NCBI GenBank assembly: GCA_034003985.1
Contig: JAVEXP010000003.1
Location: 122,643-186,642 of the forward strand
DNA length: 64,000 nt
Direction: 5' to 3'
Origin: Patescibacteria group bacterium
Lineage (GTDB): Bacteria > Patescibacteriota > Patescibacteriia > Buchananbacterales > UBA6539
Part shown: piece by piece, positions 1-64,000 of the stretch
How positions within the stretch are numbered: position 1 is the first letter of the stretch
Layout of the letters: the number at the start of each line of letters is the position of its first letter
The notes under the pieces: generated by a model
The model's database searches: none
Seen by the model: only the letters and a program-made list of their open reading frames with translations
Told to the model about the DNA's origin: nothing
Made by a program: the position numbers and the translations under genes

Positions 1-558
1 GCCGACTTTAAAATGATCAAAATTCTTATCAGCACGGTAAGAAATAGCCCGATTGGTAAATAGCGAGGCCATACATCGGCGACAGGCGTCAAGAACATTT
101 TGGGAACCGCGGATATTTAAAAAAGTTTCCTGCTGACCGGCAAACGAAGCGTCGGGCAAATCTTCAGCCGTAGCCGAAGACCGAACCGCAACATCAATAT
201 TGATGCCATACTGATTTTCCAATTTATAATAGGCAGCAATAATCTGTTTTTCCAAGTCCTTGGGAAATTCCAGACTCAAAATCAGCTGGCGAACTTTATG
301 GCCGCGCTCCATCAAATTTTTAAGATCATGGGTATTCAAATCACTGAGAATTTTCTTAATTTGCCGCCGCGCTCCAGTCTTATTGAGTAAATGAAAATAG
401 CCTTGAGCGGTAACGGCAAAACCGTTGGGAATATTAACCCCCTGGGGTACTAACTTCTGATACATTTCCCCCAAGGAAGCGTTTTTACCGCCGACTCTAG
501 GAACATCTTTGATTGTCAACTGATTAAACCAGATGACAAAATTCTTTTTGATAATCAT
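1..558 (-). CDS. PEP-utilizing enzyme, N-terminal fragment (phosphoenolpyruvate synthase / pyruvate phosphate dikinase-like). The gene runs off the window edge
   Basis: Reverse-complement translation from the ATG at 558 gives MIIKKNFVIWFNQLTIKDVPRVGGKNASLGEM..., the classic PpsA/PPDK N-terminus. Continues open to position 1. Confidence 0.75.
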   Translation of the reverse strand, partial: MIIKKNFVIWFNQLTIKDVPRVGGKNASLGEMYQKLVPQGVNIPNGFAVTAQGYFHLLNKTGARRQIKKILSDLNTHDLKNLMERGHKVRQLILSLEFPKDLEKQIIAAYYKLENQYGINIDVAVRSSATAEDLPDASFAGQQETFLNIRGSQNVLDACRRCMASLFTNRAISYRADKNFDHFKVG

Positions 559-568
559 ATTTTTGATA

Positions 569-2056
569 TCAGGCAACCTCAACTTTAATTAAGTTGGTCT
601 GACCCAAATAACCAAAGGGATGACCGGCCGCCAAGACCAAAACATCGCCTTTATCAATTAATTTTTTATTAAGACACAAAGATTTGATTTTGCCCACCAA
701 TTGGGTAAAAGACGAATTGAAAGGCAAATAGTAGGCATCAACCCCCCAACTGAGACAAAGTTGATTTCTGGTTTTCTCGCTGGCGGCCAGCGCCACGACG
801 CTGATCTGGGGACGATATTTAACAATCGAGCGGGCGGTAAATCCTGAGGTAGTGGCACAAACGATCAACTTGGCATTCAAGTCTTTGGCAATGCTCTGGA
901 CCGCAAAACTGACGGTTTCGGTAATACCACCAAGTTTCTTGAGATCCTGCTGGATTTTGTAGTGCTCGGCGATTTCGGTTTTTTCCACCTCGTGGGCGAT
1001 TTTGGACATCACCCGGACGGCCTTTAACGGATATTTGCCGGTAGCGGTTTCACCCGAAAGCATAATGGCATCCGTCCCGTCCAAAATCGCGTTGGCCACA
1101 TCGGAAACTTCCGCCCTGGTTGGCACGGGGTAGCGAATCATTGAGTCAAGCATCTGGGTGGCAACAATCACTGGCTTGGATTCTTCAACACAGCGCCGGA
1201 CAATCTTTTTTTGGATCAAAGGTAAATCTTCCAACGGAATTTCCAAACCCAAATCGCCGCGGGCAACCATAATGCCGTCGGCGGCTTGCAAAATCTCTTC
1301 AAAATTGGTAACGGCTTCGGGTCGTTCAATCTTGGCGATAATTTTGGTATGGGTCCCGGGCCAATTACCGCTGCGCTTGGGTTTCTTGAAATCTTTAAAC
1401 TTGCTACCCAGCCTAGTTTCGACTTGATGAATATAACGACGCAATTTAATAAGGTCTTGAGCGTCTTTAACAAAAGACAAAGCGACAAAATCAATATTTT
1501 GCTTCAAACCAAACCGCAAATCCTCTTGATCTTTGGCGGTAACGGGCGGCGTAGTAATGTGCGATTTGGGAAAATTCATTCCCTTATGCGACTTAATAAC
1601 ATCACCAATTTTGACTTTGCACTTAATCGCCTGCTTTTTAATTTCCAAAACCTTAAGTTCAATCTTGGCATCATCAATTAAAATCGGATCATTCGGTTTG
1701 ACATCACGATACAAATTGGGGTACTGAATCGGGATAAAAGTGGAAACATCTTTCAAAGAAATTTTGAAATGTTCCGGGACCAAAAAAATTTCTTGACCCT
1801 CTTCCAGCTTAATGCCTTCGGCTGCGACATTGCCGATCCTGATGCGCGGACCTTGAAGATCCTGCAAAATGGCCACGGGCTGATTAAGCTTTTTAGCCAC
1901 TGCCCGAATATTGGCAATCAACATCGCGTGATGTTTATAAGTACCGTGAGAAAAATTAAGCCGAGCGACATTAAGGCCGGACTTGATCATTTGCTCAATT
2001 TTGCTTTTACTTTCCGAGGCCGGGCCAATGGTACAGACGATTTTTGTTCGCTTCAT
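569..2056 (-). CDS. pyk: pyruvate kinase
   Basis: 495-aa ORF, MKRTKIVCTIGPAS...NFSHG..., typical PK N-terminal barrel motifs. Confidence 0.9.
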   Translation of the reverse strand: MKRTKIVCTIGPASESKSKIEQMIKSGLNVARLNFSHGTYKHHAMLIANIRAVAKKLNQPVAILQDLQGPRIRIGNVAAEGIKLEEGQEIFLVPEHFKISLKDVSTFIPIQYPNLYRDVKPNDPILIDDAKIELKVLEIKKQAIKCKVKIGDVIKSHKGMNFPKSHITTPPVTAKDQEDLRFGLKQNIDFVALSFVKDAQDLIKLRRYIHQVETRLGSKFKDFKKPKRSGNWPGTHTKIIAKIERPEAVTNFEEILQAADGIMVARGDLGLEIPLEDLPLIQKKIVRRCVEESKPVIVATQMLDSMIRYPVPTRAEVSDVANAILDGTDAIMLSGETATGKYPLKAVRVMSKIAHEVEKTEIAEHYKIQQDLKKLGGITETVSFAVQSIAKDLNAKLIVCATTSGFTARSIVKYRPQISVVALAASEKTRNQLCLSWGVDAYYLPFNSSFTQLVGKIKSLCLNKKLIDKGDVLVLAAGHPFGYLGQTNLIKVEVA

Positions 2057-2116
2057 AATAAATTAAACAATATAGACTATTTTTAGATAGCTAAAAAGTA
2101 ATGCTGTAAGGCCAAC

Positions 2117-2443
2117 TTACAGTTTGAAAGTTTTGATCAGCCAATCGCCGAAAGCCGGGGCAAAACTGCCGATCAGCGGCAATTCCCACTTTTCACCTTG
2201 TAGCGATTTAACCATACCAACAATCGCTAAAATACCCAATAATAAATTGATCAACCAGCCAACCATTGGAATGAAAATACAGGGCAGAGAAATTACAAAC
2301 ATTAAAGCGCCCTGGCTGGCATGAAATTTTACAAAGTCATCTTTTTTGCGCGAAGCCAAAGCGACCAGACTAAGAACCCAAAAATAACTTATTAGGCCCC
2401 AGACTTTCGCTTCGGAATCAGGTTGTTTAACATCGGTTGTCAT
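2117..2443 (-). CDS. small integral membrane protein, function unknown
   Basis: 108-aa ORF with two hydrophobic helices. Confidence 0.45.
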   Translation of the reverse strand: MTTDVKQPDSEAKVWGLISYFWVLSLVALASRKKDDFVKFHASQGALMFVISLPCIFIPMVGWLINLLLGILAIVGMVKSLQGEKWELPLIGSFAPAFGDWLIKTFKL

Positions 2444-2496
2444 ATTGTTTAATTTAGTTAATTAATGATATTATTATATCATAAAACACTAGGCAT

Positions 2497-2530
2497 AAAA
2501 AGCACCGGATTGAACCGGTGCTTTTTATTT
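2497..2530 (-). terminator. intrinsic terminator downstream of groEL; usable on both strands
   Basis: GCACCGG-attgaa-CCGGTGC hairpin flanked by A-run on one side and T-run on the other. Confidence 0.7.
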
Positions 2531-2547
2531 TGAATTATAGTAATAAC

Positions 2548-4209
<1,662 letters not shown>

Positions 4210-4230
4210 TTAATTATTAATCTTAAATCA

Positions 4231-4506
4231 TTATTCTACTACTGCTAACACATCCTCATCGCTAAGAATCTTATATTCTTTCTCGTCGACCTTAACTTCC
4301 TCGCCGGAATACTTGCCAAAAATCACTCGGTCGCCAACCTTCAGACCAAGCTTTTGAATTTTTTCGCCATCGCCCAAAGCGATAATCTTACCTTCGGCCT
4401 TTTTTTCCTTATCAACGGTTTCGGGCAAAATAATGCCCGATTTGGTAGTTTCTTCTTCGGCTAAAGCCTCAACCACTACCCGATTGCCCAATGGTCTTAG
4501 TTTCAT
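4231..4506 (-). CDS. groS: co-chaperonin GroES
   Basis: 91 aa, MKLRPLGNRVVV..., immediately upstream of groEL. Confidence 0.95.
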   Translation of the reverse strand: MKLRPLGNRVVVEALAEEETTKSGIILPETVDKEKKAEGKIIALGDGEKIQKLGLKVGDRVIFGKYSGEEVKVDEKEYKILSDEDVLAVVE

Positions 4507-4600
4507 AGTTTTTTAAAAGTTAATAATTATCAGGGTCAAATTAGCACTCTATTTATTAGAGTGCTAATATAGTATAGATTAAATTATTTTAAAATCAGTG

Positions 4601-5953
4601 TCAAGACTCATTTAACCCGGTCGAATACAACTTAAGATTGAACGCCAAAATAAGCCAAAAAACCACTAGCCCAAAATATAATGACCAAAAGTAATGATCA
4701 AATAAACTGATGATCAGAATGATTAAAAAATTCAAGCCAATAATAACCTTTTCCAAGTTCAAAGCCGATCTTTGCTGGCGGACAACCAGCCAGCACCACC
4801 CGGCAATAATCGCCGCAAAAATCATCCCGCCGATTAATCCTAATTCTGAAACAACTAGCAAATAAATATTATGAACCGGCTGATAATAATAACCGGGCCA
4901 AGTGGCATTGAGTTGCTGAAATACTCCCAAAGTGTAATTGCCTATTCCGGTGCCAGTCAACCAATCATTGGCAATCAATTCCCTGGCTTGCTGGGTAAAA
5001 GCTAAACGAAGTTCAATTGAGTTAGCCTCAAGCTGTTGAGCACCAGTCAGACGGGTCAATAACAAATCTTTAAAAACCAGACTGAGCAAGGTTAAAATAA
5101 TTAGCATCAAAAAGATCAGCTGATAAAAAATTTTTTTGGCATTATTATCCCAACAACGGCGCAACCAAAACCCAAGCAGCACCAAAGCGACAATCAAACC
5201 GATCCAGGCGGATCTAGAAAAAGTAAAAAACAATGCCGGAACAATCAAAACTAAATTAGTCAAAATAAAAATCCGCCAGCTTTTAGTCTGAACGGTGAAT
5301 GCCAAATAAAACAAAAACATTAAGGCAATAACCAGCCAGCCAGCCAAAATATTGGGGTGAGGCAGACTGCCATAAGCCCGCAACCATCTTTCCGAGGTAG
5401 TCTGTAAAATAATTGAACCCGGTTGATTAGGAAATTGGGTAGCCATCCCCAGCCACTTGTTCGCCCAAACCAACTGCTGGCCAAATTGCCAAACGGCCAT
5501 CACCGATTGGATTGAAGCCGCACTCAACCAAACCGCGGCCAGCCGCTTGGTTGAAAAATTTAAATTCAAAACCACCGCGATAACCGCAACGGCTTCAAGC
5601 AACACAATCCAACGATAATACGCCAACTGAGAAGAAAGCGACCAAACCACTCCCAAACCGGCCCACACCGCCAATAACACCACCAGCCAGTAGATGACAA
5701 CCTGGGGCGACTTCAACTGCGATCCCAGCTGCGACAATGACAATGGAGATAATTTTTTATTGCCCACCAACCAAAGCAAATAACAAAAAATGACAAGCCA
5801 AAATAAAATCTCGGTGCCATATAAACTAAAACGGCCGTATTCCCAAACATAACCGTTAAGATAGCTGTCGCGCCAGATTAATCTAGTCTGCCACGGCAGC
5901 AAAAAAACAAATAAATAAAACCCGTATTCAATTATTAGTTTTAGGCGCGCCAT
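4601..5953 (-). CDS. polytopic membrane protein, O-antigen ligase/polymerase (WaaL/Wzy)-like
   Basis: 450 aa, about 10-12 predicted TM helices, Trp/Tyr-rich loops. Family assignment by overall resemblance only. Confidence 0.45.
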   Translation of the reverse strand: MARLKLIIEYGFYLFVFLLPWQTRLIWRDSYLNGYVWEYGRFSLYGTEILFWLVIFCYLLWLVGNKKLSPLSLSQLGSQLKSPQVVIYWLVVLLAVWAGLGVVWSLSSQLAYYRWIVLLEAVAVIAVVLNLNFSTKRLAAVWLSAASIQSVMAVWQFGQQLVWANKWLGMATQFPNQPGSIILQTTSERWLRAYGSLPHPNILAGWLVIALMFLFYLAFTVQTKSWRIFILTNLVLIVPALFFTFSRSAWIGLIVALVLLGFWLRRCWDNNAKKIFYQLIFLMLIILTLLSLVFKDLLLTRLTGAQQLEANSIELRLAFTQQARELIANDWLTGTGIGNYTLGVFQQLNATWPGYYYQPVHNIYLLVVSELGLIGGMIFAAIIAGWCWLVVRQQRSALNLEKVIIGLNFLIILIISLFDHYFWSLYFGLVVFWLILAFNLKLYSTGLNES

Positions 5954-6599
5954 TAATTCGCTGAATAAATTTAGGACGATGGATGTAAAAATAAATTATA
6001 ATAGTCGCCAAAATCGAACCAATAGTATTAAACCAAAGATCCAAGGCATTATTAAAGTACCCGCCGACTCGTTCGGCCGCGCCAAACACTACCACGGCGA
6101 CGGATTCAACCAGCTCAACGATAGACCCTAGACCGATAGCCATTAATACCAACATAATGGCAAAGGCCGCATAACGACGACGGAGGCGAAGATGAACATA
6201 ACCGCTAACCAAACTATACAAAGCAATCGTAGTGATAAAAGTTCCCAATGAATGGATAAAATTATCATAACGAAAAATTCCAGGAATAATATACCAATCA
6301 TACAGCCGGATGGTGCCAAAATACAGGTTGCCACCAAGCAAATGTAAAAAACCCAGCACCGATAAACTGAAAGTAATAAAAAATCCCAAATGAATGCTTT
6401 TATTAAGAATCAAGACAAAATAAATCAGGGCAATCATTAAAATAGTATAATACAAAAATTCAAAATTTCCCCAAACAAAAGCGTTGATGGTAAAAGCGGC
6501 AAGATAAGCGATAGTAAAGACCAAAATAAGTTCGTTTTTTTTATCAAGCAAATAATTCATAATCATAAAATTTCCAAACTTTGAAGCCGCCTTAGCCAC
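5928..6599 (-). CDS. integral membrane protein, unknown function
   Basis: 223 aa, multiple TM helices. Overlaps the downstream gene by about 26 nt. Confidence 0.4.
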   Translation of the reverse strand: MAKAASKFGNFMIMNYLLDKKNELILVFTIAYLAAFTINAFVWGNFEFLYYTILMIALIYFVLILNKSIHLGFFITFSLSVLGFLHLLGGNLYFGTIRLYDWYIIPGIFRYDNFIHSLGTFITTIALYSLVSGYVHLRLRRRYAAFAIMLVLMAIGLGSIVELVESVAVVVFGAAERVGGYFNNALDLWFNTIGSILATIIIYFYIHRPKFIQRINGAPKTNN

Positions 6600-7525
6600 A
6601 GTTCATAATATTGAGCGCGTTTGTCGCCTTCATGAAATTTCAGCATCACATCACTAACAATTACTCTGGTGTCTGGCTGACTGGCGACGCTAGTTTTATT
6701 TAACTGCATTTTTTTTAGCTGAACAAATTTCAGAATCGCCGAGCACCAATCGCCCAAAAAACCACCAAGTAAGCCTTCCCAAGTTCGGCGAACAAATAAA
6801 GTCAAACGACTGTCCGTCACCTGACGACGGCCGGCCAAATTGACTCCCGAAATATTGGGCAGCCATGGCACCAGCCAAGCGTTATCTTTAATAAATCGCC
6901 GGTAAGTGTCAAGACCATAAATGGGTGCCAGGGTAGCCGACCAATAAACCAGATATGGATCAAAAGGTTTGAGGGCAACAGCCGATAAATTCAAATGATC
7001 ATCGGTTAAATAAAAACTCAGACAAACCCGGTCGGTTATTTTGCGGCCGTGACGACGAAACCGCAATAAACTGGCCAAGGTGGTGACTAAAAATCTAGTC
7101 AACCAAATCCGCCCTGATTTTATAACGATAAAAAAATCGATATCACTTTGATCATTGGCATTGTCGTAGGCGGCATTATTGCAAACCGCAACCATCCTAA
7201 TAAAAGGTATTGGTCGCAACCAAGCCGCCAGTTTTAAGGCGATGCTGAATTTGCCTTCGGCAATCCGGTAACGATTCAAACGGGTCCGAACGATATTACT
7301 CCGGCCGGGGAAAAAATAAAAACCGGATTGATGATCAATGATGCCGGCCAAATTAGCCGACTCAAAAGATTCGGCAAGATCGGAGAATTTAACATTCGCC
7401 GGGGCTTGATACAACCACTTATAAAGCTCCAACAGAGTCAGCGGATAATCAAAAATATCAAAAAAAGCCAGGGTCTTCAAAATCGCGGTTTCTAATTCGC
7501 TATATTTTTTAATTTCATTATTCAT
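6563..7525 (-). CDS. nucleotidyltransferase-fold (Pol-beta-like) protein, unknown function
   Basis: SDIDFFIV motif. Start chosen at the internal ATG at 7525 (MNNEIKKY...), 2 nt after the rmuC stop. The longer 373-aa ORF would overlap rmuC by 166 nt. Confidence 0.45.
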   Translation of the reverse strand: MNNEIKKYSELETAILKTLAFFDIFDYPLTLLELYKWLYQAPANVKFSDLAESFESANLAGIIDHQSGFYFFPGRSNIVRTRLNRYRIAEGKFSIALKLAAWLRPIPFIRMVAVCNNAAYDNANDQSDIDFFIVIKSGRIWLTRFLVTTLASLLRFRRHGRKITDRVCLSFYLTDDHLNLSAVALKPFDPYLVYWSATLAPIYGLDTYRRFIKDNAWLVPWLPNISGVNLAGRRQVTDSRLTLFVRRTWEGLLGGFLGDWCSAILKFVQLKKMQLNKTSVASQPDTRVIVSDVMLKFHEGDKRAQYYELWLRRLQSLEIL

Positions 7526-8558
7526 CCTGTCGCGGCTTATCAATTTGGATAAATTCTGCGTCGCTTTCGCCGCCGACCAATTTAACAACATCTTTATCAA
7601 TTTTTTTGAATTCATCGGAAGAGGCATTGTACATATTAACGGTGGTAGACAAATTTTTGCCAAGCCGGCTGTGGTAATCACCATAAGTGCTTAAATGCTT
7701 TTTTAGCCGGTCAACATTTTTTAAAATTTCTTGAGTCTGTTCTTGGATTTGCATGCCCTTCAGTCCTTGCAATACCGTTTGTAAATAAGCCAATAAATTG
7801 GTCGGGGAAACAATAATAACTTTGTATTTACCGGCCGCCCGTTGAATAATAGTTTCGGTATCACCGGTCACCGCGCCGATCTTATTAATCAGCAAATCAT
7901 AATAAATGGCTTCATGAGGAATAAACATAAAAGCAAATTCCATCGTGCCTTCATTTGGTCTGATATATTTACCCGTCTCCTGAATCCTAAGCTTCAAATC
8001 ATTAATGAATTGCTTTTCCAATTTATCTTTTTCGATCTGGTCTTTTTCTTCGGTTAAACGATTATAATTTTCCAGGCTAAATTTGGAATCAATCGGAACA
8101 ATCTTATCTTTGACAAAAATTGCCGCGTCCACGATTTCCCCATCCTTGAATTTATATTGCATTTTATAGCTATCGGGCGGTAAAACATTTTTCAACAAAG
8201 TTTCAAGATAATACTCACCCAGCACCCCTCGCTGTTTGGGGTTTTTTAGAATGTCTTGCAGTTTTTGAAGTTGATCGGCAAAATTGACCATCTGCCGACC
8301 GGTTTCTTTGACTTCGGTTACTTCTTTAATAACATCTTTAATGACTTGATGAGTTTGACCAAACTGTTGTTGGAACATCTGATTAGATTGACCAAGCTTA
8401 TTATCCAAAGTTTTAGTAATTTCATTAATCTGATTCTGGAGCATTACCATCGACTGATCATTTTGATTATTGCCAGATCGACGATTCAGTAAAAAAATAA
8501 TAACGCCAAAACTAATGACCATTAAAACCATCAAAATCAACAATAATAAATCTGTCAT
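7518..8558 (-). CDS. rmuC: DNA recombination protein RmuC
   Basis: N-terminal TM helix, long coiled-coil, RGVLGEYYLETLL motif typical of RmuC. Confidence 0.75.
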   Translation of the reverse strand: MTDLLLLILMVLMVISFGVIIFLLNRRSGNNQNDQSMVMLQNQINEITKTLDNKLGQSNQMFQQQFGQTHQVIKDVIKEVTEVKETGRQMVNFADQLQKLQDILKNPKQRGVLGEYYLETLLKNVLPPDSYKMQYKFKDGEIVDAAIFVKDKIVPIDSKFSLENYNRLTEEKDQIEKDKLEKQFINDLKLRIQETGKYIRPNEGTMEFAFMFIPHEAIYYDLLINKIGAVTGDTETIIQRAAGKYKVIIVSPTNLLAYLQTVLQGLKGMQIQEQTQEILKNVDRLKKHLSTYGDYHSRLGKNLSTTVNMYNASSDEFKKIDKDVVKLVGGESDAEFIQIDKPRQDE

Positions 8559-8617
8559 AATTAGGGTAATGATTAATAATTACGATTTAAATTTAGCATA
8601 ATTAAGGCATTAAATCA

Positions 8618-8660
8618 ATTGACAATCATGGCTTAAATATGCTATTGATATAATGTTGTT
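8618..8660 (+). promoter_or_regulatory. sigma70-like promoter for the M23 peptidase gene
   Basis: TTGACA-18 nt-TATTGATATAATG (extended -10). Confidence 0.45.
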
Positions 8661-8726
8661 AAATAAAGACTGCTAATAAATTAACCAAACATTATTAGCG
8701 CTAAAATAAAAATAATTTTCATAAAA

Positions 8727-10025
8727 TTGACAGCCAAAACCCTCAGGGGTTTGGTTTATTTTTGGCAAAATTCCCCTCGGCTGACCAGGCACCTGACTAA
8801 AATTCTTAAAGTCGGCGGCAAGATACTGCTGCTGATAATAATTTTACCGCTCTACCGAATATCGTTAGGACTTAAAAAAATCTTCAATCATTTTTACGCT
8901 CCGCAAAAGAGCCGGCATCATCTGATTCATTTTTTTTCCCGAAGATACCTGACCCATTTCATCATCATCATGGTTGCCATCTTTACGGTCGGCGCAAATT
9001 TAAACGCCTATGAGGTCAGGCGTTCTGATTTCGGCAACGACAGCATCGTCGGCACAATCGTTGCCCCAGAAGATCTGGGTGGTATCGAAGAAGAAGGTCC
9101 GATTTTAAACAGTAAAAAAATCAGCCGCTATCTGGGCCAAAATGCCATTGGCAACACCCCTCAAGCCAGCGAAGGCGGTCAAGCAGAAGAGACTCTGCCA
9201 TCAACAGTGGCCGGCGGTAGCGCCGTGGTTAGTCCAATTCTTTCACCGATAGAAGAAGATTTGAGACAACGCGACAAAATCACTTACTACACCATCCAAA
9301 ACGGCGATACCATTTCGGAAATTGCCGAAAAATTCGGGATCACCACCAACACCATTTTGTGGGAAAATAATATGACGGCCTACAGTGTTATTCGGCCCGG
9401 CGATAGCCTGACCATTCTGCCGGCTTCCGGGATCAGACATAAAGTCAGCAGCGGTGAAACCGTGGCCGGCATTGCCAAAAAATACGGCGTGGAACCGGAC
9501 AAAATCATTGAATTTAATAAGCTAGCTTCGGCCGATGATATCAAAATTGGTGAGCAGCTAATGATTCCGGGCGGGAAAAAAATAAATACCGCCCCAAGCT
9601 ACAGCTTCCGCAGCATTGTTTCAGCACCAGCCACACCGGTTGCCCCCAAGGTAGTATCAACCGGCAAAATGCAATGGCCATCGGCCTGTCATACTATTAC
9701 CCAATACTTCCGTTTGGGACATTCCGGAGTTGACATCGCCTGCGGATCAGGCAAACCAATCTACGCGGCTGATGCCGGAACCGTAATAGTCGCCCAAGGC
9801 GGCTGGAATGGCGGTTATGGAAATTACATCATTATTGATCACGGCAAAGGCATTCAAACTCTTTATGGTCATTTAAGTAAAATCTATGTCGCGGCTGGAG
9901 AAGCGGTAACCAAAGGCCAAAACATCGCGGCCGAAGGTTCTACCGGAAGATCAACCGGACCCCATGTCCACTTTGAAGTTCGCGTCGCCGGCGTTCGAAA
10001 AAACGCTTTATACTACATTCAATAA
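8727..10025 (+). CDS. LysM-domain M23 family metallopeptidase
   Basis: LysM (YYTIQNGDTISEIA) plus M23 motifs (HSGVDIA...GSTGRSTGPHVHFEV). ORF begins with TTG, so the true start is uncertain. Confidence 0.85.
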   Translation: MTAKTLRGLVYFWQNSPRLTRHLTKILKVGGKILLLIIILPLYRISLGLKKIFNHFYAPQKSRHHLIHFFSRRYLTHFIIIMVAIFTVGANLNAYEVRRSDFGNDSIVGTIVAPEDLGGIEEEGPILNSKKISRYLGQNAIGNTPQASEGGQAEETLPSTVAGGSAVVSPILSPIEEDLRQRDKITYYTIQNGDTISEIAEKFGITTNTILWENNMTAYSVIRPGDSLTILPASGIRHKVSSGETVAGIAKKYGVEPDKIIEFNKLASADDIKIGEQLMIPGGKKINTAPSYSFRSIVSAPATPVAPKVVSTGKMQWPSACHTITQYFRLGHSGVDIACGSGKPIYAADAGTVIVAQGGWNGGYGNYIIIDHGKGIQTLYGHLSKIYVAAGEAVTKGQNIAAEGSTGRSTGPHVHFEVRVAGVRKNALYYIQ

Positions 10026-10035
10026 AACATTAAAA

Positions 10036-10066
10036 AATCGCCCAGTTTTAATCGGGCGATTTTTTA
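10036..10066. terminator. bidirectional intrinsic terminator between convergent genes
   Basis: AATCGCCC-loop-GGGCGATT hairpin flanked by A-run and T-run. Confidence 0.75.
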
Positions 10067-10072
10067 TAGAAA

Positions 10073-11332
10073 TTAACTAAACATTATCCAAGCGGGTTTG
10101 AAAATTAATAAAATTCCTAAAATAAAAATCACAACGCCGCCAATTAGACTAGACCAACGACTATATTTACCACTCAAACCGGCACTACGCAAAGTAATCA
10201 TTGCAACGGCAAATACAATCATATCATCCAGCATAAAGAAAACAATATAAAGCACCAAATAAGCGTAATATTCCCAAGTCGTTAAATTGGAAATCGAAAG
10301 GACTTGGGCATAAACAGCCGGCAGACCAGCCGAGCAAACCAATTCAACCATATTAACGGCCAAGGCAACGCTGATTATTCCGGCTAAAGCTAACAAAAAT
10401 ATTTTTTGTTCACTAACCCGTTTCAAGCGATCCATAATCTTTTTTTTCTGTGCTTGGTTAGTAACTTTGCATAACCCGCTCTTATTTACATACCACTCTC
10501 GAAGATGGTAGATGCCACTGCCAATAGCCACCAAGCCAATGGCAATCCGAACATAAGAAATAAAACCAATAAACAAAAAGAAATTGAGCCAAGCCGCCAG
10601 AAACAAAAAATAGATAAAACTGGAAGTAAGAATGAAAGCAGCTCCCAGAATCCACATTTTCTTACGGTCTTCCATACCCAACAGCAGACTGATCAAAAAA
10701 ATTAAGACCCACATGGCGCAAGGATTGAAACCGTCCAAGGCACCAATAGCAATGGTTAATAACGGCAAAGACCAGGCCTGAACATCAATCACGCCCAATA
10801 ATGGCAAATTTATTAAAGTTGAAGCTTCGGAATTTGGTAAATGATTATTATCATTATTGCCCAAACCGGGCGCTGGTGGCGCGGGTTCATTTTGAAGTTG
10901 GTCACCCAAAATTTTGCCAACCTCGTCTTCACAGCCCTGAACCAAACATTGTTCAATATCTTGCCTAATAGTTTTGCCGGTAGTGTTAGGAGAACCAAAA
11001 CCAATCGTAATCCGATTACCAATGATAGTAATTGGAACACCCGAGCTTTTAATGTTGAAGGCCTTGGCTACTTGCTGCAGCTTTTCAATATTTTCCTGAT
11101 TATACCAAACTTCATAAGAGACGATTTTCAATTGAGAAAATTCTTTTTTCAGCTCCGCAAAAAATTCCTCTTCATCAGCGCAATGAGGACAACCGTTGCC
11201 ATAAAAAAAATACACTGTCGGCAACTTAGCCGATGGCGCTTGGGCCAAAATAAAATCAGGGAAAATAAAAAAACCACCAACCAAAACCAAAACAATTAAC
11301 GATAATAATATTTTTTTCATTGGATTAATCAT
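10073..11332 (-). CDS. thioredoxin-fold domain (CPHC) fused to a DsbD/CcdA-like transmembrane thiol-disulfide transporter domain
   Basis: GCPHC motif N-terminal. C-terminal multi-TM region with two conserved Cys (FNPCA, CSAG). Confidence 0.55.
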   Translation of the reverse strand: MINPMKKILLSLIVLVLVGGFFIFPDFILAQAPSAKLPTVYFFYGNGCPHCADEEEFFAELKKEFSQLKIVSYEVWYNQENIEKLQQVAKAFNIKSSGVPITIIGNRITIGFGSPNTTGKTIRQDIEQCLVQGCEDEVGKILGDQLQNEPAPPAPGLGNNDNNHLPNSEASTLINLPLLGVIDVQAWSLPLLTIAIGALDGFNPCAMWVLIFLISLLLGMEDRKKMWILGAAFILTSSFIYFLFLAAWLNFFLFIGFISYVRIAIGLVAIGSGIYHLREWYVNKSGLCKVTNQAQKKKIMDRLKRVSEQKIFLLALAGIISVALAVNMVELVCSAGLPAVYAQVLSISNLTTWEYYAYLVLYIVFFMLDDMIVFAVAMITLRSAGLSGKYSRWSSLIGGVVIFILGILLIFKPAWIMFS

Positions 11333-11375
11333 TAAGTCAACAAAAAAATTTTACCAAATTAAAGCACAAAAATCA

Positions 11376-11410
11376 ACCAAAAAGCTTGCCCGGTTTCAGG
11401 CAAGCTTTTA
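11376..11410 (-). terminator. intrinsic terminator
   Basis: AAGCTTGCC-loop-GGCAAGCTT hairpin plus T-run on the minus strand. Confidence 0.7.
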
Positions 11411-11427
11411 TTGAGGTCTCAAACGGC

Positions 11428-11883
11428 TTACTGAGCCGGAGCAACTTCACCCTGGATATCAGTCGGGACTACATTAACCTGGTTTTGCTGTTGAAGGTAT
11501 TGTTCGTATTCGCTGTTAATTTCGTCGATATCAATAGCCTGGGGAATGAATAATTTACCGTCACGGGTGACATAAACTTCTTGTTGAGGCGGTTGGCCTT
11601 CAACCGTGACCCCGATAGTTATCTTATACAAACCGTGCTCAGCGGCAACCTGTTGAAGCGAAACATTGCCAATCTGCGGACCGTAAATCTTATTAATAAA
11701 ATCCACCAAGTAGCTGCCAATCTCATCCTGAGAAACTTCCACCATGCCGGAGTTGGCTTTAAATCCGCCACTATAACTAAAAATTAAAACGGCCACCAAG
11801 GCAACGGCCAGAAAAGCACTAACCGCAATCCAAATATTTTGTGGTTTGGAGCTAATCTTTTTGGAGAATTTATCTTCTTCCAT
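11428..11883 (-). CDS. hypothetical membrane-anchored protein
   Basis: 151 aa, one N-terminal TM helix. Confidence 0.4.
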   Translation of the reverse strand: MEEDKFSKKISSKPQNIWIAVSAFLAVALVAVLIFSYSGGFKANSGMVEVSQDEIGSYLVDFINKIYGPQIGNVSLQQVAAEHGLYKITIGVTVEGQPPQQEVYVTRDGKLFIPQAIDIDEINSEYEQYLQQQNQVNVVPTDIQGEVAPAQ

Positions 11884-11987
11884 AGTTAGAATCTAAATAA
11901 TTAATAAACTAAGTATACCAAATTTGGGACTGGCGGACAAGTGGCTACATTATACAAAATCAAAGGCGGTTTAGCAAAGGTGATTAG

Positions 11988-13508
11988 TTATTCGACCTTA
12001 GGACGATACTGCAAGGCTTCGGCCACATGATCCAAGGTTATCTTTTCGGCTTCGGCCAGATCGGCAATTGTGCGAGCCAACTTTAAAACCCGAAAATAAG
12101 ATCGGGTGGACAATCCAAGCCGATTAACGGCCTGGCGCAAAAGTTCAATTGTTTGATTATCAAGCTGACAAGATTCCCTGACTTGGCGGGAATTCATTTC
12201 GCTGTTGGTCAGCAAACCAAATGGCGTTAAGCGCCGGTGCTGGACCAAACGCGATTGTTCAATCCGCCGTTTAATTTGAGCGGAACTTTCCGAACATTGA
12301 TCGTTGATCAATCGGTCAAATTTTACCTTGGGGACTTCAACATGCAAATCAATCCGATCCAAAAGCGGCCCGGAAATTTTGCGCTGATAATTAATGATCT
12401 GCGACGGCAAACAAGTGCACTGACGCTGACTGTCGTTGAGATAGCCGCAGGGACAGGGGTTCATCGCCGCCACCAAAATAAATTTGGCGGGAAACTGCAA
12501 AGTGCCGGAAGCGCGAGAAATTGATACTGTCCCACTCTCCAACGGCTGACGCAGATTTTCCAAAACCGTTCGGGGGAATTCGGGAAATTCGTCCAGAAAC
12601 AAAACGCCGCGATGGGCCAAAGAAATCTCACCAGGCTTTGGCCAGCTACCGCCGCCCACCAAAGCCGGCGCCGAAGCGCTATGATGAGGATCGCGAAATG
12701 GTCGGGCAGTAATCAGCGGCTGGTTTGACGGCAATAACCCGGCGACACTATAAATGCGAGTAACCTCCAAAGCCTCGCGACGGTTCAAGTCTGGTAAAAT
12801 ACTAATCATCGTTTTAGCCAATAAAGTTTTGCCCGATCCCGGCGGCCCGGACATTAAAATATTATGAGCTCCGGCGGCGGCAATTTCCAAAGCCCGTTTA
12901 ACATGAGATTGGCCTTTAACCTGACTCATATCAAATTCAAAATCCGGGCGACAAAAATCAAAATTTCCAGCGGCAGTAAATCTTTTAATCTCACTAACCC
13001 CGCGCAGATGATAGACTAATTCCAAAAGGTTGGCGCAAGGAATGATTGTCAAACCATCAACCAGCGAGGCTTCAGCGGCATTCACCTGGGGAACAAAAAC
13101 CGTCTTAATCCCCCGCTGCAAAGCAAACAGGCAAATCGACAAAATACCATTGACGCCACGCAAATCACCATTAAGCGCCAACTCGCCAACAAACAAACTT
13201 TCCAAAAAAATTGGTTTCAAAGGAAGTTGGTTACTAACCAACAGAATACTGATAGCAATTGGCAAATCATAAGCCGGACCGGCTTTTTTCAAATCAGCCG
13301 GTGCCAAATTGATGGTAACTTTACTGCGCGGCATCTGAAGAGAAGAATTTTTAATCGCCGAGCGAACCCGCTCACGCGATTCATCGACTGATTTATCCGG
13401 TAAACCGACAATGAATATTCCCGGCAAAGCCGGACTAACATCAGATTCAACCTCGACTAACTCACAGTCCAGTCCCAAAATGGCGGCAGAATAAACTTTG
13501 GCAGACAT
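11988..13508 (-). CDS. YifB/ComM family Mg-chelatase-like AAA ATPase
   Basis: 506 aa, Walker A GPPGSGKT, overall YifB architecture. Confidence 0.85.
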   Translation of the reverse strand: MSAKVYSAAILGLDCELVEVESDVSPALPGIFIVGLPDKSVDESRERVRSAIKNSSLQMPRSKVTINLAPADLKKAGPAYDLPIAISILLVSNQLPLKPIFLESLFVGELALNGDLRGVNGILSICLFALQRGIKTVFVPQVNAAEASLVDGLTIIPCANLLELVYHLRGVSEIKRFTAAGNFDFCRPDFEFDMSQVKGQSHVKRALEIAAAGAHNILMSGPPGSGKTLLAKTMISILPDLNRREALEVTRIYSVAGLLPSNQPLITARPFRDPHHSASAPALVGGGSWPKPGEISLAHRGVLFLDEFPEFPRTVLENLRQPLESGTVSISRASGTLQFPAKFILVAAMNPCPCGYLNDSQRQCTCLPSQIINYQRKISGPLLDRIDLHVEVPKVKFDRLINDQCSESSAQIKRRIEQSRLVQHRRLTPFGLLTNSEMNSRQVRESCQLDNQTIELLRQAVNRLGLSTRSYFRVLKLARTIADLAEAEKITLDHVAEALQYRPKVE

Positions 13509-13755
13509 AAAATTAAAATGTTAATTTTGAAATTCGAATTTTTAATCAATTTTGAATATTCCAATATCAGATCAAAATTTAAAATTATAAAGTCATAATT
13601 AAAAGCGCAGTCTGGCTGCGCTATATTGATTGACTATAAATTTATAATTTCTGATTGAAGCTTAGCTCAAAAAATATTTTTTGTCCAGGATTGACAAACC
13701 AATAAAATAAAATTACTCTGAATGATGGTTATCATCACCATTGGAGGGCTTGATT

Positions 13756-13905
13756 ATGACCAGGCACATTCAATCTGTATCTGCCTCGAAATCTTTGGAG
13801 TGCCCAGTTCACCATCTGCCACTGGAACGCAAAGGTGGAGAGGGAAACGACAAGCTGGCTTGCCCGGTTTGCCTATGTAATGCCAAAATTGCCAACCTGT
13901 TGTAA
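13756..13905 (+). CDS. small zinc-ribbon protein (49 aa), not in the supplied ORF track
   Basis: GGAGGG RBS 7 nt upstream of ATG. MTRHIQSVSASKSLECPVHHLPLERKGGEGNDKLACPVCLCNAKIANLL. Two CPV(H/C) pairs. Followed by a hairpin plus T7 terminator. Confidence 0.45.
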   Translation: MTRHIQSVSASKSLECPVHHLPLERKGGEGNDKLACPVCLCNAKIANLL

Positions 13906-13940
13906 ACGGCAAAACGCTTTACACAACCCACTTGTTACGG

Positions 13941-13982
13941 TAGCCAACTAGCACCGTCCTGGTTCTAGTTGGCTTTTTTTAT
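13941..13982 (+). terminator. intrinsic terminator; overlaps the lspA 3' end
   Basis: AGCCAACTAG-loop-CTAGTTGGCT followed by TTTTTTT. Confidence 0.7.
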
Positions 13983-14411
13983 TCTCAAAATAAGAAAAAT
14001 CAAAATACCGACTCCAACAGTAATTAAACAGTCAGCGATATTAAAAACGGTAAACCAACTAACATCAATATAATCAATCACGAACCCATAACGCCAGCGA
14101 TCAATTAAATTGGAAATTGAGCCGATCAGCAAAAGACTAAGGGCGATGCTTTCCCAACTTCGTCTTGAGCGACAAGCGTTTAAAAGCAACCCGGTCAAGA
14201 TGATCACAATGGTAATCGTAATAATTATCAAAAGAGGCTGGTTAAAGCTCAAACCAAAAGCGATTCCGGGATTTTTAACTAGGCGAAAAGCCAAACCAAA
14301 AATGCCGCCGAAATTTTCGGCCGCATTCAACAAAAACCAATTCTTAAGAAATCGATCAACAATAAATATACCAAACAAAGCGATGCTGAAACCAAAATAC
14401 TTTTTAAACAT
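13965..14411 (-). CDS. lspA: lipoprotein signal peptidase II
   Basis: 148 aa, motifs NPGIAFG, SNLIDR, FVIDYI, FNIAD. Confidence 0.85.
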   Translation of the reverse strand: MFKKYFGFSIALFGIFIVDRFLKNWFLLNAAENFGGIFGLAFRLVKNPGIAFGLSFNQPLLIIITITIVIILTGLLLNACRSRRSWESIALSLLLIGSISNLIDRWRYGFVIDYIDVSWFTVFNIADCLITVGVGILIFLILRIKKAN

Positions 14412-14416
14412 GCCGG

Positions 14417-14809
14417 CTAGGCTTCACCCTTCAGCTGCTTCTTACAGTTCACACAAGAGCTAGAGGTCGGCCTGATTTTCAATCGCTCAATTTCAATGGC
14501 TTTGCCACAATGCTTACAGACGCCATACTTGCCTTGAACAATACTGGCCAGTGCCTGATGAACATCGCGCAACTGTTTTTCCAAAGTATGCTCCAAACTT
14601 AATCGATCGCTATACTCGGCGACCTCATTGGCATTCTCATCTTCATCGTTGCCAAAATCGGGAAACTCTGAACGATAATTATCCTTGATAGTTGAATCCT
14701 TGCTGGTAAAATCACCCAAGGCCTTTTCCAGCTTGGTCTTTTCGTCTTCCAAAGACTGTTTGATTTCGTCTAAGACTGATTGATCCATAGATAAATTTAA
14801 TGATGTCAA
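14417..14809 (-). CDS. DksA/TraR family C4-type zinc-finger protein
   Basis: C-terminal CxxC-17-CxxC (CKHCG...CVNC) with N-terminal coiled-coil. Confidence 0.75.
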   Translation of the reverse strand: MTSLNLSMDQSVLDEIKQSLEDEKTKLEKALGDFTSKDSTIKDNYRSEFPDFGNDEDENANEVAEYSDRLSLEHTLEKQLRDVHQALASIVQGKYGVCKHCGKAIEIERLKIRPTSSSCVNCKKQLKGEA

Positions 14810-14851
14810 TTAATAATATGATATTAAGATTAAGGCTTAATGTCAATATTT

Positions 14852-14915
14852 CGCCAAAAAGAAAGAGGCGCGGAGAGCGCCCAAAATAACATTGTTATTA
14901 GATGGCGTCCGCGCC
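14852..14915 (-). terminator. strong intrinsic terminator ending a non-coding minus-strand transcript
   Basis: 10-bp GC stem GAGGCGCGGA/TCCGCGCCTC with a nested hairpin, followed by a U-tract on the minus strand. Confidence 0.6.
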
Positions 14916-15230
14916 TCAAAAACCTTCAACGGACGCCCGGGCACTCAGGAGGCAGAAAACCAAATTTGGTTTTCTCTCTTCTGAATGCTCAGACATTAGC
15001 CGCTGAAAGCGGTTTAAGCGCTTTCACTGACTAAAGCACTCCTCTACCCCTCTTTGGTTAGGACTCTCTTTGTTGGGCCCTTCAACCGCAATTTTTGTTT
15101 TTGTTTTTGCAGGACATAGTCAGCTTTATGTCCCGAAAGAGGAAGAGTAGTAGAGAAGAAAAAAATTTCTCCAATTATTTGGGGAAACTTTTCTGTAACT
15201 TTTCAAAGAATAGTTATTACTATATCTTAC
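14852..15230 (-). ncRNA. candidate ~380-nt non-coding RNA with its own promoter and terminator, identity unknown
   Basis: Minus-strand promoter TTGACA-17-TATACT at 15237-15265. No ORF over 30 aa and no RBS. Multiple hairpins incl. GNRA loops and a 22-bp perfect palindrome. Ends at the 14852-14915 terminator. Confidence 0.4.
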
Positions 15231-15236
15231 ACAATT

Positions 15237-15265
15237 AGTATATCACAACTAAATGGTTATGTCAA
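15237..15265 (-). promoter_or_regulatory. sigma70-like promoter (minus strand) driving the non-coding transcript
   Basis: TTGACA, 17-nt spacer, TATACT read on the minus strand. Confidence 0.5.
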
Positions 15266-15380
15266 TGTTTAAGATATATATTTCAAAAAAATCCTGTATT
15301 TTAGCAATTTTTATCACTTTACATAATGATAAAAAAATTGTTTATTAATAATCAAATTATTAACATCTTATCCACAGTCA

Positions 15381-16838
15381 TCAAAAATCAAGAAAACACC
15401 CCTCTACCCTATCACGATTTAATGAACCAAGGGCAATTGAGCCAGCAGGCAGCCAAGTCCTCAAACCTGGCAGGTTGCCGGCATCTTTAATCAGCATCGC
15501 GAGGCTAGAAAGATGACAACGAGAGGCGATGTCTGAAACAGTCACCGACGAAGTGGCGTTAAGATAATGCCCAAGCAATTCCCGGGAGCTGGCAAACAGC
15601 AACTTTTGGTCTGAGACGGCATAGGCAATATTAAAATCCAGCTCGGGGACAGACAGATAATCAACCTGGCCGTCAAAATGCCAGACAAGCTCCTGTGGAA
15701 CGGCAAATAATTCAGTTACTAAACTGCCATCCGGTAACTCATAAACTGACTGCTGTGGCAATTTCCAGGACAGCCAAACATTAATCAGCTTCCTTAAGTT
15801 TTTAGGATCATCAGAATCATCCAACCTAGCAACAACAAGATAATTAAAACCAACCGTCGAGGTGTTGGCTTGAGAGAATATCAGCAAATCAGCAGACTCG
15901 CCAAAAGAATCATTTAACAGTTGGCCCAAACTAAGGCCGTAAGCACTCTGTGAAATTTGAGTCAGTTGATTAAAACTAGAAATCATAACTGGATCCAGAC
16001 TGGCGACATTAAAAAATAATTCCGGTAAATTCAATCCTGGAATAAAAACTTGAAAATCCTCGGGAACAGCGATGGCCAGGGTTTGAGTGGTTTTAATATT
16101 ATTCAGTCCCTTAGAAAAAATCTCCAAGCACCATTGATCATTTTTAATGGCTGATGAAAAATAAATATCGGAACCAAGCAACTGCCGATAAATATAATTT
16201 GATTTACTGCCCACTTGATTTAAATAATCAATCAAGCGACGATGATTTAAATAAGCATTAATTGGCGCCAACGGCCGATCAAAATTAAGCTTAGCCTGAG
16301 CCAGGGAAAAAATTTTACCGTCAGCGACTTCTTTAATTTGTTCCAAGGCCGAAGATGAATCGGCACAAACCATAATTCGATCATCAAACAATAAACAAAG
16401 ATTGTCTGCAATAACCTTGGAATCAATCCGATTGCCGGAATCAAGAAAAAATAAATAAGCAGTGGCCAGCTGATCATTCAACGGGAAAACCGCCAAAGCC
16501 GCTTGATTAGAAAAAGCCAAAATTTGGCGATACCATTCCAATCGCTCGGAACCTGAATCTGAATATTTTTGTAGCAATTCAAAATAAGGTGACTGTCCCA
16601 AATTTATCTGACGATCCTGCCAAAAAGTATTGGGATTAGCCTGAACATAAAAAATTGAATCAAGCGGCGCCAATTCAGCCAGCCGATCAGCGGTTAAATA
16701 ATAATAACGATTCAGACTCCAAACTACCAAAATAATCAGACAAAATAAAAGAACCCCACCAACCGCCCAGAACTGCCATGGTCCAAATCGCTGGAAGCGC
16801 TTGGTTTCAGTTTTAGGGCTTTGGAAGGGTTCTTCCAT
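15381..16838 (-). CDS. hypothetical protein, N-terminal TM anchor
   Basis: 485-aa ORF, no recognisable motif. Confidence 0.4.
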   Translation of the reverse strand: MEEPFQSPKTETKRFQRFGPWQFWAVGGVLLFCLIILVVWSLNRYYYLTADRLAELAPLDSIFYVQANPNTFWQDRQINLGQSPYFELLQKYSDSGSERLEWYRQILAFSNQAALAVFPLNDQLATAYLFFLDSGNRIDSKVIADNLCLLFDDRIMVCADSSSALEQIKEVADGKIFSLAQAKLNFDRPLAPINAYLNHRRLIDYLNQVGSKSNYIYRQLLGSDIYFSSAIKNDQWCLEIFSKGLNNIKTTQTLAIAVPEDFQVFIPGLNLPELFFNVASLDPVMISSFNQLTQISQSAYGLSLGQLLNDSFGESADLLIFSQANTSTVGFNYLVVARLDDSDDPKNLRKLINVWLSWKLPQQSVYELPDGSLVTELFAVPQELVWHFDGQVDYLSVPELDFNIAYAVSDQKLLFASSRELLGHYLNATSSVTVSDIASRCHLSSLAMLIKDAGNLPGLRTWLPAGSIALGSLNRDRVEGCFLDF

Positions 16839-16856
16839 TTTCGTATTTGAGTTATT

Positions 16857-19073
16857 TTATCTTCGAGGTTTTTTGAAGAACGGCTTGCGACCATGATCTT
16901 CGTGGCGTCGTTCATAGGGACGGTCTTCATAACCCGCCGGTTTTTCTTTCAATACTTTAAGCGACAAATTAATCCGGCCCTTTTCATCAATCTTAATGAC
17001 TTTAACCGTGACTTCGTCACCGATATTAACAACATCGGTAACGGCATTAACATGTTGCCAGGCCAATTCGGAAATGTGAATCATCCCCTCTTGACCGGGC
17101 AGAATTTCAACCATCGCACCAAAATCAAACAATCGGCTGACTTTGCCGGTAAATACTTCACCGACTTCAACCTCTCGAACAATATTCTTAATCCATTCAA
17201 CCGCAGCATCAGAATCACTACCCGGAACGCCGGTCACCATCACTAGACCGTCTTGTTCAATATCAATTTGAACGCCGGTCTTGTCAATAATTTCATTAAT
17301 GATTTTACCACCCGGGCCGATGACTTCCCGGATTTTTTCCGGATTAATATTAAAGGAAATAATCCGCGGAGCATACTTAGACAATTCTGTTCGCGCCTCG
17401 GGAATAACTTTATCCATCACCTGCAAAATTTCCAGGCGGGCTTTCAGGCCCTGTTCAAAAGTCTGTTTCACAACATCTAAAGGGATGCCCTGGGTTTTGG
17501 TATCAAGCTGAATGGCGGTAATGCCGTCTTTAGTTCCGGCAATTTTGAAATCCATACCGCCTTGACCGTCTTCCAAATCCTGCAGATCGGTTAAAACTTT
17601 ATATTTGCCATTAGTTTCGTCGGAAGCCAAACCCATGGCCACACCGGCGACTGATTTTTTGATTGGCACACCGGCATCCATTAAAGCCAAGCTGGAACCA
17701 CAAACTGACGCCTGGGAAGAAGAACCATTTGAACCCAAAACTTCGGAAACCACCCGAATAGTATAAGGAAATTCTTCTTTGGCGGGAATCAACGGGCGCA
17801 AAGCTTTTTCAGCTAACGCGCCATGACCAATTTCCCGGCGGCCAGGAGAACCAAGCCGACCAGCTTCGCCAACTGAATAAGGAGGAAAATTATAATGATG
17901 CATGTAGCGCTTGCGGCCGCTTTCTTCCAAGCCTTCTAAAAACTGCTCATCACCAGGGGCACCCAAAGTCACAACGGACAAAACCTGGGTCTCGCCGCGA
18001 TTAAAAAGCGCAGAGCCGTGAGTCCGTGGCAATAAGCCGACTTCGACATTAAGCGCTCGAGTCTCGGTTAATTTCCGACCGTCAACCCGGCGATCTTCTT
18101 CCAAGATGGCACGAACAACTTCTTGTTCAACAAACTCATCAAAGATGGGCAGCGCCAACTTGCGGCGTTCTTTGCCAATGTTTTCACCTTCCAAATAAGC
18201 CAACAATTCTTCTTTGCCTCTAGCCAACGCCTGCTTACGCTCGGCCTTGGTTAATAAATTCTTATCAAATAAGACTTGGGGAACATTTTTCTTAATCCAG
18301 TCAGAAGTTTTGGCAACCAACTCTTTATGGGACTCGGGGGTTTCTTCGTCGTCAGCGCTGGCGGCTACCAAAGACTGTAATTCAACTTTGGGTTTGCCAA
18401 CTTCTTTAGCGACTTCATTAATCAACTTAATTACACTATCAATATTCTTTAAAGCATATTCAATTCCCTGATAGGCAATATCTTCACTGACTTCCAAACC
18501 TTCAGCTTCCAGCATCAATAACTTGCCGTCTTTGCCGGCGACGATGAAATCCATGACACTTTGTTCGCGCTGTTCAAAGGTCGGGTTTAAAACCCAAGCA
18601 TCTTCAACCCGGCCAACCCGGACACCGGCCAAAGGACCATTCCAAGGAATATTGGAAATTGCCAAAGCGGCCGAAGCAGCGATCAGACCGACGACATCGG
18701 AATCATTTTCGCTGTCAAAAGACAAAACGGTCAAAATGACCTGGACTTCATTCTTTAAAGTTTCAGGAAAAAGCGGCCGAATAGCCCGATCAACCAAACG
18801 AGAAGTCAAAATCGCCTCGTCAGACGGACGGCCTTCACGCTTAATCCAACGGCTGCCTTTGATTTTTCCAGCCGCATATAATTTTTCTTCGTAATCGACA
18901 GAGAGCGGAAAATAATCCGCACCTTCGCGAATGCCACCCATAACGGCGGTGGCCAAAACGACGGTATCGCCCAAGCGGACGGTACATGAACCGCTGGCCT
19001 GCTGGGCCAAAATGCCGGTTTCAATAATTAATTTCTGACCGGCAAAATCGGTTTCAAAAACTTTTTTGCTCAT
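16857..19073 (-). CDS. pnp: polyribonucleotide nucleotidyltransferase (PNPase)
   Basis: 738 aa, two RNase PH domains plus KH/S1. Preceded by rpsO in classic synteny. Confidence 0.95.
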   Translation of the reverse strand: MSKKVFETDFAGQKLIIETGILAQQASGSCTVRLGDTVVLATAVMGGIREGADYFPLSVDYEEKLYAAGKIKGSRWIKREGRPSDEAILTSRLVDRAIRPLFPETLKNEVQVILTVLSFDSENDSDVVGLIAASAALAISNIPWNGPLAGVRVGRVEDAWVLNPTFEQREQSVMDFIVAGKDGKLLMLEAEGLEVSEDIAYQGIEYALKNIDSVIKLINEVAKEVGKPKVELQSLVAASADDEETPESHKELVAKTSDWIKKNVPQVLFDKNLLTKAERKQALARGKEELLAYLEGENIGKERRKLALPIFDEFVEQEVVRAILEEDRRVDGRKLTETRALNVEVGLLPRTHGSALFNRGETQVLSVVTLGAPGDEQFLEGLEESGRKRYMHHYNFPPYSVGEAGRLGSPGRREIGHGALAEKALRPLIPAKEEFPYTIRVVSEVLGSNGSSSQASVCGSSLALMDAGVPIKKSVAGVAMGLASDETNGKYKVLTDLQDLEDGQGGMDFKIAGTKDGITAIQLDTKTQGIPLDVVKQTFEQGLKARLEILQVMDKVIPEARTELSKYAPRIISFNINPEKIREVIGPGGKIINEIIDKTGVQIDIEQDGLVMVTGVPGSDSDAAVEWIKNIVREVEVGEVFTGKVSRLFDFGAMVEILPGQEGMIHISELAWQHVNAVTDVVNIGDEVTVKVIKIDEKGRINLSLKVLKEKPAGYEDRPYERRHEDHGRKPFFKKPRR

Positions 19074-19189
19074 AACTAATCCTTTTGGGACTGTTTGGCA
19101 GGTTTGACGTTACTAGCACTTACTCACCACTTATTGAAAGTGAAAAGTAGCTACTAACAACGCAACCAATAAACAGTCCGATTATTAAT

Positions 19190-19747
19190 TTATCTTTTAG
19201 TTAATTTTTTAATGTTGGGAATTATCTTATTAATCGCACTCCCTTGAGCGGGAATAAGATATTTCTTCAAATCTTTACCCAAATCAATGAAATCATCAAC
19301 GGCTTCAATCAGCTTGGCGGAAGTGGTTTTACCAAAAGCCAAAACTTCTACCTGGCAACCTTTGTTTTCATGCAAATAAGTAACCATTGGGATATAATCA
19401 CCATCACCGGAAACCAAAATAATACTATCCAGTTTATCGGCCATCTTGATTGCGTCGACAGCAATGCCAACATCCCAGTCGGCTTTTTTGGCGCCGGTGG
19501 CAAAAATTTGCAAATCCTTGGCCTTGACCTCAAACCCCTGATTATCAAGCGCGCCAAAAAATCCGCGCTCTTCGTCGGACTCCGAACGAATAACATAAGC
19601 AATCGCCCTAATCAGTTTACGGTTGGCCACGGCGGTTTTTAAAACTTCTTTGAAGTTGACTTTGGCACCATACAGATTTTTGGCTGAATGGTACATGTTA
19701 GCAACATCGACAAAAACGCCGACACGCTGCTCGCGATGTTTAATCAT
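19190..19747 (-). CDS. NYN-domain (LabA-like) protein
   Basis: 185 aa, VFVDVANMY...SGDGDY motifs. Confidence 0.65.
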   Translation of the reverse strand: MIKHREQRVGVFVDVANMYHSAKNLYGAKVNFKEVLKTAVANRKLIRAIAYVIRSESDEERGFFGALDNQGFEVKAKDLQIFATGAKKADWDVGIAVDAIKMADKLDSIILVSGDGDYIPMVTYLHENKGCQVEVLAFGKTTSAKLIEAVDDFIDLGKDLKKYLIPAQGSAINKIIPNIKKLTKR

Positions 19748-19753
19748 AAAAAA

Positions 19754-20125
19754 TTACTCCTCGGATTTAACTTCCGACTCTTCGGTTTCTTCTTCGGTGG
19801 CGATATCGCCTTCCAGGTCATCCGCCAAATCTTGTTCTTTGGTCTCTTCAACAATCTTAGGAGTTTTGATTTTCAAATCTTTGACCAAAGCTTCGTAGGC
19901 ATTCTGGTCGTCGCGTTTTAAATAATTTAAAAGTCGCCGTCGTTCGGCCACTTTTTTTAATAAACCCCGTCGTGAAGAAAAATCCTTTTTATGGTCTTTT
20001 AAATGTTTAGTTAATTCTTTTATTTCTTCGGTTAAAATCGCAATTTGAACCTGCGATGAACCGGTATCGCTATCGTGAGTCTTGTACTTAGCGATAATTT
20101 TTTCCTTTTTTTTCTTGTCTAACAT
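19754..20125 (-). CDS. rpsO: 30S ribosomal protein S15 with acidic C-terminal extension
   Basis: [50 protein letters not shown]. Confidence 0.85.
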
Positions 20126-20328
20126 GTTGCTTGGCCCTTTACGGCTGCGGTTTCCAAGTTGGGTCTTGGTTAAATTTGGCCTAACCGAGAAGTCGCAGTT
20201 GTTAAATTAGTTAAATCATCCATTACCATATCATAATCAAAACTATTTGTCAATCCATTTAAAATAAAAAAAGTGCCCGCAAAAGCGAGCGAGGTTAACG
20301 GGAGCCAAGGGTGCAGCTTCGTCAAACC

Positions 20329-20592
20329 CTAAAGAACTTCGACCGAACCCACGACCTGGCCCCGATAGAACCACTGCTTCTTCAGGCCATTCCAGGTGAT
20401 GGCGGTATGGGTGGTGTTTTCCACCGTGAGCGACACCAATTCACCGTCGCCATTGGTATTCTTGACAATCAAGGTCCCTCCCGGGGATCGCAGGATCGAA
20501 TGCCCCTCTTCGGCCCTAATAACAAGCCGACTGCCGATTAACGCCTCATGCAGGATTCTGGTGATCTCTTGAGATGACATCTTTTCGGACAT
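20329..20592 (-). CDS. island gene G7, 87-aa hypothetical protein (weak HicA-like GH motif)
   Basis: AGGAGG RBS 7 nt upstream of ATG (MSEKMSSQ...). GC-rich relative to host. Confidence 0.5.
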   Translation of the reverse strand: MSEKMSSQEITRILHEALIGSRLVIRAEEGHSILRSPGGTLIVKNTNGDGELVSLTVENTTHTAITWNGLKKQWFYRGQVVGSVEVL

Positions 20593-20887
20593 GGCTGTAC
20601 CTCCTAAGTTACTGACTGCAGTTAGAAACACTCCGAGAAATTAAATTTATAAGATTTATTAAAAATTGTCAAAATCCTCAAAAAAATCACACCACTATTT
20701 GGTACGAACTAAAAAGCAAAAATACTGATGAAAAAATATAAAGCGCGTTTGGCCAAACATCCTAATTCAATGCCAGGGGGAAAAAGTTAATTTCCTTTTC
20801 TGCCTACCTAAATCACTTCTGGCTAAAAATAATTTTAGACAGAAATGGAGGAGAGAATTTTAGGTAAGCGGAAAAATAAACCATCTT

Positions 20888-20970
20888 CTTTCCTCAAGCT
20901 CCACCAAGTACCATGCCTGACAAGGTTAGTTGGAAGGAGGAACACGCCGCAAAGCTGGTGCTCCTCCATT
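20888..20970 (+). repeat. structured repeat element, copy 1 of a 5-member family (conserved box TTGGAAGGAGGA at 20930-20941)
   Basis: Shares about 45 nt (CCTCAAGC.CCAC.AAGTACCAT..) with copy 5. Covarying hairpin GGAGGAACAC/GTGCTCCTCC ends 8 nt from the G6 stop. Confidence 0.6.
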
Positions 20971-20975
20971 GTCAC

Positions 20976-21347
20976 TTAATCGGGATCCCAACCCCAAGTC
21001 TTATGGGGCTGGCGACTTCCACACCGGACCTCACCAAGAAAAATCCGGCTTTTGTACTTCCTTGGGAAAAAGACCACCTCCATGTGGTCATAACCTGCTG
21101 AGAATATCACTTTTTCTGGGATTTTTTCTACCCAGACCCATGCCAGCGCTGGGTTTTGACCAGAGAGAGGTCCAATATGGTTCATGAAGGATCGCCATTC
21201 GCGATTAAACCCCTCGACACAGTAGTCGGTCAAAACCTGGGTGGGTTCCGGCTTCTCGAAAACCAAGACAAACCCACTCTTTTCAGCCAAAATGGCTTTC
21301 GCCGCGGCGATTGCCTCATCATAGTATCCACCCTCTTCCTTTATCAT
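20976..21347 (-). CDS. island gene G6, 123-aa hypothetical protein
   Basis: AAGGAGAAG RBS 6 nt upstream of ATG (MIKEEGGYYDE...). Confidence 0.5.
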   Translation of the reverse strand: MIKEEGGYYDEAIAAAKAILAEKSGFVLVFEKPEPTQVLTDYCVEGFNREWRSFMNHIGPLSGQNPALAWVWVEKIPEKVIFSAGYDHMEVVFFPRKYKSRIFLGEVRCGSRQPHKTWGWDPD

Positions 21348-21419
21348 GATCTTCTCCTTTCCAAGATTTCGGCGCTACTAGCAGGTGTTCGTTTCCCGCT
21401 TCGCCAGCTCTATATTAAT

Positions 21420-21499
21420 CTTCCAACTAACCTCATCAAACCCTGAGCCCGATGAGATTAGTTGGAAGGAGGAGCACACAGTACCACTGGCACTCCTTC
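21420..21499 (+). repeat. structured repeat element, copy 2
   Basis: Near-perfect 18-bp palindrome CTTCCAACTAACCTCATC-13 nt-GATGAGATTAGTTGGAAG. Then GGAGGAG box and hairpin GAAGGAG/CTCCTTC ending 18 nt from the G5 stop. Confidence 0.6.
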
Positions 21500-21517
21500 G
21501 AGACGGTCACCTAGATC

Positions 21518-22084
21518 TTAAATCTCTGGCAACCGTCGCCAGCCGGGGGGAAACTCGTCTCGGGTATTTTTGTAGAATACCCAACCCGTCCATGTTCCAT
21601 CTTCACGAAGAAGACGAAAATACGGGAAACTGCTTGCACAGTTAAACCCCCCCTGCATTTGTTTTTTTTGCCAGCCTTTATAGCCAGCTGGCGGCTTGGA
21701 TGGGGCAATTCCCTTAAACCGAACACCCCGGTTCAGACAAGCAGCACTGGTGAAAATCACCAAGCCGCTGTCAATATCCAAGCTGCCGGAACCTGGATCA
21801 ACCAAGACAGCTCCTTGAAAATCAGGATGCTTCTTGATAAACTCCGTTGCTCTTGATCGAGCTACCGAGGATCGGCCGGCAAAAAAAACAACCGGCATCC
21901 TCAACAAATTCAACTGCCCATTTTTTATCGGCAGCTGCTGACGGGAGATGACATCCATCTTTCTCCGGTCATCACCCAAAAGATAGGCCAAGCCGGAAAA
22001 GTTGGAAACACTTTCCACCTTACCGTGCCGGCGAAAAACAACACGGATTTCTTCTGCAGCTAAAAAATCTCTGGTGTCCATCAT
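21518..22084 (-). CDS. island gene G5, 188-aa hypothetical protein (possible Rossmann/PRTase-like VLVDPGSGS motif)
   Basis: AAGGAGA RBS. Start at MMDTRDF... Confidence 0.5.
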   Translation of the reverse strand: MMDTRDFLAAEEIRVVFRRHGKVESVSNFSGLAYLLGDDRRKMDVISRQQLPIKNGQLNLLRMPVVFFAGRSSVARSRATEFIKKHPDFQGAVLVDPGSGSLDIDSGLVIFTSAACLNRGVRFKGIAPSKPPAGYKGWQKKQMQGGFNCASSFPYFRLLREDGTWTGWVFYKNTRDEFPPGWRRLPEI

Positions 22085-22195
22085 CAGGGTCTCCTTTTTT
22101 ATTACTTCTCCCAATGAGTCCACCTGCGCTTTACAGACGAACTCAAGAAGGAGCAGTACCGATCAAACCTCGGTCGGCACTGCTGTCAGGAAACA

Positions 22196-22687
22196 TCACC
22201 ACGGACAAGCCGTGGTTTCCGTTCCCGGAATTATCGGCTCACTGCCCCAAACCAGGGCGTGGCCGTCCCAGAATTCCCTCGCTTTCCTTTCCGCTTCCTG
22301 CGGATTGGCTTGTTGAGAAAAAAATCTGGCATCCCACGGCTCCGGTTCGGGGCGTTTACCAACAAAAGCCGTACGGACTTCATACTTGTCATCGCCGATC
22401 TTCTTCAAAACGACGACAACGCTTGAACACGGCTTGGCTTGGCGGTTTTTAACAAACCGAGTTAGGCCCAAACGCTTTGGTCGCCGGGCATACACGATTT
22501 GGTCGCCGGGCTTGGTGGCGACGCAGACCGTCTGCCCGATTTTCCGGCCAAAATCAATTTCCTCAAGAAAAAACTGCCTGCCCAAGGAATCAACTTTTGC
22601 CAATGCCTCGCCAAGCAGCATCTGCACATCGCCATGCAAATGGCTGTCAGTGCGGTCACAGACCGCTTCGCCCGATTTGAGCATCAT
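22196..22687 (-). CDS. island gene G4, 163-aa hypothetical protein
   Basis: GGAGGG RBS 8 nt upstream of ATGATG (MMLKSGEAV...). Promoter/operator just upstream. Confidence 0.5.
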   Translation of the reverse strand: MMLKSGEAVCDRTDSHLHGDVQMLLGEALAKVDSLGRQFFLEEIDFGRKIGQTVCVATKPGDQIVYARRPKRLGLTRFVKNRQAKPCSSVVVVLKKIGDDKYEVRTAFVGKRPEPEPWDARFFSQQANPQEAERKAREFWDGHALVWGSEPIIPGTETTACPW

Positions 22688-22735
22688 TGCTAAAACCCTC
22701 CATGATTGTAATTTCCTCATTTTCCAGACAAATTT

Positions 22736-22758
22736 TCATTAATGAAAATCATTAATGA
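22736..22758. promoter_or_regulatory. tandem operator: two copies of the perfect 10-bp palindrome TCATTAATGA separated by AAA
   Basis: Lies 50-70 nt upstream of the G4 start, within a minus-strand TTGTCT...TACAAT promoter-like region. Flanked by ACAAATT/AATTTGT inverted repeats. Confidence 0.5.
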
Positions 22759-22794
22759 GAGGAGAGACAATTTGTCCAGAAAATGAAAAAACTG

Positions 22795-22868
22795 ATTCCT
22801 GTTTTGCCAGTCAAAATTTCACGGGCAAAATTGGAAGGAGGAGTCGCAAGCACCACTTGGACTCCTCC
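22795..22868 (+). repeat. structured repeat element, copy 3
   Basis: ATTCCTGTTTTGCC-15 nt-GGCAAAATTGGAA palindrome. Then GGAGGAGTC-14 nt-GACTCCTCC hairpin. Confidence 0.55.
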
Positions 22869-23023
22869 GCATTAACCTGATGGTTTATTTTCTGCCCTCA
22901 CATCTTTGGGCCGATATCACTTTGCAACATTTCAGTTGCCGGATTTGCCTATCGCACCGGTCCCAATCATTCAAGATTGGCGCTTCTGTTAAGGCCTGAG
23001 CTTGCCTTTGGTCACCACCAGTG

Positions 23024-24223
23024 CTACTGCACCGCGATGACCAAGCCAAGAGCGATGTCCTGGACATGCGTCCAGGCAATCGTCGCCCCGGCTCCTGGCT
23101 GAAATGTCGCGCAGGCGGCCGCGCGACCGTGGTAGGCCATGGCCAAACTGGCCATCAGCCAGTTCGGGCCGCGGCCCGACAGAACCACGACCGTTCCCAG
23201 CCCGACTTCGGGCGGGACGATCATGTCGAGGGCCGCGGGCGCCAGGGGGACGCTCGGGTCGAGCGCGAACTCAACCCGCACGCACCGGCGCTCGCCCAGC
23301 GCCGGCAGATCGCTGACGGTCCAGCCGCAGCCGGAACCGTCACCCGACGGGCTGGGGCAGCCCACGGCGATGTAGCCGTCGGGCGAGTTCACCCGCGCCG
23401 AGCGCGGGTGAACCTCGTGCACCAGCGCGGCAACGAGCCACGCCGGTGCGGCGCCGTCGATATCCACCACCTCGGGGAAGGTGGCGGACTGATTATGGAG
23501 CAACCCCGCGACACTCGCGAGGTCTACCCCCTCCCAGCAAAGTTGCTGCACAACCTTGCCGTTAGGGAGCGTCCGCTCCACCGCGTTTTTCCCCAGCGCT
23601 GCGGCCAGCGCCGGGATCGAAATTACATTTCCGTTGAGGAGCATACGCCCCTCCTTTCTTTCGTTGCGGCCGAGCTCGGGCCCAGCCAGACTCAAAATCA
23701 ATTCCGCCACGGCGACGATCGCCGGGCGGTCGTTGACACTCACCTCGCCCCGTTCGAGGTGGTGAACCACTCCTTCCAGCCGGGGCACGGTCTGCTGGAT
23801 GGAGTCGGCGGCGCCTTGATAATCACTGTCCAAGACAGCGACCACCTCAACGCCCAGTTGGGCTAGGAACGCCTCCCACTCGGGGACGGCATTCCGATCA
23901 CCCGCGAGAATGATCCCGTGAGTGATCCCTCCCTCCGAAACGATGCGAGCGTTTTCGGAGGAAGTCCGGCCGCCGATATCCACGAGGACAATCGGCGCCA
24001 GACTGCAGGAGGCGAGAGACTGGCAGTACCAGTCAACTATCTCCTGCGAGAAAGACCCTTTACGACGGTGCTTTTCAGCACCATTGCCGCGCCAGGTCCA
24101 GCTCCCTTCCCCGTCCGGGCAGGCCCGGAACAGGTAACGGGAACTTCTTGGCAGGTTCTCGCATAACCCGCCAAGAAATACGGACTTCCCACTGTGGGGA
24201 GGTCCGGCGACAACGATTTTCAT
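23024..24223 (-). CDS. island gene G3, very GC-rich P-loop NTPase (Walker A GPPHSGKS, DIGG Walker B/G3-like) with uncharacterised C-terminal half
   Basis: AAAGGAGG RBS 6 nt upstream of ATG (MKIVVAGPPHSGKSVF...). About 400 codons. Plus-strand ORFs over it are Arg-rich antisense shadows. Confidence 0.6.
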   Translation of the reverse strand: MKIVVAGPPHSGKSVFLGGLCENLPRSSRYLFRACPDGEGSWTWRGNGAEKHRRKGSFSQEIVDWYCQSLASCSLAPIVLVDIGGRTSSENARIVSEGGITHGIILAGDRNAVPEWEAFLAQLGVEVVAVLDSDYQGAADSIQQTVPRLEGVVHHLERGEVSVNDRPAIVAVAELILSLAGPELGRNERKEGRMLLNGNVISIPALAAALGKNAVERTLPNGKVVQQLCWEGVDLASVAGLLHNQSATFPEVVDIDGAAPAWLVAALVHEVHPRSARVNSPDGYIAVGCPSPSGDGSGCGWTVSDLPALGERRCVRVEFALDPSVPLAPAALDMIVPPEVGLGTVVVLSGRGPNWLMASLAMAYHGRAAACATFQPGAGATIAWTHVQDIALGLVIAVQ

Positions 24224-24296
24224 CGCTGCCTCCTTTCTCCCCGATTGGGGAGTTTTTATTTTTATGGAAACCAGCCGCCTCACATCAGCGTCCGGG

Positions 24297-24380
24297 AATT
24301 TCCCTCAGGACTTACCAACAGACAAACATATTGCTGATAAATCCAGTTGGGAGGAGGAACTACTGAACCACAGCCGTTCC
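24297..24380 (+). repeat. structured repeat element, copy 4 (diverged)
   Basis: TTCCCTCAGG...ACCAAC...GTTGGGAGGAGGAAC. Weaker hairpin GGAAC/GTTCC. Confidence 0.4.
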
Positions 24381-24623
24381 CCCAAATAACCAATGGCACC
24401 ACGCGGCGGTGCCACTATCACGATCGATTAACCCCCATCGATCAAAGGAGTATTCAGATTTACTCTCGAAAGAGAGAAGGCCTAACACACAAGGCCTTTT
24501 GCCAATGCTTTTACGCGGATGGCTGCTCTAATTACTAGAGCTTTACCGCAACTCGGATAATTTAATACCCGAGGCTATGATGGTACAAACCGCAAATACT
24601 TACACACGGTTTGTACCCCCCCA

Positions 24624-24833
24624 TCAAGGTCCCTCGATCAGTCGGCGAACCGACCGCTCAAGGGATCTTTTGATCCCCCACGAGATTTGGGCCCCCAGCA
24701 GGGAGCCCGCCTGGCAGGATACCTCAATATCGATTGGACCATCGAGGTATTCAATGGCGGCCAAAGCCGCCGGCAAGTCCTTCTTGTCGACGGCGGCTGT
24801 AAGCCGCCGAAATCCTTCTAACAATTCATCCAT
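24624..24833 (-). CDS. island gene G2, 69-aa hypothetical protein
   Basis: AAGGAGGA RBS 6 nt upstream of ATG. Followed 10 nt after its stop by a perfect 11-bp hairpin. Confidence 0.45.
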   Translation of the reverse strand: MDELLEGFRRLTAAVDKKDLPAALAAIEYLDGPIDIEVSCQAGSLLGAQISWGIKRSLERSVRRLIEGP

Positions 24834-24926
24834 GGCGTCCTCCTTTCATAGAGTTTCGGCTCGCCACGAGCCGCCCCCTAGGGGAAATTTCTTCTTTTCC
24901 CGCGCCGCACATTGGCTCGAGATTTT

Positions 24927-25001
24927 TTCCCTCAAGCCCCACAAGTACCATACTTGTGAAGCTAATTGGAAGGAGAAGCCGACAAAGCAGTCGGCTTCTC
25001 C
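24927..25001 (+). repeat. structured repeat element, copy 5
   Basis: TTCCCTCAAGCCCCACAAGTACCAT. Then CACAAGTA/TACTTGTG hairpin, TTGGAAGGAG box, and 12-bp hairpin GGAGAAGCCGAC/GTCGGCTTCTCC ending 8 nt from the G1 stop. Confidence 0.6.
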
Positions 25002-25009
25002 GTTATTAA

Positions 25010-25273
25010 TTAGTCGTACTTAACAACTGTTTCCATCTCTTCCGTATTTCTCGACTGACAATTCGGGCACATCGGCTTAAGTATTTTATGCGTCAGTTCC
25101 CCGCCGCAGTCGTCGCATTTGCCAACGGCATTTTCATCAAAGCCATCTCGGGGCAAAGCTTTTATTTTATCGCAATCAAGGCAATGATAATTATAGAATA
25201 AGGCACCATCGCCCAAATTGGACCTAAATTCATTTTGGCAATCATTGCACTTGCACATCACAATAATACCCAT
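25010..25273 (-). CDS. island gene G1, double zinc-ribbon small protein (four CxxC pairs)
   Basis: CKCNDC...CLDC...CDDC...CPNC in 87 aa. Confidence 0.55.
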   Translation of the reverse strand: MGIIVMCKCNDCQNEFRSNLGDGALFYNYHCLDCDKIKALPRDGFDENAVGKCDDCGGELTHKILKPMCPNCQSRNTEEMETVVKYD

Positions 25274-26345
25274 ACCTTAAATCATTATTAATTTCTTGTT
25301 TTTTGCTTTCTTAAAATTGTCAAAGTACTTCCTATTTTAGCTCCTCACCAGATGCTCCTAATACCTGGAGTAATTTCATTTCTCTTAAAATTATTTTTTC
25401 TAACTAGGATTGTTCTTTCCGCAAACCGGTGGTTAATCGGCCTACGGAAAACGTCAATCCCAACTAGGTTTGACGCTTGGCCCGGTCCAAAAAATTCAGA
25501 ATCAATACCTCACCCTTTAAGCGAAGCCTGATTAATCAAAAATTCTTAAACCGCTAGCGCTTGCTCATCGCCAAATTTTTGCCAAGTTGAGCATAGTTTG
25601 AAAGTCTATGCTGAAGACTAATTCTCTCCTCAAACATCAGACTTCAATTTAGACTATAATGAACATTTTTTCTCTCTTATTGAGAGAATGCTGCAGAAAA
25701 AGAAATTCTTGGCTTAGCTTTAGGCCTTTTTTTTATTTAGACAATGTTAATTTATGCCAGCCGCGCTTATTTTTTTTACCGCCGACCGCCTGGGCGCTAA
25801 AAACGCTTTTGGCAGTGTGGCATCTCTCCTCTTTCTGCAATATCTTCCCAACAAAAAATCCGCTTTTCGCGGAGAGTTACTTTGCTCATATGACATATGC
25901 TATAAGCTAACAAGTACTCTCTCCACTTAGTACTTCCTATATAATGTAATGTTCGGCTAGTGATTTTAACCACTGTCTCCGACCACCGTCACGGCCGGAT
26001 CACACTGATTACAATCTTTTGGGCTTAAAGAAGATTTACCAAGGTATATCTTTCTCCTCAATTAGCAGACCTTGATTAACCTTTACCTTTTTACTGCCCT
26101 TTTGATTAACCCCTCTTGCTGGTTGTCATTCTCCTCAAATGGCTTCCAGACTTGTTGGGGATGTGTTTTATAGAACCTTTTGTCAGCTTTTAAAACTTCT
26201 TGGTTTTTTAGCTTAACGAGTCATTATAGCATATCTTAAAAATACTGTCAAGTATTTGTGACAATAATTATTCATTAAATTGTATTTTAGCTAAAATAAG
26301 CTAGCTTAGTTTGGTAAATTTAGCTAAATATTTGTCATAAATTCT

Positions 26346-26378
26346 TGACAAAAAATTATAAAAGGTATATAATAATAA
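26346..26378 (+). promoter_or_regulatory. sigma70-like promoter for the TrmB-like regulator
   Basis: TTGACA-17-TATAAT. Confidence 0.5.
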
Positions 26379-26408
26379 TAGATAAATAAACAATTACCAA
26401 CTAATCAT

Positions 26409-27236
26409 ATGTACGAGCAACACCTCAAACAAGCCGGTTTGTCTAAAGAACAGGCGGAAATATATGAGCTGTTAATTAAAAAAGGCCCACAAAAAGCCGG
26501 CAAAATAAGCCAAAAAACCACGCTGAAGCGAGGCTTAGTCTACAAAATTCTTGAACAACTAGTGGATTTTGGCTTGGTTGAGAAAATAGAAAAGGAGGGT
26601 CAAATAGCAACTTTTATTCCGGCCCATCCCCTAAAGCTGAGAGAGCTGGCTCAAAAGCAGGAACAGCAGGCCAAAGACGCCCAGCTGGCCTTGGCTGGAG
26701 TTTTGCCTTCTATTATCTCTGACTTTAATTTGGTTTCAGGCAAGCCGGGCGTCCGATTTTTCGAGGGTGCAAGCGGCTTAAAACAAATTTATGACGATAT
26801 ATTGGCGACTCTGAAAAACAGCGAAACTTTTTATTTAATCCGGGCCGCTTATGAGCCAGTGTATAAAGAAAAAATGATCCCAATTATTGACGATTTTATT
26901 AAAAAAAGAGTGAAAAAAAACATTAATGTCGTCGCCTTAACTCCCGCCGACGAGCTGGCTGAAGAAAAAACAACGAATACCCAGGCGGACCAGGCAATTC
27001 TGTTTGACCGGACCTTGGTTGATAAAAAAAAATACTCCCAGCCGGTGGAAATTGACATATATGGTGATAAAATTGCCATGCTTTCTTTCGGCCAGGAATT
27101 AATCGGCACAATAATAGAAAGTCCCCAGATCTCTGGGGCTTTAAAAGAAATTTTTATTTTAGCTCAAAAAGGCGCCAAACTTAAGCCGCCGCTGGAAGAT
27201 CAAGGGCTTTATGATGGGATCCGTAATGTTCCTTAA
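26409..27236 (+). CDS. TrmB-family transcriptional regulator
   Basis: N-terminal wHTH (LSKEQAEIYELLIKKGPQKAGKISQKT...) with C-terminal TrmB-type effector domain. Confidence 0.7.
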   Translation: MYEQHLKQAGLSKEQAEIYELLIKKGPQKAGKISQKTTLKRGLVYKILEQLVDFGLVEKIEKEGQIATFIPAHPLKLRELAQKQEQQAKDAQLALAGVLPSIISDFNLVSGKPGVRFFEGASGLKQIYDDILATLKNSETFYLIRAAYEPVYKEKMIPIIDDFIKKRVKKNINVVALTPADELAEEKTTNTQADQAILFDRTLVDKKKYSQPVEIDIYGDKIAMLSFGQELIGTIIESPQISGALKEIFILAQKGAKLKPPLEDQGLYDGIRNVP

Positions 27237-29571
27237 TTTTTCGTCGGATAATTCTAACAATTTCAGCAAAAACCTCGGCATCTCCCAATCCTTTACTAAA
27301 TGATTCTCGATTATGATAATATTGGGGATTTTTATTTTTTTGCTCCGCTTCTGTGCTTAAAGCATTACCAATTGAAATAACCCGGCCAACGGTATCCTCA
27401 ACCGAACCGATCTCTAAAGATATTTCCCCTTCTTTTATGGTCGGATCATTGGCAACAATTTTTCCATCTTGTCTTTGTTTGCCTTCACGATCAATTCTTA
27501 AACTTAAAGCCCTTTTCCGGCTATCCGAATCAATATCTAAATCAATTGGTCTATCCGAAAATAAAAAGTTGACTCTGGCTTCACTGTCAAATTCTCTTTG
27601 CTGGTTTCTGTCTGGATAAGCCACACCATATTCGCGAAGCTGAATGGTTAAATAAGAGACTTGGCCATTGTGTTCAACTGAAAAATTGTAGCTTTCAGGC
27701 ACACCCTCTTCCACATTTATTAACTCAAATTGATAACTTTCATTTTCATCCTCTGTTTCTACCAAAGCAATAATTTGATCCAAGGCCAATCGATATTGTT
27801 TCAAAGACTGAATTATTTCTTGACTACTGCCGCTAGCAAGCTGCTTAGTTCTTTCATAAAATCTTGCTTTTGCCTTGCCTTTGCCGGCAATCGCCGCGGC
27901 GGCATATAAAATATCCTTGGCCCGGCGCATTATAGCTTCGGCACATTGAGCCGGAAAATCCTCCCTAAGAGAATCAAATAATTCGCTTGAAGTAAACTCT
28001 TCAGTACTATTTATTGTTTCTGCCAGATGTTTAGCGCTTTTAATTAAACTATTATATTCAGCAAAAATTTCCGCTGCTTCTTCTTCCGGTAGCTTTGTAC
28101 CCATTTCAATAATTATATTTCCAACATTATCACTATATTCACAGGCTAAAAAAGTTCTTAAGCCGTCTAAACCAAATTTTTTGGAAAAAGCAATAACTTG
28201 ATTATAATTTTCTTGATTAATGAAAGCATAAGTGGTTAAAGCGTTTTGCTCTCTCAAAGAAAGATTATGAATACCCAAACCAGCCTGTTCAGTTAGATCA
28301 CGAGATAACTCCTGGAGTTTATTGTATTCCCGAACAGCGTTGAAATCCGCCACCCTTTGGGCATAATCTTCGGGAGTTTCATCCTGCCGCCTTGGACTTA
28401 ATTCAGTAGCGCTGAAAGGAACGGGTTTTGGCGCGTCAGCATCTCTTTTTCCAAAAAATATATCACCTGATTTGGGCTTACGCCCCCGCTTTTTCTCAAA
28501 TTCGGTGATTCTTTTTTGAATCTGTTCAGGATTAGCCGGATGAAAAACATGATTCACTTTTCTCACACCTTTTGTTTCATCAACAATACCATACAAATCT
28601 TCGGCCAACTTAACAAATAATTTTCCCTGAAATTCACTGCCCAAAATATATCTTGGACTAAAAGATTGAATCTGGCCGGCTTCATCTTGCCACCTTGTTT
28701 GAACAGAAACGCCGCCAACCCTGTCTTTAATTTCTCTTTCGCTGCGGATATCTTCCGAAGTTTTGCTCCCTTCACATTGATTAAAATCTTTGGCGGTTAA
28801 CATTCCGCTCTTCTTTAAGTTGGCATATTCCGGCAAATTAATTGCTCTCTTTGGCGCGGCCCAGATGTCAATTTGCCCGCCTGATTTGGTCCGGCCGCGC
28901 GAAGCGACTTTAATGCCACTTACTGCACCACTACCACCAGACCGAATGCCTTTATTAGTTATCCAGTCAGAATTCAAAGGGATAAAATCTTTTGATTCAG
29001 ATGATTTTCTAACCATTAAATGACCGTTTTCGTCCCGATAACCAGCGCCATAATTCGGATGAAATATCCTTAAAGCCAATTCCGCTTCTTCGCCGGAATA
29101 ACCAAATTGCTCCTGATAAAACTGATTGATACTTGACCACCTACCTGGAACTTCCGAAATAGATAAATAAAAATCGGCGTCTTGAATCGCCGTCTTGTCA
29201 AAAGCCTTGTCTTTGGACGGAATATAAAAAAGCGGCTTAGGTTCAATATCGGCTTCACCGCTTTGTTTTCTTTCCCAGTCGGAGCGGGAATAAACCGACT
29301 TGTCTTGAAAATAACTTAATAATTCCTTTTGAAAACTGCTACGACCGGCTTTGCGCGCCGATTCGATATCCGGCAAAGCTCTGATAGCATCAGTTTGTTT
29401 AGAAATTTTATCTAAATCACAAATTACTTCGCCATCTGAGCCAAATTCAAAAAATTTTTCTTTTTCCAAATAATTCGCCAACTTTTCGCACAAAGCCTCA
29501 TCACCATCTTCTCCAGTATCTTCTTGATCGTATTTTTCCAGATTTAAACCATTTTCAAATCCTTGACGCAT
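27181..29571 (-). CDS. large (796 aa) acidic hypothetical protein, no recognised domain
   Basis: Long uninterrupted ORF. 3' end overlaps the convergent TrmB gene by 56 nt. Confidence 0.5.
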   Translation of the reverse strand: MRQGFENGLNLEKYDQEDTGEDGDEALCEKLANYLEKEKFFEFGSDGEVICDLDKISKQTDAIRALPDIESARKAGRSSFQKELLSYFQDKSVYSRSDWERKQSGEADIEPKPLFYIPSKDKAFDKTAIQDADFYLSISEVPGRWSSINQFYQEQFGYSGEEAELALRIFHPNYGAGYRDENGHLMVRKSSESKDFIPLNSDWITNKGIRSGGSGAVSGIKVASRGRTKSGGQIDIWAAPKRAINLPEYANLKKSGMLTAKDFNQCEGSKTSEDIRSEREIKDRVGGVSVQTRWQDEAGQIQSFSPRYILGSEFQGKLFVKLAEDLYGIVDETKGVRKVNHVFHPANPEQIQKRITEFEKKRGRKPKSGDIFFGKRDADAPKPVPFSATELSPRRQDETPEDYAQRVADFNAVREYNKLQELSRDLTEQAGLGIHNLSLREQNALTTYAFINQENYNQVIAFSKKFGLDGLRTFLACEYSDNVGNIIIEMGTKLPEEEAAEIFAEYNSLIKSAKHLAETINSTEEFTSSELFDSLREDFPAQCAEAIMRRAKDILYAAAAIAGKGKAKARFYERTKQLASGSSQEIIQSLKQYRLALDQIIALVETEDENESYQFELINVEEGVPESYNFSVEHNGQVSYLTIQLREYGVAYPDRNQQREFDSEARVNFLFSDRPIDLDIDSDSRKRALSLRIDREGKQRQDGKIVANDPTIKEGEISLEIGSVEDTVGRVISIGNALSTEAEQKNKNPQYYHNRESFSKGLGDAEVFAEIVRIIRRKIKEHYGSHHKALDLPAAA

Positions 29572-29693
29572 AAAAATTTAAGGATAACTAATTTTGATTA
29601 TTAGTTTATATTTTAACATTTTTTTTCTAAAAAGTCAAATTAATAATTAAACCAAGTTGGCAATTTGACCGATGTGTCGTAAAATAGAATCAT

Positions 29694-30608
29694 ATGAATA
29701 AATTAATCAACCAATTTTTAGAATACCTGGAAATCGAAAAAGGCCGAAGCCTGAACACGGTTCAGAATTATCATTTTTATCTCAACCGTTTTGCCGAGTG
29801 GTCAAAAATAAAAAAGCCTGAGCAGATAAATCAAGATTTGGTCAGGAGCTATCGTATTTGGCTCAACCGTCAAACTGACAACCGAGGTGAAGTCCTGGAA
29901 AAATCAACCCAAAATTATCACCTGATTGCCCTAAGATCATTTTTAAAATATTTGTCCAAGATTGATGTCAACTCAATGGCACCGGAAAAAATTGAACTGG
30001 CCAAAATGCCGCAACGCCAAGTTGATTTTTTGGAAGGCCCTGACTTGGAAAGATTATTAGAAGCACCGCTGAAAAGCGCGGAACCAGAAATCATTAAGCT
30101 ACGCGACAAGGCGATTTTGGAATTATTATTTTCAACCGGCTTGCGGGTCTCGGAACTTTCCAAACTCAACCAAGACCAAATCAATTTAGCCAAAGAAGAA
30201 TTTACCGTCCGTGGCAAAGGCAGCAAATTACGGGTGGTTTTTTTGTCTAATCAGGCCAAACATTGGCTAAAGCAATATTTGGAAAAAAGAAAGGATCTAT
30301 CCCCCAGCCTATTTGTCCGTCACGACCGGGCCAAGGGTAAAAAAGAAGCAGAAAATCTAACACCCCGAAGCATTCAGCGGCTGATTAAAAAGTATGCCAA
30401 AGAAGCTGGGATTGCCAAAGACATCACACCCCACACCATGCGCCACAGTTTTGCAACAGATCTGCTGATTAATGGCGCCGACATTCGTTCCGTCCAATCA
30501 ATGCTGGGACATTCCTCAATTACCACCACCCAAATTTACACTCACTTAACAGATCACCAGCTGCGTGAAGTTTATAAAACTTTCCACCAACGCCAAAGAC
30601 GCAAGTAA
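29694..30608 (+). CDS. tyrosine recombinase, XerC/XerD family
   Basis: R..HxxR..Y catalytic signature: HTMRHSFATDLL...LGHSSITTTQIYTHL. Confidence 0.8.
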   Translation: MNKLINQFLEYLEIEKGRSLNTVQNYHFYLNRFAEWSKIKKPEQINQDLVRSYRIWLNRQTDNRGEVLEKSTQNYHLIALRSFLKYLSKIDVNSMAPEKIELAKMPQRQVDFLEGPDLERLLEAPLKSAEPEIIKLRDKAILELLFSTGLRVSELSKLNQDQINLAKEEFTVRGKGSKLRVVFLSNQAKHWLKQYLEKRKDLSPSLFVRHDRAKGKKEAENLTPRSIQRLIKKYAKEAGIAKDITPHTMRHSFATDLLINGADIRSVQSMLGHSSITTTQIYTHLTDHQLREVYKTFHQRQRRK

Positions 30609-30656
30609 TAATTGACTTTTAACAAAATTTCGGCTATAATCATTTTGTTTTATTAC

Positions 30657-30731
30657 GCCCCTGTAGTTCAACGGATAGAACGAGGGCCTTCTAAGCCTTA
30701 GATCAAGGTTCGATTCCTTGCGGGGGCACCA
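30657..30731 (+). tRNA. tRNA-Arg (anticodon TCT)
   Basis: Cloverleaf folds. Anticodon loop CTTCTAA. Encoded CCA. Confidence 0.8.
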
Positions 30732-30755
30732 GAAAAGTTTAACCCCTGATTATAA

Positions 30756-30830
30756 GCCCCCTTAGTTCAACGGATAGAATGTGGGCTTCCGGAGCCTAAG
30801 ATGTAGGTTCGATTCCTACAGGGGGCACCA
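30756..30830 (+). tRNA. tRNA-Arg (anticodon CCG)
   Basis: Anticodon loop TTCCGGA. T-arm GTAGG-TTCGATT-CCTAC. CCA encoded. Confidence 0.75.
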
Positions 30831-30846
30831 GTAGAAAATTAAATAT

Positions 30847-30922
30847 GGTGGCCTTGGTGAAACGGTTATCACGCGAGTTTGTGGCACTCGCATTACGGGT
30901 TCGATTCCCGTAGGCCACCCCA
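30847..30922 (+). tRNA. tRNA-His (anticodon GTG) with G-1
   Basis: Anticodon loop TTGTGGC. Extra 5' G pairs with discriminator C. CCA encoded. Confidence 0.8.
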
Positions 30923-31019
30923 AAAAAATATCTCCCCTTAATTGGGGAGGTATTTTTTGTTATAATAAATGTATAAAAAATAAATATTTCAAATAATAAA
31001 TAATTAACCAGAGCTAGTT

Positions 31020-31409
31020 ATGAAAGGATTCATAATCAACTTAGAAAAAGAAACCCTGGAAAATCAAAATTACCGCCAGGTGCTGTACACTTCACACCAT
31101 AGTCAGCTGGTATTAATGAGCCTGAAACCAGGCGAAGAAATCGGCGAAGAGGTTCATGATTTAGACCAATTTATCAGGCTGGAACAAGGCCGCGCTAAAG
31201 TTATTTTGGACGGAGTGGAAACTGAAATGACCAAAGACTGGGCGGTGGTTATTCCGGCCGGCGCCCGCCACAATGTCATCAACACTTCCAGCGACGAGGA
31301 ATTAAAGCTTTATTCCGTCTATTCCCCGCCGGAACACAAAGACGGAACCACTCACCAAACCAAGGCCGATGAAAAAGAAGAGCATTTTGACGGCCACACT
31401 ACTGAGTAG
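31020..31409 (+). CDS. cupin-domain protein
   Basis: 129 aa, cupin His/Glu motif region (GEEIGEEVHDLDQ...HNVINTS). Confidence 0.6.
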   Translation: MKGFIINLEKETLENQNYRQVLYTSHHSQLVLMSLKPGEEIGEEVHDLDQFIRLEQGRAKVILDGVETEMTKDWAVVIPAGARHNVINTSSDEELKLYSVYSPPEHKDGTTHQTKADEKEEHFDGHTTE

Positions 31410-31423
31410 CAATCAAGAAATTC

Positions 31424-31450
31424 AAAAACCACCCAGCAGGGTGGTTTTTG
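31424..31450. terminator. bidirectional intrinsic terminator
   Basis: CCACCC-agca-GGGTGG hairpin flanked by A5 and T5. Confidence 0.75.
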
Positions 31451-31462
31451 AATTGAGAAAAA

Positions 31463-31948
31463 TTAATTAAAAAATTTAGCAATACCCTTGCCGACTAAAT
31501 TGGTGATAATTATTACCAAAACGGCAATAAACAAATGCTCAGCCGTGGCACTCCAAGGATTTTCTTGCTTGGCCTGGGCGATTTTAAAACTCAAAATACT
31601 CAAAGATAGAATTCCCCAGACAACACTAACAATCACCGCCATCGTAATCGGAAAAATTATTACCGGAACAATAAAAGTAAGAGCAAAAATAAACTTGGCC
31701 AAAAAAGTAAAGATGGTGGACTGCCAAATTTCTACGCTGGTATGTTGTTTTTCCGATTCTTCGGAAATATGAATACCCAAAGCATCAGAAAAAGCATCAG
31801 CAATCGCGATGGTTAAAATACCACCCAAAACGACCAGTTTGGAATTAGTACTGGAATACAACCCAACCATCAATCCTAAAGTGGTAATAATGGCCGAGGT
31901 CAAACCAAAGCTAACACCGGTTCGCAGGGAATCTTTAATCAAAGGCAT
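31463..31948 (-). CDS. VIT1/CCC1-family (DUF125) membrane protein, putative metal transporter
   Basis: 161 aa. LRTGVSFGLTSAIITTLGLMVGL and following TM segments typical of the VIT family. Confidence 0.55.
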   Translation of the reverse strand: MPLIKDSLRTGVSFGLTSAIITTLGLMVGLYSSTNSKLVVLGGILTIAIADAFSDALGIHISEESEKQHTSVEIWQSTIFTFLAKFIFALTFIVPVIIFPITMAVIVSVVWGILSLSILSFKIAQAKQENPWSATAEHLFIAVLVIIITNLVGKGIAKFFN

Positions 31949-31969
31949 ATTGAGTTAATGATACTCAAT
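31949..31969. promoter_or_regulatory. candidate Fur/Zur box (7-7-7 palindrome ATTGAGT-taatgat-ACTCAAT)
   Basis: Contains the Fur-box-like core AATGATA. Lies between divergent VIT and fur/zur genes. Confidence 0.4.
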
Positions 31970-32038
31970 TATATCAGCACCGTCAATTTATCTGCAGCTA
32001 CTTGCAAATCATTCGCAGTTATGCTAAGCTGCTAAATA

Positions 32039-32412
32039 TGGAAAAAATTTATGAGACTCTAAGAAAAAAAGGTTACAAACTGACAGCACCAAGGTTGGCA
32101 GTTTTAAAAGCCTTGACAAAACAACACAAGCCGCTTTCGGCTCAAGCGGTCTGGCAACAAACTGCGGGCATTAACCTAGCTTCCGTCTACCGAAGTCTAA
32201 ATCTATTTAAAAAACTGAATTTGGTCAATGCGGAAAAATTCAATAATGAAGAAATCTACTGCCTATCAACCAACCATGCCCACCACCACATTATTTGCGA
32301 AAAGTGCGGCTACATTCAAACCTTCAAATGTACTCACAAATTTAAAATAAAAAATTTCACCAACATCAGGCACCAACTGATCTTGGTTGGAATTTGTAAT
32401 AAATGTAACTAA
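32039..32412 (+). CDS. Fur-family metalloregulator (likely Zur)
   Basis: HHHIICEKCG...C..C motifs. Start at MEKIYETL. First gene of the zinc-uptake operon. Confidence 0.75.
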
Positions 32413-33376
32413 TAATATGAAATCAACAACCAAAGTCACTCCCTGGGTAATGCTGACTTTACTGCCAGCAATATTATTATTGGGAGGCTGCACTCAAATT
32501 AATCAAACAAAATCGAACGGCAACCGCCTAACGGTAGCGGCCACAATCTTTCCATTGTACGACATCGCTCGGCAGATTGGCGGCGACAAAATTGATGTTA
32601 AGCTGATTTTGCCCCCTGGTGCCAGTCCACACACTTTTGAAGTTTCCCCCGGACAAATTAGAGAACTGCAAACCACCAAGTTAATCTTAGCTGTTGGGCA
32701 AGGAGCTGACGACTGGACCAACAATTTGGGCGAAGCGATCGGCGCAAAAATTGCGACGGTCGAGAAAAATATTGAATTAAAACCATTTGAACACCAGGAG
32801 CATGAACACCACGAGGAAGATCATGATGATGACGATGATGAAGAAGAAAATGATGAACACCAACACGGACAATTTGATCCTCACTACTGGCTAAGTCCGG
32901 CTAACGCCAAAATCATTGCCCAAAATATTACTGATGAACTCAGCGAACTTGATCCGGCAAATCAAAGTGATTATCAAAACAACGCCGAAAAATTTATTAC
33001 TGAGCTGGCAAATAAAGACCAAGAATGGCATAATAAAATAGGGACTTTGGAAAATAAAAACTTGGTGGTATTCCATGATGCCTGGGGATATTTTGCCGAC
33101 TATTTTGGTTTAGACATTGTCGCTACCTTTGAACCATTTCCAGGAAAATCGCCAAGCCCAAAATATCTGGCCGACTTGGAAAACGAGGTTAAAGCCAAAA
33201 ATATCAAAGCGCTGTTTGTTGAGCCCCAATTATCCCAAGAAGCAATCAATACCATGGCCAAAGATTTAAATGTGGAAGTTAAAGTACTTGATCCTCTAGG
33301 AGGCGCTGACGAACGCAACAGCTATCTTAAACTAATAGATTATAACATTAATAATATTGCCAACACCCTGAAATAA
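32387..33376 (+). CDS. znuA: zinc ABC transporter substrate-binding lipoprotein (ZnuA/TroA family) with His/Asp-rich loop
   Basis: Lipobox LLGGC. HQEHEHHEEDHDDDDDEEENDEHQH loop. Cluster 9 SBP fold motifs. Confidence 0.8.
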   Translation: MEFVINVTNNMKSTTKVTPWVMLTLLPAILLLGGCTQINQTKSNGNRLTVAATIFPLYDIARQIGGDKIDVKLILPPGASPHTFEVSPGQIRELQTTKLILAVGQGADDWTNNLGEAIGAKIATVEKNIELKPFEHQEHEHHEEDHDDDDDEEENDEHQHGQFDPHYWLSPANAKIIAQNITDELSELDPANQSDYQNNAEKFITELANKDQEWHNKIGTLENKNLVVFHDAWGYFADYFGLDIVATFEPFPGKSPSPKYLADLENEVKAKNIKALFVEPQLSQEAINTMAKDLNVEVKVLDPLGGADERNSYLKLIDYNINNIANTLK

Positions 33377-34090
33377 ATGAAAGATTTCATCGAAATCAAA
33401 AACTTAAGTTACGCCTTTGACTCTTATCTGGCCATTGATGATTTGTCATTTGATATCGCCAAAGGTGAAGTAGTGGCAATAATCGGGCCAAATGGTTCAG
33501 GTAAAACAACTCTGCTAAAGAATATTATCGGCATCTATTCACCAACCAAGGGCGAAATAATAATTGACGGGCAAAAACCGCAACAGGTGAGAAAACGAAT
33601 CGGCTATGTACCCCAAAAATTTGAATTTGAACGCAGCACGCCAATTACGGTCAAAGAATTCATGTCGCTAGAAAAATGCAACCAAAAAGCCCATGGGGCA
33701 AAGAATATCAACCAAGCCTTAAATCAAGTTGGGCTTGAAGGAGTAGAGCATAAACGCCTCAGCAGCCTTTCGGGCGGGCAATTTCAACGAGTAATGATTG
33801 CCAGAGCACTGCTTCACGAAAAAGAAATTCTGATATTCGACGAGCCGTCAACCGGCATTGACATCGCCGGCGAGCAGACTATCTATGATCTAATAGTTAA
33901 AATCAATCAAACCAAAGGAACAACCTGTCTGATAGTTTCTCACGAGCTAAACATCGTCAATAAATATGCCCAGCGAGTATTGTGTCTGAATAAAAAAATG
34001 ATTTGTTATGGTATTCCTGAACAAGTCATTAACCCAGAAAATCTAAAAAAGCTTTACGGTATCGGGGCGGGACTTTATCACTCACATTAA
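33377..34090 (+). CDS. znuC: zinc ABC transporter ATP-binding protein
   Basis: Walker A GPNGSGKTT, signature LSGGQFQRV, Walker B ILIFDEP. Confidence 0.85.
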   Translation: MKDFIEIKNLSYAFDSYLAIDDLSFDIAKGEVVAIIGPNGSGKTTLLKNIIGIYSPTKGEIIIDGQKPQQVRKRIGYVPQKFEFERSTPITVKEFMSLEKCNQKAHGAKNINQALNQVGLEGVEHKRLSSLSGGQFQRVMIARALLHEKEILIFDEPSTGIDIAGEQTIYDLIVKINQTKGTTCLIVSHELNIVNKYAQRVLCLNKKMICYGIPEQVINPENLKKLYGIGAGLYHSH

Positions 34091-34094
34091 AAAC

Positions 34095-34919
34095 ATGCCA
34101 GAAATTTTTCAATACCCATTCATGATCAGAGCCATAATTGCCGGGACATTCGTTTCGGTCCTATTGGCTTGGCTGGGAGTTTTTGTAGTCAGCCGAAGAA
34201 TGAGCCTGATTGGTGACGGCATTGCTCATGCTTCCCTGGCGGGGATTGCCTTGGCCCTGCTGGCCGGCTGGGCACCAATGCCAACGGCAATCGTGCTGGC
34301 CATAATTATTGCGATTGTTATCTTTTGGCTGGAGAAAAAAACCAATATTTCAAATGATATGGCTATTGCCATAATACTGACTACCGGTATGGCCATCGGT
34401 GTAGTTCTATTGCACTTTTACCAAGGCTACCAACCGGAACTGATCAGCTACTTATTTGGCAACATTCTAACCATCAATATGCCTGACCTATGGACAATTA
34501 TCATTTCAACTGTGATAATTTTGGCCATCGTGGCATTGAAGTACCGGCAATTATTATTTACTACCTTTGATCCAACCGGCGCTTATTTGGCCGGCATTAA
34601 CCCCGGCCGTTACGATTTAATGTTGTACATCGTTACAGCCATTGCCATAATCTTAAGTATTAAGATAGTCGGCATTGTGCTGGTTAGTGCTCTGCTGGTG
34701 ACCCCCAGCGCCTTCAGCCGACTATTCGCCAAATCATTCAAAAATTTTTTGACGATCACCATCAGTTCTTCAACTCTAATTGTCTTAATCGGATTAATTG
34801 CCTCTTTTTATTTAGACTTGCCCTCTGGCGCCACAATCATTTTGACCAGCACGACGGTTTTTATATTTGGCTACTTACTAAAAAATATTTTAAAGATAAG
34901 AAATGAAAATAAAATATAA
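34095..34919 (+). CDS. znuB: zinc ABC transporter permease
   Basis: 274 aa, 8-9 TM helices, ZnuB/TroCD-like. Confidence 0.8.
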   Translation: MPEIFQYPFMIRAIIAGTFVSVLLAWLGVFVVSRRMSLIGDGIAHASLAGIALALLAGWAPMPTAIVLAIIIAIVIFWLEKKTNISNDMAIAIILTTGMAIGVVLLHFYQGYQPELISYLFGNILTINMPDLWTIIISTVIILAIVALKYRQLLFTTFDPTGAYLAGINPGRYDLMLYIVTAIAIILSIKIVGIVLVSALLVTPSAFSRLFAKSFKNFLTITISSSTLIVLIGLIASFYLDLPSGATIILTSTTVFIFGYLLKNILKIRNENKI

Positions 34920-36030
34920 AATATTATCGTTGCTAATAATCTGTTTACTGATGCCAAGCGGGTTAAATGCTCAAGACAGCCACCCGGAAATTATATTCAA
35001 GGCTCAAGTTACTAAAATCATTGGACAAAACGAAATTACTCGCGAAGACGGTTCAAAGGCAATACAACAAAAATTAGAATTGCTGGGATTGGAAGGCAAA
35101 TTAAAAGACAAAACAATAACTTTTGACGGCACTAAACTTGATATTCTGTCATCGGACCAATACAAAGTCGGCGACAAAGTGATGGTTGATTATATACTCG
35201 AGCCTGATGGAATTGAACAAATATACATCATTGGTTTTGTCCGCACCAACTATATTTATCTCTTGGCTCTAATATTTTCATTGGCGGTCATCCTGATTGG
35301 CGGTTTTAAAGGTCTGCGTTCACTAATAGTGCTGCTGCTTAGTTTTTTCATCATCCTAAAATTCATTATTCCAATGATTTTAGCCGGCTATAATCCCCTG
35401 CTCATCAGCATTATAGGATCAGCGGCAATCTTGATCACGGCAATTTATATTACGGAAGGTTTTAAATTAACTTCAACAATCGCCGTTGGAGCAATTACTT
35501 TATCATTATTAGTCACCGGGTTATTAGCTACCTGGTTTACGGTCTTAACCAGATTAACCGGTTTTGCCAACGAAGAAGCCAGCTACCTAATTGGCATCGC
35601 CGGTGGCAATATCAATATTCAAGGGTTGTTGCTGGCAGGAATAATTATTGGTGCCTTGGGAGTATTAGACGATGTGGTAATATCGCAAGTAGCATTGGTC
35701 GAAGAATTAAAAAAGGCTAACCCTCAGCTCACTCAGAAAAAATTATACCAGCAAGCAATGAAGGTTGGAATTTCCCATTTAAGTTCAATGGTCAATACCC
35801 TATTTTTAGCTTATGCCGGAGCAGCCTTGCCACTGCTGATTTTATTCACCATCAAACAAGCGCCTTTCTTGACTTTCAATCAGGTAATCAATAATGAAAT
35901 CATTGCCACTGAAATAGTTAGAACAATTAGCGGCAGCATCGGCCTAATTTTGGCCGTGCCAATATCTACCTTAATAGCGGCGGTCTTGATTACCGCCAAA
36001 TTTGATAAATTAAAAAACCCTGAGGCCTGA
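34903..36030 (+). CDS. YibE/F-family membrane protein
   Basis: Signal peptide plus soluble domain, then about 7 TM helices. YibE/F-like architecture. Confidence 0.55.
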   Translation: MKIKYKILSLLIICLLMPSGLNAQDSHPEIIFKAQVTKIIGQNEITREDGSKAIQQKLELLGLEGKLKDKTITFDGTKLDILSSDQYKVGDKVMVDYILEPDGIEQIYIIGFVRTNYIYLLALIFSLAVILIGGFKGLRSLIVLLLSFFIILKFIIPMILAGYNPLLISIIGSAAILITAIYITEGFKLTSTIAVGAITLSLLVTGLLATWFTVLTRLTGFANEEASYLIGIAGGNINIQGLLLAGIIIGALGVLDDVVISQVALVEELKKANPQLTQKKLYQQAMKVGISHLSSMVNTLFLAYAGAALPLLILFTIKQAPFLTFNQVINNEIIATEIVRTISGSIGLILAVPISTLIAAVLITAKFDKLKNPEA

Positions 36031-36066
36031 TAAAGGCAATAATATAATTGACAAAATAATAAACAT

Positions 36067-36561
36067 ATGAAAAAAGCACCCATCCCCCAAAATGAAACAG
36101 CGCGCCTGGAGGCCTTAAAACAGTTAGGTATCCTCGACACACCAACTGAAAAAAGATTCGACCAGATAACCAAAGAAGCAACCGCGAAGTTACAGGTACC
36201 AGTTTCAACTATTTCAATAATTGATGAGGATCGAGAATGGTTTAAGTCTTGTCAGGGATTGGACAGCAAAGAAGGAGCGCGAGACATTTCATTTTGCGGT
36301 CATGCCATGCTATCGCGGGAAATATTCATTATTGAGGATACTTTAGAAGATGAAAGATTTAAAGATAACCCATATGTGATCGGCAAGAATGGCATCAGAT
36401 TCTATGCCGGCATTGCTCTGCATGACCAAGCCAGCGGACTGCCAATCGGCGTATTATGCGTCAAAGATTTCAAACCAAAAAAAATGTCATTAGACGAAAT
36501 CGAAATTTTAATGAAATTGGCAGCCAAGGCGGAAGATGAACTAAACTCAACGAAAGCGTAA
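36067..36561 (+). CDS. GAF-domain protein
   Basis: 164 aa, GAF-like fold motifs. Confidence 0.55.
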   Translation: MKKAPIPQNETARLEALKQLGILDTPTEKRFDQITKEATAKLQVPVSTISIIDEDREWFKSCQGLDSKEGARDISFCGHAMLSREIFIIEDTLEDERFKDNPYVIGKNGIRFYAGIALHDQASGLPIGVLCVKDFKPKKMSLDEIEILMKLAAKAEDELNSTKA

Positions 36562-36650
36562 CAATTGGGCAAAAAATTCGTCTAAAAGTAAATATCGCAC
36601 CTCAAATTATTACCCTGGAACTTGGGGTAATAATTTGTTTATAATCAAAT

Positions 36651-38051
36651 ATGGCAGATAATACTAAACAACTAATAAAAACCAGAAAATTGTCGGTTCA
36701 AGAAGGGGCGGCGGCTTCGGTTATGGTCGGAATCACCGATACCCAAATTACTCCCTATGCCTTAGAGCTTAAAGCTAGCAATCTGGAAGCTGGGATGCTA
36801 ACAAGCCTGGCTAATTTATTCGGGCCAATGGCGCAACTGCTAGGAAGCCGACTAATTGAAAGATTCAATCGGCGCCAGATTATTGTCTGGGCAGTAGTTG
36901 GCCAGACAATCAGCTGTTTTGCCTTCTCGATCTTAGGATATATATTTTTGAGCCATGATAAACAGTTGTACCTAGTAGCATTATTTATCCTGAATTATAC
37001 ACTTTACAATTTAACTTCAGCATTGGCCAGTCCGGCCTGGTTTTCGATGATGGGCGATATCGTACCCGAAAACATCAGAGGCCGGTATTTTGCCTGGCGC
37101 AATCGCACCAATGGCGCAGCATCAGTTGGAGCAATGATTTTAAGCGCTAGCATCCTCTACTGGCTGGCACAATATGAAATCATCTACGGCTTTATTATTA
37201 TTTTTGGGCTGGCGGGAATCGCCAGAAGTATTTCAACCTATTTACTATCCAAACATTATTGTGAAGACATCAAACTAGAAAAAGATTATTATTTCCCCTT
37301 TTGGAAATTCATTAAAGAAATACCCCGATATAATTTTAACCGCTTCGCTTTGTATGTCAGCTTTTTTCGACTGGGAGTAAATATTGCCGGGCCGTTTTTT
37401 GCCGTCTACATGTGGAAGCAGTTAGCCTATAACCCAATCTGGTTTACGGCCGTCAATATTTCAGCGGGCATATTTTCACTACTGGCGTTGCCAGCCTGGG
37501 GATATTTTGCCGATCGTTACGGCAACCGTGAATTAATCAGAGTAAGCAGCATTATTCTAATTTTTGTTCCCCTGTTTTGGATGTTTAGCGCCAATCCAAT
37601 CTATTTGATCTTAGTCCCCCAACTGATATCCGGCAGCGGCTGGGCGGCATTTAATTTGGCTTCGTCTAATTTTATTTACGATTCAGTCGAACCCAGCCGC
37701 CGAGGATTAATGGTGGCATATTTCAACTTATTAAGCGGTTTTGGCATATTTCTAGGGGCAACCCTGGGCGGCGTTTTAAGCCAATATATCAAAATCGGAT
37801 TAATGAATGTTTTCTTTGTGATATTCGTCGTTTCCAGTTTGGCGACATTGGCAGTAACCATAACGATGCTTCGAACAATTAAAGAAGTCAGAGTCTATGA
37901 ACACGAAGCACAAAAAAATCCTTTAATGTACCTAAAAGAAATCCGACCGCTTTACAGCAATTTGGAGTTCGGTGCCTATCCAGTTAAAAAATTCCACCAA
38001 TTAAAAAGCAACCTTAAAAGCTACCGCCGGCAACGAATCACTTACTATTAA
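36651..38051 (+). CDS. MFS transporter
   Basis: 466 aa, 12 TM helices, MFS-like G..R motifs. Confidence 0.7.
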   Translation: MADNTKQLIKTRKLSVQEGAAASVMVGITDTQITPYALELKASNLEAGMLTSLANLFGPMAQLLGSRLIERFNRRQIIVWAVVGQTISCFAFSILGYIFLSHDKQLYLVALFILNYTLYNLTSALASPAWFSMMGDIVPENIRGRYFAWRNRTNGAASVGAMILSASILYWLAQYEIIYGFIIIFGLAGIARSISTYLLSKHYCEDIKLEKDYYFPFWKFIKEIPRYNFNRFALYVSFFRLGVNIAGPFFAVYMWKQLAYNPIWFTAVNISAGIFSLLALPAWGYFADRYGNRELIRVSSIILIFVPLFWMFSANPIYLILVPQLISGSGWAAFNLASSNFIYDSVEPSRRGLMVAYFNLLSGFGIFLGATLGGVLSQYIKIGLMNVFFVIFVVSSLATLAVTITMLRTIKEVRVYEHEAQKNPLMYLKEIRPLYSNLEFGAYPVKKFHQLKSNLKSYRRQRITYY

Positions 38052-38057
38052 ATCCAT

Positions 38058-38086
38058 TGACATAAAGCAAAAAAAATGGTAATAGA
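38058..38086 (+). promoter_or_regulatory. sigma70-like promoter for xylA
   Basis: TTGACA-17-TAATAG immediately after the MFS stop. Confidence 0.45.
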
Positions 38087-38234
38087 AAAGCAGTCAATCA
38101 ACAGATTGCTGCTTTAAATCAGGAAACTGATGATCCCCTAAGAGGAGGATAAACACGGGGGTTAAGAATGAAACGGAATCACTACGCCACAACTGGGACA
38201 TGATCCCAAAAACTTGATGAAGGAGGAATTCATC

Positions 38235-39620
38235 ATGACTCGACGATTTTGGTTTCAAGGCAAAACGCCAATAGCGTTTTGCCCCGACAGCAGCGAACCG
38301 CTGGTCTTTCGCCACTACCAGGCGGAAGCGGAAATCACGGTCCAGATTAACGGCGGCAAGGTGACCAAAACCATGGCCGAATGGCTGCGTTTTGCGGGTT
38401 GCCACTGGCACACCGCTCTGGATGGCGGCGCCGATCCGTTCGGCGGTCCCACCTTGCTGCGCGAATGGAACATTGGCGATGATCCGCTGGCAGTCGCACG
38501 CCAGCGCATTGACGCGATGTTTGAACTCATGGGTTTGCTTGGGATCAAGCATTGGACCTTCCACACCCTCGATCTGATCGAGGAAGGCGCCAACTTTGCC
38601 GAAACCAAGCAACGCCTGATGGCGCTGTTGCCTTATGTCAAACAGCGCCTGAAAGAAACTGGCATCAAGGTGCTATGGGTTACGGCCAAGCTGTTTGCCG
38701 CAAACCGCTATATGAACGGCGCCATGACCGGCACCGAGCCCGACATTTGGATTGAAGCCGGCGCGCAGATCAAGCTGGCAATTGACATTGCCCACGAGCT
38801 TGATGCCGCGGGAGTGGTGTTCTGGGGCGGGCGCGAAGGCTACGAAACCCTGCTGAATACCATGATCGGGCTGGAACTCGAAAACCTGGCCACCATGCTC
38901 CGGGCGGCCGTTAATTACAAAGCAAAAATCGGCTTTAAGGGCCAGTTCTACATTGAGCCCAAAGCCCAGGAACCCACAACCCATCAATACGACTACGATG
39001 TAGCGACGGTTGTCGGTTTTCTGCGAGACTATGCCCTGGACGGGGAATTCATGGTGAACTTTGAGCCCAATCACGGCAGTCTGGCCAAACACACCACCGC
39101 CCACGAGATGGCAATGATCAATTGCTGCAATGTGTTTGGGTCAATTGACGCCAACCAGGGTACGGAGACTGTCGGCTGGGACACCGACGAATTCCCCTGC
39201 AACCTGGAAACGGCCGTGGTGGTGATGCTGGAAGTCTTGAAAAACAGCGGCTTTACCACCGGCGGGCTGAATTTCGACGCCAAACTCCGGCGCGCGAGCA
39301 CCGCTCTTGACGACTTGTTCATGGGCTTCATTATGGCCATGGACACCTACGCCGCGGCATTGAAAATCGCGGCACGGATTATCAACGACGGAATTCTCGC
39401 CGAGATGGTACAGCGGCGATACTGCAAGTGGTCGAACACCGCCAACGGGGTGAAAATCGCCAACGGCGACATGAGCCTGGAAGACTGTGAAGAACTGACC
39501 GAGAGATTCGAGACCCATCCGGTCGCCGAAAGCGGCCACGCCGAGTTCTTCAAGACGGTTTGGGCCGCCTACCTGCGGGGTGATGCCGTGATCCCCAAGC
39601 CCACCCAGTACCAAGACTAA
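38235..39620 (+). CDS. xylA: xylose isomerase (GC-rich, horizontally acquired)
   Basis: WGGREGYETL, FYIEPKAQEP, NFEPNHGSLAKHTTAHE motifs. AAGGAGGA RBS 7 nt before the ATG at 38235. The ORF track's TTG start at 38214 lacks an RBS. Confidence 0.85.
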   Translation: MTRRFWFQGKTPIAFCPDSSEPLVFRHYQAEAEITVQINGGKVTKTMAEWLRFAGCHWHTALDGGADPFGGPTLLREWNIGDDPLAVARQRIDAMFELMGLLGIKHWTFHTLDLIEEGANFAETKQRLMALLPYVKQRLKETGIKVLWVTAKLFAANRYMNGAMTGTEPDIWIEAGAQIKLAIDIAHELDAAGVVFWGGREGYETLLNTMIGLELENLATMLRAAVNYKAKIGFKGQFYIEPKAQEPTTHQYDYDVATVVGFLRDYALDGEFMVNFEPNHGSLAKHTTAHEMAMINCCNVFGSIDANQGTETVGWDTDEFPCNLETAVVVMLEVLKNSGFTTGGLNFDAKLRRASTALDDLFMGFIMAMDTYAAALKIAARIINDGILAEMVQRRYCKWSNTANGVKIANGDMSLEDCEELTERFETHPVAESGHAEFFKTVWAAYLRGDAVIPKPTQYQD

Positions 39621-39655
39621 CTCTACGAACGCCTAGGCCAAACGGCCACAGGCGA

Positions 39656-39702
39656 CAACCCGGGAGGCGAGCTCACATGAGTTTGCCCCCGGTCTTTTTT
39701 AT
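39656..39702 (+). terminator. terminator-like GC hairpin plus T6 after xylA
   Basis: CCGGG...CCCGG enclosing a CTCACATGAG palindrome, then TTTTTT. Confidence 0.45.
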
Positions 39703-39724
39703 AAAAATGTTATAATAATGCCAT

Positions 39725-40858
39725 ATGAAAGTTGCTATTGTAACCGACTCATTCTACGCCATTAACGGCGTCAGTAAGACTTACCAGCAATTGGCTAAAT
39801 ATTGCCAAACTAAAAAAATCAAGCTGGATATTTTTACCATTGGCCAAAAAGAATCACCAACCATCAAAGGCTGCGTAAAAATTTTAGAATACCAACCGGT
39901 CTGGCCGGTAAAGTATTACCCCGATCTGCCGCCATTCGACATCCGAATAATCTCGGAAAAATTCAAGAAAGAATTTTTAAACCAAGATTATGATTTAATC
40001 CACTTGGCCACTCCCGGATCATTGGGGATTGCGGCGCGCACGATTATCAACAAAATTAAAACACCAGTTGTCGGGTCTTTTCATACGATGGTAGCGGAAT
40101 ACGCCAACGACTGGACTAAAAAAAATCTGGAAAAATTTCCTAATACCATCAAAAACTCAGCGGGGGCCCTTTCCGGTTCGGTGATGTGGCAATTTTTAAA
40201 ATGGTTCTATGGCCGAACCGATGTGTTACTGGTGCCCAACCAAACCATGGCCGAAAGACTGAAAAATTTCCATCCGACAATCAAAATTTTCCCCCGCGGA
40301 GTTGACCAAAAAAAATTCTTCCCTAAACTTAAAAAATCAACCGGAAATAAATGCCAACTAATTGCCCTTTATGTCGGCAGACTGTCGGTAGAAAAAAATC
40401 TAGATCTGCTGGTTGACATATTTAAAAATCGAAAAGACATTGAGCTCAGGTTGGTTGGTGACGGTCCATATCTAGCGGGATTAAAAACTCAGTTGCCAAA
40501 GGCCAAATTTTTCGGCTACCTGGGTGGCCAAAAACTTACCCAGGCATATCAACAAGCCGACTGCTTCATTTTTCCATCGACCACCGACACCTTTGGCAAT
40601 GTTATCTTGGAAGCTCAGGCTTGCGGCTTACCATGTATTGTCACTAATGTTGGCGGTCCCCAAGAATTAATTAACAATAAAAAAAATGGGTTAATCGCCA
40701 AACCCACAGTCAAAGATTTTAATAAAGCCATTGATTATTTAATCAATAATCCTAATCAGCGAAACAAGCTCGGAATAGCAGCAGCAAAAGCGACCAGAGA
40801 AAAAACTTGGAACCAGGCTTTTGACAAACTATTTGATATTTATCAAAACTTGATGTAA
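39725..40858 (+). CDS. GT4-family glycosyltransferase
   Basis: GT4 C-terminal motifs: FIFPSTTDTFGNVILEAQACGLPCIVTNVGG. Confidence 0.8.
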   Translation: MKVAIVTDSFYAINGVSKTYQQLAKYCQTKKIKLDIFTIGQKESPTIKGCVKILEYQPVWPVKYYPDLPPFDIRIISEKFKKEFLNQDYDLIHLATPGSLGIAARTIINKIKTPVVGSFHTMVAEYANDWTKKNLEKFPNTIKNSAGALSGSVMWQFLKWFYGRTDVLLVPNQTMAERLKNFHPTIKIFPRGVDQKKFFPKLKKSTGNKCQLIALYVGRLSVEKNLDLLVDIFKNRKDIELRLVGDGPYLAGLKTQLPKAKFFGYLGGQKLTQAYQQADCFIFPSTTDTFGNVILEAQACGLPCIVTNVGGPQELINNKKNGLIAKPTVKDFNKAIDYLINNPNQRNKLGIAAAKATREKTWNQAFDKLFDIYQNLM

Positions 40859-41052
40859 CACAATTGATTCTAATTCGTCTAAAATAGTGCAGGGGGTGAA
40901 AATTGGTTGAATCTAGCCTAAAAGCCACAAACCATAGTGTTTTAGAGGTTAGATGATAATCAATTTACAACCTTTCTGAAAAACAGTAATAAAAATTTTG
41001 TTGCTAAAGGTCGCTTTAGGCAACGCCAAAGGCAGGGTCACCCCCTGCCTTT

Positions 41053-41421
41053 TTATAATGCTAAAATCTGACGGATTTTTTTGGCAATCTCATCAATACT
41101 CCAATCCGACTTAATCAGGTATTCCGTGCCGCCAACGCTTAAAATGCGGCTGACCGTTTCTTTGTCGCCCATATTGGTCAAAACAATAACCGGAATATCG
41201 GCGGTTGGTTCAGCGGCTTTCAATTTTTTAAGAATTTCAATGCCGTCGATATCCGGCAGCATAATATCCAGCAAAATCAAATCAGGCGGCGCGGTCAAAG
41301 CCTGATTCAAACCCGCCTGGCCGGTTGAAGCCACTTCGACTTTAAAATCACGGTCCAGGCCAAGACATAAGGCCTTGGCTAAAGTGGGCTCATCTTCAAT
41401 AATCAAAATATTTTGAGGCAT
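41053..41421 (-). CDS. stand-alone response-regulator receiver domain (CheY-like)
   Basis: IIEDEP...LILLDIMLPDIDG...LTN motifs. Start at MPQNIL, 4 nt after the tyrS stop. Confidence 0.75.
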   Translation of the reverse strand: MPQNILIIEDEPTLAKALCLGLDRDFKVEVASTGQAGLNQALTAPPDLILLDIMLPDIDGIEILKKLKAAEPTADIPVIVLTNMGDKETVSRILSVGGTEYLIKSDWSIDEIAKKIRQILAL

Positions 41422-41425
41422 AACT

Positions 41426-42601
41426 TTAAATAATTCTGACAAAATGCCGTTTGCCTTTTTGAATAACCACACCTTTGACAACGGCAAAATTTTCATCACT
41501 GACTTTTTGACCGTCAACTTTAATCCCGCTTTGGCTGAGTAACCGCCGAGCTTCAGACCTTGAATCAGCCAACTTGGTTTCTAACAAAACATCAATTAAA
41601 TTTTTACTTTTAACCTTGAACTCAGGGATATCATCAGGATTGGTTTTTTTAGCAAACACCTGCTCAAATTGTTGCTGGGCCTCATCGGCAGCTTTAGTCC
41701 CATGATACATCGCCACCAACCGCCGAGCCAAAATCATCTTCAATTCTTTGGGATTACGGCCAGCTCTTAAATCGGCGGCAAGCTTTGGCAATTGATCAAA
41801 TGGGATGTCGGTAGCAATCTCGAAAGCCGGCATAATCATACCATCGGTCCAACTCATGACTTTGCCGTAAATTTCCTGAGGGTCGTCACCAAGCGAAACC
41901 ATATTGCCTTGAGTTTTACCCATTTTAATGCCAGAAGTGTCTTCCAAAAGTTTGGTGGTCAAAACAAATTTTTCTTTGTTCTTTAATTTTTTCATCAGCG
42001 TTCGGCCAGCCAACATATTATAAGTCTGGTCACTGCCACCAACTTCCAAATCGACATCCATGGCCACGCAATCATAACCCTGCATCACCGGGTACATAAA
42101 TTCGTGCAAATGGATTACTTTTCCCTCTTTGAGCCTTTTAGCAAACATATCGCGTTCCAATAAACGCTGGACAGTAAATTCCGAAGCCAACTCAAGTAAA
42201 TCGGAAAAGTTGAGTTTGGCCAGCCAACTGGAATTAAACATGAATTTGGTTTTTTTTAAATCCAAAATCTTACCAATCAAAGCTTTGTAGCCCTTGGCAT
42301 TAGCCAAAACTTGCTGCCGGGTCAAAGGCTGACGAGTCGCCAGCTTATCAGTTGGATCACCAATCATGGCCGTAAAATCCCCGATTAATACAATAATTTC
42401 ATGTCCCGCTTCCTGAAATTGCCGAAGTTTATTCAAAACAACACCATGGCCAATGTGTAACTGGCCGGTGGGGTCAATACCGTTATAGATTTTTAACTTA
42501 TTGCCAGACTTTAAAACTTTTTCCAACGCGGATTTATTGGGGTAGATGTTTTCAACTCCCCGTTCCAGAATCTCTTTGATTTTTTGATCTTGGTTAGCCA
42601 T
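41426..42601 (-). CDS. tyrS: tyrosyl-tRNA synthetase
   Basis: HIGHG and KMGKT motifs, C-terminal S4 domain. Start at the internal ATG one nt after the valS stop. Confidence 0.9.
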   Translation of the reverse strand: MANQDQKIKEILERGVENIYPNKSALEKVLKSGNKLKIYNGIDPTGQLHIGHGVVLNKLRQFQEAGHEIIVLIGDFTAMIGDPTDKLATRQPLTRQQVLANAKGYKALIGKILDLKKTKFMFNSSWLAKLNFSDLLELASEFTVQRLLERDMFAKRLKEGKVIHLHEFMYPVMQGYDCVAMDVDLEVGGSDQTYNMLAGRTLMKKLKNKEKFVLTTKLLEDTSGIKMGKTQGNMVSLGDDPQEIYGKVMSWTDGMIMPAFEIATDIPFDQLPKLAADLRAGRNPKELKMILARRLVAMYHGTKAADEAQQQFEQVFAKKTNPDDIPEFKVKSKNLIDVLLETKLADSRSEARRLLSQSGIKVDGQKVSDENFAVVKGVVIQKGKRHFVRII

Positions 42602-42602
42602 G

Positions 42603-45233
42603 TTATTGTAGCCCTTCAAGCTGCTGGCGAATTTTAGCCAGCCGTTCCTGGTTTTGCACCAGTTTAATTTTTTCATTAGCAATGATATCTTTAGGCGCCC
42701 GTTCAACAAAATGTTCATTTGACAATTTTTGTTCCAGATGAGTGACAAATTCTGCAATCCGGTCGGCTTCTTGTTCCAGTCGTTTGGTTTCTTTAACTAT
42801 ATCCAGCATACCAGAAACCGGCAAATAAATCTCGGCTTGAGTCAAAATCGCCGACAATGATTCCGACGGCTTAGTTCCCTTGGACAAGACTACCAATTCT
42901 TCCAGCCGCGCTAAATTTTTTATCAAAACCGACTGCTGACTGATTAATTGGTGTTTAGTCGGAGAAATAATCACCGCCCGCAAGCGCTGGGCCGGCGGCA
43001 GCTTACTTTCGGTCCGCAAATTTCTGATGGCCGTCACAATATCTTTGACTAATTGAAAATCACTCAGAACATCTTTTTCGGCGATTTTGACTTTGGCCTG
43101 AGGCCAAGACTGAACCATCAACAATTCCTTGGCATTAAGTTTCTGCCAAATTTCTTCGGTAACAAATGGCGTAAACGGATGCCAAAGTTTCAATAATTGG
43201 GTAAGAATATAAAGCAGGATTTCATCTTTATCATCTTCGGATTTGGTGATTTCAACATACCAGTCGGCCAAATTCGACCAGGTAAATTCATAAATTTTTT
43301 CACCGGCCAAAGAAAAATTATATTGCTCCAAATTTTTAGTGACAAAATCAGTCAGTTGATGAAGTTCGGCCAAAATCCACTGATCGGCCAAGGTCTTGGC
43401 TTTGGGTGCCCGATCAACAACTTTTGGTGATTTAACCTTCATTAAAATATACCGAGAAATGTTCCAAAGTTTGTTGACAAAATTTCGGTAGCCTTCAATT
43501 TTGGCTTCGGAAATATTACTGTCGTTACCCGGCGCCGTACCAATCACCAAGCTGAGTCGGGTGGCGTCAGCGCCATATTTGGCAATCGTGTCCAACGGAT
43601 CAATAATATTTTCCAAAGATTTGCTCATCTTGCGACCCTGTTCATCACGAATCAAGCCATGAAGATAAACTTCACGAAAAGGTATTTGTTCAACCAAATA
43701 AGTCGACATAATAATCATGCGCGCCACCCAAAAAAATAAGATATCATAAGCGGTTTCCATTAGACTGGTGGGATGAAAAGTCTTTAAATCCTTGGATGAC
43801 TGCGGCCAGCCTAAAGTGGAAAAAGTCCAAAGGCCGCTGGAAAACCAGGTGTCCAAGGTGTCGGGATCCTGCTGCCAGCCTTCTCCCGTCGGCGCGGCTT
43901 GGCCGACATAAATTTCTTCCCCCCGATACCAAACCGGGATGCGATGGCCATACCAAATCTGACGGGAAATACACCAATCGCGTAAATTTTCCAGCCAATG
44001 ATAATAAATCTTATTAAAGCGCTCGGGAATAATTTTAATGTCGCCGTCAGTCACCACGCCCAAAGCTCGCTGTTTAATACTTTGACCATTAAACTTTTTA
44101 ACCGGCTTATTAACATCAATAAACCATTGTTTGGAAATTAATGGTTCAATCACATGACCGCAGCGGTAGCAAATCGACAAATTGTTATCGATCTCTTCAA
44201 TTTTATCAATTAATCCGGCGTCAGTCAGGTCTTTGACAAAACGGGAACGGCAATCTTCGACTGTCAACCCGGCATAAACCCCGGCCTGGTCAGTCATCTT
44301 GCCATCAGGACCGATTACCTGAATAATTGGTAAATTATTTTTTTGCGCCATGGCAAAGTCAACCAAGCTATGAGCCGGCGTAACGCCAACCGTACCCGTG
44401 CCAAATTCCGGGTCAACCGATTCATCGGCAATAACCTTAACCTTAATATTGATCTTACCCAAATTGATAGCCAAATCCTGACCCAAATACTGCTGATAGC
44501 GCTGGTCGTTGGGATTAACCGCCACGGCGGTATCGCCAATCTTGGTTTCGGGCCGGGTGGTAGCCACCACAAACGGCCCATACTTGATATAGTAAAACTT
44601 GCCCTGCTGGTTTTGATATTCAACTTCATCGTCGGCCAGGGTCGAAGAACAACGCGGGCACCAATTGACAATCCGATCACCGCGATAAATCAAGCCGTCG
44701 TCAAACATCTGCTTGAAGGCGTGATTGACTGCTTGATTTAAACCTTCGTCAAGAGTAAACCGTTCGCGCGACCAGTCGCAGCTTGAACCCATCTTCTTAA
44801 CCTGATTTTTAATGGTATTGCGGGAAGCAGCAACAAACTCATCAACCCGTTTTAAAAATTCCGCTCGTCCCAAATCGTGGCGGCTTTTACCTTCTTTATC
44901 CTTCAAGAGTTTTTCCACCTTGGTTTGAGTGGCAATGCCGGCATGGTCACTACCCGGCAGCCACAAGGCCTTCTTGCCATTCATGCGCTGAAACCTGATC
45001 ACCAAGTCCTGAACGGCCAGCATCACAGCATGACCAATATGAAGAATGCCGGTAGCATTAGGCGGTGGCATTGAAATAGTAAACGCGCGCTGGCGCTGGC
45101 CGGGCAATTTGTCGGGATTAAAAAAACCAGACTCTTCCCACCGCTGGTAGATAGAGTCTTCAACTTTCTTGGGTTCGTAAGCCTTAGGAATATCTTGCTG
45201 TGTCATGACCACATAATACCCAATTTTGGGCAT
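42603..45233 (-). CDS. valS: valyl-tRNA synthetase
   Basis: 876 aa. HIGH-type PPNATGILHIGH, KMSKS, class I editing domain, C-terminal coiled-coil. Confidence 0.95.
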   Translation of the reverse strand: MPKIGYYVVMTQQDIPKAYEPKKVEDSIYQRWEESGFFNPDKLPGQRQRAFTISMPPPNATGILHIGHAVMLAVQDLVIRFQRMNGKKALWLPGSDHAGIATQTKVEKLLKDKEGKSRHDLGRAEFLKRVDEFVAASRNTIKNQVKKMGSSCDWSRERFTLDEGLNQAVNHAFKQMFDDGLIYRGDRIVNWCPRCSSTLADDEVEYQNQQGKFYYIKYGPFVVATTRPETKIGDTAVAVNPNDQRYQQYLGQDLAINLGKINIKVKVIADESVDPEFGTGTVGVTPAHSLVDFAMAQKNNLPIIQVIGPDGKMTDQAGVYAGLTVEDCRSRFVKDLTDAGLIDKIEEIDNNLSICYRCGHVIEPLISKQWFIDVNKPVKKFNGQSIKQRALGVVTDGDIKIIPERFNKIYYHWLENLRDWCISRQIWYGHRIPVWYRGEEIYVGQAAPTGEGWQQDPDTLDTWFSSGLWTFSTLGWPQSSKDLKTFHPTSLMETAYDILFFWVARMIIMSTYLVEQIPFREVYLHGLIRDEQGRKMSKSLENIIDPLDTIAKYGADATRLSLVIGTAPGNDSNISEAKIEGYRNFVNKLWNISRYILMKVKSPKVVDRAPKAKTLADQWILAELHQLTDFVTKNLEQYNFSLAGEKIYEFTWSNLADWYVEITKSEDDKDEILLYILTQLLKLWHPFTPFVTEEIWQKLNAKELLMVQSWPQAKVKIAEKDVLSDFQLVKDIVTAIRNLRTESKLPPAQRLRAVIISPTKHQLISQQSVLIKNLARLEELVVLSKGTKPSESLSAILTQAEIYLPVSGMLDIVKETKRLEQEADRIAEFVTHLEQKLSNEHFVERAPKDIIANEKIKLVQNQERLAKIRQQLEGLQ

Positions 45234-45359
45234 TTTTGCAAGCCTTAACCAAAATTACTTGACAGCCTAAGTAATTAAGAATAAGATGACAAATCCCCAA
45301 AAAGGGGTTATAATAAATTACTTTGAACGGCAAAATTAAAAAAAGAAAAAACGACTAGA

Positions 45360-46496
45360 ATGGCTTTGAACGAAACTCAACAAATTATCCAAGAAATTAA
45401 AAAAAGTCACCACCTTCTGATTACTTTCCGCAAAGACTTTAGCGTAGACGCTGTAGCTTCGGCTGTAGCGCTCTATTTAGTTTTAAAAAAACAAGGCAAG
45501 ATCGTTGATATCGCCTGCGACAATATTGAAATGCCAAAAAATTTAAGTTTCCTGCCCAAGATTGAACATATTAATAAAAAAATTGACAACATCCAAAAGT
45601 TTATCATCAGCGTTGATGTCGCTAATGATAAAATCGACGAATTCAGCTACAATATTGAAGGCGATCAATTAAAAATTTATATTACCCCCAAAGCCGGATC
45701 ATTCAAAAAAGAAGATGTTAAAACCCAAAACTCCAAATATCGCTATGACCTAATCATCACCCTGGATACGCCGGATTTGGAATCACTTGGTAAAATCTTC
45801 AAAGACTTTACCGACTTTTTTTACAGCACCACAATCATTAATATTGATCATAACCCCGAAAATGAATATTACGGTCAAATTAATCTGACCAACCTCAATG
45901 CCGTAGCCACTGCCGAAGTACTGTTCCAACTGATTAATGATATCGACCAAAATATATTGGATAAAGATATTGCCACTTGCTTATTGACTGGTTTGATCGC
46001 CAAAACCAGAAGCTTTAAAACGCCAAATGTCACACCCAAAACTTTGGCAATTGCCGGCCAACTGATGGCCAAAGGCGCCGAGAATGAAACCATCATTAAA
46101 AGTCTGTACCGCTCACGAAGCCTGACAACTTTAAATCTCTGGGGGCGAGTGTTAGCCAGACTAAAAAGTCGCGACAATAATAAATTGGTTTGGTCGCTAT
46201 TGACCGAACATGATTTTGTAGAAGCCCAAGCCCAGGTCAGAGACTTGCCCGATGTAATTGAAGAATTAATATCATTTATTCCGGGAGTAGAAATCGTTGT
46301 TTTAATCTATCAATTTCAAGGACAAACTAAAGTATTAATCAACACCTTCAAAAGCCATAACGCGATGTATCTAGCCAGCCAATTCAAACCAACTGGTTCC
46401 AAACATTTGGCTGAATTCCAGCTGGAAGGCCTAACTCTCTTGGATGCTGAAAAAGAAATCATTGAAAATTTGAAAACCAAGCTTGGTCAAAAATAA
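45360..46496 (+). CDS. DHH/DHHA1 phosphoesterase, NrnA-like nanoRNase/pAp phosphatase
   Basis: DHH motif region (IDHNP) and DHHA1 C-terminal domain. Confidence 0.7.
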   Translation: MALNETQQIIQEIKKSHHLLITFRKDFSVDAVASAVALYLVLKKQGKIVDIACDNIEMPKNLSFLPKIEHINKKIDNIQKFIISVDVANDKIDEFSYNIEGDQLKIYITPKAGSFKKEDVKTQNSKYRYDLIITLDTPDLESLGKIFKDFTDFFYSTTIINIDHNPENEYYGQINLTNLNAVATAEVLFQLINDIDQNILDKDIATCLLTGLIAKTRSFKTPNVTPKTLAIAGQLMAKGAENETIIKSLYRSRSLTTLNLWGRVLARLKSRDNNKLVWSLLTEHDFVEAQAQVRDLPDVIEELISFIPGVEIVVLIYQFQGQTKVLINTFKSHNAMYLASQFKPTGSKHLAEFQLEGLTLLDAEKEIIENLKTKLGQK

Positions 46497-46554
46497 TCAG
46501 GCTTGTTATAATAAAAAAGCCCAATCAAATCCAAGCCGGGCCTCAATTAGCAAT

Positions 46555-46630
46555 GCCCATGTAGCTCAGCGGTTAGAGCGCCACCCTTATAAGGTGGATG
46601 TCGGTGGTTCAAATCCACCCATGGGCACCA
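46555..46630 (+). tRNA. tRNA-Ile (anticodon TAT)
   Basis: Anticodon stem CCACC/GGTGG with loop CTTATAA. CCA encoded. Confidence 0.7.
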
Positions 46631-46710
46631 ACTCAATTTTTAGCTATTGACAATTGGGATGATGTAAAGTATTTTATATAAGTTAATTACTAGGAGTTAA
46701 AAGTTATTTT

Positions 46711-46787
46711 GGGCGGTTAGCTCAGTTGGTTAGAGCGCATGCTCGACACGCATGAGGTCAGTGGTTCGAATCCACTATCGCCCACCA
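46711..46787 (+). tRNA. tRNA-Val (anticodon GAC)
   Basis: Anticodon stem CATGC/GCATG with loop TCGACAC. CCA encoded. Confidence 0.8.
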
Positions 46788-46799
46788 GATTTTCAAAGG

Positions 46800-46830
46800 C
46801 ATCTCACGATTTTAAACTGAGATGTTTTTT
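46800..46830 (+). terminator. intrinsic terminator after the tRNA pair
   Basis: CATCTCA-11 nt-TGAGATG plus TTTTTT. Confidence 0.75.
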
Positions 46831-46833
46831 GAT

Positions 46834-46886
46834 AAAAAAAGAGCCATGCTCTCACCTGCCCTTCCCCGCATAGGTAGATCATGGCT
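46834..46886 (-). terminator. intrinsic terminator for the GC-rich mini-island genes
   Basis: AGCCATG...CATGGCT hairpin followed by a U7 tract on the minus strand. Confidence 0.55.
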
Positions 46887-46915
46887 GATCAAATCATTTC
46901 ATTGCTGTTTGGCCG

Positions 46916-47179
46916 TCAGTTGGCCAACTGGGCCAACCAAATGCAGAATTGGAGGTACTCTGCTTCCGCCTGTTGGGCCAATTCGTTTTCCGCAGCCTCC
47001 TGGGCCGCAAGATGACTCATACCCAGGGCCTTAGCCTGGGCGGCGATTATGCCATCGACCAAGTCGACGGCCTGCTTCGCCACCGCATCATTGGCAATAG
47101 CGTGGGGTTCAGGATACCACTCCAGCCCGGTCAAAGCCTTGAATCGAACATATGCATCGTTCAAAACATGTCTTCTCAT
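46916..47179 (-). CDS. 87-aa hypothetical protein, GC-rich with strong SD
   Basis: AAGGAGG RBS 6 nt upstream of ATG (MRRHVLNDAYVRF...). Confidence 0.5.
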   Translation of the reverse strand: MRRHVLNDAYVRFKALTGLEWYPEPHAIANDAVAKQAVDLVDGIIAAQAKALGMSHLAAQEAAENELAQQAEAEYLQFCIWLAQLAN

Positions 47180-47197
47180 GATACCTCCTTGGCCGCG

Positions 47198-47329
47198 CTA
47201 GTGCTGACCGTTTTTTTTCCGACGAAACTTCTTCCTCTTTCCTCCTCCTGGCTTAGCACCGCAATGCTTGCCCGGACCGCCGTACTTAAGGTTACAAGCT
47301 CGTCGACCATACTTGCTACCGTGTGCCAT
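47198..47329 (-). CDS. 43-aa Lys/Gly-rich basic peptide, GC-rich with strong SD. Not in the ORF track
   Basis: AAGGAGATT RBS. MAHGSKYGRRACNLKYGGPGKHCGAKPGGGKRKKFRRKKNGQH. Promoter TTGACT-17-TAAGAT upstream. Confidence 0.4.
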   Translation of the reverse strand: MAHGSKYGRRACNLKYGGPGKHCGAKPGGGKRKKFRRKKNGQH

Positions 47330-47437
47330 GTGACTAATCTCCTTGTTGCTGGCTACCACAAATTACCGATTTGATTGCTGTTATCTTAGATATTTTCACC
47401 AATTAAGTCAAATGACAAAATATGATAAAATAATTAT

Positions 47438-48901
47438 ATGACTAAAATCCCAACCGGGCTTGAAACCGCCCAAAATAAACAATTTATTATTGCACTTAAA
47501 AAACGCTTCAGCCAGGCGGAATTGTTTTTGGTTGGCGGCATTGTCCGCGACGCTTTTTTAAACAAGCCGACCAAAGATATCGACTTAGTAATTCGCAATG
47601 TCAACAAAGCCCAACTGGAAAAATTCCTGGCCAGCCAAGGCAAAGTTAATCTGGTAGGAAAAAAATTCGGGGTCTTTAAATTCCTGCCTCGGGGTTGGCA
47701 AGGCCCAGAGATTGATATTGCCTTACCGCGTACTGAACACTCAATTGGTCTAAACGGCGGCTATAAAAATTTCAAAATTAACTCTAACGCCAAATTAAAA
47801 ATTGAAGACGACTTAAGCCGACGAGATTTTACCATCAACGCCATGGCCTGGGACATCACCAACCAAAAGTTAATTGATCCTTTCGGCGGGTTCAAGGATT
47901 TAGCAAAACGCACAATTAAAGCAGTTGGCCGGCCTGAACTAAGATTTAAAGAAGATTATTCGCGAATGCTGCGGGCAATCAGATTTTCCTGCCAGCTAGA
48001 TTTTAAAATTGAACAAGCAACCTGGAAAGCGATAATCAAGGAAATTAAAAAAATAAACAAAGTTGTGGCCGGCGAAAGAATCGTACCCCATGAAGTGATT
48101 GCCAAAGAGTTAGTTAAAGCAATCGGCACCAATCCGCTAAAGGCAATTGACTTATTAGATAAGAGCGGGGCCTTAAAGGTGCTCATCCCAGAATTATTAA
48201 AAATGAAAGGCTGTCCGCAGCCGCGTAAATGGCACACCGAAGGCGATTGCTGGAAACACACCCTGTTAGCGATTGCCAACCTAGCCAGCCAAAAATTTAA
48301 AAAAGAATTCCCGAATCAACCAATTACTGCTGAGTTAATTTGGGGATTATTATTTCACGATTTAGGCAAACCTTATACCATCAAACGAGCTGATCGCCTA
48401 AGATTCAATAACCACGATAATGTTTCGGCCAAAAAATTCGAAGAAATTGCCAGACGATTGAAATTGTCTTCGGCCAGTCTTGATATTGATAAAGTCAGCC
48501 AGCTGATTGCTAAACACATGTTCCCGACCCACAGCAAAAGTTCGGAGATGAAAGACACAACGGTTGAAAAATACTTCTTTAATCCTGATTTTCCAGGAGC
48601 AGAATTGATGATGTTGATTTTTGCCGATATTTCAGCTACCATACCCAAAACCGGCAAACCTGATTTTACCGAATATTTAATAATAAAGAAACGGATCGCC
48701 AAGTTAGCAAAGCAAGGTCGAGGCCAACAATTGCCAAAACCACTAGTTAATGGTAAGGATGTTATTAAAAAATTCCAATTAAAACCAGGGCCACAAATTG
48801 GCCAACTGCTTAACATTGCCCGGGAAGCCCAATTAACAGGCAAGGCCACAACTAAAAGCGCCATTTTAAAATTGCTGGCCAAAAAAATAAAAATATCATG
48901 A
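47438..48901 (+). CDS. cca: CCA-adding tRNA nucleotidyltransferase with HD domain
   Basis: GGIVRD, DIDL, RRDFTINAMA head-domain motifs. HDLGK HD motif. Confidence 0.85.
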   Translation: MTKIPTGLETAQNKQFIIALKKRFSQAELFLVGGIVRDAFLNKPTKDIDLVIRNVNKAQLEKFLASQGKVNLVGKKFGVFKFLPRGWQGPEIDIALPRTEHSIGLNGGYKNFKINSNAKLKIEDDLSRRDFTINAMAWDITNQKLIDPFGGFKDLAKRTIKAVGRPELRFKEDYSRMLRAIRFSCQLDFKIEQATWKAIIKEIKKINKVVAGERIVPHEVIAKELVKAIGTNPLKAIDLLDKSGALKVLIPELLKMKGCPQPRKWHTEGDCWKHTLLAIANLASQKFKKEFPNQPITAELIWGLLFHDLGKPYTIKRADRLRFNNHDNVSAKKFEEIARRLKLSSASLDIDKVSQLIAKHMFPTHSKSSEMKDTTVEKYFFNPDFPGAELMMLIFADISATIPKTGKPDFTEYLIIKKRIAKLAKQGRGQQLPKPLVNGKDVIKKFQLKPGPQIGQLLNIAREAQLTGKATTKSAILKLLAKKIKIS

Positions 48902-49881
48902 AAAAAACCATCACGATCAAAGAAAATGAAAGTCATAACCGTCTAGATAAAATTTTGGTTACCCAGCTGCCGGAGCTGACCAGATCACAAATTCAAAAAA
49001 TGATAAAACATGGTATAATCTTAGTTAATAATAAACCAGCTAAAGTCCATGAATTCCTTAAAGCTGGTGATACCATAATCATAGATTCTTCGGAAGGCAT
49101 GAACCCAATTAAGAAACCAACAACAACAGAAACACCAATGGCCATAATTGGTCAACCAAAAATAATTTTTGAAAATGATGACTTTATTGTGATCGAAAAG
49201 CCCAGCGGCATGCTCACCCACCCGACCGACAAAGGCGAAACTGATACCCTAGTTGACTGGTTGGCGAATCTTTATCCGGAAATCGAAAAAATCGGCGAAT
49301 ACAAATACCGCGGCGGCATAATCCATCGATTGGACAGAGAAGTCTCGGGCGTTATGGTGGCGGCCAAAAGCGAAGCAGGGTTTTATCATCTCAAAAAACA
49401 ATTTAAAGAAAGGAAAGTCAAAAAAATATATCTGGCTTTGGTATACGGCCGAATTGAAGATAGCAACGGTGAAATTAATCTACCGATTGGCCGCAACAAA
49501 GACGGACAATTTGTCGCTCATCCCCGCCAAGGCAAACTCAAATTTTTGGCTTCCGATAAAATCGCCAAAACCAAATATAAAGTGCTAGAATATATAAAAG
49601 ATTATAGTTTGGTAGAGGTAAAAATTCTAACCGGTCGCACCCACCAAATCAGAGCCCATTTTTATGCCATTGGCCATCCGATTTTAGGTGATCAGATTTA
49701 TAAACCAAAAAAGAAATTTTTTACTTTTTTAAGAAGGAAAATAAAAGTAATCAACCCAAAAAGAATATTTTTGCATTCCCAACAAATTGGTTTCTACAAT
49801 TTAAATAATCAATGGGTAGAATTCAATTCTTCCCTGCCAGAAATTTTAACTGAGTTCATCAATGACCAAAAAAACAAATAA
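48898..49881 (+). CDS. rluD: RluA-family 23S rRNA pseudouridine synthase (RluD-like) with S4 domain
   Basis: HRLDREVSGVMV catalytic motif. N-terminal S4. Confidence 0.8.
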   Translation: MKKTITIKENESHNRLDKILVTQLPELTRSQIQKMIKHGIILVNNKPAKVHEFLKAGDTIIIDSSEGMNPIKKPTTTETPMAIIGQPKIIFENDDFIVIEKPSGMLTHPTDKGETDTLVDWLANLYPEIEKIGEYKYRGGIIHRLDREVSGVMVAAKSEAGFYHLKKQFKERKVKKIYLALVYGRIEDSNGEINLPIGRNKDGQFVAHPRQGKLKFLASDKIAKTKYKVLEYIKDYSLVEVKILTGRTHQIRAHFYAIGHPILGDQIYKPKKKFFTFLRRKIKVINPKRIFLHSQQIGFYNLNNQWVEFNSSLPEILTEFINDQKNK

Positions 49882-50437
49882 AATCTTCATCATCTCCGGA
49901 CCGTCCGGAGTCGGCAAAACCAGTGTCGCCAAAGGAGTTTTAAAAAAACTGCCTTTTTTGAAAACGACTTTAACCTACACAACCAGAACTAAACGGCTGG
50001 GCAAAAAAGAAGACAAAACCATTATCCATATCTCCGAGGAAGAATTCCGTTCAAAAGTCGCAACTAATGACTTTTTGGAATGGGCAGTGGTCCACAATAA
50101 TTTGTATGGCACCGACGCCAAATTTGTCAAACAGGAATTGAAAAAAAATAGCTTACTGATGAACATTGATGTCCAAGGGGCATTGCAAATAAAAAAGAAA
50201 ATGCCAGAAGAAACGATTCTGGTGTTTCTTAAACCAGAAAATGTTAAAATCCTGGCCAAACGCATTATCCAGCGGGAAAAAATGCCAGCAGCAATCCTCG
50301 AAATTAGGCTAAAAAATGCTAAAAAAGAAATGGCGTTGGCCAAAAAATACGACTATATTATTACTAACAAAACTGGTCAATTGAAGGCTACTGTCAAAGA
50401 AGTTATGGCCATTATTGATCAGAACACCAAATCTTGA
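49862..50437 (+). CDS. gmk: guanylate kinase
   Basis: ISGPSGVGKTSV P-loop. 191 aa. Confidence 0.85.
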   Translation: MTKKTNKIFIISGPSGVGKTSVAKGVLKKLPFLKTTLTYTTRTKRLGKKEDKTIIHISEEEFRSKVATNDFLEWAVVHNNLYGTDAKFVKQELKKNSLLMNIDVQGALQIKKKMPEETILVFLKPENVKILAKRIIQREKMPAAILEIRLKNAKKEMALAKKYDYIITNKTGQLKATVKEVMAIIDQNTKS

Positions 50438-50501
50438 CTTTTTTAGATTTTTAGATTATAGTTTAGGGGTATTAATTTTTAAACAAAGCACATAAAATCA
50501 T

Positions 50502-50882
50502 ATGGCTGAAGAAAAAATCGCTGCCAAGGAAGCTAAAACGGAGCAGAAAAAAACCGATAACCAAACTTTGCCAGATATCAAACCGGGTATGACTGTCAAG
50601 GTTCACCAACAGATTACCGAGCAAGGGCCAAAAGGCGAAAAGAAAAGAGTTCAGGTATTTCAGGGGATAGTTCTGGCTCACAAGCATGGAAAAGAAAAAG
50701 GATCCACCATTACCGTTCGAAAAATTTCCGATGGAGTTGGCGTCGAAAAAATCTTTCCCCTCAACTCACCAACCGTTGTTAAAATTGAACCGGTCAAACA
50801 AGCCAAAGTCAGCAAATCAAAACTCTACTATTTGCGCGGCTACAAAAAGCGCTTGAAAGAAACCAAAATCGAAACTAAATAA
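50502..50882 (+). CDS. rplS: 50S ribosomal protein L19 with Lys/Glu-rich N-terminal extension
   Basis: GMTVKVHQQITEQG...RVQVFQGIV...RKIS motifs. Confidence 0.85.
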   Translation: MAEEKIAAKEAKTEQKKTDNQTLPDIKPGMTVKVHQQITEQGPKGEKKRVQVFQGIVLAHKHGKEKGSTITVRKISDGVGVEKIFPLNSPTVVKIEPVKQAKVSKSKLYYLRGYKKRLKETKIETK

Positions 50883-50937
50883 CAAGGCTTAACCGGCGGC
50901 CGGGTGGCAGCAATAGACTTGCCCGCCAACGCCTCGG

Positions 50938-51022
50938 GCCGAAGTGGTGGAATTGGTAGACACGCAGGCTTGAGGGGCTTGTCCTCATCATGAGGGTGGG
51001 GGTTCAAATCCCCCCTTCGGCA
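50938..51022 (+). tRNA. tRNA-Leu (anticodon GAG), long variable arm
   Basis: GCCGAAGTGGTGGAATTGGTAGAC... Anticodon loop TTGAGGG. Variable arm CCTCAT/ATGAGG. No encoded CCA. Confidence 0.75.
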
Positions 51023-51102
51023 TTAAACACGGCAGGCGGGTACGCAGACTTAAAGAGCCTACGACGGCAATTTTTTAAAAATTGAAACCCTCTCGTCCGC
51101 GT

Positions 51103-51179
51103 GGGTTCGTAGCTCAGCTGGTTAGAGCGCTTCGCTTACACCGAAGAGGTCAGAGGTTCGAATCCTCTCGGACCCACCA
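51103..51179 (+). tRNA. tRNA-Val (anticodon TAC)
   Basis: Anticodon stem CTTCG/CGAAG with loop CTTACAC. CCA encoded. Confidence 0.8.
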
Positions 51180-51189
51180 ATAATAAAAT

Positions 51190-51447
51190 ATGATTGGTCA
51201 AATAATACTTGGCATTATTATCGCCGCTATCGGAGCATTGGTAACAATAAAATCTGAATGGTTTTATCAAAATTTTGGCAGCATTCCGTCAGCCGATAAA
51301 TATCTTGGCACCGAAGGCGGTAGCCGACTGGCCTATAAATTAATTGGCATAATAATTGCTATCATCGGCTTTTTGATAATGACCAATTTAGTAGAAGCGG
51401 TCTTGCAATCATTGGCTGCCATATTAATCCCCGGCTCGGGTAGATAG
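51190..51447 (+). CDS. small (85 aa) two-TM membrane protein
   Basis: Hydrophobic ORF between tRNA genes. Confidence 0.35.
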   Translation: MIGQIILGIIIAAIGALVTIKSEWFYQNFGSIPSADKYLGTEGGSRLAYKLIGIIIAIIGFLIMTNLVEAVLQSLAAILIPGSGR

Positions 51448-51514
51448 GACCCATAGTTCAGTTGATCGGGATAACTGTTTTATCCCGCCCAACATAGATT
51501 AACGGGATTCCGAC
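51447..51514 (+). pseudogene. tRNA-like remnant (duplicate of the tRNA-Ala 5' half)
   Basis: GGACCCATAGTTCAGTTGATCGGGATA resembles GGGCCCGTAGTTCAGCTGGTTAGAAT. No complete cloverleaf. Confidence 0.3.
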
Positions 51515-51522
51515 AAACTTTT

Positions 51523-51596
51523 GGGCCCGTAGTTCAGCTGGTTAGAATGCCTGCTTTGCAAGCAGGAGGTCAGCGGTTCGAATCCGCTCGGGTCCA
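51523..51596 (+). tRNA. tRNA-Ala (anticodon TGC)
   Basis: Anticodon stem CCTGC/GCAGG with loop TTTGCAA. T-arm GCGGTTCGAATCCGC. Confidence 0.8.
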
Positions 51597-51689
51597 AAAG
51601 TTTGTCGGGACAAGTCAGAAAAAAATCAACGATTCAAATCAGTTTAAATCCGGCAAAACTTTTTACTAAAAAATAAAAAATGATAATTT

Positions 51690-51720
51690 GCGCTAGCAGT
51701 AATGCTAGTTTTTGTTTTTT
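51690..51720 (+). terminator. intrinsic terminator after tRNA-Ala
   Basis: GCTAGCA-gtaa-TGCTAG plus T-run. Confidence 0.6.
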
Positions 51721-51954
51721 GATAAAAAACAACCAAATAAAAAACTAAAACTTATTTTCAAAATTCAAAAATAAAATATTTGACTGCTTAAATTAGTAAA
51801 AGTTATCCACAGTTTGACAAAAAAAACATTGTTAATTATAAAAAAAAACTTTATAATTAAAACAAGGTACAATTTCGTTTTTTGCAAAAACAAAAATAAA
51901 TTAATTTTGAATTCATAATCTTGAATTCACAAATGTGAAAGGAGGTGAAATCAA

Positions 51955-52083
51955 ATGCCAGCTAAAAAGAAAGTTGCTAAAAAGAAAACAGCTGCTAAGC
52001 GCAAACCGGCCAAAAAGGTAGCCAAGAAAAAAGTTGCCAAAAAAACTGCCAAGAAAAAACCGGCGAAAAGAAAAAAACGCTAA
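51955..52083 (+). CDS. 42-aa Lys/Ala-rich histone H1/HC1-like basic protein. Not in the ORF track
   Basis: GAAAGGAGGTGA RBS. MPAKKKVAKKKTAAKRKPAKKVAKKKVAKKTAKKKPAKRKKR. Terminator follows. Confidence 0.5.
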   Translation: MPAKKKVAKKKTAAKRKPAKKVAKKKVAKKTAKKKPAKRKKR

Positions 52084-52104
52084 GCACTAGATTTCATAAA
52101 CAAA

Positions 52105-52130
52105 AATCCCTGTCAAGCAGGGGTTTTTGT
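52105..52130. terminator. bidirectional intrinsic terminator
   Basis: TCCCTG-tcaag-CAGGGG flanked by A5 and T5. Confidence 0.7.
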
Positions 52131-52150
52131 TTCATCTAAAAATTCAATAA

Positions 52151-53434
52151 TCAAATGAGTTTATCTTGAGTTGGACGCTTCAGCTGGCCTGGTTTCAAAG
52201 TTTTGATTATTCCGTATTCCCCATCATAACCGGCGATTGGCTCAACCTGTTGTTCGCGAACATTTTTAATAGCTAAAACCAATTCTGGGGGCATTATTTC
52301 CTGAAGACGGTGATATTCAATATCTAATAAAATAGAAAATTCACTACCCAGCTTGGCAATTAGATCATCATAGAGCAAGGCAACTTTTTTGGATCCCTTG
52401 CCCACCCCCAAAACTTCGGCGATAATTTCGGGCAGCGGGACAATACTTTTGTAAGGAACGGCATTTGCCAATTGACCGATTGGTCGATCAGCCAACTGGT
52501 CAACTCGGTTAAGCACGCCGACGGTTAAAGGCTTCTTGCAAACCGGACAAATACCCTTAACTTTTTTAGTCTGGCTTGGAGAATAATTAATGCTACAGCC
52601 GCGATGACCATCATGATGATATTTTCCTTCCTCGGGAAAAAATTCGATGGTATATAAAAATTTGCTGCGGTCTTTGGTTTCGATTATTTTTTTGATTTCG
52701 CCATAGCTAAGTTCTGATTCAACAATTTCAAAAGCATTAGCCTCACGACCAAGATTGGCCGGTGAATGAGCATCAGAATTAGAAATCAAAGTAATATTGT
52801 CCAAGGCAGACCAACGCCAGTTCATCGGCGGATCTGAACTTAAGCCGGTTTCAATGGCATGGATATGCTTGGTCATTGAGCCAAAGCATTCGGCCAAGGA
52901 ATCAAAGCCGGAATTGGAGCCAAAAACTGAAAACCAGGGCGTCCAAGCATGAGCCGGAATAACCATTGATTCAGCATTAGCGTCCAAAACTATTTTAGTC
53001 ACCTCTTCGGCGCTTAAACCCATAATCGGGCGGCCATCAGATTTTAAATTGACTCCCCGCTTTTCCAAAGCAAGATTTATTTTAGCCACCGTAACAAAAT
53101 CCGGCACAAACAAACAAAGATGAATTCTTCTAACTTTGCCGCCTTGAGAATAGATACAGCTGATTTCAGTCGTAATCATAAAAAGCACCTGAGAATCAGC
53201 CGACTCCGACTTGATCTCGTTCAGACGGTTTGATTTCAATTTATATAAACCGGCTCGATCTTCAGTTAATTTGACTTGCAACTCCTTGAACCAAGCTGGA
53301 TGAGTAAAATCGGCGGTACCAACGATTTGAATGCCTTTTTTCTTAGCCCAAATTTCATTATGCTCAAGATCTAAATCCTTGGAACAAGCCCGAGAATATT
53401 TGGAATGGAGATGTAAATCGGCAATGTAACGCAT
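52151..53434 (-). CDS. PHP-domain metallophosphoesterase with zinc finger, endonuclease Q-like
   Basis: N-terminal IADLHLHSKYS PHP motif. CPVCKKPLTVG zinc-finger element. About 427 aa, as in EndoQ. Confidence 0.5.
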   Translation of the reverse strand: MRYIADLHLHSKYSRACSKDLDLEHNEIWAKKKGIQIVGTADFTHPAWFKELQVKLTEDRAGLYKLKSNRLNEIKSESADSQVLFMITTEISCIYSQGGKVRRIHLCLFVPDFVTVAKINLALEKRGVNLKSDGRPIMGLSAEEVTKIVLDANAESMVIPAHAWTPWFSVFGSNSGFDSLAECFGSMTKHIHAIETGLSSDPPMNWRWSALDNITLISNSDAHSPANLGREANAFEIVESELSYGEIKKIIETKDRSKFLYTIEFFPEEGKYHHDGHRGCSINYSPSQTKKVKGICPVCKKPLTVGVLNRVDQLADRPIGQLANAVPYKSIVPLPEIIAEVLGVGKGSKKVALLYDDLIAKLGSEFSILLDIEYHRLQEIMPPELVLAIKNVREQQVEPIAGYDGEYGIIKTLKPGQLKRPTQDKLI

Positions 53435-53487
53435 AGGTTAACGCACTAAACAATACTAAATTACAGCAGTGACCAAAATTAATTAGT

Positions 53488-54234
53488 TCAAAGCAGTTCT
53501 TCAATTAAAGTCAATTGAGCCTCATTATTAACACCCAAAGCTTCTTTGGGATCAATGGCCACCGTACTAATTGGTTCACCTTGACTGCGGGCAATTTTAA
53601 TCAAATCAGTTAAATAGTATTCGCCCTGAACATTGTGATTGCCCAAGTCATCCAAATTCGACCAAAGCCAAGAAGCTTTAAAACAGAAATAGCTGGGGTT
53701 TAGTTCTTTGATTTCAAGCATCTCGGCGGTAGCGTCTTTCTTTTCAACAATACTTTGAACATTGCCGTTGTAGTCGCGAACAATTCGGCCGAAGTCATAA
53801 TAACCTTCACGCCAATCGGCAAAATCATTAACCGTCACCGTGCCCATGGTAATGACGGTTTGGGACGCCAAGTGGACAGCAACAATTTTTCTAATCGTCG
53901 CCGAGCTAACCAAAGGTTGGTCACTATACAAAACCAAAATATTTTCCGCTTGGTTTTCCAAGACTGGTCGGGCAACCATCAAAGCATGGCCGGTCCCCAA
54001 CTGGGGCGACTGCAAAACATAAATATAATCCGGCCCCAAAGTTTGTTGGACTTGTTCGGCCAGTTTACCCACAATAATCACCGGTTTGGTAGCCAAATCG
54101 GATTTAGCGACAGCTTCCAACAAATAAGCAATCAAGGGCTTACCCTTAAGCGGCGTCAACGCCTTGGGCAAACTATGATTATTCATCCGCTTACCCAAAC
54201 CAGCGGCTAAAATAACAACTTTGAATTTAGACAT
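53488..54234 (-). CDS. sugar-1-phosphate nucleotidyltransferase, GlmU N-terminal (UDP-GlcNAc pyrophosphorylase) domain-like
   Basis: LAAGLGKRM and QLGTGHAL motifs. Lacks the LbH acetyltransferase domain. Confidence 0.7.
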   Translation of the reverse strand: MSKFKVVILAAGLGKRMNNHSLPKALTPLKGKPLIAYLLEAVAKSDLATKPVIIVGKLAEQVQQTLGPDYIYVLQSPQLGTGHALMVARPVLENQAENILVLYSDQPLVSSATIRKIVAVHLASQTVITMGTVTVNDFADWREGYYDFGRIVRDYNGNVQSIVEKKDATAEMLEIKELNPSYFCFKASWLWSNLDDLGNHNVQGEYYLTDLIKIARSQGEPISTVAIDPKEALGVNNEAQLTLIEELL

Positions 54235-55009
54235 TTAGGATAAATTTTAATTTATCAGTTAACTGTTTGTTGGTGGCCATAATCTGAATAAAACCGTCTT
54301 GTAAAGCAGCTAAATCAACCGTCTCGCCGCCAGCCTCTCTGACAATCAACAACGAAGCAGCATGACTTAAAGCCTGGCTGGTTCCGGAAAAATCAAGGTA
54401 AGCGTCAAAAGCGCCGCTGGCGACCAAACATTGACCGAATGATCCGATGCGAAAAGTTTCAATTTGGCGGCACTGTTTAACCAATTGGGTCACCAGTTCC
54501 ATTTTCTGGTCAAAATCAGGCTGGTTGTCAAATTTCTTTTCGGGCAGTTCAACAAAAACGAACGCCTTGGCCAAATCAACTTGATCAGAAACTTTAATTC
54601 TGATCCCGTTTAAATAAGCACCCTCGCCATACTGGGCAAAAAATAATTGGTTAGTTTGGGCGGCATTAACCGTTCCCAAAATTGTCTGACCATTATGTTG
54701 CAAGGCAATGTTGGTGGTATATACCGGAATATCACGACTAAAATGGGAACTGCCTTCCAACGGGTCAATCAACCAAACATAATCTTTAGTCGGCTTAGCA
54801 TTATCGCCCTGGATAATAACTTGATGATCCGGGTATTGGCGGCTGATTCGCCGATGCAAAATCTCGGCTAATTCCAAATCAATATTGGTAACCAAATTCC
54901 CCGAATCATGTTCAATGACATTCTTAAAAGTGTAAAAATGATTACGCAGATACTCCCCGGTTTCGGCCGAAACTTGGACAATAAATTGTTTTAATGCGAT
55001 TTCTGACAT
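54227..55009 (-). CDS. inositol monophosphatase / 3'(2'),5'-bisphosphate nucleotidase family
   Basis: WLIDPLEGSSHF (DPxDGT-type) and metal-binding motifs. Confidence 0.75.
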   Translation of the reverse strand: MSEIALKQFIVQVSAETGEYLRNHFYTFKNVIEHDSGNLVTNIDLELAEILHRRISRQYPDHQVIIQGDNAKPTKDYVWLIDPLEGSSHFSRDIPVYTTNIALQHNGQTILGTVNAAQTNQLFFAQYGEGAYLNGIRIKVSDQVDLAKAFVFVELPEKKFDNQPDFDQKMELVTQLVKQCRQIETFRIGSFGQCLVASGAFDAYLDFSGTSQALSHAASLLIVREAGGETVDLAALQDGFIQIMATNKQLTDKLKFILNV

Positions 55010-55010
55010 A

Positions 55011-56252
55011 TTAAATAATATTCATTTCTTTACCAACCTTGGCTAAAATTTCCAAAGCCTGATCCAAATGTTGTTTAGTATGAGCGGCTGAAACCTGAAA
55101 ACGCAACCGAGAAGTGCCTTCGGGCACGACCGGAAACCACAATCCCACGACATACAAACCCTCAGCAAGCAATCTTTTACTCATTTCCTGCGCCACCTTG
55201 GCTTCACCGAGCATAACCGGCACGATCGGATGACTGCCCGGCAAAGTCTTAAACCCCAGTTTTTTAACCTTGTTACGGAAATATTTGCTGTTATTCTGAA
55301 CTTTATTGCTGAATTTTTTATTATTTTGTTCTACCAATGTCAACGCTTTAATTGAGGCCTTAACCACCGAAGGCGGCAATGAATTGGAAAACAAATATGT
55401 CCGAGACTTTTGCCTCAATAAATCAATAATTTCTTTTTTGCCGGCAAGGTAACCGCCGACCGCGCCGCCCAAAGCTTTGCCCAAAGTGCCGGATAAAATG
55501 TCAATTTTGCCATGCACACCACAGGCCTGCGGGCTGCCGCCGCCGGTTTCGCCCAAGACACCAATGCCATGAGCATCATCGACAAATAGCAAGGCTTGAT
55601 ATTTTTCGGCCAGCTCAACCAATTCTTTCAAAGGTGCTGTCTCCCCTTCCATACTAAACACACCATCGGTGGCAATGATTTTGAAACGGAAATCTTTTCC
55701 GCTGTCTTCTTGCAGCATTTTTTCCAGGGAGACCAGATCGGCGTGCGGGTAAATTCGTTTTTCCAGATTCGCTTTCTTGACCAACTTGAAGGCGTCGATA
55801 ATACTGGCGTGATTTAATTCGTCGCTATAGATCACATCCTGATATTGTTCTGAACCCAGCGGCTCATTGATTAATGTGGCAAAAAACCCCAGATTGGCCA
55901 TAAAACAAGTGGAATATAAAATCGCGTCTTCGCAGCCCAAAAATTCAGCCAACTTTTTCTCCAAGATTAAATGCCAATCTTGAGTGCCACAAATAAAGCG
56001 CACCGACGACAAGCCAAAGCCGTATTCTTTCAAACCATCTTTGGCGGCTTTGACGATTTCTTTGTGGTTGCCCAGACCAAGATAATTATTGGAAGCAAAC
56101 ATTAACACTTTCTTGCCGTTGATTTCCACTTCCGGCCCCTGGGCGCTGGTTAAGATACGCTCGGTCTTGTATTTGCCGCCAGCCTGCAAATTTTTTAGTT
56201 CTTGATTAATATCGTCAAGTAATTTTTGAGGATACATATGATTAATTTTCAA
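55011..56252 (-). CDS. kbl: 2-amino-3-ketobutyrate CoA ligase / 8-amino-7-oxononanoate synthase family (class II PLP aminotransferase)
   Basis: PLP lysine region SGTLGKALG. Adjacent to a threonine-dehydrogenase-like gene. Confidence 0.7.
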   Translation of the reverse strand: MKINHMYPQKLLDDINQELKNLQAGGKYKTERILTSAQGPEVEINGKKVLMFASNNYLGLGNHKEIVKAAKDGLKEYGFGLSSVRFICGTQDWHLILEKKLAEFLGCEDAILYSTCFMANLGFFATLINEPLGSEQYQDVIYSDELNHASIIDAFKLVKKANLEKRIYPHADLVSLEKMLQEDSGKDFRFKIIATDGVFSMEGETAPLKELVELAEKYQALLFVDDAHGIGVLGETGGGSPQACGVHGKIDILSGTLGKALGGAVGGYLAGKKEIIDLLRQKSRTYLFSNSLPPSVVKASIKALTLVEQNNKKFSNKVQNNSKYFRNKVKKLGFKTLPGSHPIVPVMLGEAKVAQEMSKRLLAEGLYVVGLWFPVVPEGTSRLRFQVSAAHTKQHLDQALEILAKVGKEMNII

Positions 56253-56314
56253 TTTATAATTTTGAATGAATTATTAATATTTAATAATTATAATTCTGAA
56301 TAAAAATTCAAAAT

Positions 56315-57535
56315 TTATTTTCCAGGATTTAATAAAACTTTAATTGCTTGGCCGTTAATCAAAGCCTGAAAACCTTCATCATACCGCGACAACGGCAACT
56401 GGTGGGTAATAATGCCGCTGTTTAAAATCGTTTCAGTCAAACCATTGGCCAGCAAATAACGCATTAAATCCCAAGTATCAAAAACCCGGCGACCGTAAAT
56501 GCCTTTGATGGTCAAACCTTTGAAAACGACCTGATTGGAAAAATCAAGTTCCAGCTTGCCGGCAGGCAAGCCTAAAAGCAGCATCGTCCCGCCCATTCGG
56601 ATATTTTCCAAAGCGGCCTGGTAAGCGCTGTAATGGCCGGCCATTTCAAAAACGATGTCGGCGCCGGTATTGTCCGTTTCCCGAGCAATCGTTTCTTTAA
56701 GCTGGTTGATACCCTCAGGACTGCCAACATCAAAAGTAAAATCAGCGCCCAACTTTTTGGCAATGGCCAGTTTATCGACAGTCTGTTTATTTTGTGGCAC
56801 GACATCGGTCACAAAAATTTTGGCCGCTCCCAGCTGCCGGGCGATGGCGCAACTCATCAATCCCTGCAACCCGGCGCCGGTGATTAAAATGTTACGACCG
56901 ACCACATCAGTTGACTGACAAGTATGAACGCCGTTGCCAATCGCGTCCATAAAACTGATGATTTCAGGAGGGATTTCATCTTTTTCAAACAGTACCAAGC
57001 GATTGGCCGGTACAACCATGAAATCGGTATAAGCCCCGTCTTCGTGGATACCTTTGCCAATGGTATTTTTGCAAACATGCTGATGGCCGGTCCGGCACTG
57101 TAAACACTCCAAACAAGTAAAATGCATTTCGGCGCTGACATAAAAATTATCACGCAAAAAATCAATCAGGTCAGGCTGATTAGCCAACTGCTCCGCCGTC
57201 TGACCGCTGACAAAATTTATTAATTTTTGATTAGTTAACTTTTTCCTTAACAATAAATTAACAACTTCAATCTTGGCAGTCGGATGAATTTCAAAAATCT
57301 GACCGCAAAACTCATGGCCTAAAATGGTTTCGGTGCCAGTATTCTTGGCCATGGTGTAGGCTAAAGAATCCTTGCCCTGATAAATCCCGACATCCGTACC
57401 ACAAACACCGGTAGAAATTATTTTTAGTTTAACCGGCCGGCTAGGAGTAACTGCCGGCTCTGGCTTATCAACTAAGTTTAATCCGACATACCACTCGGGG
57501 GGATTGGTCGGATGAATTTTGATTAGCGCTTTCAT
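56315..57535 (-). CDS. tdh: zinc-dependent alcohol dehydrogenase family, L-threonine 3-dehydrogenase-like
   Basis: GHEFCG zinc motif, Rossmann GAGLQG. Paired with kbl. Confidence 0.6.
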   Translation of the reverse strand: MKALIKIHPTNPPEWYVGLNLVDKPEPAVTPSRPVKLKIISTGVCGTDVGIYQGKDSLAYTMAKNTGTETILGHEFCGQIFEIHPTAKIEVVNLLLRKKLTNQKLINFVSGQTAEQLANQPDLIDFLRDNFYVSAEMHFTCLECLQCRTGHQHVCKNTIGKGIHEDGAYTDFMVVPANRLVLFEKDEIPPEIISFMDAIGNGVHTCQSTDVVGRNILITGAGLQGLMSCAIARQLGAAKIFVTDVVPQNKQTVDKLAIAKKLGADFTFDVGSPEGINQLKETIARETDNTGADIVFEMAGHYSAYQAALENIRMGGTMLLLGLPAGKLELDFSNQVVFKGLTIKGIYGRRVFDTWDLMRYLLANGLTETILNSGIITHQLPLSRYDEGFQALINGQAIKVLLNPGK

Positions 57536-57538
57536 AGA

Positions 57539-58762
57539 TTATCTTAATTCGGGCTGACCCGATTTAATTCTTAGTTTTTTTCGATCAGCAGCAGTCTGGA
57601 CAAAAATTGTATCCAGCAAAGCAAGGTCGGCAGCGGTCTGCTCTACCCCCCGACGCTTGAAAACCGCCTGTTGAATTTTTTTAGCAACGGCCAAATCGGC
57701 GGTAACTGCTTTCTTTAAACCGGTACCAAAATTACTGAAAGCGGGTACATCAGCGACAATTGAGCCATAGAGAAGGCTGGCTACGCCAATCACTTTACCG
57801 GTAAAAATCATTGTTCCAATGCCCGCTTTAACATGATCGGCGATAACGCAACCTAGAAACTGACGGCCAGTAGATAGCCCCTGCATTCTAATTTCACCAT
57901 AAGTATTTTTGATGTCGGAATTAGTCGTCCCGGCTCCCAAATTAACCCAACTGCCAACATAAGCATGCCCCAAAAATCCATAATGCTGTTTATTGGTATA
58001 ATCTTGAATAATGGCGGCTTCCACTTCCCCACCAACCTTACAGACCCGGCCCAGACAAGAACCATCTTTTATTTCGGAAAAACTGTTAATGATAGTTTGG
58101 GAACCAACAAACAACGGACCACGCAAAACTGAAGCTGATTTAACTGTTACATCATCAGCTAAAATAATTGGACCGTCAGTGGCATCAAAGACCACCTGAT
58201 CTTCAATTTTAACATTATTACCAATAAACAGTCCTTTAACCTCATGAGCTTGGTAGTCCTGGGCTAAAATCTCCAAATTTGATTTAATAATTTCCTGATT
58301 ATAGATAATCGGATCCCAGACATTGGTAAAAATTCGACCGACAAAATCCTGAGGCGTAGTTGGTAAATCCTTAACAAAAGTCAGTAAATACTGCCTGGAA
58401 AATTCAATATAAATTTCCAAATTAGTGGCAAAAGCCGCGACTACCTGGCCGTCTTTTTGCCAAACAAAATCCTGCTGCTGATCCACTTTGATTTTGAGCT
58501 GCTGGATTGTTTCTAAATCGGGAACCAGAACGGCGTTCACAAACAGCACTTCCTTGGAACCGGCATTAAAAAGCGAAAATTTATTTTTAGCCACCTCCTG
58601 CAATTGATCCCGGACAAAAAAATCAATCGCAACATCCTTGAACTCACGACGCAAAGCATCATATAAACTCAATCCACCACACAAAATATCAAAAGCGGCT
58701 CTGGTTGAAGTAATCGGATAAAGTTTATCAACCTGATTGTCCTCAAATAAAATTATCTTCAT
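57539..58762 (-). CDS. hexapeptide-repeat (LbH) acyltransferase-domain protein with N-terminal nucleotidyltransferase-like domain; possible GlmU-like second half
   Basis: C-terminal run of hexapeptide repeats. Located next to glmS. Confidence 0.45.
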   Translation of the reverse strand: MKIILFEDNQVDKLYPITSTRAAFDILCGGLSLYDALRREFKDVAIDFFVRDQLQEVAKNKFSLFNAGSKEVLFVNAVLVPDLETIQQLKIKVDQQQDFVWQKDGQVVAAFATNLEIYIEFSRQYLLTFVKDLPTTPQDFVGRIFTNVWDPIIYNQEIIKSNLEILAQDYQAHEVKGLFIGNNVKIEDQVVFDATDGPIILADDVTVKSASVLRGPLFVGSQTIINSFSEIKDGSCLGRVCKVGGEVEAAIIQDYTNKQHYGFLGHAYVGSWVNLGAGTTNSDIKNTYGEIRMQGLSTGRQFLGCVIADHVKAGIGTMIFTGKVIGVASLLYGSIVADVPAFSNFGTGLKKAVTADLAVAKKIQQAVFKRRGVEQTAADLALLDTIFVQTAADRKKLRIKSGQPELR

Positions 58763-58764
58763 AA

Positions 58765-60600
58765 TTATTCAACGGTTACGCTTTTGGCCAAGTTGCGCGG
58801 CTTGTCGACATCCCGGCCCTTCAAGACTGCCATATGGTAAGCAAAAAGCTGCAACGGCATTACGGCCAACATTGGCGTTAACATTTCCAAAGTTTTAGGA
58901 ATATAAAAGACATCATTGGCTACCTGGGAAATTTCCGCATCACCTTCGGTCGCCACGGCAATTACCCGACCCTGACGAGCTTTGACTTCTTCCAAGTTGG
59001 AAAGATTTTTTTCATAAACACTGTCTTTCGGCGTAATAAAAACAGTCGGAAATTCCGGGTCAATCATCGCGATCGGGCCATGTTTTAATTCACCAGACGA
59101 CCCCCCTTCGGCATGAAGATACGAAATCTCCTTGAGTTTCAAAGCCCCTTCCAGAGCAATCGGGAAATTATATTTTCTTCCCAGAAAAAAGAAATTTTTG
59201 TAATCCACATATTTTTTAGCTACCGTTTTGATTTCTTCGTTCTTGGCCAAGACCGACGCCACCAAATCTGGCAACTTCAATAATTCTTCGGCAATGCGTT
59301 TACCCATAACCACCGACATTTGACGCTGACGACCAAGCAACAAAGTCAATAAAGCCAAAACAGTAAGCTGGGAAGAAAATACTTTGGTTGAGGCCACACC
59401 AATTTCCGGCCCGGCATGATTATAAACACCGGCATCAGTTTCTTGAGCAATAGTGCTGCCGATCACATTGACAATTCCCAAAGTTAAAACTCCTTTTTCC
59501 TTAGCCTCCTTGACTGCGGCCAAGGTGTCGGCGGTTTCACCGGACTGACTTAGAACCAAAACCGCATCTTTTTTCGGATCCAAAATCGGTTTACGATATC
59601 GAAATTCTGACGCCACTGAAACTTCCGTTGGAATGCCGGCATATTCTTCCAGCATATACTCCCCGATCAAACCGGCATAATAAGCTGTACCGCAAGCCAC
59701 AATATTTAAGCGCTCAATCTGGCGCAACTTATCTTCGACTGGTTCCAAGCCGCCAAGTTTGGCGCGACCGTCTTCGACAATCACCCGGCCGCGCAAACTG
59801 TTGCGAATCGTTTCTGGTTGTTCCATTATTTCCTTAAGCATAAAATGGTCATAACCGCCTTTTTCAGCCTGCTCTAAATCCCATTCGATTTTTTCGACTT
59901 CTTTGTCAACCACATCACCATTAAGGCTGGAAATTTCATAATCACCATCTTTAATAACAGCAATTTCCTTGTCACCCAAAGTAATGACCTGCTGCGTATA
60001 GCTCAAAATGGCAGAAGGATCAGAAGCGATAATAAACTGGTCGGGGGCAATACCGATACGCAACGGGCTGCCAAACCGAGCGGCAACTAATGTTCCCGGT
60101 TCAGTTTCACTGATGACGGCAATGGCATAAGCGCCTTTTACAATTTTCAAAGCCTTCTTGACGGCCTGTTCCAAACTGTCACTACTCTTTAAAAATTTAC
60201 CAATCAAATGAGCCAAAACTTCAGTATCAGTGTCGGACTTAAATTGGTGGCCTTCTTTTTCCAAACCCTGTTTAAGGGTTTTGTAATTTTCAACAATCCC
60301 GTTATGGACCACAAAAACTTTATCATCTTGATCACTGTGAGGATGAGCATTGCGCTGGCTAGGTTCGCCATGAGTCGCCCAACGAGTATGAGCAATTCCC
60401 AAGGTACCGTTTAAGGGATGAGTACTAAGCTGATTGACCAACTGATTAACCCGGCCTTCGACTTTAATGGAATTAATTTTTTGGCCGTCAAACACCGCCA
60501 GACCGGCCGAATCATAACCGCGATATTCAAGACGCTTCAAACCATCAAGTAAAATAGCGGAAGCCTGTTTTTTGCCAATATAACCGACGATACCACACAT
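58765..60600 (-). CDS. glmS: glutamine--fructose-6-phosphate aminotransferase
   Basis: MCGIVGYIG N-terminal nucleophile, two SIS domains. 611 aa. Confidence 0.93.
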   Translation of the reverse strand: MCGIVGYIGKKQASAILLDGLKRLEYRGYDSAGLAVFDGQKINSIKVEGRVNQLVNQLSTHPLNGTLGIAHTRWATHGEPSQRNAHPHSDQDDKVFVVHNGIVENYKTLKQGLEKEGHQFKSDTDTEVLAHLIGKFLKSSDSLEQAVKKALKIVKGAYAIAVISETEPGTLVAARFGSPLRIGIAPDQFIIASDPSAILSYTQQVITLGDKEIAVIKDGDYEISSLNGDVVDKEVEKIEWDLEQAEKGGYDHFMLKEIMEQPETIRNSLRGRVIVEDGRAKLGGLEPVEDKLRQIERLNIVACGTAYYAGLIGEYMLEEYAGIPTEVSVASEFRYRKPILDPKKDAVLVLSQSGETADTLAAVKEAKEKGVLTLGIVNVIGSTIAQETDAGVYNHAGPEIGVASTKVFSSQLTVLALLTLLLGRQRQMSVVMGKRIAEELLKLPDLVASVLAKNEEIKTVAKKYVDYKNFFFLGRKYNFPIALEGALKLKEISYLHAEGGSSGELKHGPIAMIDPEFPTVFITPKDSVYEKNLSNLEEVKARQGRVIAVATEGDAEISQVANDVFYIPKTLEMLTPMLAVMPLQLFAYHMAVLKGRDVDKPRNLAKSVTVE

Positions 60601-60633
60601 AAAAAATAAAAAATTAAGATTAAATTTATTAAA

Positions 60634-61371
60634 TTAAAGTTTTTTCCATATGAACTCAAAAATAATTTTTTGAGTCTGGAAAATATTTTGGTCTTCAATA
60701 ATAATGCCAATTGGCTTTTCGTACTGGTCAACCGAAATCATTGCCACCTTGCCGGCATATATTAAGATATAAGTTGGCGTACTTTCTTCCTTAGTCAGCC
60801 ATTTGCGTTCATCTAATCCTCTGGTTTCGCCGCCCGGACCCATGGAAATAACTTTGACTTTGATCCCGGCAGAAATCCGATCATCGGAAAATTCCGGATA
60901 AACATTATACAAATATTTTCTGATACTCGATGCCGAATAAACATAATAAACTTTTTCGTCAGCCTGACGGCAAGAATCAATAACATCCTTTAGAACAAAC
61001 TCCACACCACTGTAACCTTCATAAAATTTAGAAACTGGCTTACTGCCAGCGTTATTGTAAATCGAACGAAGCTGCGGAATAAACTCCTCAATTTCCTGTT
61101 TGGTTTTTTCCAGTTGCTGTTGGCGTTGACGCACCACTTCCTTAAGCCGGGAAGGATCTTCGGCAATAAAATACTGCCGTTTATCCTTGTGATGATAACT
61201 AACCAAACCCAAAGCAATCAAATGTTTTAGAATATCATAAGCGGTTTGACGGTTAATGTCTGAGGCTTCGGCAATTTTTCTGACCGGTGAAGGTCCAAGT
61301 TTAAGGCAAGATAAGTATATTTTACTCTCTTTTTGGTCCAAGCCAAGTTTTTCAAGGGTTTGATCAATCAT
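60634..61371 (-). CDS. TrmB-family transcriptional regulator (second copy)
   Basis: N-terminal wHTH LDQKESKIYLSCLKLGPSPVRKIAEASDINRQTAYDILKHL. Confidence 0.7.
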   Translation of the reverse strand: MIDQTLEKLGLDQKESKIYLSCLKLGPSPVRKIAEASDINRQTAYDILKHLIALGLVSYHHKDKRQYFIAEDPSRLKEVVRQRQQQLEKTKQEIEEFIPQLRSIYNNAGSKPVSKFYEGYSGVEFVLKDVIDSCRQADEKVYYVYSASSIRKYLYNVYPEFSDDRISAGIKVKVISMGPGGETRGLDERKWLTKEESTPTYILIYAGKVAMISVDQYEKPIGIIIEDQNIFQTQKIIFEFIWKKL

Positions 61372-61595
61372 AAAACAATATTTCTATTATAAGTAGATTA
61401 AAATATTTGTCAATTTTTTTCTGACAAAAAATGTGGATAATTAATTATTTTAGCTTATTTTAGCTAAATTTATGTAAAAAAATTGTCAATTTAAAAACCA
61501 AAAAACATTTAACAATCCAATAGTAACCACCATAAACTGACCAATATTAAAACTGATCCATGGATGGATCAGTTTTAATATTGGTAAAAAATATT

Positions 61596-62828
61596 TTAAG
61601 CGCCAAACAATTTGGCTAAGCCCATCAAATCAACCAAGATTGGCATTAAATTAATACCTTGAATCGTTCCCAAACGCCCTTTGGCACATTCCCGTTCCGA
61701 ATAATTATTCAGGTCATCGGTTCGAACACCTTCGCCGCGAATAGTTAAAGGGACCGGGTCGGCGGTATGAATTTTTAATTTGCTAGAAGTAGTATGATCG
61801 GCGGTTAAAACCACCAAAAAATCCTGCGATTCGGCCAAGGGTTTTATGGCCCGATCAATTTTTTCGATAAATTCAACCTTACCCTGATAATTTCCATCTT
61901 CAGCCAAAGTATCAGCTCCCTTGATATGAACAAAAACCAAATCGTAATCCTGGCTAACAGCAATGGCTTTATTAAGTTTATTTTCCAAATTAGAATCAGG
62001 CAAGCCGGTTACCCCTTCATCAGGCGAAAATGAAATGATATCCATCCCCACAAACTTAGCAATCCCCCGATAAAAGGGAGCGCCGGCAACAAAAGCCGTT
62101 TTAAGATGATATTTTTCCGTGAAGGTCGGTAAGCCGGTAGGAAAAATTCCTGCTCCTCGAAACAGCACTACATTGGCCAAAACCAGGCCCTGGGCTTTAC
62201 GCTCATAATTGAACTGGGCCTGAGACAACTTATCAATAGCAATTTGGCTGAATTTATTCATCACTTCCGCGGTAAATTTTGCCTCGGGGGAATCATCCAA
62301 GGCAACAACCGTATTGACGCCCTCAACATCAACAACATGAGGATCCTGATCACTGATTTTATAACTCAACCCTTGACCGCGAGCGATTAAACCAATCCGA
62401 TGACTCAAGCCAGGTTTAAGAATAAATTTAACGCCATCAATTTCCAACCCATTCAGTAATTCAACAACCGGTAAAGTTGATTCGATGCGGCCAGCCCGCC
62501 GATCAACCAGCCTGCCATTGTCTAAAGTCCCGACATTGGCCCGAAAGCAAACATCGCCAGGCTGAATATCCATATCAATGCCCAAACATTCAAACGGTCC
62601 ACGGCCAGAATAATAAACATACGGATCATAACCAAACAGGGCTAAATGCGCCGTGTCACTACCGGGACGAACGCCTGGTCCGATTAAATTCATCATTCCC
62701 GAAATGCCGTCAACAGCCAGCTTGTCCAAGTTGGGCGTATGGGCAGCTTCCAAAGGAGTTTTGTTGCCCAAAGCGGCAATCGGCCGATCGGGCAAACCAT
62801 CACAAATGATAAAAATGGTTTTTTGCAT
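61596..62828 (-). CDS. apgM: 2,3-bisphosphoglycerate-independent phosphoglycerate mutase, archaeal type (ApgM)
   Basis: 410 aa, FIICDGLPDRP...DTAHLALFGYDP motifs of the ApgM family. Confidence 0.8.
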   Translation of the reverse strand: MQKTIFIICDGLPDRPIAALGNKTPLEAAHTPNLDKLAVDGISGMMNLIGPGVRPGSDTAHLALFGYDPYVYYSGRGPFECLGIDMDIQPGDVCFRANVGTLDNGRLVDRRAGRIESTLPVVELLNGLEIDGVKFILKPGLSHRIGLIARGQGLSYKISDQDPHVVDVEGVNTVVALDDSPEAKFTAEVMNKFSQIAIDKLSQAQFNYERKAQGLVLANVVLFRGAGIFPTGLPTFTEKYHLKTAFVAGAPFYRGIAKFVGMDIISFSPDEGVTGLPDSNLENKLNKAIAVSQDYDLVFVHIKGADTLAEDGNYQGKVEFIEKIDRAIKPLAESQDFLVVLTADHTTSSKLKIHTADPVPLTIRGEGVRTDDLNNYSERECAKGRLGTIQGINLMPILVDLMGLAKLFGA

Positions 62829-62830
62829 AA

Positions 62831-63835
62831 TTATTGAGAAACATGCTTAATAACCCTAGCCAATTGGTTAATATAGCCCCACTCATTATCATACCAAGCA
62901 ACAATATTAATCATCGTGCCATCAATAACGGCCGTTGATAAAGCATCAATAATTGAAGCATGAGGATTCCCCCGATAATCAACGGAAACCAAGGGCTCTG
63001 AGGAGTAATCCATAATTCCCTTCATTTCTCCTGTGCAAGCAGCGCGCAAGGTTTGATTAACCATTTCAACATCGGTTGATTTGGCAACTTCCAAATTCAA
63101 AGAAATAACTGAAGGCAAAATAACTGGCACGCGCATAGCAATGCCATGAAGTTTGCCATTTAATTCCGGCACCAGCTTGCCAATCGTTTTGGCGGCACCA
63201 GTATCGGTCGGGATGATTGATTCAGTCGCCGCCCTGGCCCGACGAAAGTCTTCTTTCTTATGGGGAGCATCGACCAAGTGCTGATCATTAGTATAAGCAT
63301 GAACAGTTACCATGTACCCGTGTTTGATATTAAAAATCGGATGAAGCACTTTAACGATCGGCGCCAAACAATTTGAAGTGCAGGAAGCCGCCGAGATGAT
63401 CTGATGGGAAACAGGATTATAAGTTCCCAAATTAACACCGGGTACTAAAGTTACATCTTCATCTTTACCCGGAGCGGTGATAACCACTTTTTTAGCGCCG
63501 GCTTGAAGGTGTTTTTCCGAATCCTGACGGCTGCGAAAAACACCGGTTGACTCAACGACCACATCGACATCAAGTTCCTGCCAAGGACATTCAACCGGAT
63601 TGAAACAACCATAGAGAGGGATAATTTTACCGTCAACTACCAAATTTTTTTCATTCGAGCTTACGGTTTTATCCCAAACACCATAACAAGAATCATACTT
63701 AAGGAGATGGGCATAAAAAGCCGGGCTGGAAGGGCTATTTACCGCCACGATTTCCACTTGGGGATCGTCAAAAAGCTTACGAAAAATTAATCGGCCCATC
63801 CGGCCAAAGCCGTTAATGGCAATTTTGGTGGTCAT
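62831..63835 (-). CDS. gap: glyceraldehyde-3-phosphate dehydrogenase, type I
   Basis: INGFGRMGR NAD motif. SCTSNCLAP catalytic Cys region. Confidence 0.9.
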   Translation of the reverse strand: MTTKIAINGFGRMGRLIFRKLFDDPQVEIVAVNSPSSPAFYAHLLKYDSCYGVWDKTVSSNEKNLVVDGKIIPLYGCFNPVECPWQELDVDVVVESTGVFRSRQDSEKHLQAGAKKVVITAPGKDEDVTLVPGVNLGTYNPVSHQIISAASCTSNCLAPIVKVLHPIFNIKHGYMVTVHAYTNDQHLVDAPHKKEDFRRARAATESIIPTDTGAAKTIGKLVPELNGKLHGIAMRVPVILPSVISLNLEVAKSTDVEMVNQTLRAACTGEMKGIMDYSSEPLVSVDYRGNPHASIIDALSTAVIDGTMINIVAWYDNEWGYINQLARVIKHVSQ

Positions 63836-63860
63836 AAAAATATGATAAATACTAAATGGA

Positions 63861-63890
63861 AAAAAAATGGTTGCTTTCCCAAGGCAACCA
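63861..63890 (-). terminator. intrinsic terminator for a gene entering from beyond the right edge
   Basis: GGTTGC-9 nt-GCAACC hairpin plus U7 on the minus strand. Confidence 0.6.
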
Positions 63891-63916
63891 TCATGTCACG
63901 AAATCGAGAATTACTC

Positions 63917-64000
63917 CGCGATTCACCGACTTACCAGCCCGACGCCGGCGGAAACGTCCACCAACCCAGCGTCAACCATCATGTCGATTGACGGAAACAG
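63917..64000 (-). CDS. 3' end of an unidentified minus-strand gene (partial)
   Basis: Open frame ...SIDMMVDAGLVDVSAGVGLVSR* ending at TGA just before the terminator. Confidence 0.3.

What the first reader, a model, noticed from the sequence alone, without database searches (positions are those of the whole stretch)
14852..15265. Promoter-to-terminator ORF-free transcript (~380 nt) upstream of the dksA-like gene: candidate novel ncRNA
On the minus strand a near-consensus promoter (TTGACA-17-TATACT, 15237-15265) fires leftward into about 380 nt. This stretch has no ORF over 30 aa and no RBS, and is visibly more GC-rich than the surroundings.

It ends at a very strong terminator: a 10-bp GC stem GAGGCGCGGA/TCCGCGCCTC with a nested hairpin, followed by a U-tract (14852-14915). 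The dksA-like gene then starts from its own promoter.

Inside are several hairpins, including GNRA-type loops (CCGCTGAAAGCGG), and a perfect 22-bp palindrome AGAAAACCAAATTTGGTTTTCT (14952-14973).

I could not match it to known RNAs. The tmRNA tag and 3' end, the RNase P CR motifs and SRP domain IV were checked by eye, and none matched.
Basis: seen in the sequence. Interest (0 to 1): 0.6.

Follow-up and report, generated by a model that had tools for sequence, protein, structure and literature searches.

The report
New conserved structured RNA gene in Patescibacteria
The flagged stretch is a real, independently transcribed gene of about 375 nt for an intricately folded non-coding RNA that matches no catalogued RNA family; it is conserved at the same genomic spot across many lineages of the ultra-small Patescibacteria (CPR), and its function is unknown.

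Summary
On the minus strand, a near-consensus extended -10 promoter (15265-15237) drives about 375 nt that end at a strong hairpin plus U-tract (14917-14856).

The stretch is not coding. It matches none of the 4227 Rfam 15 families, and ARAGORN finds no tmRNA.

Homologues lie at the same position, between pnp (with or without an unknown membrane protein) and a DksA/TraR-like gene. They occur in about 50 of 80 related genomes and in 48 metagenome contigs found from the RNA motif alone.

Covariation supports these elements:
- a 5' hairpin;
- an invariant long-range helix, CUUCUCUACU/GGUAGAGGAG;
- a multi-helix junction;
- a 5-bp kissing loop with complete compensatory swaps;
- an invariant single-stranded (CAAAAA)3 tract;
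- a long variable hairpin;
- a 3' terminator hairpin whose 5' strand can also pair with an upstream segment.

Three results argue for a stand-alone trans-acting RNA rather than a leader. The RNA promoter is conserved in 50 of 52 loci. The dksA-like gene has its own strong promoter after the terminator. In one lineage the dksA block is inverted while the RNA is unchanged.

Function is unknown. My best inference is a compact RNP or structural RNA, comparable to orphan RNAs such as raiA or OLE. This appears to be a new family.

The parts
15237..15265 (-). Promoter of the RNA gene: -35 TTGACA (15265-15260), 17-nt spacer, TG-extended -10 TATACT (15242-15237), with AT-rich DNA upstream. The predicted start is near 15230.
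   Evidence: One search gives 11 of 12 matches with TG. In homologues, 50 of 52 distinct upstream regions score at least 10 of 12 and 50 of 52 carry the TG extension; shuffled controls never exceed 10 and mostly score 8-9. TTGACA is invariant in the alignment.
15195..15230 (-). 5' leader of the RNA, with a semi-conserved UUGAAAA.
   Evidence: Alignments. The MFE pairs GAAAAG with the 3' U-tail. This pairing was not tested by covariation.
15159..15194 (-). Hairpin H1: AGAAAAGUUUC-C-CCAA / loop / UUGG-A-GAAAUUUUUUU. The apical loop varies in length.
   Evidence: 15 pairs, 97.6% of cells paired, 3 pairs with compensatory changes. Loop insertions such as that in L006 support the hairpin.
15144..15158 (-). 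5' strand of the long-range helix LR (CUUCUCUACU, 15158-15149, plus CUCU, 15147-15144). It continues the pyrimidine strand of H1.
   Evidence: Pairs with 15048-15039 and 15053-15050. 99.5% of cells paired over 65 distinct sequences, and 5 of 10 pairs have compensatory changes. Distant members swap fully, for example L049 CUAAUUCACU/GGUGGAUUAG.
15111..15134 (-). Hairpin H2 (GGGACAUA / UAUGUCCU). Its loop AAGCUGAC carries the 5' half of the kissing loop (CUGAC, 15123-15119).
   Evidence: All 8 stem pairs have compensatory changes.
15092..15109 (-). Invariant single-stranded tract (CAAAAA)3 in the junction between H2 and H3.
   Evidence: AAAACAAAAA(C) is invariant or nearly so in every subfamily. 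It is unpaired in the consensus structure. One- and two-nt indels just 3' of it exclude coding.
15056..15087 (-). Hairpin H3: GGUU-GA-AGGGCC / loop with AAAGAG / AGUCCU-AACC.
   Evidence: All 8 pairs have compensatory changes; 84-95% of cells paired.
15039..15053 (-). 3' strand of the long-range helix LR (AGAG-G-GGUAGAGGAG), preceded by the conserved CCAAAG.
15020..15037 (-). Hairpin H4 (GCUUU / AAAGC). Its loop AGUCAGUG carries the 3' half of the kissing loop (GUCAG, 15031-15027).
   Evidence: Stem: all 5 pairs have compensatory changes. Kissing loop CUGAC/GUCAG: 95.7% paired over 65 distinct sequences, with pair types UA:40/CG:10 and GC:53/AU:3. The loop-loop pairing was not part of the covariance model, so this is an independent test. 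Full swaps occur in L033 (CCAAC/GUUGG), L081/L083/L030 (CCGAC/GUCGG) and L076 (CCUCAC/GUGAGG).
14922..15010 (-). Long irregular hairpin H5, the variable domain. Its apex is the perfect palindrome at 14975-14954.
   Evidence: 22 upper pairs are 96.5% paired and 17 have compensatory changes. The lower and middle stems are 78-85% paired, and all 18 pairs have compensatory changes. Other subfamilies carry different hairpins here.
14930..14937 (-). Segment x (GGCGUCCG), part of the 3' strand of H5. It is also complementary to 14911-14904 (CGGACGCC), forming the alternative helix X.
   Evidence: Helix X is 75.6% paired and 5 of 8 pairs have compensatory changes. Triple covariation x/r3/r4 is seen by eye, for example L008 UCUG/CAGA/UCUG and L005 ACCG/CGGU/ACCG. 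The MFE prefers H5 closed.
14856..14917 (-). 3' hairpin and intrinsic terminator: GAGGCGCGGA (14917-14908) pairs with UCCGCGCCUC (14874-14865). Inside are an inner CGCC/GGCG helix, a conserved GCCAY and an AU-rich apex. The U-tract is at 14864-14856.
   Evidence: The outer stem is 91.6% paired and 7 of 10 pairs have compensatory changes. The smaller local hairpin GGGCGC/GCGCCU has none.

Best explanation
This is a stand-alone gene for a roughly 375-nt, highly structured non-coding RNA. It is the window's copy of a previously uncatalogued RNA family found in the Parcubacteria-group lineages of Patescibacteria, with records labelled Buchanan-, Falkow-, Uhr-, Kerfeld- and Veblenbacteria.

Shown:
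- It has its own conserved strong promoter.
- It ends at its own covarying intrinsic-terminator-type hairpin followed by a U-tract. Termination itself was not observed.
- It does not code for protein.
- It has a conserved fold. A 5' hairpin is followed directly, on one continuous pyrimidine strand, by an invariant long-range helix, so the two may stack coaxially. That helix closes a junction holding two hairpins and an invariant 18-nt (CAAAAA)3 strand. The loop of the inner hairpin H2 kisses the loop of hairpin H4, which lies outside the long-range helix. A variable long hairpin and a conserved 3' hairpin follow.

Inferred:
- It is made constitutively and abundantly, like a stable RNA.
- It acts in trans as a compact tertiary-folded RNA, most likely as the RNA part of a ribonucleoprotein.
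- The invariant A-rich junction strands either build the core by packing into the invariant purine/pyrimidine helix, or present a single-stranded platform for a protein.
- The 3' domain can toggle between two pairings: H5 closed with the full terminator stem, or helix X. I put about 0.3 on the protein-platform detail.

It is not a leader of the dksA-like gene.
For: Independent transcription unit:
- Promoter 11 of 12 with TG, conserved in 50 of 52 distinct loci.
- Terminator stem covaries.
- The dksA-like gene has its own promoter after the terminator in nearly all loci, with 12 of 12 matches in L004, L006, L009 and L021.
- In L119/L121 the dksA-lspA-comM block is inverted. The RNA stays beside pnp and the unknown protein, is fully intact, and faces a convergent gene.
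- In L087 a 666-aa gene sits between the RNA and dksA.

Conserved structure:
-;
- kissing loop with full compensatory swaps;
- MFE z-score -8.75.

Breadth:
- covariance-model hits in about 50 of 80 genome loci;
- 83 matches at E no greater than 0.001 among the 89 sources searched, which were the window, the genome loci already hit and the motif-selected contigs;
- a single copy in the window.

Not coding:
- no 3-base periodicity, and most indels are 1-2 nt;
- ORFs are short and not positionally conserved.

Not a known family. Five of the seven literature searches run named CPR, Patescibacteria or Parcubacteria, and none of the seven found a description.
Against: - No expression data were available. 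Transcription, the RNA ends and abundance are inferred from sequence signals only.
- Function is unknown, and no partner protein was identified.
- The 1-2-3-4 type complementarity at the 3' end (H5 base: x: r3: r4) resembles a transcription attenuator. A cis effect on read-through therefore cannot be fully excluded.
- The RNA is nearly always on the same strand as, and just upstream of, the dksA-like gene. However, the whole rpsO-pnp-...-comM block is syntenic.
- Whole genomes of the clade could not be scanned to show that canonical RNase P RNA, tmRNA, SRP RNA and 6S RNA exist elsewhere.
- A description in a paper outside the searchable library cannot be excluded.
Confidence: 0.72

Rival explanations
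1. It is a cis-acting leader, either a riboswitch or a protein- or RNA-controlled attenuator. A large sensor domain would decide between a terminator and an alternative helix, setting read-through from the strong upstream promoter into dksA-lspA.
For: - The RNA lies immediately upstream of, and on the same strand as, the dksA-like gene in nearly all loci.
- Chain of mutually exclusive complementarities: H5 base/x, x/r3 (helix X, 5 of 8 pairs compensatory) and r3/r4 (terminator, 7 of 10 compensatory).
- The reverse complement of r3 equals x plus r4, overlapping by 4 nt.
- The kissing loop between an inner hairpin and a hairpin 3' of the closing helix recalls large riboswitches such as cobalamin (own knowledge).
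Against: - A strong, conserved promoter for the dksA-like gene lies between the terminator and the start codon in nearly all loci.
- The RNA, including x, r3 and r4, is intact where no dksA follows (L119/L121) and where another gene is inserted (L087).
- With helix X formed, the base of the terminator stem, or the local hairpin GGGCGC/GCGCCU, can still form next to the U-tract. No clear anti-terminated state exists.
- The MFE favours the terminator conformation even in truncated transcripts for 8 of 10 sequences.
- No riboswitch or leader family matches.
Confidence: 0.12
2. It is a highly divergent version or functional replacement of a universal housekeeping RNA of similar size: RNase P RNA, tmRNA, SRP RNA or 6S RNA.
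For: - A length of about 375 nt is like RNase P RNA and tmRNA (own knowledge).
- It has a stable-RNA-like strong promoter.
- It is conserved across a whole lineage of reduced genomes.
- None of these four RNAs lies in the 64-kb window.
- An invariant long-range helix flanked by A-rich junction strands is loosely reminiscent of the P4 core of RNase P (own knowledge).
- It is a neighbour of an RNA-polymerase-binding-type protein (DksA/TraR zinc finger), which might suggest a 6S-like role.
Against: - No match to any RNase P, tmRNA, SRP or 6S model even at E up to 10 on 751 nt with permissive filters, nor in five diverse homologues at E up to 5 or 20 at gathering score.
- ARAGORN finds no tmRNA, permuted forms included.
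- No tRNA-like end, T-arm or tag frame: the A-rich tract has 1-2-nt indels and no conserved stop.
- No CR-I or CR-V motif in the right order.
- The consensus is multi-branched, with no 5'-3' closing rod or central bubble.
Confidence: 0.06
3. It is protein-coding after all: a small sense ORF, the 64-aa antisense ORF that gene callers annotate, or a decayed or frameshifted gene.
For: A 64-aa ATG ORF on the plus strand (14840-15034) is called as a gene in other assemblies of the species. Sense ORFs of 30-33 aa exist.
Against: - The antisense ORF carries stops or frameshifts in at least 11 homologues.
- The longest ORFs differ in position and frame between homologues.
- Variation shows no 3-base periodicity (0.205, 0.227, 0.223), and 31 of 38 indels are 1-2 nt.
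- Substitutions are compensatory in helices.
- This genome almost never uses Shine-Dalgarno sites, so the lack of an RBS carries no weight either way.
Confidence: 0.01

Closest known systems
raiA motif RNA (Rfam RF03072)
   Same: A well-conserved structured RNA with pseudoknot-type tertiary contacts. It sits at a fixed position just upstream of one gene, yet has its own promoter and terminator. It was first taken for a leader and later treated as an independent ncRNA of unknown function (own knowledge).
   Different: No sequence or structure match. raiA is about 200 nt and occurs in Firmicutes and Actinobacteria. This RNA is about 375 nt, occurs in Patescibacteria, and has a different architecture: long-range helix, (CAAAA A)3 tract read as (CAAAAA)3, and kissing loop.
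OLE, ROOL and GOLLD 'ornate' large bacterial RNAs
   Same: Large lineage-restricted RNAs of unknown or poorly known function, with many covarying helices and tertiary contacts. Cryo-EM shows that loop-loop contacts drive their higher-order assembly (PMC12286853, abstract seen).
   Different: Those RNAs are 580-800 nt, in other phyla or phages, and are in Rfam, which does not match here. This RNA was not found in viral contigs. Whether its kissing loop forms within or between molecules is unknown.
6S RNA
   Same: An abundant stand-alone regulatory RNA made from a strong promoter. Here the neighbour is a DksA/TraR-type protein.
   Different: 6S is a rod of about 185 nt with a central bubble and a 5'-3' closing stem (own knowledge). 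This RNA is multi-branched and twice as long, and the Rfam 6S model does not match.
Transcription attenuators and large riboswitch leaders (T-box, cobalamin)
   Same: Successive overlapping complementary segments end in an intrinsic terminator. A kissing loop joins a hairpin inside the junction to one outside it.
   Different: The downstream gene has its own promoter. The RNA persists without that gene downstream. No anti-terminated state is evident. No T-box, cobalamin or other leader model matches.

Membership tests
tmRNA | tRNA-like domain: acceptor stem joining the 5' and 3' ends, a T-arm, and a 3' CCA. | tested here: not met
   ARAGORN finds 8 tRNAs and no tmRNA in the window. No tmRNA family of Rfam matches at E up to 10.
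tmRNA | Conserved tag reading frame with a resume codon and a stop codon. | tested here: not met
   The only candidate, the A-rich tract followed by GGUUGA, has 1-2-nt indels between homologues. The UGA is lost in L012, L013, L015 and L016.
RNase P RNA (bacterial types A and B) | P4 helix formed by the conserved CR-I (GGAAAGUCC...) and CR-V (ACAGAA...GGCUUA) regions, plus the specificity domain. | tested here: not met
   No RNase P model matches the window locus or the homologues. The faint AGAGUCC and ACAGAAAAG resemblances are in the wrong order, and ACAGAAAAG is not conserved.
SRP RNA (4.5S or large bacterial) | Domain IV hairpin with a GNRA tetraloop and conserved symmetric and asymmetric loops. 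| tested here: not met
   No SRP model matches. No such hairpin appears in the consensus.
6S RNA | Rod-like fold with a closing stem of the 5' and 3' ends and a large central bubble. | tested here: not met
   The consensus structure is multi-branched, with a long-range helix and five hairpins. RF00013 does not match.
Cis-regulatory leader (riboswitch or attenuator) | Mutually exclusive terminator and anti-terminator helices. | tested here: inconclusive
   Helix X competes with the top of the terminator stem and both covary. A terminator-competent hairpin remains in either state.
Cis-regulatory leader (riboswitch or attenuator) | The regulated gene follows directly and depends on the upstream promoter. 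| tested here: not met
   The dksA-like gene has its own promoter in nearly all loci. The RNA is intact in L119/L121, where no co-oriented gene follows.
Known orphan structured RNAs in Rfam 15 (raiA, OLE, ROOL, GOLLD, HEARO and others) | Match to the family covariance model at the gathering score. | tested here: not met
   No such match in the window or in 20 diverse homologous loci.
Protein-coding gene | A conserved open frame with codon-periodic substitution. | tested here: not met

The most novel reading that the evidence does not exclude
The RNA is a new class of housekeeping ribonucleoprotein RNA or ribozyme specific to this branch of the Candidate Phyla Radiation. Its sequence-invariant long-range helix, wrapped by invariant A-rich junction strands and locked by a kissing loop, would form a catalytic or ligand-binding core comparable in logic to the P4 core of RNase P. 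The switchable 3' domain would gate its activity.
Probability: 0.15. Interest if true: 0.9.

Novelty: categorically new. Interest (0 to 1): 0.7.

Why it matters
Patescibacteria make up a large share of bacterial diversity. They have genomes of about 1 Mb and almost no experimentally characterised RNA biology.

A 375-nt RNA with a stable-RNA-type promoter, sequence-invariant core elements and a pseudoknotted fold has been kept at one locus across several candidate phyla. It is therefore likely to do something important for these cells.

New large structured RNA classes are rare. Each earlier one (RNase P, tmRNA, 6S, OLE, ROOL/GOLLD, raiA) opened a line of research.

The family also corrects annotation, because gene callers currently place a spurious 64-aa protein on the opposite strand. 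It gives a compact, covariation-rich target for structure determination.

Tried and rejected
- Rfam at gathering score on the whole window, at E up to 10 on the locus, on 20 homologous loci and at E up to 5 on five diverse loci. Only chance microRNA or snoRNA-type hits appeared.
- ARAGORN for tmRNA: none.
- tmRNA-like tag frame in the A-rich tract: rejected because of indels and a non-conserved stop.
- RNase P CR-I and CR-V look-alikes: wrong order and not conserved.
- Small sense ORFs and the 64-aa antisense ORF: rejected.
- Local small terminator GGGCGC/GCGCCU as the real terminator: no compensatory changes, unlike the long stem.
- Targets complementary to (CAAAAA)3 in the window: no more than chance.
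- Phage origin: no match in viral contigs.
- Second copy in the window: none.
- CRISPR array near the Csx3-domain gene: none.
- Conservation of the neighbouring lspA-comM spacer: species-specific only.
- Seven literature searches, five of them naming CPR, Patescibacteria or Parcubacteria: nothing relevant found.
- I considered an Hfq-type distal-face site, since 18 nt of A-A-N triplets fits one (own knowledge). I could not test whether these genomes encode Hfq.
Full report
**Organism and context**

The window comes from a Patescibacteria (CPR) genome close to Candidatus Buchananbacteria. The exact DksA-like protein is recorded by NCBI as 'Patescibacteria group bacterium', and its nearest named relatives are Buchananbacteria (lineage).

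On the minus strand the gene order is:
- rpsO (S15; 20125-19754), a NYN-domain gene and pnp (19073-16857);
- a 485-aa protein with no Pfam match and a hydrophobic, membrane-anchor-like N-terminal stretch in its sequence (16838-15381);
- the flagged stretch;
- a 123-aa DksA/TraR zinc-finger protein (14788-14417), lspA (14411-13965) and a comM/Mg-chelatase-like gene (13508-11988).

**Check of the observation**

- Promoter: TTGACA-17-TATACT at 15265-15237 is the best promoter-like site in the 3 kb scanned. It scores 11 of 12 and has a TG extension.
- Terminator: the 10-bp stem GAGGCGCGGA/UCCGCGCCUC spans 14917-14865 and is unique in the window. A U-tract follows at 14864-14856.
- Palindrome: the 22-nt palindrome is real but lies at 14954-14975.
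- ORFs: sense-strand ORFs are at most 33 aa.
- GC content: 0.42-0.54, against 0.17-0.32 in the flanking spacers.
- Fold: the sense strand folds with a z-score of -8.75, against -6.5 for the antisense strand.
- Second promoter: TTGACA-17-TATCAT at 14846-14818 precedes the dksA-like gene.
- One detail fails. The 'GNRA' hairpin was read on the non-transcribed strand.

**It is not a known RNA**

- Rfam 15 (4227 families) gives only eight tRNAs in the window at gathering score.
- On the 751-nt locus at E up to 10 it gives nothing but chance microRNA and snoRNA hits.
- ARAGORN finds no tmRNA.
- Twenty diverse homologous loci give no hit at gathering score. Five give no hit at E up to 5.

**It is conserved**

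I used an alignment of the DksA-like protein to fetch 80 loci from one genome per species.
- nhmmer with the window sequence found the stretch immediately upstream of the dksA-like gene in about 30 loci, with E-values down to 1e-67. A profile search found more.
- A covariance model of the 143-position core hit about 50 of the 80 loci. Every credible match lay on the gene's strand, just upstream of it.
- An unbiased scan of metagenome contigs, using a pattern taken from the RNA alone, returned 48 contigs.
- With the covariance model, 83 matches at E no greater than 0.001 were collected, 65 of them distinct.
- Records carrying the RNA are labelled Buchanan-, Falkow-, Uhr-, Kerfeld- and Veblenbacteria and 'Parcubacteria group'. 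A profile search also gave a weak partial match (E 0.034) in one Magasanikbacteria record, L023, which the covariance model did not confirm.
- The window holds a single copy, and viral contigs hold none.

**It is not coding**

- Variation shows no 3-base periodicity.
- 31 of 38 indels inside the conserved body are 1 or 2 nt.
- The longest ORFs differ in place and frame among homologues.
- The antisense 64-aa ORF is broken by stops or frameshifts in most homologues.
- This genome hardly uses Shine-Dalgarno sites (4 of 55 genes). The absence of an RBS is therefore not itself informative.

**Structure**

RNAalifold on 14 full-length sequences predicts 88 pairs, 43 of them with compensatory changes.

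My hand-curated model, with window coordinates:
- H1, 15194-15159.
- Long-range helix LR: CUUCUCUACU (15158-15149) with GGUAGAGGAG (15048-15039), extended by CUCU/AGAG.
- H2, 15134-15111.
- An unpaired, invariant (CAAAAA)3 tract, 15109-15092.
- H3, 15087-15056.
- H4, 15037-15020.
- The long hairpin H5, 15010-14922.
- The terminator hairpin, 14917-14865.

Support for the model:
- On the 14-sequence alignment it is 94.7% paired, against 44-50% when partners are slid. No shuffle of 500 reaches the observed values.
- On 65 distinct core sequences it is 95.7% paired, against 36-52% slid, and 29 of 36 pairs have compensatory changes. That alignment was fitted to the nested helices, so those counts lean towards the model.
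- The loop-loop pairing was not in the model. H2 loop CUGAC pairs with H4 loop GUCAG in 95.7% of cells (pair types UA:40/CG:10 and GC:53/AU:3).
- The kissing loop shows complete swaps in distant members: L033 CCAAC/GUUGG; L030, L081 and L083 CCGAC/GUCGG; L076 CCUCAC/GUGAGG.
- LR is nearly invariant in sequence but swaps fully in distant members, for example L049 CUAAUUCACU/GGUGGAUUAG.
- H1 and LR share one continuous pyrimidine strand and may therefore stack coaxially. That is an inference.

**The 3' domain**

The reverse complement of r3 (GAGGCGCGGACGCC, 14917-14904) equals x (GGCGUCCG, 14937-14930, part of the 3' strand of H5) plus r4 (UCCGCGCCUC), overlapping by 4 nt. Homologues change x, r3 and r4 together.

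On 23 distinct sequences:
- The conformation 'H5 closed + long terminator stem + inner CGCC/GGCG' is 86.8% paired, with 25 of 32 pairs compensatory.
- Helix X is 75.6% paired, with 5 of 8 pairs compensatory.
- The short local hairpin GGGCGC/GCGCCU has no compensatory change.
- Thermodynamic folding prefers the first conformation, even in truncated transcripts.

X could be a transient or alternative helix, or, together with the base of the terminator stem, an H-type pseudoknot. I could not decide between these, and I record this as unexplained.

**Stand-alone gene or leader?**

Five results bear on this:
1. The RNA's promoter is conserved. 50 of 52 distinct upstream regions score at least 10 of 12, and 50 of 52 have the TG extension. 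Shuffled controls mostly score 8-9.
2. A strong promoter for the dksA-like gene follows the terminator in nearly all loci, with 12 of 12 matches in four of them.
3. The whole pnp...comM block is syntenic across the clade. Adjacency to dksA is therefore not specific evidence of linkage.
4. In L119/L121 the dksA-lspA-comM block is inverted. The RNA stays next to pnp and the unknown protein, keeps x, r3 and r4, and faces the end of a convergent gene. In L087 a 666-aa gene separates the RNA from dksA.
5. In either 3' conformation a hairpin abuts the U-tract, so no anti-terminated state is apparent.

I therefore favour an independent, trans-acting RNA (0.72) over a leader (0.12).

**How it most likely works (inference)**

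The promoter, with an AT-rich upstream region, consensus hexamers and a TG extension, resembles those of stable RNA genes.

The combination of features points to a compact tertiary fold of the kind seen in RNP RNAs and ribozymes, rather than a base-pairing sRNA. Those features are a sequence-invariant helix, invariant A-rich junction strands, a pseudoknot-type kissing loop and a variable peripheral hairpin.

The 18-nt (CAAAAA)3 strand may do one of two things:
- pack into the invariant helices as core-forming A-minor or triple contacts;
- serve as a protein platform. Six A-A-N triplets would fit a hexameric Hfq-type distal face, and A/C-rich single strands also attract S1 and KH proteins (own knowledge, untested).

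No excess of complementary targets occurs in the window. Nothing here identifies the partner or the process.

**Comparison with known systems**

By membership it belongs to no Rfam family. tmRNA, RNase P RNA, SRP RNA and 6S RNA each fail a defining feature that I tested (see the membership table).

By analogy it is closest to orphan structured RNAs:
- raiA: fixed position upstream of one gene, yet autonomous;
- OLE, ROOL and GOLLD: ornate, lineage-restricted, with loop-loop contacts (PMC12286853).

Its 3' end borrows the logic of attenuators without the expected consequence.

**Novelty and limits**

I found no description in Rfam 15 or in the searchable literature. I rate it a new RNA family of unknown function.

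Limits:
- there are no expression data;
- whole genomes were not scanned for the canonical housekeeping RNAs;
- the literature library is incomplete;
- several alignments in the 3' region contain local misalignments that lower the pair counts.

Noticed in passing
window 46555-46630 (+): ARAGORN reports a tRNA-Ile with anticodon TAT. Most bacteria decode AUA with a CAT-anticodon tRNA modified by TilS (own knowledge), so a UAU tRNA-Ile is unusual. It may say something about AUA decoding in this lineage.
   Followed up: no
window 14840-15034 (+); L001 1042-1236; L003 305-499: Public gene calls place a 64-aa protein on the strand opposite the RNA gene. It is broken by stops or frameshifts in homologues, so it is a spurious annotation caused by the RNA gene.
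   Followed up: yes
window 23024-24283 (-) and 25023-26409: A 419-aa protein has a C-terminal Csx3 (CRISPR-associated) domain, but no repeat array lies in the adjacent 2.3 kb. That region includes a 1.4-kb stretch without any ORF of 100 aa or more.
   Followed up: partly
window 13509-13964: A 455-nt spacer between lspA and the comM-like gene has a GC-rich bump at 13750-13900 and a bidirectional terminator-like hairpin at 13604-13622. It is conserved only within the same species. It may be a decayed gene or a strain-specific element.
   Followed up: partly
whole window: Only 4 of 55 genes have a Shine-Dalgarno-like motif upstream. Many have a -10-like TATAAT within about 10-25 nt of the start codon. 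This suggests SD-independent translation with short leaders or none.
   Followed up: partly
L119 9797-10160; L121 5817-6180 and 6419-9411: In this lineage the dksA-lspA-comM block is inverted relative to pnp, the unknown protein and the RNA. A GC-rich stretch of about 240 nt lies between the RNA terminator and the convergent comM.
   Followed up: partly
L087 5102-7102: A 666-aa gene has been inserted between the RNA and the dksA-like gene in a Falkowbacteria-type contig. No Pfam search was run on it.
   Followed up: no
L114 4850-5290: The dksA-like gene downstream of the RNA in this lineage appears to have lost the zinc-finger cysteines: it reads ...GICTVTGKPI... instead of C..C.
   Followed up: no

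What the first reader, a model, noticed from the sequence alone, without database searches (positions are those of the whole stretch)
20262..25300. Compositionally foreign 5-kb island of seven same-strand small ORFs with strong SD sites and interleaved structured repeats
GC content rises abruptly at about 20262, from AT-rich host sequence to GC-rich, and falls again near 25300. The region around 22900-24300 is extremely GC-rich by eye, perhaps over 60%.

All seven ORFs (G1-G7) are on the minus strand. Each has an AAGGAGG-type RBS at 5-8 nt spacing, whereas flanking host genes (groEL, pyk, pnp) lack convincing SD sequences. The predicted products are a double zinc-ribbon protein, several 70-190-aa proteins without recognisable domains, and a P-loop NTPase.

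The ORFs are separated by members of a repeat family and by GC-stem hairpins placed 8-18 nt after stop codons. This combination is the signature of a horizontally acquired cassette-type region. I cannot assign it to any described defence, toxin-antitoxin or mobile-element architecture.
Basis: partly seen in the sequence, partly recalled or inferred. Interest (0 to 1): 0.85.

Follow-up and report, generated by a model that had tools for sequence, protein, structure and literature searches.

The report
Foreign gene island in Patescibacteria genome
A 5-6 kb block of GC-rich genes with strong ribosome-binding sites sits in an AT-rich Patescibacteria (CPR) genome whose own genes lack such sites; it is real, laterally acquired, built around a Csx3-type CRISPR-accessory protein and punctuated by a paired-hairpin repeat, and it fails the integron tests I could run by hand.

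Summary
Window 20262-25300 has 52.3% GC against 41.9% elsewhere, with a 71% peak, and it is the strongest tetranucleotide outlier in the window. Seven minus-strand ORFs are present. Six carry strong SD sites, against 1 of 46 host genes. Two independent assemblies span the borders, so it is not a chimera.

The "P-loop NTPase" (G3) belongs to the known AAA-Csx3 family of type III CRISPR accessory proteins. No CRISPR or cas gene lies in the 64 kb. Its NTPase looks MinD/ParA-like. Catalytic D69 and R71 of stand-alone Crn3 are replaced, so it may sense rather than cleave cA4. G4 belongs to a large uncharacterised family shared with jumbo phages. G5 and G6 are orphans.

The repeat is a two-hairpin "dumbbell" around a pyrimidine tract (CTCCTCCTTCC). 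Six copies occur, all in the island and all more stable on the mRNA strand. The units fail strict attC cores, and the nearby recombinase is Xer-like.

Other Patescibacteria contigs show a similar layout: a TrmB regulator gene (three lineages), a strong promoter, then different GC-rich SD-bearing genes separated by similar dumbbells.

Best reading: a variable, laterally supplied accessory-gene hotspot with RNA-level punctuation. A new cassette-exchange system is not excluded.

The parts
26223..26251 (-). Consensus sigma-70 promoter (TTGACA-17-TGcTATAAT) reading towards the island. It is divergent from the trmB promoter at 26345-26373 (+).
   Evidence: 12/12 hexamer match with a TG extension. 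Window 26261-26200 aligns to the region upstream of the Csx3 homologue in L007 (76% over 62 nt). Consensus-type promoters lie in the same position in L335, L338, L003 and L005.
25855..26216 (-). AT-rich leader, or a candidate ncRNA of about 360 nt, ending at an intrinsic terminator (25859-25873). It carries two of the three AAGTCTG..TTGAGGAGA motifs (26130-26138, 26053-26061). The third lies at 25625-25633.
   Evidence: No ORF of 60 aa or more on the minus strand here and no gene called by Logan. Fold z = -3.3. Terminator found. Six of the 7 TTGAGGRRA matches in the window lie at 20889-26138 on the minus strand. No Rfam hit. No structure conserved with other leaders.
25010..25273 (-). G1, an 87-aa double zinc-ribbon protein. 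GC and SD are host-like, so it may be older or resident.
   Evidence: Zn_ribbon_8 3e-6 and Zn_ribbon_6 6e-5, both below the Pfam cut-offs. GC 0.42.
24927..25001 (-). Dumbbell unit U1 (H1 25001-24972, H2 24971-24927).
   Evidence: RNA fold -47.1 kcal/mol, z -8.6. The antisense strand gives -39.9.
24624..24833 (-). G2, a 69-aa ORF with the SD AAAGGAGG. No family match. Its coding status is uncertain.
24301..24383 (-). Dumbbell unit U2 (H1 24383-24353, H2 24352-24301), inside a 400-nt highly structured spacer upstream of G3.
   Evidence: Sense -40.9 against antisense -22.0 kcal/mol, z -5.9.
23024..24223 (-). G3, a 399-aa protein. It has a SIMIBI-type (MinD/ParA-like) P-loop NTPase, a middle Csx3-like domain and a C-terminal Csx3 domain. 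It belongs to the AAA-Csx3 (C3a67) family. GC 0.65, GC3 0.77.
22796..22868 (-). Dumbbell unit U3 (H1 22868-22837, H2 22836-22796). A long AT-rich hairpin follows at 22712-22791.
   Evidence: (I3). Fold -36.9 kcal/mol, z -5.9.
22196..22687 (-). G4, 163 aa (174 aa if read from the upstream ATG at 22720). It is a member of a large uncharacterised family also found in jumbo phages. The fold has a weak RelE/CdiA-CT-like (BECR) resemblance.
22108..22184 (-). Dumbbell unit U4, a degenerate core (TGCTCCTTCTTGAG).
   Evidence: Sense -38.4 against antisense -28.4 kcal/mol, z -4.5.
21518..22084 (-). G5, a 188-aa orphan.
   Evidence: Only a self-match among 5.8 billion proteins. No family match.
21420..21497 (-). 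Dumbbell unit U5. H2 is a near-perfect 17-bp palindrome, TTCCAACTAATCTCATC/GATGAGGTTAGTTGGAA.
   Evidence: (I8). Sense -47.4 against antisense -33.5 kcal/mol, z -8.2.
20976..21347 (-). G6, a 123-aa orphan.
   Evidence: Only a 97% twin from a second strain.
20889..20967 (-). Unit U6. H1 is intact and H2 has decayed. A long AT-rich hairpin follows at 20778-20893.
   Evidence: (I1). z -1.1.
20275..20672 (-). G7 transcription unit. It has its own promoter (20672-20644), an 87-aa ORF (20329-20592, GC3 0.68, SD TAGGAGG) and a canonical terminator (20290-20275). This is the left edge of the island, just before the rpsO promoter.
   Evidence: The same junction is seen in a second strain, L340, at 98.6% identity.
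26409..27236 (+). TrmB-family regulator gene with host-like composition, divergent from the island promoter. It recurs as the neighbour of related islands.
   Evidence: Pfam TrmB 9e-12. A TrmB gene flanks Csx3 or G4-type islands in L004-6, L335 and L338. Identity is 43% to L335 and 52% over 44 aa to L338, against 24-32% for other TrmB genes fetched.

Best explanation
The region is a laterally acquired accessory-gene island in the chromosome of a Patescibacteria (CPR) bacterium. It lies between rpsO and a TrmB-family regulator gene. It belongs to a recurrent layout in this group: a trmB gene (three lineages), a strong consensus promoter, an AT-rich leader, then a variable run of GC-rich genes that carry their own SD sites.

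Shown:
- The genes are foreign in composition and in translation signals.
- The borders are real.
- The anchor gene G3 is an NTPase-Csx3 fusion of the AAA-Csx3 accessory family of type III CRISPR systems.
- The genes are separated by six copies of a two-hairpin element. It consists of H1, a CTCCTCCTTCC pyrimidine tract and H2. The copies are confined to the island and fold better on the coding strand.

Inferred:
- The island is transcribed from the 26251 promoter, probably under TrmB control, and from a second promoter before G7.
- The dumbbells act in the mRNA as intercistronic punctuation, for example as 3'-end protection, processing sites or translational insulation. They lack U-tracts, so they are not classical terminators.
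- Because they are the only sequence shared by otherwise unrelated genes, they may also be the homology through which genes were added or swapped.
- G3 binds a cyclic oligoadenylate through its Csx3 domains and couples this to its NTPase. It may not be a simple ring nuclease, because D69 and R71 are replaced.
- G4 may be an RNase-like effector.
For: - Composition and codon usage.
- SD contrast of 6/7 against 1/46.
- Border continuity: the Logan contig is 100% identical over 16167-34223. A second strain matches at 98-98.6% across G5-G6 and across G7-rpsO-NYN.
- G3 family.
- Csx3-AAA genes are GC-elevated against their flanks in other CPR contigs, with different neighbours each time.
- TrmB neighbour and promoter recurrence.
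- Dumbbells: my own scanner found 4 strict units, all in the island on the minus strand, and 0 in the other roughly 123 kb of strand sequence. Controls gave 32 loose hits in 2.64 Mb.
- Fold z-scores are -4.5 to -8.6 for U1-U5, and the sense strand is more stable in 6 of 6 units.
- Architecturally similar units follow SD-bearing GC-rich genes in L003, L005, L007, L335 and L338/9. In the four-sequence alignment of the first four, 10 of the 20 H2 pairs are compensatory and several are G-U pairs.
- No U-tract terminator was called at any H1 on the minus strand.
Against: - There are no expression data, so the RNA-level role rests only on strand asymmetry and position.
- The covariance model built from units of other genomes does not detect the window's U1-U6 (best window hits about 14 bits, E about 3, at other hairpins). 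The 'same family' link is therefore architectural, not sequence-based.
- The window's core sequence was not found elsewhere.
- TrmB genes are abundant in CPR genomes, so part of the adjacency could be chance. Two of the Csx3 contexts (L003, L007) lack a TrmB gene.
- GC differs a lot between the island's genes (0.42-0.65). That fits piecemeal assembly better than a single operon transfer and leaves room for a dedicated recombination mechanism.
Confidence: 0.6

Rival explanations
1. This is an integron-like or other site-specific cassette array. Each gene would be an independently mobile cassette. The dumbbell, or its TTGAGGRAA / GTTGGAA end, would be the recombination site. The TTGAGGAGA motifs in the leader would act as an attI-like entry site. 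The nearby Xer-like tyrosine recombinase or the host Xer would serve as the enzyme.
For: - Short same-strand genes with unrelated histories and different GC (0.42-0.65), each followed by one repeat family with conserved ends and a variable, structure-conserving middle.
- TTGAGGRRA clusters in the leader and at unit 3' ends.
- A tyrosine recombinase gene at 29694-30608 is divergent to the array.
- Related platforms carry different gene sets.
- In L338 the same H2 follows different genes, each with a different H1.
Against: - The recombinase scores as XerD/XerC/XerA (255, 251 and 247 bits). It reaches only 137 bits on the integron-integrase model, whose cut-off is 265.
- The recombinase lies 4.4 kb away, behind two unrelated genes.
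- No recombinase gene was called in the 12-15 kb fetched around the related islands L335, L337 and L338.
- Strict RYYYAAC...GTTRRRY cores coincide with 0 of 6 units. Only U5 meets a relaxed form.
- Folding favours the top (coding) strand in 6 of 6 units, opposite to attC logic.
- No two arrays were found that share a cassette in different neighbourhoods.
Confidence: 0.15
2. The repeats are selfish small palindromic elements of REP, MITE or PATE type, which settled in the island's intergenic spaces. Alternatively they are the donor's non-canonical tandem-hairpin terminators, carried in with an operon transferred in one piece.
For: - Hairpin pairs without U-tracts resemble the I- and V-shaped terminators of GC-rich bacteria (my own knowledge, not tested here).
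- A different small palindrome (CCCTCTCCTAAGGTAGGAGAGGG) is shared by L335 and L338, and in L338 sits inside a unit. Mobile palindromes therefore exist in these genomes.
- A weak Y1-transposase hit lies near the Moraniibacteriota island.
Against: - There are zero units in the other 59 kb of the window on either strand.
- There is exactly one unit per gene boundary.
- Genes of very different GC share the same core, which independent terminators would not.
- No transposase gene lies in the window.
Confidence: 0.12
3. The island is a remnant of a phage or other mobile element carrying counter-defence genes. These would be a cA4-degrading Csx3 used as an anti-type-III factor, plus the jumbo-phage-like G4.
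For: - G4 matches phrog_23674 and has 34-45% identical homologues in 20 phage records, mostly jumbo phages.
- Ring nucleases are used by viruses against type III CRISPR (AcrIII-1, as described in bioRxiv 10.1101/2024.09.24.614671).
- No CRISPR or cas gene lies in the window.
Against: - No DNA match in 50,697 phage records or 72,556 plasmids.
- No structural, replication or integration gene of a phage.
- No PHROG hit for the other six proteins.
- Nothing comparable in viral contigs.
- D69 and R71 of Crn3 are replaced, so fast cA4 cleavage is doubtful.
Confidence: 0.1
4. The island is an assembly chimera joining a GC-rich organism's fragment into a CPR contig.
For: An abrupt change in composition and translation signals inside a metagenome-assembled genome.
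Against: - An independently built Logan contig from SRR25572339 is 100% identical over 18,057 bp spanning both borders.
- A second assembly, GCA_030154545.1 (a strain about 98% identical), holds G7-rpsO-NYN on one contig and G5-U5-G6-U6 on another.
- AT-rich stretches with host-type promoters lie inside the island.
Confidence: 0.02

Closest known systems
AAA-Csx3 / Csx3-AAA fusions (C3a67; Crn3-family accessory proteins of type III CRISPR-Cas)
   Different: No CRISPR array or cas gene lies within 64 kb. D69, R71 and H57 of the C-terminal domain are Q, G and M here, and Q and G are invariant or nearly so in 40 homologues. A second, divergent Csx3-like domain precedes it. The NTPase resembles MinD/ParA (SIMIBI class) rather than AAA+. 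The literature gives the fused ATPase no function.
Integron cassette arrays and CALINs (clusters of attC sites lacking an integrase)
   Same: There is a run of short, same-strand, unrelated genes. Each is followed by a structured repeat with conserved ends and a variable middle. The run lies downstream of a strong promoter, with a divergent gene at the head.
   Different: The head gene is a TrmB regulator, not IntI. The units lack strict attC cores. They consist of two hairpins around a pyrimidine tract and fold better on the coding strand. Most genes carry their own strong SD, and G7 has its own promoter and terminator.
Variable genomic or defence islands at conserved hotspots
   Same: A conserved flanking gene and promoter combine with gene content that differs between genomes. 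That content includes toxin-antitoxin and Abi-type genes in the relatives (HicAB, ParE, MNT-HEPN, AbiEii). Composition is foreign.
   Different: No integrase, tRNA target or direct-repeat borders were identified in this window. Only one gene here is assignable to a defence-related family.
Intercistronic stem-loops and REP/BIME-type elements that stabilise or segment polycistronic mRNAs
   Same: Stable hairpins lie just after stop codons, on the sense strand, without U-tracts.
   Different: The units are confined to one island rather than dispersed. The paired-hairpin design has a purine/pyrimidine/purine layout resembling an SD-antiSD duplex. No such family exists in Rfam 15.

Membership tests
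Integron / CALIN | Integron integrase (IntI, with the IntI-specific insertion) adjacent and divergent to the array | tested here: not met
   The 304-aa recombinase at 29694-30608 scores 136.8 bits on TIGR02249 (cut-off 265) and 84.7 bits on NF011946 (cut-off 435). Its best matches are XerD at 255 bits and XerA at 247 bits, the latter above its cut-off of 220. It lies 4.4 kb from G1, behind two genes.
Integron / CALIN | attC sites with R'' RYYYAAC and R' GTTRRRY cores flanking an imperfect palindrome | tested here: not met
   A strict core-pair scan coincides with 0 of 6 units. Only U5 fits the relaxed YYYAAC...GTTRRR form. IntegronFinder's attC covariance model could not be run.
Integron / CALIN | The recombinogenic fold is on the bottom strand relative to the cassette ORFs | tested here: not met
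   The sense (ORF) strand is more stable in 6 of 6 units, by 1.2 to 18.9 kcal/mol. The same holds for 5 of 6 units with DNA parameters.
Integron / CALIN | Short, same-orientation ORFs, each followed by a repeat | tested here: met
   G1-G6 are each followed by one unit.
Crn3/Csx3 ring nuclease | Csx3 fold and cA4-contact loop (S44-G45-R46) | tested here: met
Crn3/Csx3 ring nuclease | Catalytic residues H60, D69 and R71 (D69A and H60A are inactive; PMC7371418) | tested here: not met
   The H60 equivalent (H365) and H80 equivalent (H386) are kept. D69 becomes Q375 and R71 becomes G377, both invariant or nearly so in 40 homologues. H57 becomes M. The middle domain keeps an HxxH motif (H269, H272) but has no D69 equivalent. 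Activity cannot be decided from sequence.
Crn3/Csx3 ring nuclease | Genomic association with a type III CRISPR-Cas locus | tested here: not met
   No CRISPR-like array was found, and no cas family among the ORFs scanned in the 64 kb. The rest of the MAG was not available.
AAA-Csx3 fusion family (PADLOC C3a67) | Full-length match to the family profile, with an N-terminal P-loop NTPase and a C-terminal Csx3 domain | tested here: met
   PDLC01059 E 6.5e-36, residues 3-393 on profile positions 7-374 of 382. There are 406 homologues, many named Csx3 by their sources.
Intrinsic (rho-independent) terminators | GC-rich hairpin followed by a U-tract | tested here: not met
   No H1 or H2 of U1-U6 is called on the minus strand by the terminator scan. 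Canonical terminators are found only after G7 (20290-20275) and in the leader (25873-25859).
Dispersed REP/MITE-type repeats | Many copies scattered over the genome | tested here: inconclusive
   There are zero copies outside the island in this 64-kb window. The remaining roughly 130 kb of the contig and the rest of the MAG could not be searched.
Prophage or phage remnant | Phage hallmark genes or DNA similarity to phages | tested here: not met
   No blastn match in 50,697 phage records. The only PHROG hit is G4, to a family of unknown function.

The most novel reading that the evidence does not exclude
Patescibacteria possess a previously undescribed gene-capture platform. It would consist of a TrmB-family regulator gene, a divergent consensus promoter and a leader with TTGAGGAGA motifs, followed by an array into which foreign, SD-bearing genes are inserted one at a time. 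The two-hairpin dumbbell (H1, pyrimidine tract, H2) would be the joint, with each cassette bringing its own H1 and H2 halves. It would be functionally analogous to an integron but would use a different site architecture and no IntI.
Probability: 0.15. Interest if true: 0.8.

Novelty: new variant of a known kind. Interest (0 to 1): 0.55.

Why it matters
Patescibacteria have tiny genomes and few recognised mobile elements or defence systems. How they take up and express foreign genes is poorly known.

This locus, and the related loci found here, show GC-rich genes arriving with their own ribosome-binding sites into hosts whose genes use none. They arrive at a recurring place next to a TrmB regulator gene and are separated by a conserved paired-hairpin design.

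It also places the AAA-Csx3 family outside any CRISPR context. The family lacks two residues needed by stand-alone Crn3, which gives a testable idea: the Csx3 domains sense cyclic oligoadenylate for a MinD/ParA-like NTPase.

If the dumbbells turn out to be recombination joints, this would be a new gene-capture system. If they are RNA elements, they are a new structured RNA motif class tied to horizontally acquired genes.

Tried and rejected
- Rfam on the window (gathering threshold) and on 20000-26500 (E up to 5): only tRNAs and microRNA-type noise. Rfam on seven related loci: only tRNAs.
- Phage and plasmid DNA searches of the island: no match.
- Scans for the repeat core in viral contigs: only single chance hits.
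All loci had one match each, and only 1 of 115 showed both hairpins. It was therefore uninformative, and it did not even return the source contig.
The nearest relative is only 64% identical and not syntenic, so no empty site could be shown.
- Covariance model R1, built from units of L003, L005, L007 and L335, finds further copies in L336, L003 and L338. It does not find the window's U1-U6.
- The leader alignment across four loci gave no consensus structure.
- The MAFFT alignment of U1-U6 was not in structural register, so no formal covariation count was made on the window's own units.
- G5 and G6: homologue searches returned only themselves or a near-identical strain variant.
- The direct repeats TTnCCAAGTTGrG at 20151 and 25579 were considered as att-like borders. 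I rejected them as likely chance, because the left copy lies in the rpsO leader hairpin.
Only the stretch printed is used.

Full report
**Source and setting**

The window comes from a metagenome-assembled "Patescibacteria group bacterium", on a contig of 195,734 bp. GenBank names the island genes RB292_03720-03745 as hypothetical proteins, apart from Csx3. The flanks hold ordinary housekeeping genes:
- pnp at 16857-19073;
- an NYN-domain gene at 19190-19747;
- rpsO at 19754-20125;
- a TrmB-family regulator gene at 26409-27236;
- an unassignable 796-aa ORF;
- a Xer-like tyrosine recombinase gene at 29694-30608;
- three tRNA genes.

No close relative exists among 185,579 species-representative genomes. 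The best PNPase match is 64% identical, followed by Buchananbacteria at 60%.

Yes.

Composition:
- GC is 0.523 for 20262-25300 and 0.419 for the rest of the window. The 400-nt peak is 0.71 at 23000-23600.
- The tetranucleotide distance of the island to the rest is 0.0327. Forty-seven 5-kb windows outside the island average 0.0132 +/- 0.0025, with a maximum of 0.0212.
- Per-gene GC is 0.42, 0.57, 0.65, 0.55, 0.49, 0.50 and 0.53 for G1-G7. GC3 reaches 0.77.
- RSCU correlation to host genes is 0.19-0.64, against a mean of 0.72 among host genes.

Translation signals:
- Six of the seven ORFs have AGGAGG-type SD sites.
- Only 1 of 46 host ORFs in the window has a 5/6 or better match upstream.

Chimera test:
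- A Logan contig from SRR25572339 is 100% identical over window 16167-34223.
- A second assembly, GCA_030154545.1, carries G7-rpsO-NYN on one contig at 98.6% identity. It carries the end of G5, U5, G6 and U6 on another contig at 98.0%.

- G1 is host-like in GC and has a weak SD.
- The repeat follows the stop codon within 8-18 nt only for G1, G4, G5 and G6.
- G2 is not called by all annotators.

**2. The genes**

G3 (399 aa) is the only gene with a family assignment.
- It matches PADLOC AAA-Csx3 (C3a67) over its full length at E 6.5e-36. It also matches Csx3-AAA at 6.7e-47 and Pfam Cas_csx3 at 1.9e-16.
- It has 406 detectable homologues, many labelled Csx3 by their sources.
- An AlphaFold model built on 40 homologues has pLDDT 90.
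- A middle domain is weakly similar to the C-terminal one (44% over 25 residues, pairwise E 2e-4). This fits Pfam reporting two Csx3 stretches.

Catalytic residues were mapped onto AfCsx3:
- The SGRGP loop and the H60 and H80 equivalents are kept.
- D69 is Gln and R71 is Gly, both invariant or nearly so in 40 homologues. H57 is Met.
- In AfCsx3, the D69A and H60A variants are inactive and R71A is strongly impaired (PMC7371418).
- I therefore treat G3 as a member of the AAA-Csx3 family, but not as a proven ring nuclease.

No CRISPR array or cas gene is present in the 64 kb.

G4 (163 aa) belongs to a large family with no annotation.
- The family has 909 representative clusters.
- It matches phrog_23674 at 3.7e-22 and has homologues in 20 phage records, mostly jumbo phages.
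- Its model is very confident (pLDDT 96.8).
- Foldseek finds nothing in the PDB.

The other genes:
- G5 has no homologue, and G6 has only a near-identical strain variant.
- G1 is a small double zinc ribbon, below the Pfam cut-offs.
- G2 and G7 have no family match.

**3. The repeats**

Each boundary from G1 to G6 holds one unit of about 75-85 nt. Read on the coding strand, a unit has three parts:
- hairpin H1, with base GGAGGAG...CTCCTCC and a variable top;
- immediately after it, a pyrimidine tract;
- hairpin H2, which opens with TTCC(AAY) and closes with a purine-rich arm (GGAA, GTTGGAAG, TTGAGGRAA or TTGGGAGAAG), again with a variable top.

Evidence that the units are real and specific to the island:
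- The core GTTGGAAGGAGGA occurs five times in the island, against 1.4 matches expected for the whole window.
- A structural scanner I wrote finds four strict units in the 128 kb of both strands. All four are in the island on the minus strand. U4 and U5 were found by eye. The same scanner finds 32 mostly loose hits in 2.64 Mb of control loci.
- Folded as RNA, U1-U5 have z-scores of -4.5 to -8.6. U6 has a decayed H2.
- In all six units the coding strand folds better than its complement, by a mean of about 9 kcal/mol, because of G-U pairs.
- None of the hairpins carries a U-tract.
- No Rfam family matches.

**4. The integron test**

The architecture invites the integron comparison, so I tested it.
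- The recombinase is Xer-like. It scores 137 bits on the integron-integrase model, whose cut-off is 265.
- Strict attC cores coincide with none of the units.
- The strand preference is the reverse of attC.
- No recombinase gene was called in the DNA fetched around the related islands.

Membership is therefore not supported. IntegronFinder's attC model itself could not be run.

What remains is the resemblance: unrelated genes of different GC share one repeat family, and a motif (TTGAGGRRA) is common to the unit ends and to the leader. Six of its seven window occurrences lie at 20889-26138 on the minus strand.

**5. Relatives elsewhere**

I fetched the contexts of G3 homologues.
- In three Moraniibacteriota assemblies (L004-6), in L335, L007, L003 and L336, the Csx3 gene is GC-elevated against an AT-rich host. 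Examples are 0.47 against 0.33 and 0.58 against 0.37.
- It is preceded by a consensus TTGACA-17-TGnTATAMT promoter and followed by different genes in each case. These include a DEAD helicase with a methyltransferase, an AAA protein with an unknown, AAA_28 with an acetyltransferase, and MNT-HEPN.
- The promoter region of L007 aligns to window 26261-26200.
- In L335, as in the window, host genes lack SD sites and the island genes have them.
- L332-334 come from a 60%-GC organism in which every gene has an SD. This is the kind of lineage from which such genes could come.

A TrmB gene lies divergently upstream in the window, in L004-6 and in L335. It also lies upstream of an island in L338 that lacks Csx3 but holds two copies of a G4 homologue. 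L338 has the same pair of divergent promoters and a TTGAGGAGA motif in its leader. These TrmB proteins are closer to the window's (43% identity; 52% over a 44-aa fragment) than the other TrmB genes fetched (24-32%).

Two-hairpin units of the same design follow SD-bearing genes in L005, L007, L003, L335 and L338/9.
- Four of them align.
- Their H2 shows 10 compensatory pairs out of 20, plus several G-U pairs.
- A covariance model built from them finds more copies in L336, L003 and L338, but not the window's units.
- The design is therefore shared, while the window's own sequence family has so far been seen only in this organism and its 98%-identical strain.

**6. What it most likely is and does**

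Shown:
- a laterally acquired, compositionally mosaic gene set with its own translation signals;
- real borders;
- an NTPase-Csx3 anchor gene;
- island-specific paired hairpins that favour the sense strand;
- a recurrent TrmB, promoter and variable-genes layout in Patescibacteria.

Inferred:
- Transcription runs from the 26251 promoter. That promoter is followed by an AT-rich leader, or possibly an ncRNA of about 360 nt, ending at a terminator (fold z -3.3). A second promoter lies before G7.
- TrmB probably controls the island promoter.
- The dumbbells work in the mRNA as punctuation, protecting ends, directing processing or insulating translation.
- The dumbbells double as the stretches of homology through which genes are added.
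- G3 senses a cyclic oligoadenylate.

Alternatives (a dedicated cassette-recombination system, selfish palindromes, a phage-derived counter-defence set, a chimera) are ranked in the rivals section.

**7. Novelty**

The island as such is an ordinary kind of thing, a horizontally acquired accessory island, and G3 belongs to a described family.

Three things are not described, as far as the Rfam, PADLOC, Pfam and literature searches here could show:
- the paired-hairpin punctuation;
- the recurrent TrmB-promoter platform in Patescibacteria;
- the SD-bearing-genes-in-an-SD-less-host contrast.

I rate it a new variant of a known kind, of moderate interest. There is a minority chance (about 0.15) that it is a new gene-capture system.

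Noticed in passing
window 25855-26216 (-): A candidate ncRNA or long leader of about 360 nt lies between a perfect sigma-70 promoter (26251-26223) and an intrinsic terminator (25873-25859). Fold z is -3.3. There is no Rfam match and no ORF. The whole stretch 25274-26408 (1.1 kb) has no called gene, which is unusual for a compact CPR genome.
   Followed up: partly
window 26130-26160, 26053-26085, 25625-25657 (-): There are three copies of a roughly 25-nt motif, AAGTCTG-N5-6-TTGAGGAGA. The same GAGGAGAGAG-type purine motif lies 40-160 nt downstream of the equivalent promoters in L007, L335, L338 and L003. Its spacing to any ATG is too short for an SD. The function is unknown.
   Followed up: partly
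window 38236-39620 (+): This is a second foreign-looking gene. It is a xylose-isomerase-like TIM-barrel ORF with GC 0.57 and GC3 0.72. It has a perfect AAGGAGG SD and its own canonical terminator, between an MFS transporter gene and a glycosyltransferase gene. No dumbbell units are present.
   Followed up: partly
whole window: Host genes essentially lack Shine-Dalgarno sites: 1 of 46 ORFs has a 5/6 or better AGGAGG match within 22 nt upstream. The 16S rRNA is not in the window, so the presence of an anti-SD could not be checked.
   Followed up: partly
window 22712-22791 and 20778-20893 (-): Two long AT-rich hairpins lie just downstream of U3 and U6. Both have TCTCTCCTC in the loop, which is the complement of the leader's GAGGAGAGA motif. 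They are the only weak window hits of covariance model R1 (about 14 bits).
   Followed up: no
window 27181-29571 (-): A 796-aa ORF with host-like composition has no match in Pfam, NCBIfam or PHROGs, and no homologue in any fetched locus. JGI labels it as a HigA antitoxin.
   Followed up: no
L335 5370-5400 and 5740-5770; L338 4360-4385: A small palindrome, CCCTCTCCT(A/T)AGGTAGGAGAGGG with flanks, is shared by two different CPR contigs. In L338 it sits inside the loop of a dumbbell unit. It looks like a mobile REP-like element.
   Followed up: no
L338 6001-7074 and 8545-9626 (same contig as L337): The G4 homologue (57% identical), its following dumbbell and a small downstream ORF are duplicated on one contig. 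Each copy lies next to an AAA_14/DUF4143 gene; the upstream one (4455-5798) is on the minus strand and the one before the second copy (7311-8438) on the plus strand. AbiEii and RecQ-like genes follow.
   Followed up: partly
L003 4560-4830 and L336 1810-2110: A conserved, highly structured stretch of about 250 nt lies downstream of the Csx3 gene in two otherwise different contigs. The 5' leaders are also conserved between them. This may be another RNA element.
   Followed up: no
window 23024-24223 (G3): The so-called AAA domain of the AAA-Csx3 family is structurally MinD/ParA/SIMIBI-like. The protein appears to hold two tandem Csx3-like domains. The middle domain keeps an HxxH motif (H269, H272). 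The C-terminal domain has lost the H57, D69 and R71 equivalents.
   Followed up: partly

What the first reader, a model, noticed from the sequence alone, without database searches (positions are those of the whole stretch)
20888..25001. Five-member family of intergenic structured elements sharing the box TTGGAAGGAGGA, with a covarying hairpin and two competing folds
The five copies lie at 20888-20970, 21420-21499, 22795-22868, 24297-24380 and 24927-25001, all in one orientation.

Copies 1 and 5 share a conserved leader of about 45 nt (TTCCCTCAAGC-CCAC-AAGTACCAT). All copies carry the box (A/G)TTGGAAGGAG(G/A)A.

Immediately 3' of the box a hairpin always begins GGAG(G/A)A and closes with TCCTCC-type sequence. 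Its distal stem and loop differ between copies with compensatory changes: GGAGGAACAC/GTGCTCCTCC, GAAGGAG/CTCCTTC, GGAGGAGTC/GACTCCTCC, and GGAGAAGCCGAC/GTCGGCTTCTCC. That is classic covariation of a functional structure.

The same box is also the 3' arm of an upstream imperfect palindrome. Copy 2 is near-perfect: CTTCCAACTAACCTCATC-13 nt-GATGAGATTAGTTGGAAG. So the GGAG segment can pair either upstream or downstream. These are mutually exclusive structures, as in attenuators or riboswitch expression platforms.

In gene orientation each element starts 8-18 nt after the stop of G1, G5 and G6. Candidate roles:

- attC-like recombination sites of an integron-like cassette array. The organisation R''-spacer-L''-loop-L'-spacer-R' is visible in copy 2, with TTCCAAC/GTTGGAA resembling RYYYAAC/GTTRRRY imperfectly.

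- REP/BIME-like palindromes mobilised by a Y1 transposase.

- I-shaped terminators plus a conserved cis-regulatory RNA switch.
Basis: seen in the sequence. Interest (0 to 1): 0.9.

Follow-up and report, generated by a model that had tools for sequence, protein, structure and literature searches.

The report
Double-hairpin joints of a Patescibacteria gene-cassette array
The five repeats are real, strongly covarying two-hairpin modules that mark every junction of a variable array of foreign, mostly unknown genes in an ultra-small (Patescibacteria) bacterium; they look like the joints of a gene-cassette system that is neither an integron nor any catalogued RNA family.

Summary
Five co-oriented copies lie at 20887-20977, 21419-21509, 22794-22878, 24298-24393 and 24925-25011, and nowhere else in the 64 kb.

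On the gene-sense (minus) strand each copy is two abutting hairpins:
- hpA: GGAGRA...UYCUCC.
- hpB: UUCC/AAYU/variable stem/UGA/GGAA.

Across 43 distinct copies from about ten genomes, 95% of cells pair and 23 of 24 pairs show compensatory changes. G-U pairs outnumber A-C pairs eightfold, so the sense strand is the folded one. The "two competing folds" claim fails, because the hairpins coexist.

The elements are not attC sites, REPs, canonical terminators or any Rfam family. They occur almost only in arrays downstream of a conserved platform: a large unknown protein, a TrmB-like regulator, two perfect divergent promoters and a ~370-nt structured leader with terminator and antiterminator. Cassette ORFs have foreign GC content, and 0 of 20 tested have a Pfam hit.

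hpA and hpB reassort independently. 26 of 30 homology breakpoints fall at the joint.

Best reading: RNA punctuation of a polycistronic cassette transcript, with the invariant joint doubling as the place where cassettes are exchanged. The mechanism is inferred, not shown. I found no prior description.

The parts
20887..20977 (-). Element E1, the last of the array: hpA 20936-20967, hpB 20890-20935. It starts 8 nt after the stop of ORF 20976-21347.
   Evidence: CM hit of 69.3 bits; sequence and coordinates.
21419..21509 (-). Element E2: hpA 21468-21499, hpB 21421-21467. Its hpB is a near-perfect palindrome CTTCCAAC...GTTGGAAG.
   Evidence: CM hit of 63.5 bits; DNA fold z = -6.4.
22794..22878 (-). 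Element E3: hpA 22837-22868, hpB 22796-22836.
   Evidence: CM hit of 61.8 bits; fold z = -4.9.
24298..24393 (-). Element E4: hpA 24353-24383, hpB 24300-24352. Its box variant is CTCC|TCCCAAC.
   Evidence: CM hit of 73 bits.
24925..25011 (-). Element E5, the first one on the platform side: hpA 24972-25001, of the GGAGAAGCCG...CGGCTTCTCC type that all leader-proximal copies in other genomes share; hpB 24927-24971.
   Evidence: CM hit of 75.8 bits; comparison of first elements.
20778..20893 (-). Terminal long hairpin after the last element, with an unpaired CUCUCCUCC bulge. An AACTCTCTCCTC-type motif at the same place follows eight elements: six that are the last detected in their stretch, one solitary copy (L071) and one internal copy (L032:570).
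   Evidence: Inverted repeat I1; fold; flanks of terminal elements.
20976..21347 (-). Cassette ORF, 123 aa, no family match.
21518..22720 (-). Two-gene cassette: 174 aa (22196-22720) and 188/201 aa (21518-22084/22123). No family match. The 174-aa protein is 52% identical to the first array gene of L062.
23024..24223 (-). Cassette ORF AAA-Csx3 (CRISPR-associated ring-nuclease family). GC is 65% and GC3 is 77%, in a ~40% GC genome.
   Evidence: Pfam, NCBIfam and PADLOC; composition. Homologues sit in other such loci: downstream of a TrmB-like gene in L094 and after a similar promoter and leader in L093.
24624..24833 (-). Cassette ORF, 69 aa, no family match.
25010..25273 (-). Zn-ribbon protein, 87 aa. 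It is the first gene after the leader and is part of the conserved platform in at least two genomes (76% identical in L064).
25845..26251 (-). Array promoter (TTGACA-17-TATAAT, 26251-26223) and a ~370-nt conserved structured leader RNA. The leader ends in an intrinsic terminator (stem 25859-25873 plus U6) with an alternative antiterminator pairing.
   Evidence: Promoter and terminator scan; 70-78% nucleotide identity between genomes; 66 predicted pairs, 25 with compensatory changes; no Rfam hit.
26409..27236 (+). TrmB-like HTH regulator, transcribed divergently from the array from a second perfect promoter (26345-26373).
   Evidence: Pfam. Homologues lie next to the arrays in L010, L049, L050, L059, L064, L066, L068, L069, L075, L079 and L094.
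27181..29571 (-). 796-aa protein of unknown fold, convergent with the TrmB-like gene and co-oriented with the array. It belongs to a rare family confined to these loci.

Best explanation
Each element is the joint between two units of a gene-cassette array that is transcribed from one regulated promoter.

On the sense strand, hairpin A (GGAGRA-stem-loop-UYCUCC, loop often GUGGU) closes the upstream unit. Hairpin B opens the downstream unit. It consists of a UUCC/GGAA basal stem, a conserved AAYU/UGA internal loop and a freely covarying 12-bp or longer stem.

Shown:
- the structure and its sense-strand bias;
- the restriction to arrays behind a conserved platform (g796-family protein, TrmB-like regulator, leader RNA with terminator and antiterminator);
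- the foreign composition and ORFan nature of the cargo;
- the independent reassortment of hpA and hpB, with homology breakpoints at the box.

Inferred:
- In the polycistronic RNA the pair punctuates the transcript. A terminator-derived 3' hairpin protects or ends the upstream message, and a 5' hairpin begins the downstream one. Cleavage or a protein bound at the joint probably insulates unrelated ORFs from each other.
- At the DNA level the conserved joint, together with other short conserved blocks of the intergenic module, is where cassettes are swapped between arrays. The route could be homology-facilitated or site-specific recombination.
For: Structure:
- The consensus of 13 sequences has 24 pairs, 14 of them compensatory.
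- In 43 distinct copies, 95.2% of cells pair and 23 of 24 pairs change on both sides. No shuffle in 500 reached this, and slid controls pair at 48-59%.

Strand:
- G-U pairs make up 12.9% of paired cells against 1.7% for A-C.
- Sense RNA folds at -35.3 kcal/mol on average against -27.7 for antisense, and is the more stable in 41 of 44 copies, p = 3e-8.

Context:
- Arrays of 3-7 copies were seen in seven further contigs or loci.
- A TrmB-like gene, the conserved leader or a g796 homologue sits upstream wherever enough flank is available, while the host flanks differ between genomes.
- The first element sits at the end of the leader, or directly after the Zn-ribbon gene that follows it in the window. 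Its hpA is orthologous across genomes.

Cargo:
- Window cassette ORFs are 49-65% GC against 38-42% for the platform.
- 0 of 20 array ORFs from seven arrays have a Pfam hit.
- Defence-like cargo includes AAA-Csx3, Prok-E2/ThiF and MoxR.

Modularity:
- Similarity of hpA and hpB inner sequences is uncorrelated (r = 0.00). Of 33 pairs with hpA at least 80% identical, only 3 also share hpB.
- 26 of 30 in-register alignments at 85% identity or more begin or end within -6 to +20 nt of the joint.
- L068 element 1551 combines the hpA and upstream flank of element 3409 with the hpB and downstream flank of element 2533.
- The 77-aa cassette carries the same hpB in L064 and in CAZHUO but has different upstream partners, and 1.85 kb of extra cassettes lie between them in CAZHUO.

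RNA-level hints:
- In many copies the conserved module continues into three more hairpins and a conserved ribosome-binding context, GAAACTCnnGAAAGGAGA-ATG.
- In the sister clade L079 the equivalent GGAGGA...CCTCC hairpins carry U-tracts, like intrinsic terminators.
- Other clades have different double hairpins at the same position.
Against: - There are no expression data. Processing, termination or protein binding at the joint is pure inference.
- G-T wobble is also tolerated in folded single-stranded DNA, so the strand bias does not exclude a DNA-level role for the sense strand.
- Recurrent hpA and hpB types could partly reflect sequence constraint rather than recombination.
- hpA similarity does not always extend into the upstream ORF. 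L032:570 and L032:2427 have identical hpA but unrelated upstream flanks.
- One duplicated pair breaks after the third hairpin rather than at the joint (L043:7254 and L050:115). There is therefore no single strict crossover point.
- No strain-level cassette presence/absence polymorphism within one species was recovered.
- One weak copy (L063, 36.8 bits) follows a gene downstream of rpoBC and lies upstream of the g796 homologue. It is outside a recognised array.
Confidence: 0.55

Rival explanations
1. A DNA-level recombination site of a new, integrase-independent or Xer-dependent cassette-capture system. The sense strand folds as single-stranded DNA during replication or after uptake. A recombinase cuts at the invariant box between the two hairpins, so a circular cassette (hpB-ORF-hpA) inserts at the platform's hpA|hpB joint. 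The recombinase could be the g796-family protein, the host Xer or an unknown enzyme.
For: - Breakpoints cluster at the box (26 of 30).
- hpA and hpB assort independently.
- The platform-type hpA is conserved on the first element, and a conserved terminal module follows the last hpB. This fits an ancestral empty site.
- The cargo is foreign in GC and ORFan, as in integrons.
- An element pair only 91 nt apart looks like an empty cassette (L068 3232 and 3409).
- A rare large protein is always adjacent.
Against: - No recognisable recombinase domain appears in the g796 family or the TrmB-like protein.
- Xer is near the array only in syntenic relatives, not in L059, L064, L079 or L094.
- The breakpoints are not unique. 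Some fall at the 5' base of hpA, at the end of hpB and after hpC.
- Conservation runs on into 5'-UTR hairpins and the ribosome-binding context, which points to RNA-level selection.
- No circular cassettes or within-species polymorphisms were seen.
Confidence: 0.25
2. A self-cleaving ribozyme, or a dedicated endoribonuclease site such as a minihelix substrate for RNase P, RNase Z or RNase III. It would cut the polycistronic RNA exactly between hpA and hpB. This is a more specific form of the RNA-punctuation idea.
For: - Invariant nucleotides are concentrated at the joint, in the AAYU/UGA internal loop and in the hpA loop (GUGGU), while the stems covary freely.
- The two helices abut and could stack coaxially.
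- The structure is specific to the sense strand.
Against: - No match to any ribozyme or other Rfam family, even at E <= 10.
- No tertiary-contact covariation was identified.
- Sister clades keep the double hairpin but not the conserved nucleotides.
Confidence: 0.12
3. Ordinary transcription terminators (hairpins lacking a U-tract) plus the 5' leader hairpin of the next gene. They would have multiplied by tandem duplication of one ancestral gene unit, with no role in gene mobility.
For: - hpA resembles the hairpin plus U-run terminators of the L079 clade.
- Three of the five window elements begin 8-18 nt after a stop codon.
Against: - hpA is followed by UUCCAAY, not a U-tract. The terminator scan finds none of the five on the sense strand.
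- Neighbouring ORFs are unrelated and differ by up to 25 percentage points in GC, which argues against duplication.
- The same cassettes occur in different arrays with different neighbours.
Confidence: 0.08
4. Genuine integron attC sites, that is, a cluster of attC sites lacking an integrase (CALIN).
For: - A co-oriented array with the element 3' of each ORF.
- Copy 2 shows TTCCAAC...GTTGGAA, resembling R''/R'.
Against: - No IntI: the nearest tyrosine recombinase scores 136.8 against a 265-bit cutoff on the integron-integrase model, and is Xer-like.
- GTT is absent from the 3' arm in four of the five window copies and in the family consensus, which reads YUGAGGAA.
- There are two hairpins rather than one.
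- Folding is favoured on the top (sense) strand, whereas attC recombines as the bottom strand.
Confidence: 0.02
5. REP/BIME- or MITE-like selfish palindromes spread by a Y1 (RAYT/IS200) transposase.
For: They are palindromic, repeated and intergenic.
Against: - All five copies lie in 4.1 kb, in one orientation, with none elsewhere in the 64 kb.
- In other genomes they are likewise confined to TrmB-linked arrays.
- None was found in viral contigs.
- No target-site duplications or terminal inverted repeats were seen.
Confidence: 0.02

Closest known systems
Integron cassette arrays and attC sites (including CALINs)
   Same: - A platform with one promoter, followed by a co-oriented array of promoterless genes.
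- The genes are compositionally foreign and mostly ORFan.
- A structured, single-strand-folding repeat sits at every junction, and junction halves are shared between neighbouring cassettes.
- Defence genes are among the cargo.
   Different: - No integron integrase.
- A double hairpin instead of one imperfect hairpin with R and L boxes and extrahelical bases.
- The AAC/GTT cores do not pair.
- The structure is favoured on the ORF-sense strand, with abundant G-U pairs.
- Conservation extends into the 5' UTR and ribosome-binding context.
- The platform has a TrmB-like regulator, a large unknown protein and an attenuator-like leader RNA.
REP/BIME and other intercistronic stem-loops that stabilise upstream mRNA segments
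   Same: Intergenic hairpins directly 3' of ORFs inside operons. A role as a barrier to 3' exonucleases is plausible.
   Different: - Not dispersed through the genome.
- A fixed two-hairpin architecture with an invariant joint and a conserved internal loop.
- Tied to one locus type.
- No RAYT association was seen.
Phage HK022 put RNAs (two adjacent stem-loops that act in cis on RNA polymerase for processive antitermination)
   Same: Two adjacent hairpins of ~70-90 nt in the nascent sense transcript of a long operon that must be read through foreign sequence. This comparison rests on my own knowledge, not on a tool result.
   Different: - No sequence or Rfam relationship.
- put sites occur once or twice per operon, not after every gene.
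- Nothing here shows an interaction with RNA polymerase.
Intrinsic (Rho-independent) terminators
   Same: hpA is a 12-14-bp G+C-rich hairpin just after stop codons. The homologous hairpins in the L079 clade carry U-tracts.
   Different: In this family the U-tract is replaced by UUCC, which forms the base of hpB. No terminator-like site was called on the sense strand.

Membership tests
Integron attC site | An integron integrase (IntI, with its specific extra domain) adjacent to the array. | tested here: not met
   The only tyrosine recombinase within reach (29694-30608) scores 255, 251 and 247 bits as XerD, XerC and XerA. It scores 136.8 against the 265-bit cutoff of TIGR02249. It is not conserved next to arrays in other genomes.
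Integron attC site | Inverse core R'' RYYYAAC pairing with core R' GTTRRRY. | tested here: not met
   The 5' side TTCCAAY is conserved, but the 3' side is YTGAGGAA in the family consensus. Only copy 2 has GTTGGAA. In the consensus fold AAY lies in an unpaired internal loop.
Integron attC site | A single imperfect hairpin that folds and recombines as the bottom strand (antisense to the cassette ORFs). | tested here: not met
   There are two abutting hairpins. G-U pairs (12.9%) far exceed A-C pairs (1.7%) on the sense strand, and the sense fold is more stable in 41 of 44 copies.
Integron attC site | Located 3' of ORFs in co-oriented cassette arrays. | tested here: met
Integron attC site | A significant hit with the IntegronFinder attC covariance model. 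| not testable with these tools
   That model is not in Rfam or in the tool set.
REP/BIME (RAYT-mobilised palindromes) | Many copies dispersed through the genome, in both orientations. | tested here: not met
   Five copies lie in 4.1 kb, all on one strand, and none elsewhere in the 64 kb. The same holds in 8-23-kb loci of other genomes.
REP/BIME (RAYT-mobilised palindromes) | An associated Y1/RAYT transposase gene. | not tested
   Only 20 ORFs of the window were scanned. None was a Y1 transposase, and whole genomes were not available.
Intrinsic terminator | A G+C-rich hairpin followed directly by a U-tract on the transcribed strand. | tested here: not met
   hpA is followed by UUCCAAY. The scan reports no sense-strand site at any of the five hpA hairpins. 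Related hairpins in L079 do have U-tracts.
Riboswitch or attenuator expression platform | Two mutually exclusive pairings that share a segment. | tested here: not met
   hpA and hpB share no bases and coexist in the minimum-energy RNA folds and the consensus fold. Such an alternative does exist in the upstream leader.
Any Rfam 15 family | A match at the gathering threshold, or a suggestive E-value. | tested here: not met
   Only tRNAs pass. The best sub-threshold hits are miRNA-precursor hairpins with E > 0.06.

The most novel reading that the evidence does not exclude
Patescibacteria carry a previously undescribed gene-cassette platform. It consists of a TrmB-regulated promoter, an attenuator-type leader RNA, a lineage-specific large protein, and an array in which unrelated, horizontally acquired ORFs are joined by double-hairpin modules. 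Cassettes are captured and shuffled at the invariant hpA|hpB joint without an integron integrase. The same joints then punctuate the common transcript.
Probability: 0.35. Interest if true: 0.9.

Novelty: categorically new. Interest (0 to 1): 0.8.

Why it matters
Integrons are the only well-understood natural system that stockpiles promoterless foreign genes behind one promoter. A second, unrelated solution in the Candidate Phyla Radiation would have several consequences.
- It would show that cassette platforms evolved more than once.
- It would give a handle on how these tiny, episymbiotic bacteria acquire accessory and defence genes.
- It would supply several uncatalogued RNA structures to study: the junction double hairpin, a ~370-nt attenuator-like leader, and 5'-UTR modules.
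- It would point to a new protein family of unknown fold.

Even on the conservative reading, that the elements act only as RNA punctuation, this is an uncatalogued, strongly covarying RNA motif. It could also serve as a natural cistron insulator.

Tried and rejected
- Rfam at gathering and at permissive thresholds, on the window and on eight related loci: only tRNAs.
- Viral contigs scanned for the element: nothing.
- The genome-collection pattern scan gave 58 stretches. Most were chance or coding matches, including a conserved protein motif in Firmicutes genes, and only eight loci held true relatives.
- K-turn reading of the hpB internal loop: rejected, because the positions after AAYU form Watson-Crick pairs that covary.
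- Pairing of the upstream GGUU motif with the AAYU loop: considered and left open. GGTT is present in only about half of the copies.
- Looked for cassette presence/absence polymorphism among contigs that carry identical TrmB proteins (P0016, P0044). The contigs either matched or broke inside the leader, so they were uninformative. L090 and L091 were identical.
- Literature searches on integron/attC/Patescibacteria, TrmB/Patescibacteria, gene cassettes/hairpin/intergenic, and CPR/integron-like found no description of this locus.
- Correlations of hpA with the upstream flank and of hpB with the downstream flank were weak overall (r = 0.16 and 0.12). The claim that hpA belongs to the upstream cassette rests on specific cases, not on a global statistic.

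Full report
**Observation**

The box TTGGAAGGAGRA occurs five times on the + strand between 20930 and 24977: four exact matches and one with a single mismatch. No shuffle in 100 reached the total of six matches. All annotatable genes of the region lie on the minus strand, so I analysed the elements in gene orientation.

In that orientation each copy is two directly abutting hairpins:
- hpA: GGAG(G/A)A, stem, loop, U(C/U)CUCC.
- hpB: UUCC, then AAYU, a variable stem-loop of 12 bp or more, (Y)UGA, then GGAA, followed by an A-rich stretch.

A covariance model built from 13 copies finds exactly five hits in the 64-kb window: 20887-20977, 21419-21509, 22794-22878, 24298-24393 and 24925-25011. They score 62-76 bits.

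**Is the structure real?**

RNAalifold on 13 sequences predicts 24 pairs, 14 with compensatory changes. On 45 model-aligned copies (43 distinct) from about ten genomes:
- 95.2% of cells pair.
- 23 of 24 pairs show double changes.
- No shuffle in 500 reached the observed values.
- Sliding the 3' partners drops pairing to 48-59%.

This alignment is fitted to the model, so it leans towards the structure. The independent MAFFT alignment gives the same picture.

G-U pairs make up 12.9% of paired cells and A-C pairs 1.7%. Sense RNA folds are more stable than antisense folds in 41 of 44 copies, at -35.3 against -27.7 kcal/mol, p = 3e-8. The structure is therefore selected on the gene-sense strand.

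The two hairpins do not compete. They share no bases and both form in the minimum-energy RNA folds and the consensus fold.

**Relatives and context**

A pattern scan of one genome per species gave 58 stretches. Most were chance or coding matches, but eight loci held true relatives. A stricter metagenome scan gave 14 more loci. Viral contigs gave none.

The copies form co-oriented arrays of 3-7, for example:
- CAZHUO010000017 (L010 plus L032);
- JBAZMW010000004 (L043 plus L050);
- L049, L059, L066, L075 and L069;
- L068 plus L072.

tblastn with window proteins showed that two window genes recur immediately upstream of these arrays in the same arrangement: the TrmB-like gene (26409-27236, +) and the 796-aa ORF (27181-29571, -). 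The host genes on either side differ between genomes:
- S15/PNPase and Xer/tRNAs in the window;
- ParAB/RelA and TopA in L059;
- asparaginase and IleRS in L064;
- rpoBC in L063.

Between the TrmB-like gene and the first cassette lies 0.9-1.5 kb without ORFs. This stretch is 70-78% identical at the nucleotide level between genomes whose flanking proteins are only 40-50% identical. It contains:
- two perfect divergent TTGACA-17-TATAAT promoters;
- a ~370-nt RNA with 66 predicted pairs, 25 of them compensatory in just five sequences;
- an intrinsic terminator whose 5' arm CUCUCC can instead pair with a conserved upstream GGAGAG.

That arrangement is an attenuator or riboswitch-like expression platform in front of the array. 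It has no Rfam match.

**Anatomy of the array**

The first element sits at the end of the leader, or directly after the Zn-ribbon gene that follows it in the window. The Zn-ribbon gene is also the first gene after the leader in L064, but no element follows it there. The hpA of this first element is orthologous across genomes, of type GGAGAAGCCGG...CCGGCUUCUCC. This holds for window E5, L010:4970, L059:15337, L050:1061 and L075:1321.

After the last element comes a long hairpin that displays an unpaired CUCUCCUC(C) motif. In the window it spans 20778-20893. The same motif follows terminal or solitary elements in L059, L066, L072, L043, L031 and L071, and one internal element (L032:570).

In many cassettes the conserved module continues 3' of hpB. 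It runs through three further hairpins and a conserved translation-initiation context, (G/C)AAACUCnnGAAAGGAGA-N5-7-AUG. Other cassettes go from hpB to the start codon within 20-35 nt.

Between consecutive elements lie one to three ORFs, or none in one case (L068 3232 and 3409, 91 nt apart).

Window cassette ORFs are 49-65% GC. The AAA-Csx3 ORF reaches 65%, with GC3 of 77%. The platform is 38-42% GC.

None of 20 array ORFs from seven arrays matches Pfam. Recognisable cargo is defence-like:
- AAA-Csx3 in the window, L093 and L094;
- Prok-E2 plus a ThiF-type E1 in L064;
- MoxR in L062.

**Modularity**

The variable inner parts of hpA and hpB are uncorrelated across copies (r = 0.00). Of 33 pairs with hpA at least 80% identical, only 3 share hpB. 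Of 19 pairs sharing hpB, only 3 share hpA.

Among local alignments at 85% identity or more between element neighbourhoods, 26 of 30 in-register ones begin or end within -6 to +20 nt of the joint. The rest end at the 3' base of hpB or after the next hairpin.

Concrete cases:
- L068 element 1551 equals the upstream flank plus hpA of element 3409, joined to hpB plus the downstream flank of element 2533.
- One hpA (GGAGGAGUAGAAUUGGUAAUUCUAACUCCUCC) is joined to three different hpBs in L075:2519, L075:3383 and L066:4499.
- A 77-aa gene keeps its own long-form hpB and 5' UTR at 83-86% identity in L064 and in CAZHUO. In L064 that hpB is joined to the hpA of a 252-aa gene. In CAZHUO it is preceded by a U-run without hpA, and 1.85 kb of extra cassettes lie between the two genes.
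- A 285-aa cassette (71% identical) is the last unit in both L066 and JBAZMW but has different upstream neighbours.

The element is therefore a composite, and the invariant box is a preferred exchange point. The breakpoints are not unique, and hpA does not always co-vary with the upstream ORF. The data fit mosaic recombination at short conserved blocks at least as well as a single site-specific crossover.

**Other clades**

Loci with homologous TrmB-like and g796-like genes and leaders, but no hit to my model, still carry hairpins at cassette junctions:
- L090 has a 64-nt exact repeat made of two abutting hairpins.
- L093 has GAAGGGCAGA...UCUGCCCUUC|UCCUC...GAGGA after its AAA-Csx3 gene.
- L079 has GGAGGAAGGAG...CUCCUUCCUCC hairpins followed by U-runs, which look like ordinary intrinsic terminators.

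This suggests that hpA derives from, or still acts as, a 3'-end hairpin at the RNA level.

**Comparison with known systems**

- attC/integron: the array logic is shared, but the defining features fail. No IntI is present. The nearby recombinase is Xer-like, scores 136.8 against a 265-bit cutoff on the integron-integrase model, and is not conserved beside arrays. The AAC/GTT cores pair only in copy 2. There are two hairpins, and the strand bias is the opposite of attC. The IntegronFinder attC model could not be run.
- REP/BIME: fails on distribution and orientation.
- Intrinsic terminator: fails for lack of a U-tract.
- Rfam: no family matches.
- Literature: four full-text searches found no description.

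**Conclusion**

The family is real and functional, and it belongs to a conserved locus type specific to Patescibacteria.

I consider the following most likely (0.55). The double hairpin works in the sense transcript as punctuation between unrelated cistrons, through processing, end protection or insulation. Its invariant joint is also the place where cassettes are exchanged.

A purely DNA-level, integron-analogous recombination site is the main rival (0.25). It overlaps with the best explanation and could also be true.

No expression or biochemical data were available, so every mechanistic step beyond structure, distribution and mosaicism is inference.

Noticed in passing
window 25845-26251 (minus strand): A ~370-nt conserved, covarying leader RNA lies behind a perfect TTGACA-17-TATAAT promoter. 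It ends in an intrinsic terminator (25859-25873 plus U6) whose 5' arm can instead pair with an upstream conserved GGAGAG. This looks like an uncatalogued attenuator or riboswitch candidate that controls entry into the array.
   Followed up: partly
window 26280-26400: Two perfect divergent sigma-70 promoters flank a TTGTCA-N7-TGACAA palindrome and TTTAGC(T) repeats, which are probably operators of the TrmB-like protein. The same TAGCT-type short repeats recur in the leader just before its terminator, and inside the enlarged loops of long-form hpB copies (L010:4970, L032:570, L066:6165, L071:461).
   Followed up: no
window 27181-29571 (minus strand): A 796-aa protein with no family match and no structural neighbour. 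It belongs to a very rare family (8 homologues, some with a C-terminal GNAT domain) that is always convergent with the TrmB-like gene of these loci.
   Followed up: partly
window 20778-20893; also L059, L066, L072, L043, L031: A long hairpin after the last element presents an unpaired CUCUCCUC(C). This is complementary to the GAGGAGAG motifs of the leader, so it may reflect long-range RNA pairing or inverted boundary repeats of the array.
   Followed up: no
window 23024-24223: The AAA-Csx3 gene is 65% GC (GC3 77%) in a ~40% GC genome, and its untranslated flanks are only 49-54% GC against 65% for the ORF. No CRISPR array or cas operon was noticed in the ORFs examined, so this looks like a stand-alone ring-nuclease cassette.
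   Followed up: partly
window 29694-30919: A Xer-type tyrosine recombinase is followed by three tRNA genes immediately beyond the 796-aa gene. The same recombinase lies near TrmB arrays in the syntenic loci L062 and L090, but not elsewhere. A genomic-island boundary cannot be excluded.
   Followed up: partly
L090 8467-8530 and 9188-9251; L093 3380-3470; L079 (array region): Sister clades use different junction elements at the same position: other double hairpins in L090 and L093, and hairpins with U-runs in L079. The architecture is therefore older than this sequence family.
   Followed up: partly
L010/L032, L031/L063, L036/L064: MAGs labelled 'uncultured Gammaproteobacteria' (CAZHUO, CAZEKG, CAZCCC) carry these Patescibacteria-type loci. 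Their leaders are 72-78% identical at the nucleotide level to the window's, so these contigs are probably misbinned.
   Followed up: no
L063 9767-9854: A weak copy of the element (36.8 bits) follows a 180-aa gene downstream of rpoBC and lies just upstream of the g796 homologue. It is outside a recognisable array.
   Followed up: no
window 24394-24623: A 230-nt stretch without an ORF lies between the 69-aa gene and element E4. It contains three G+C-rich hairpins, one of them terminator-like at 24391-24417. It may be a degenerate cassette or a small RNA.
   Followed up: no
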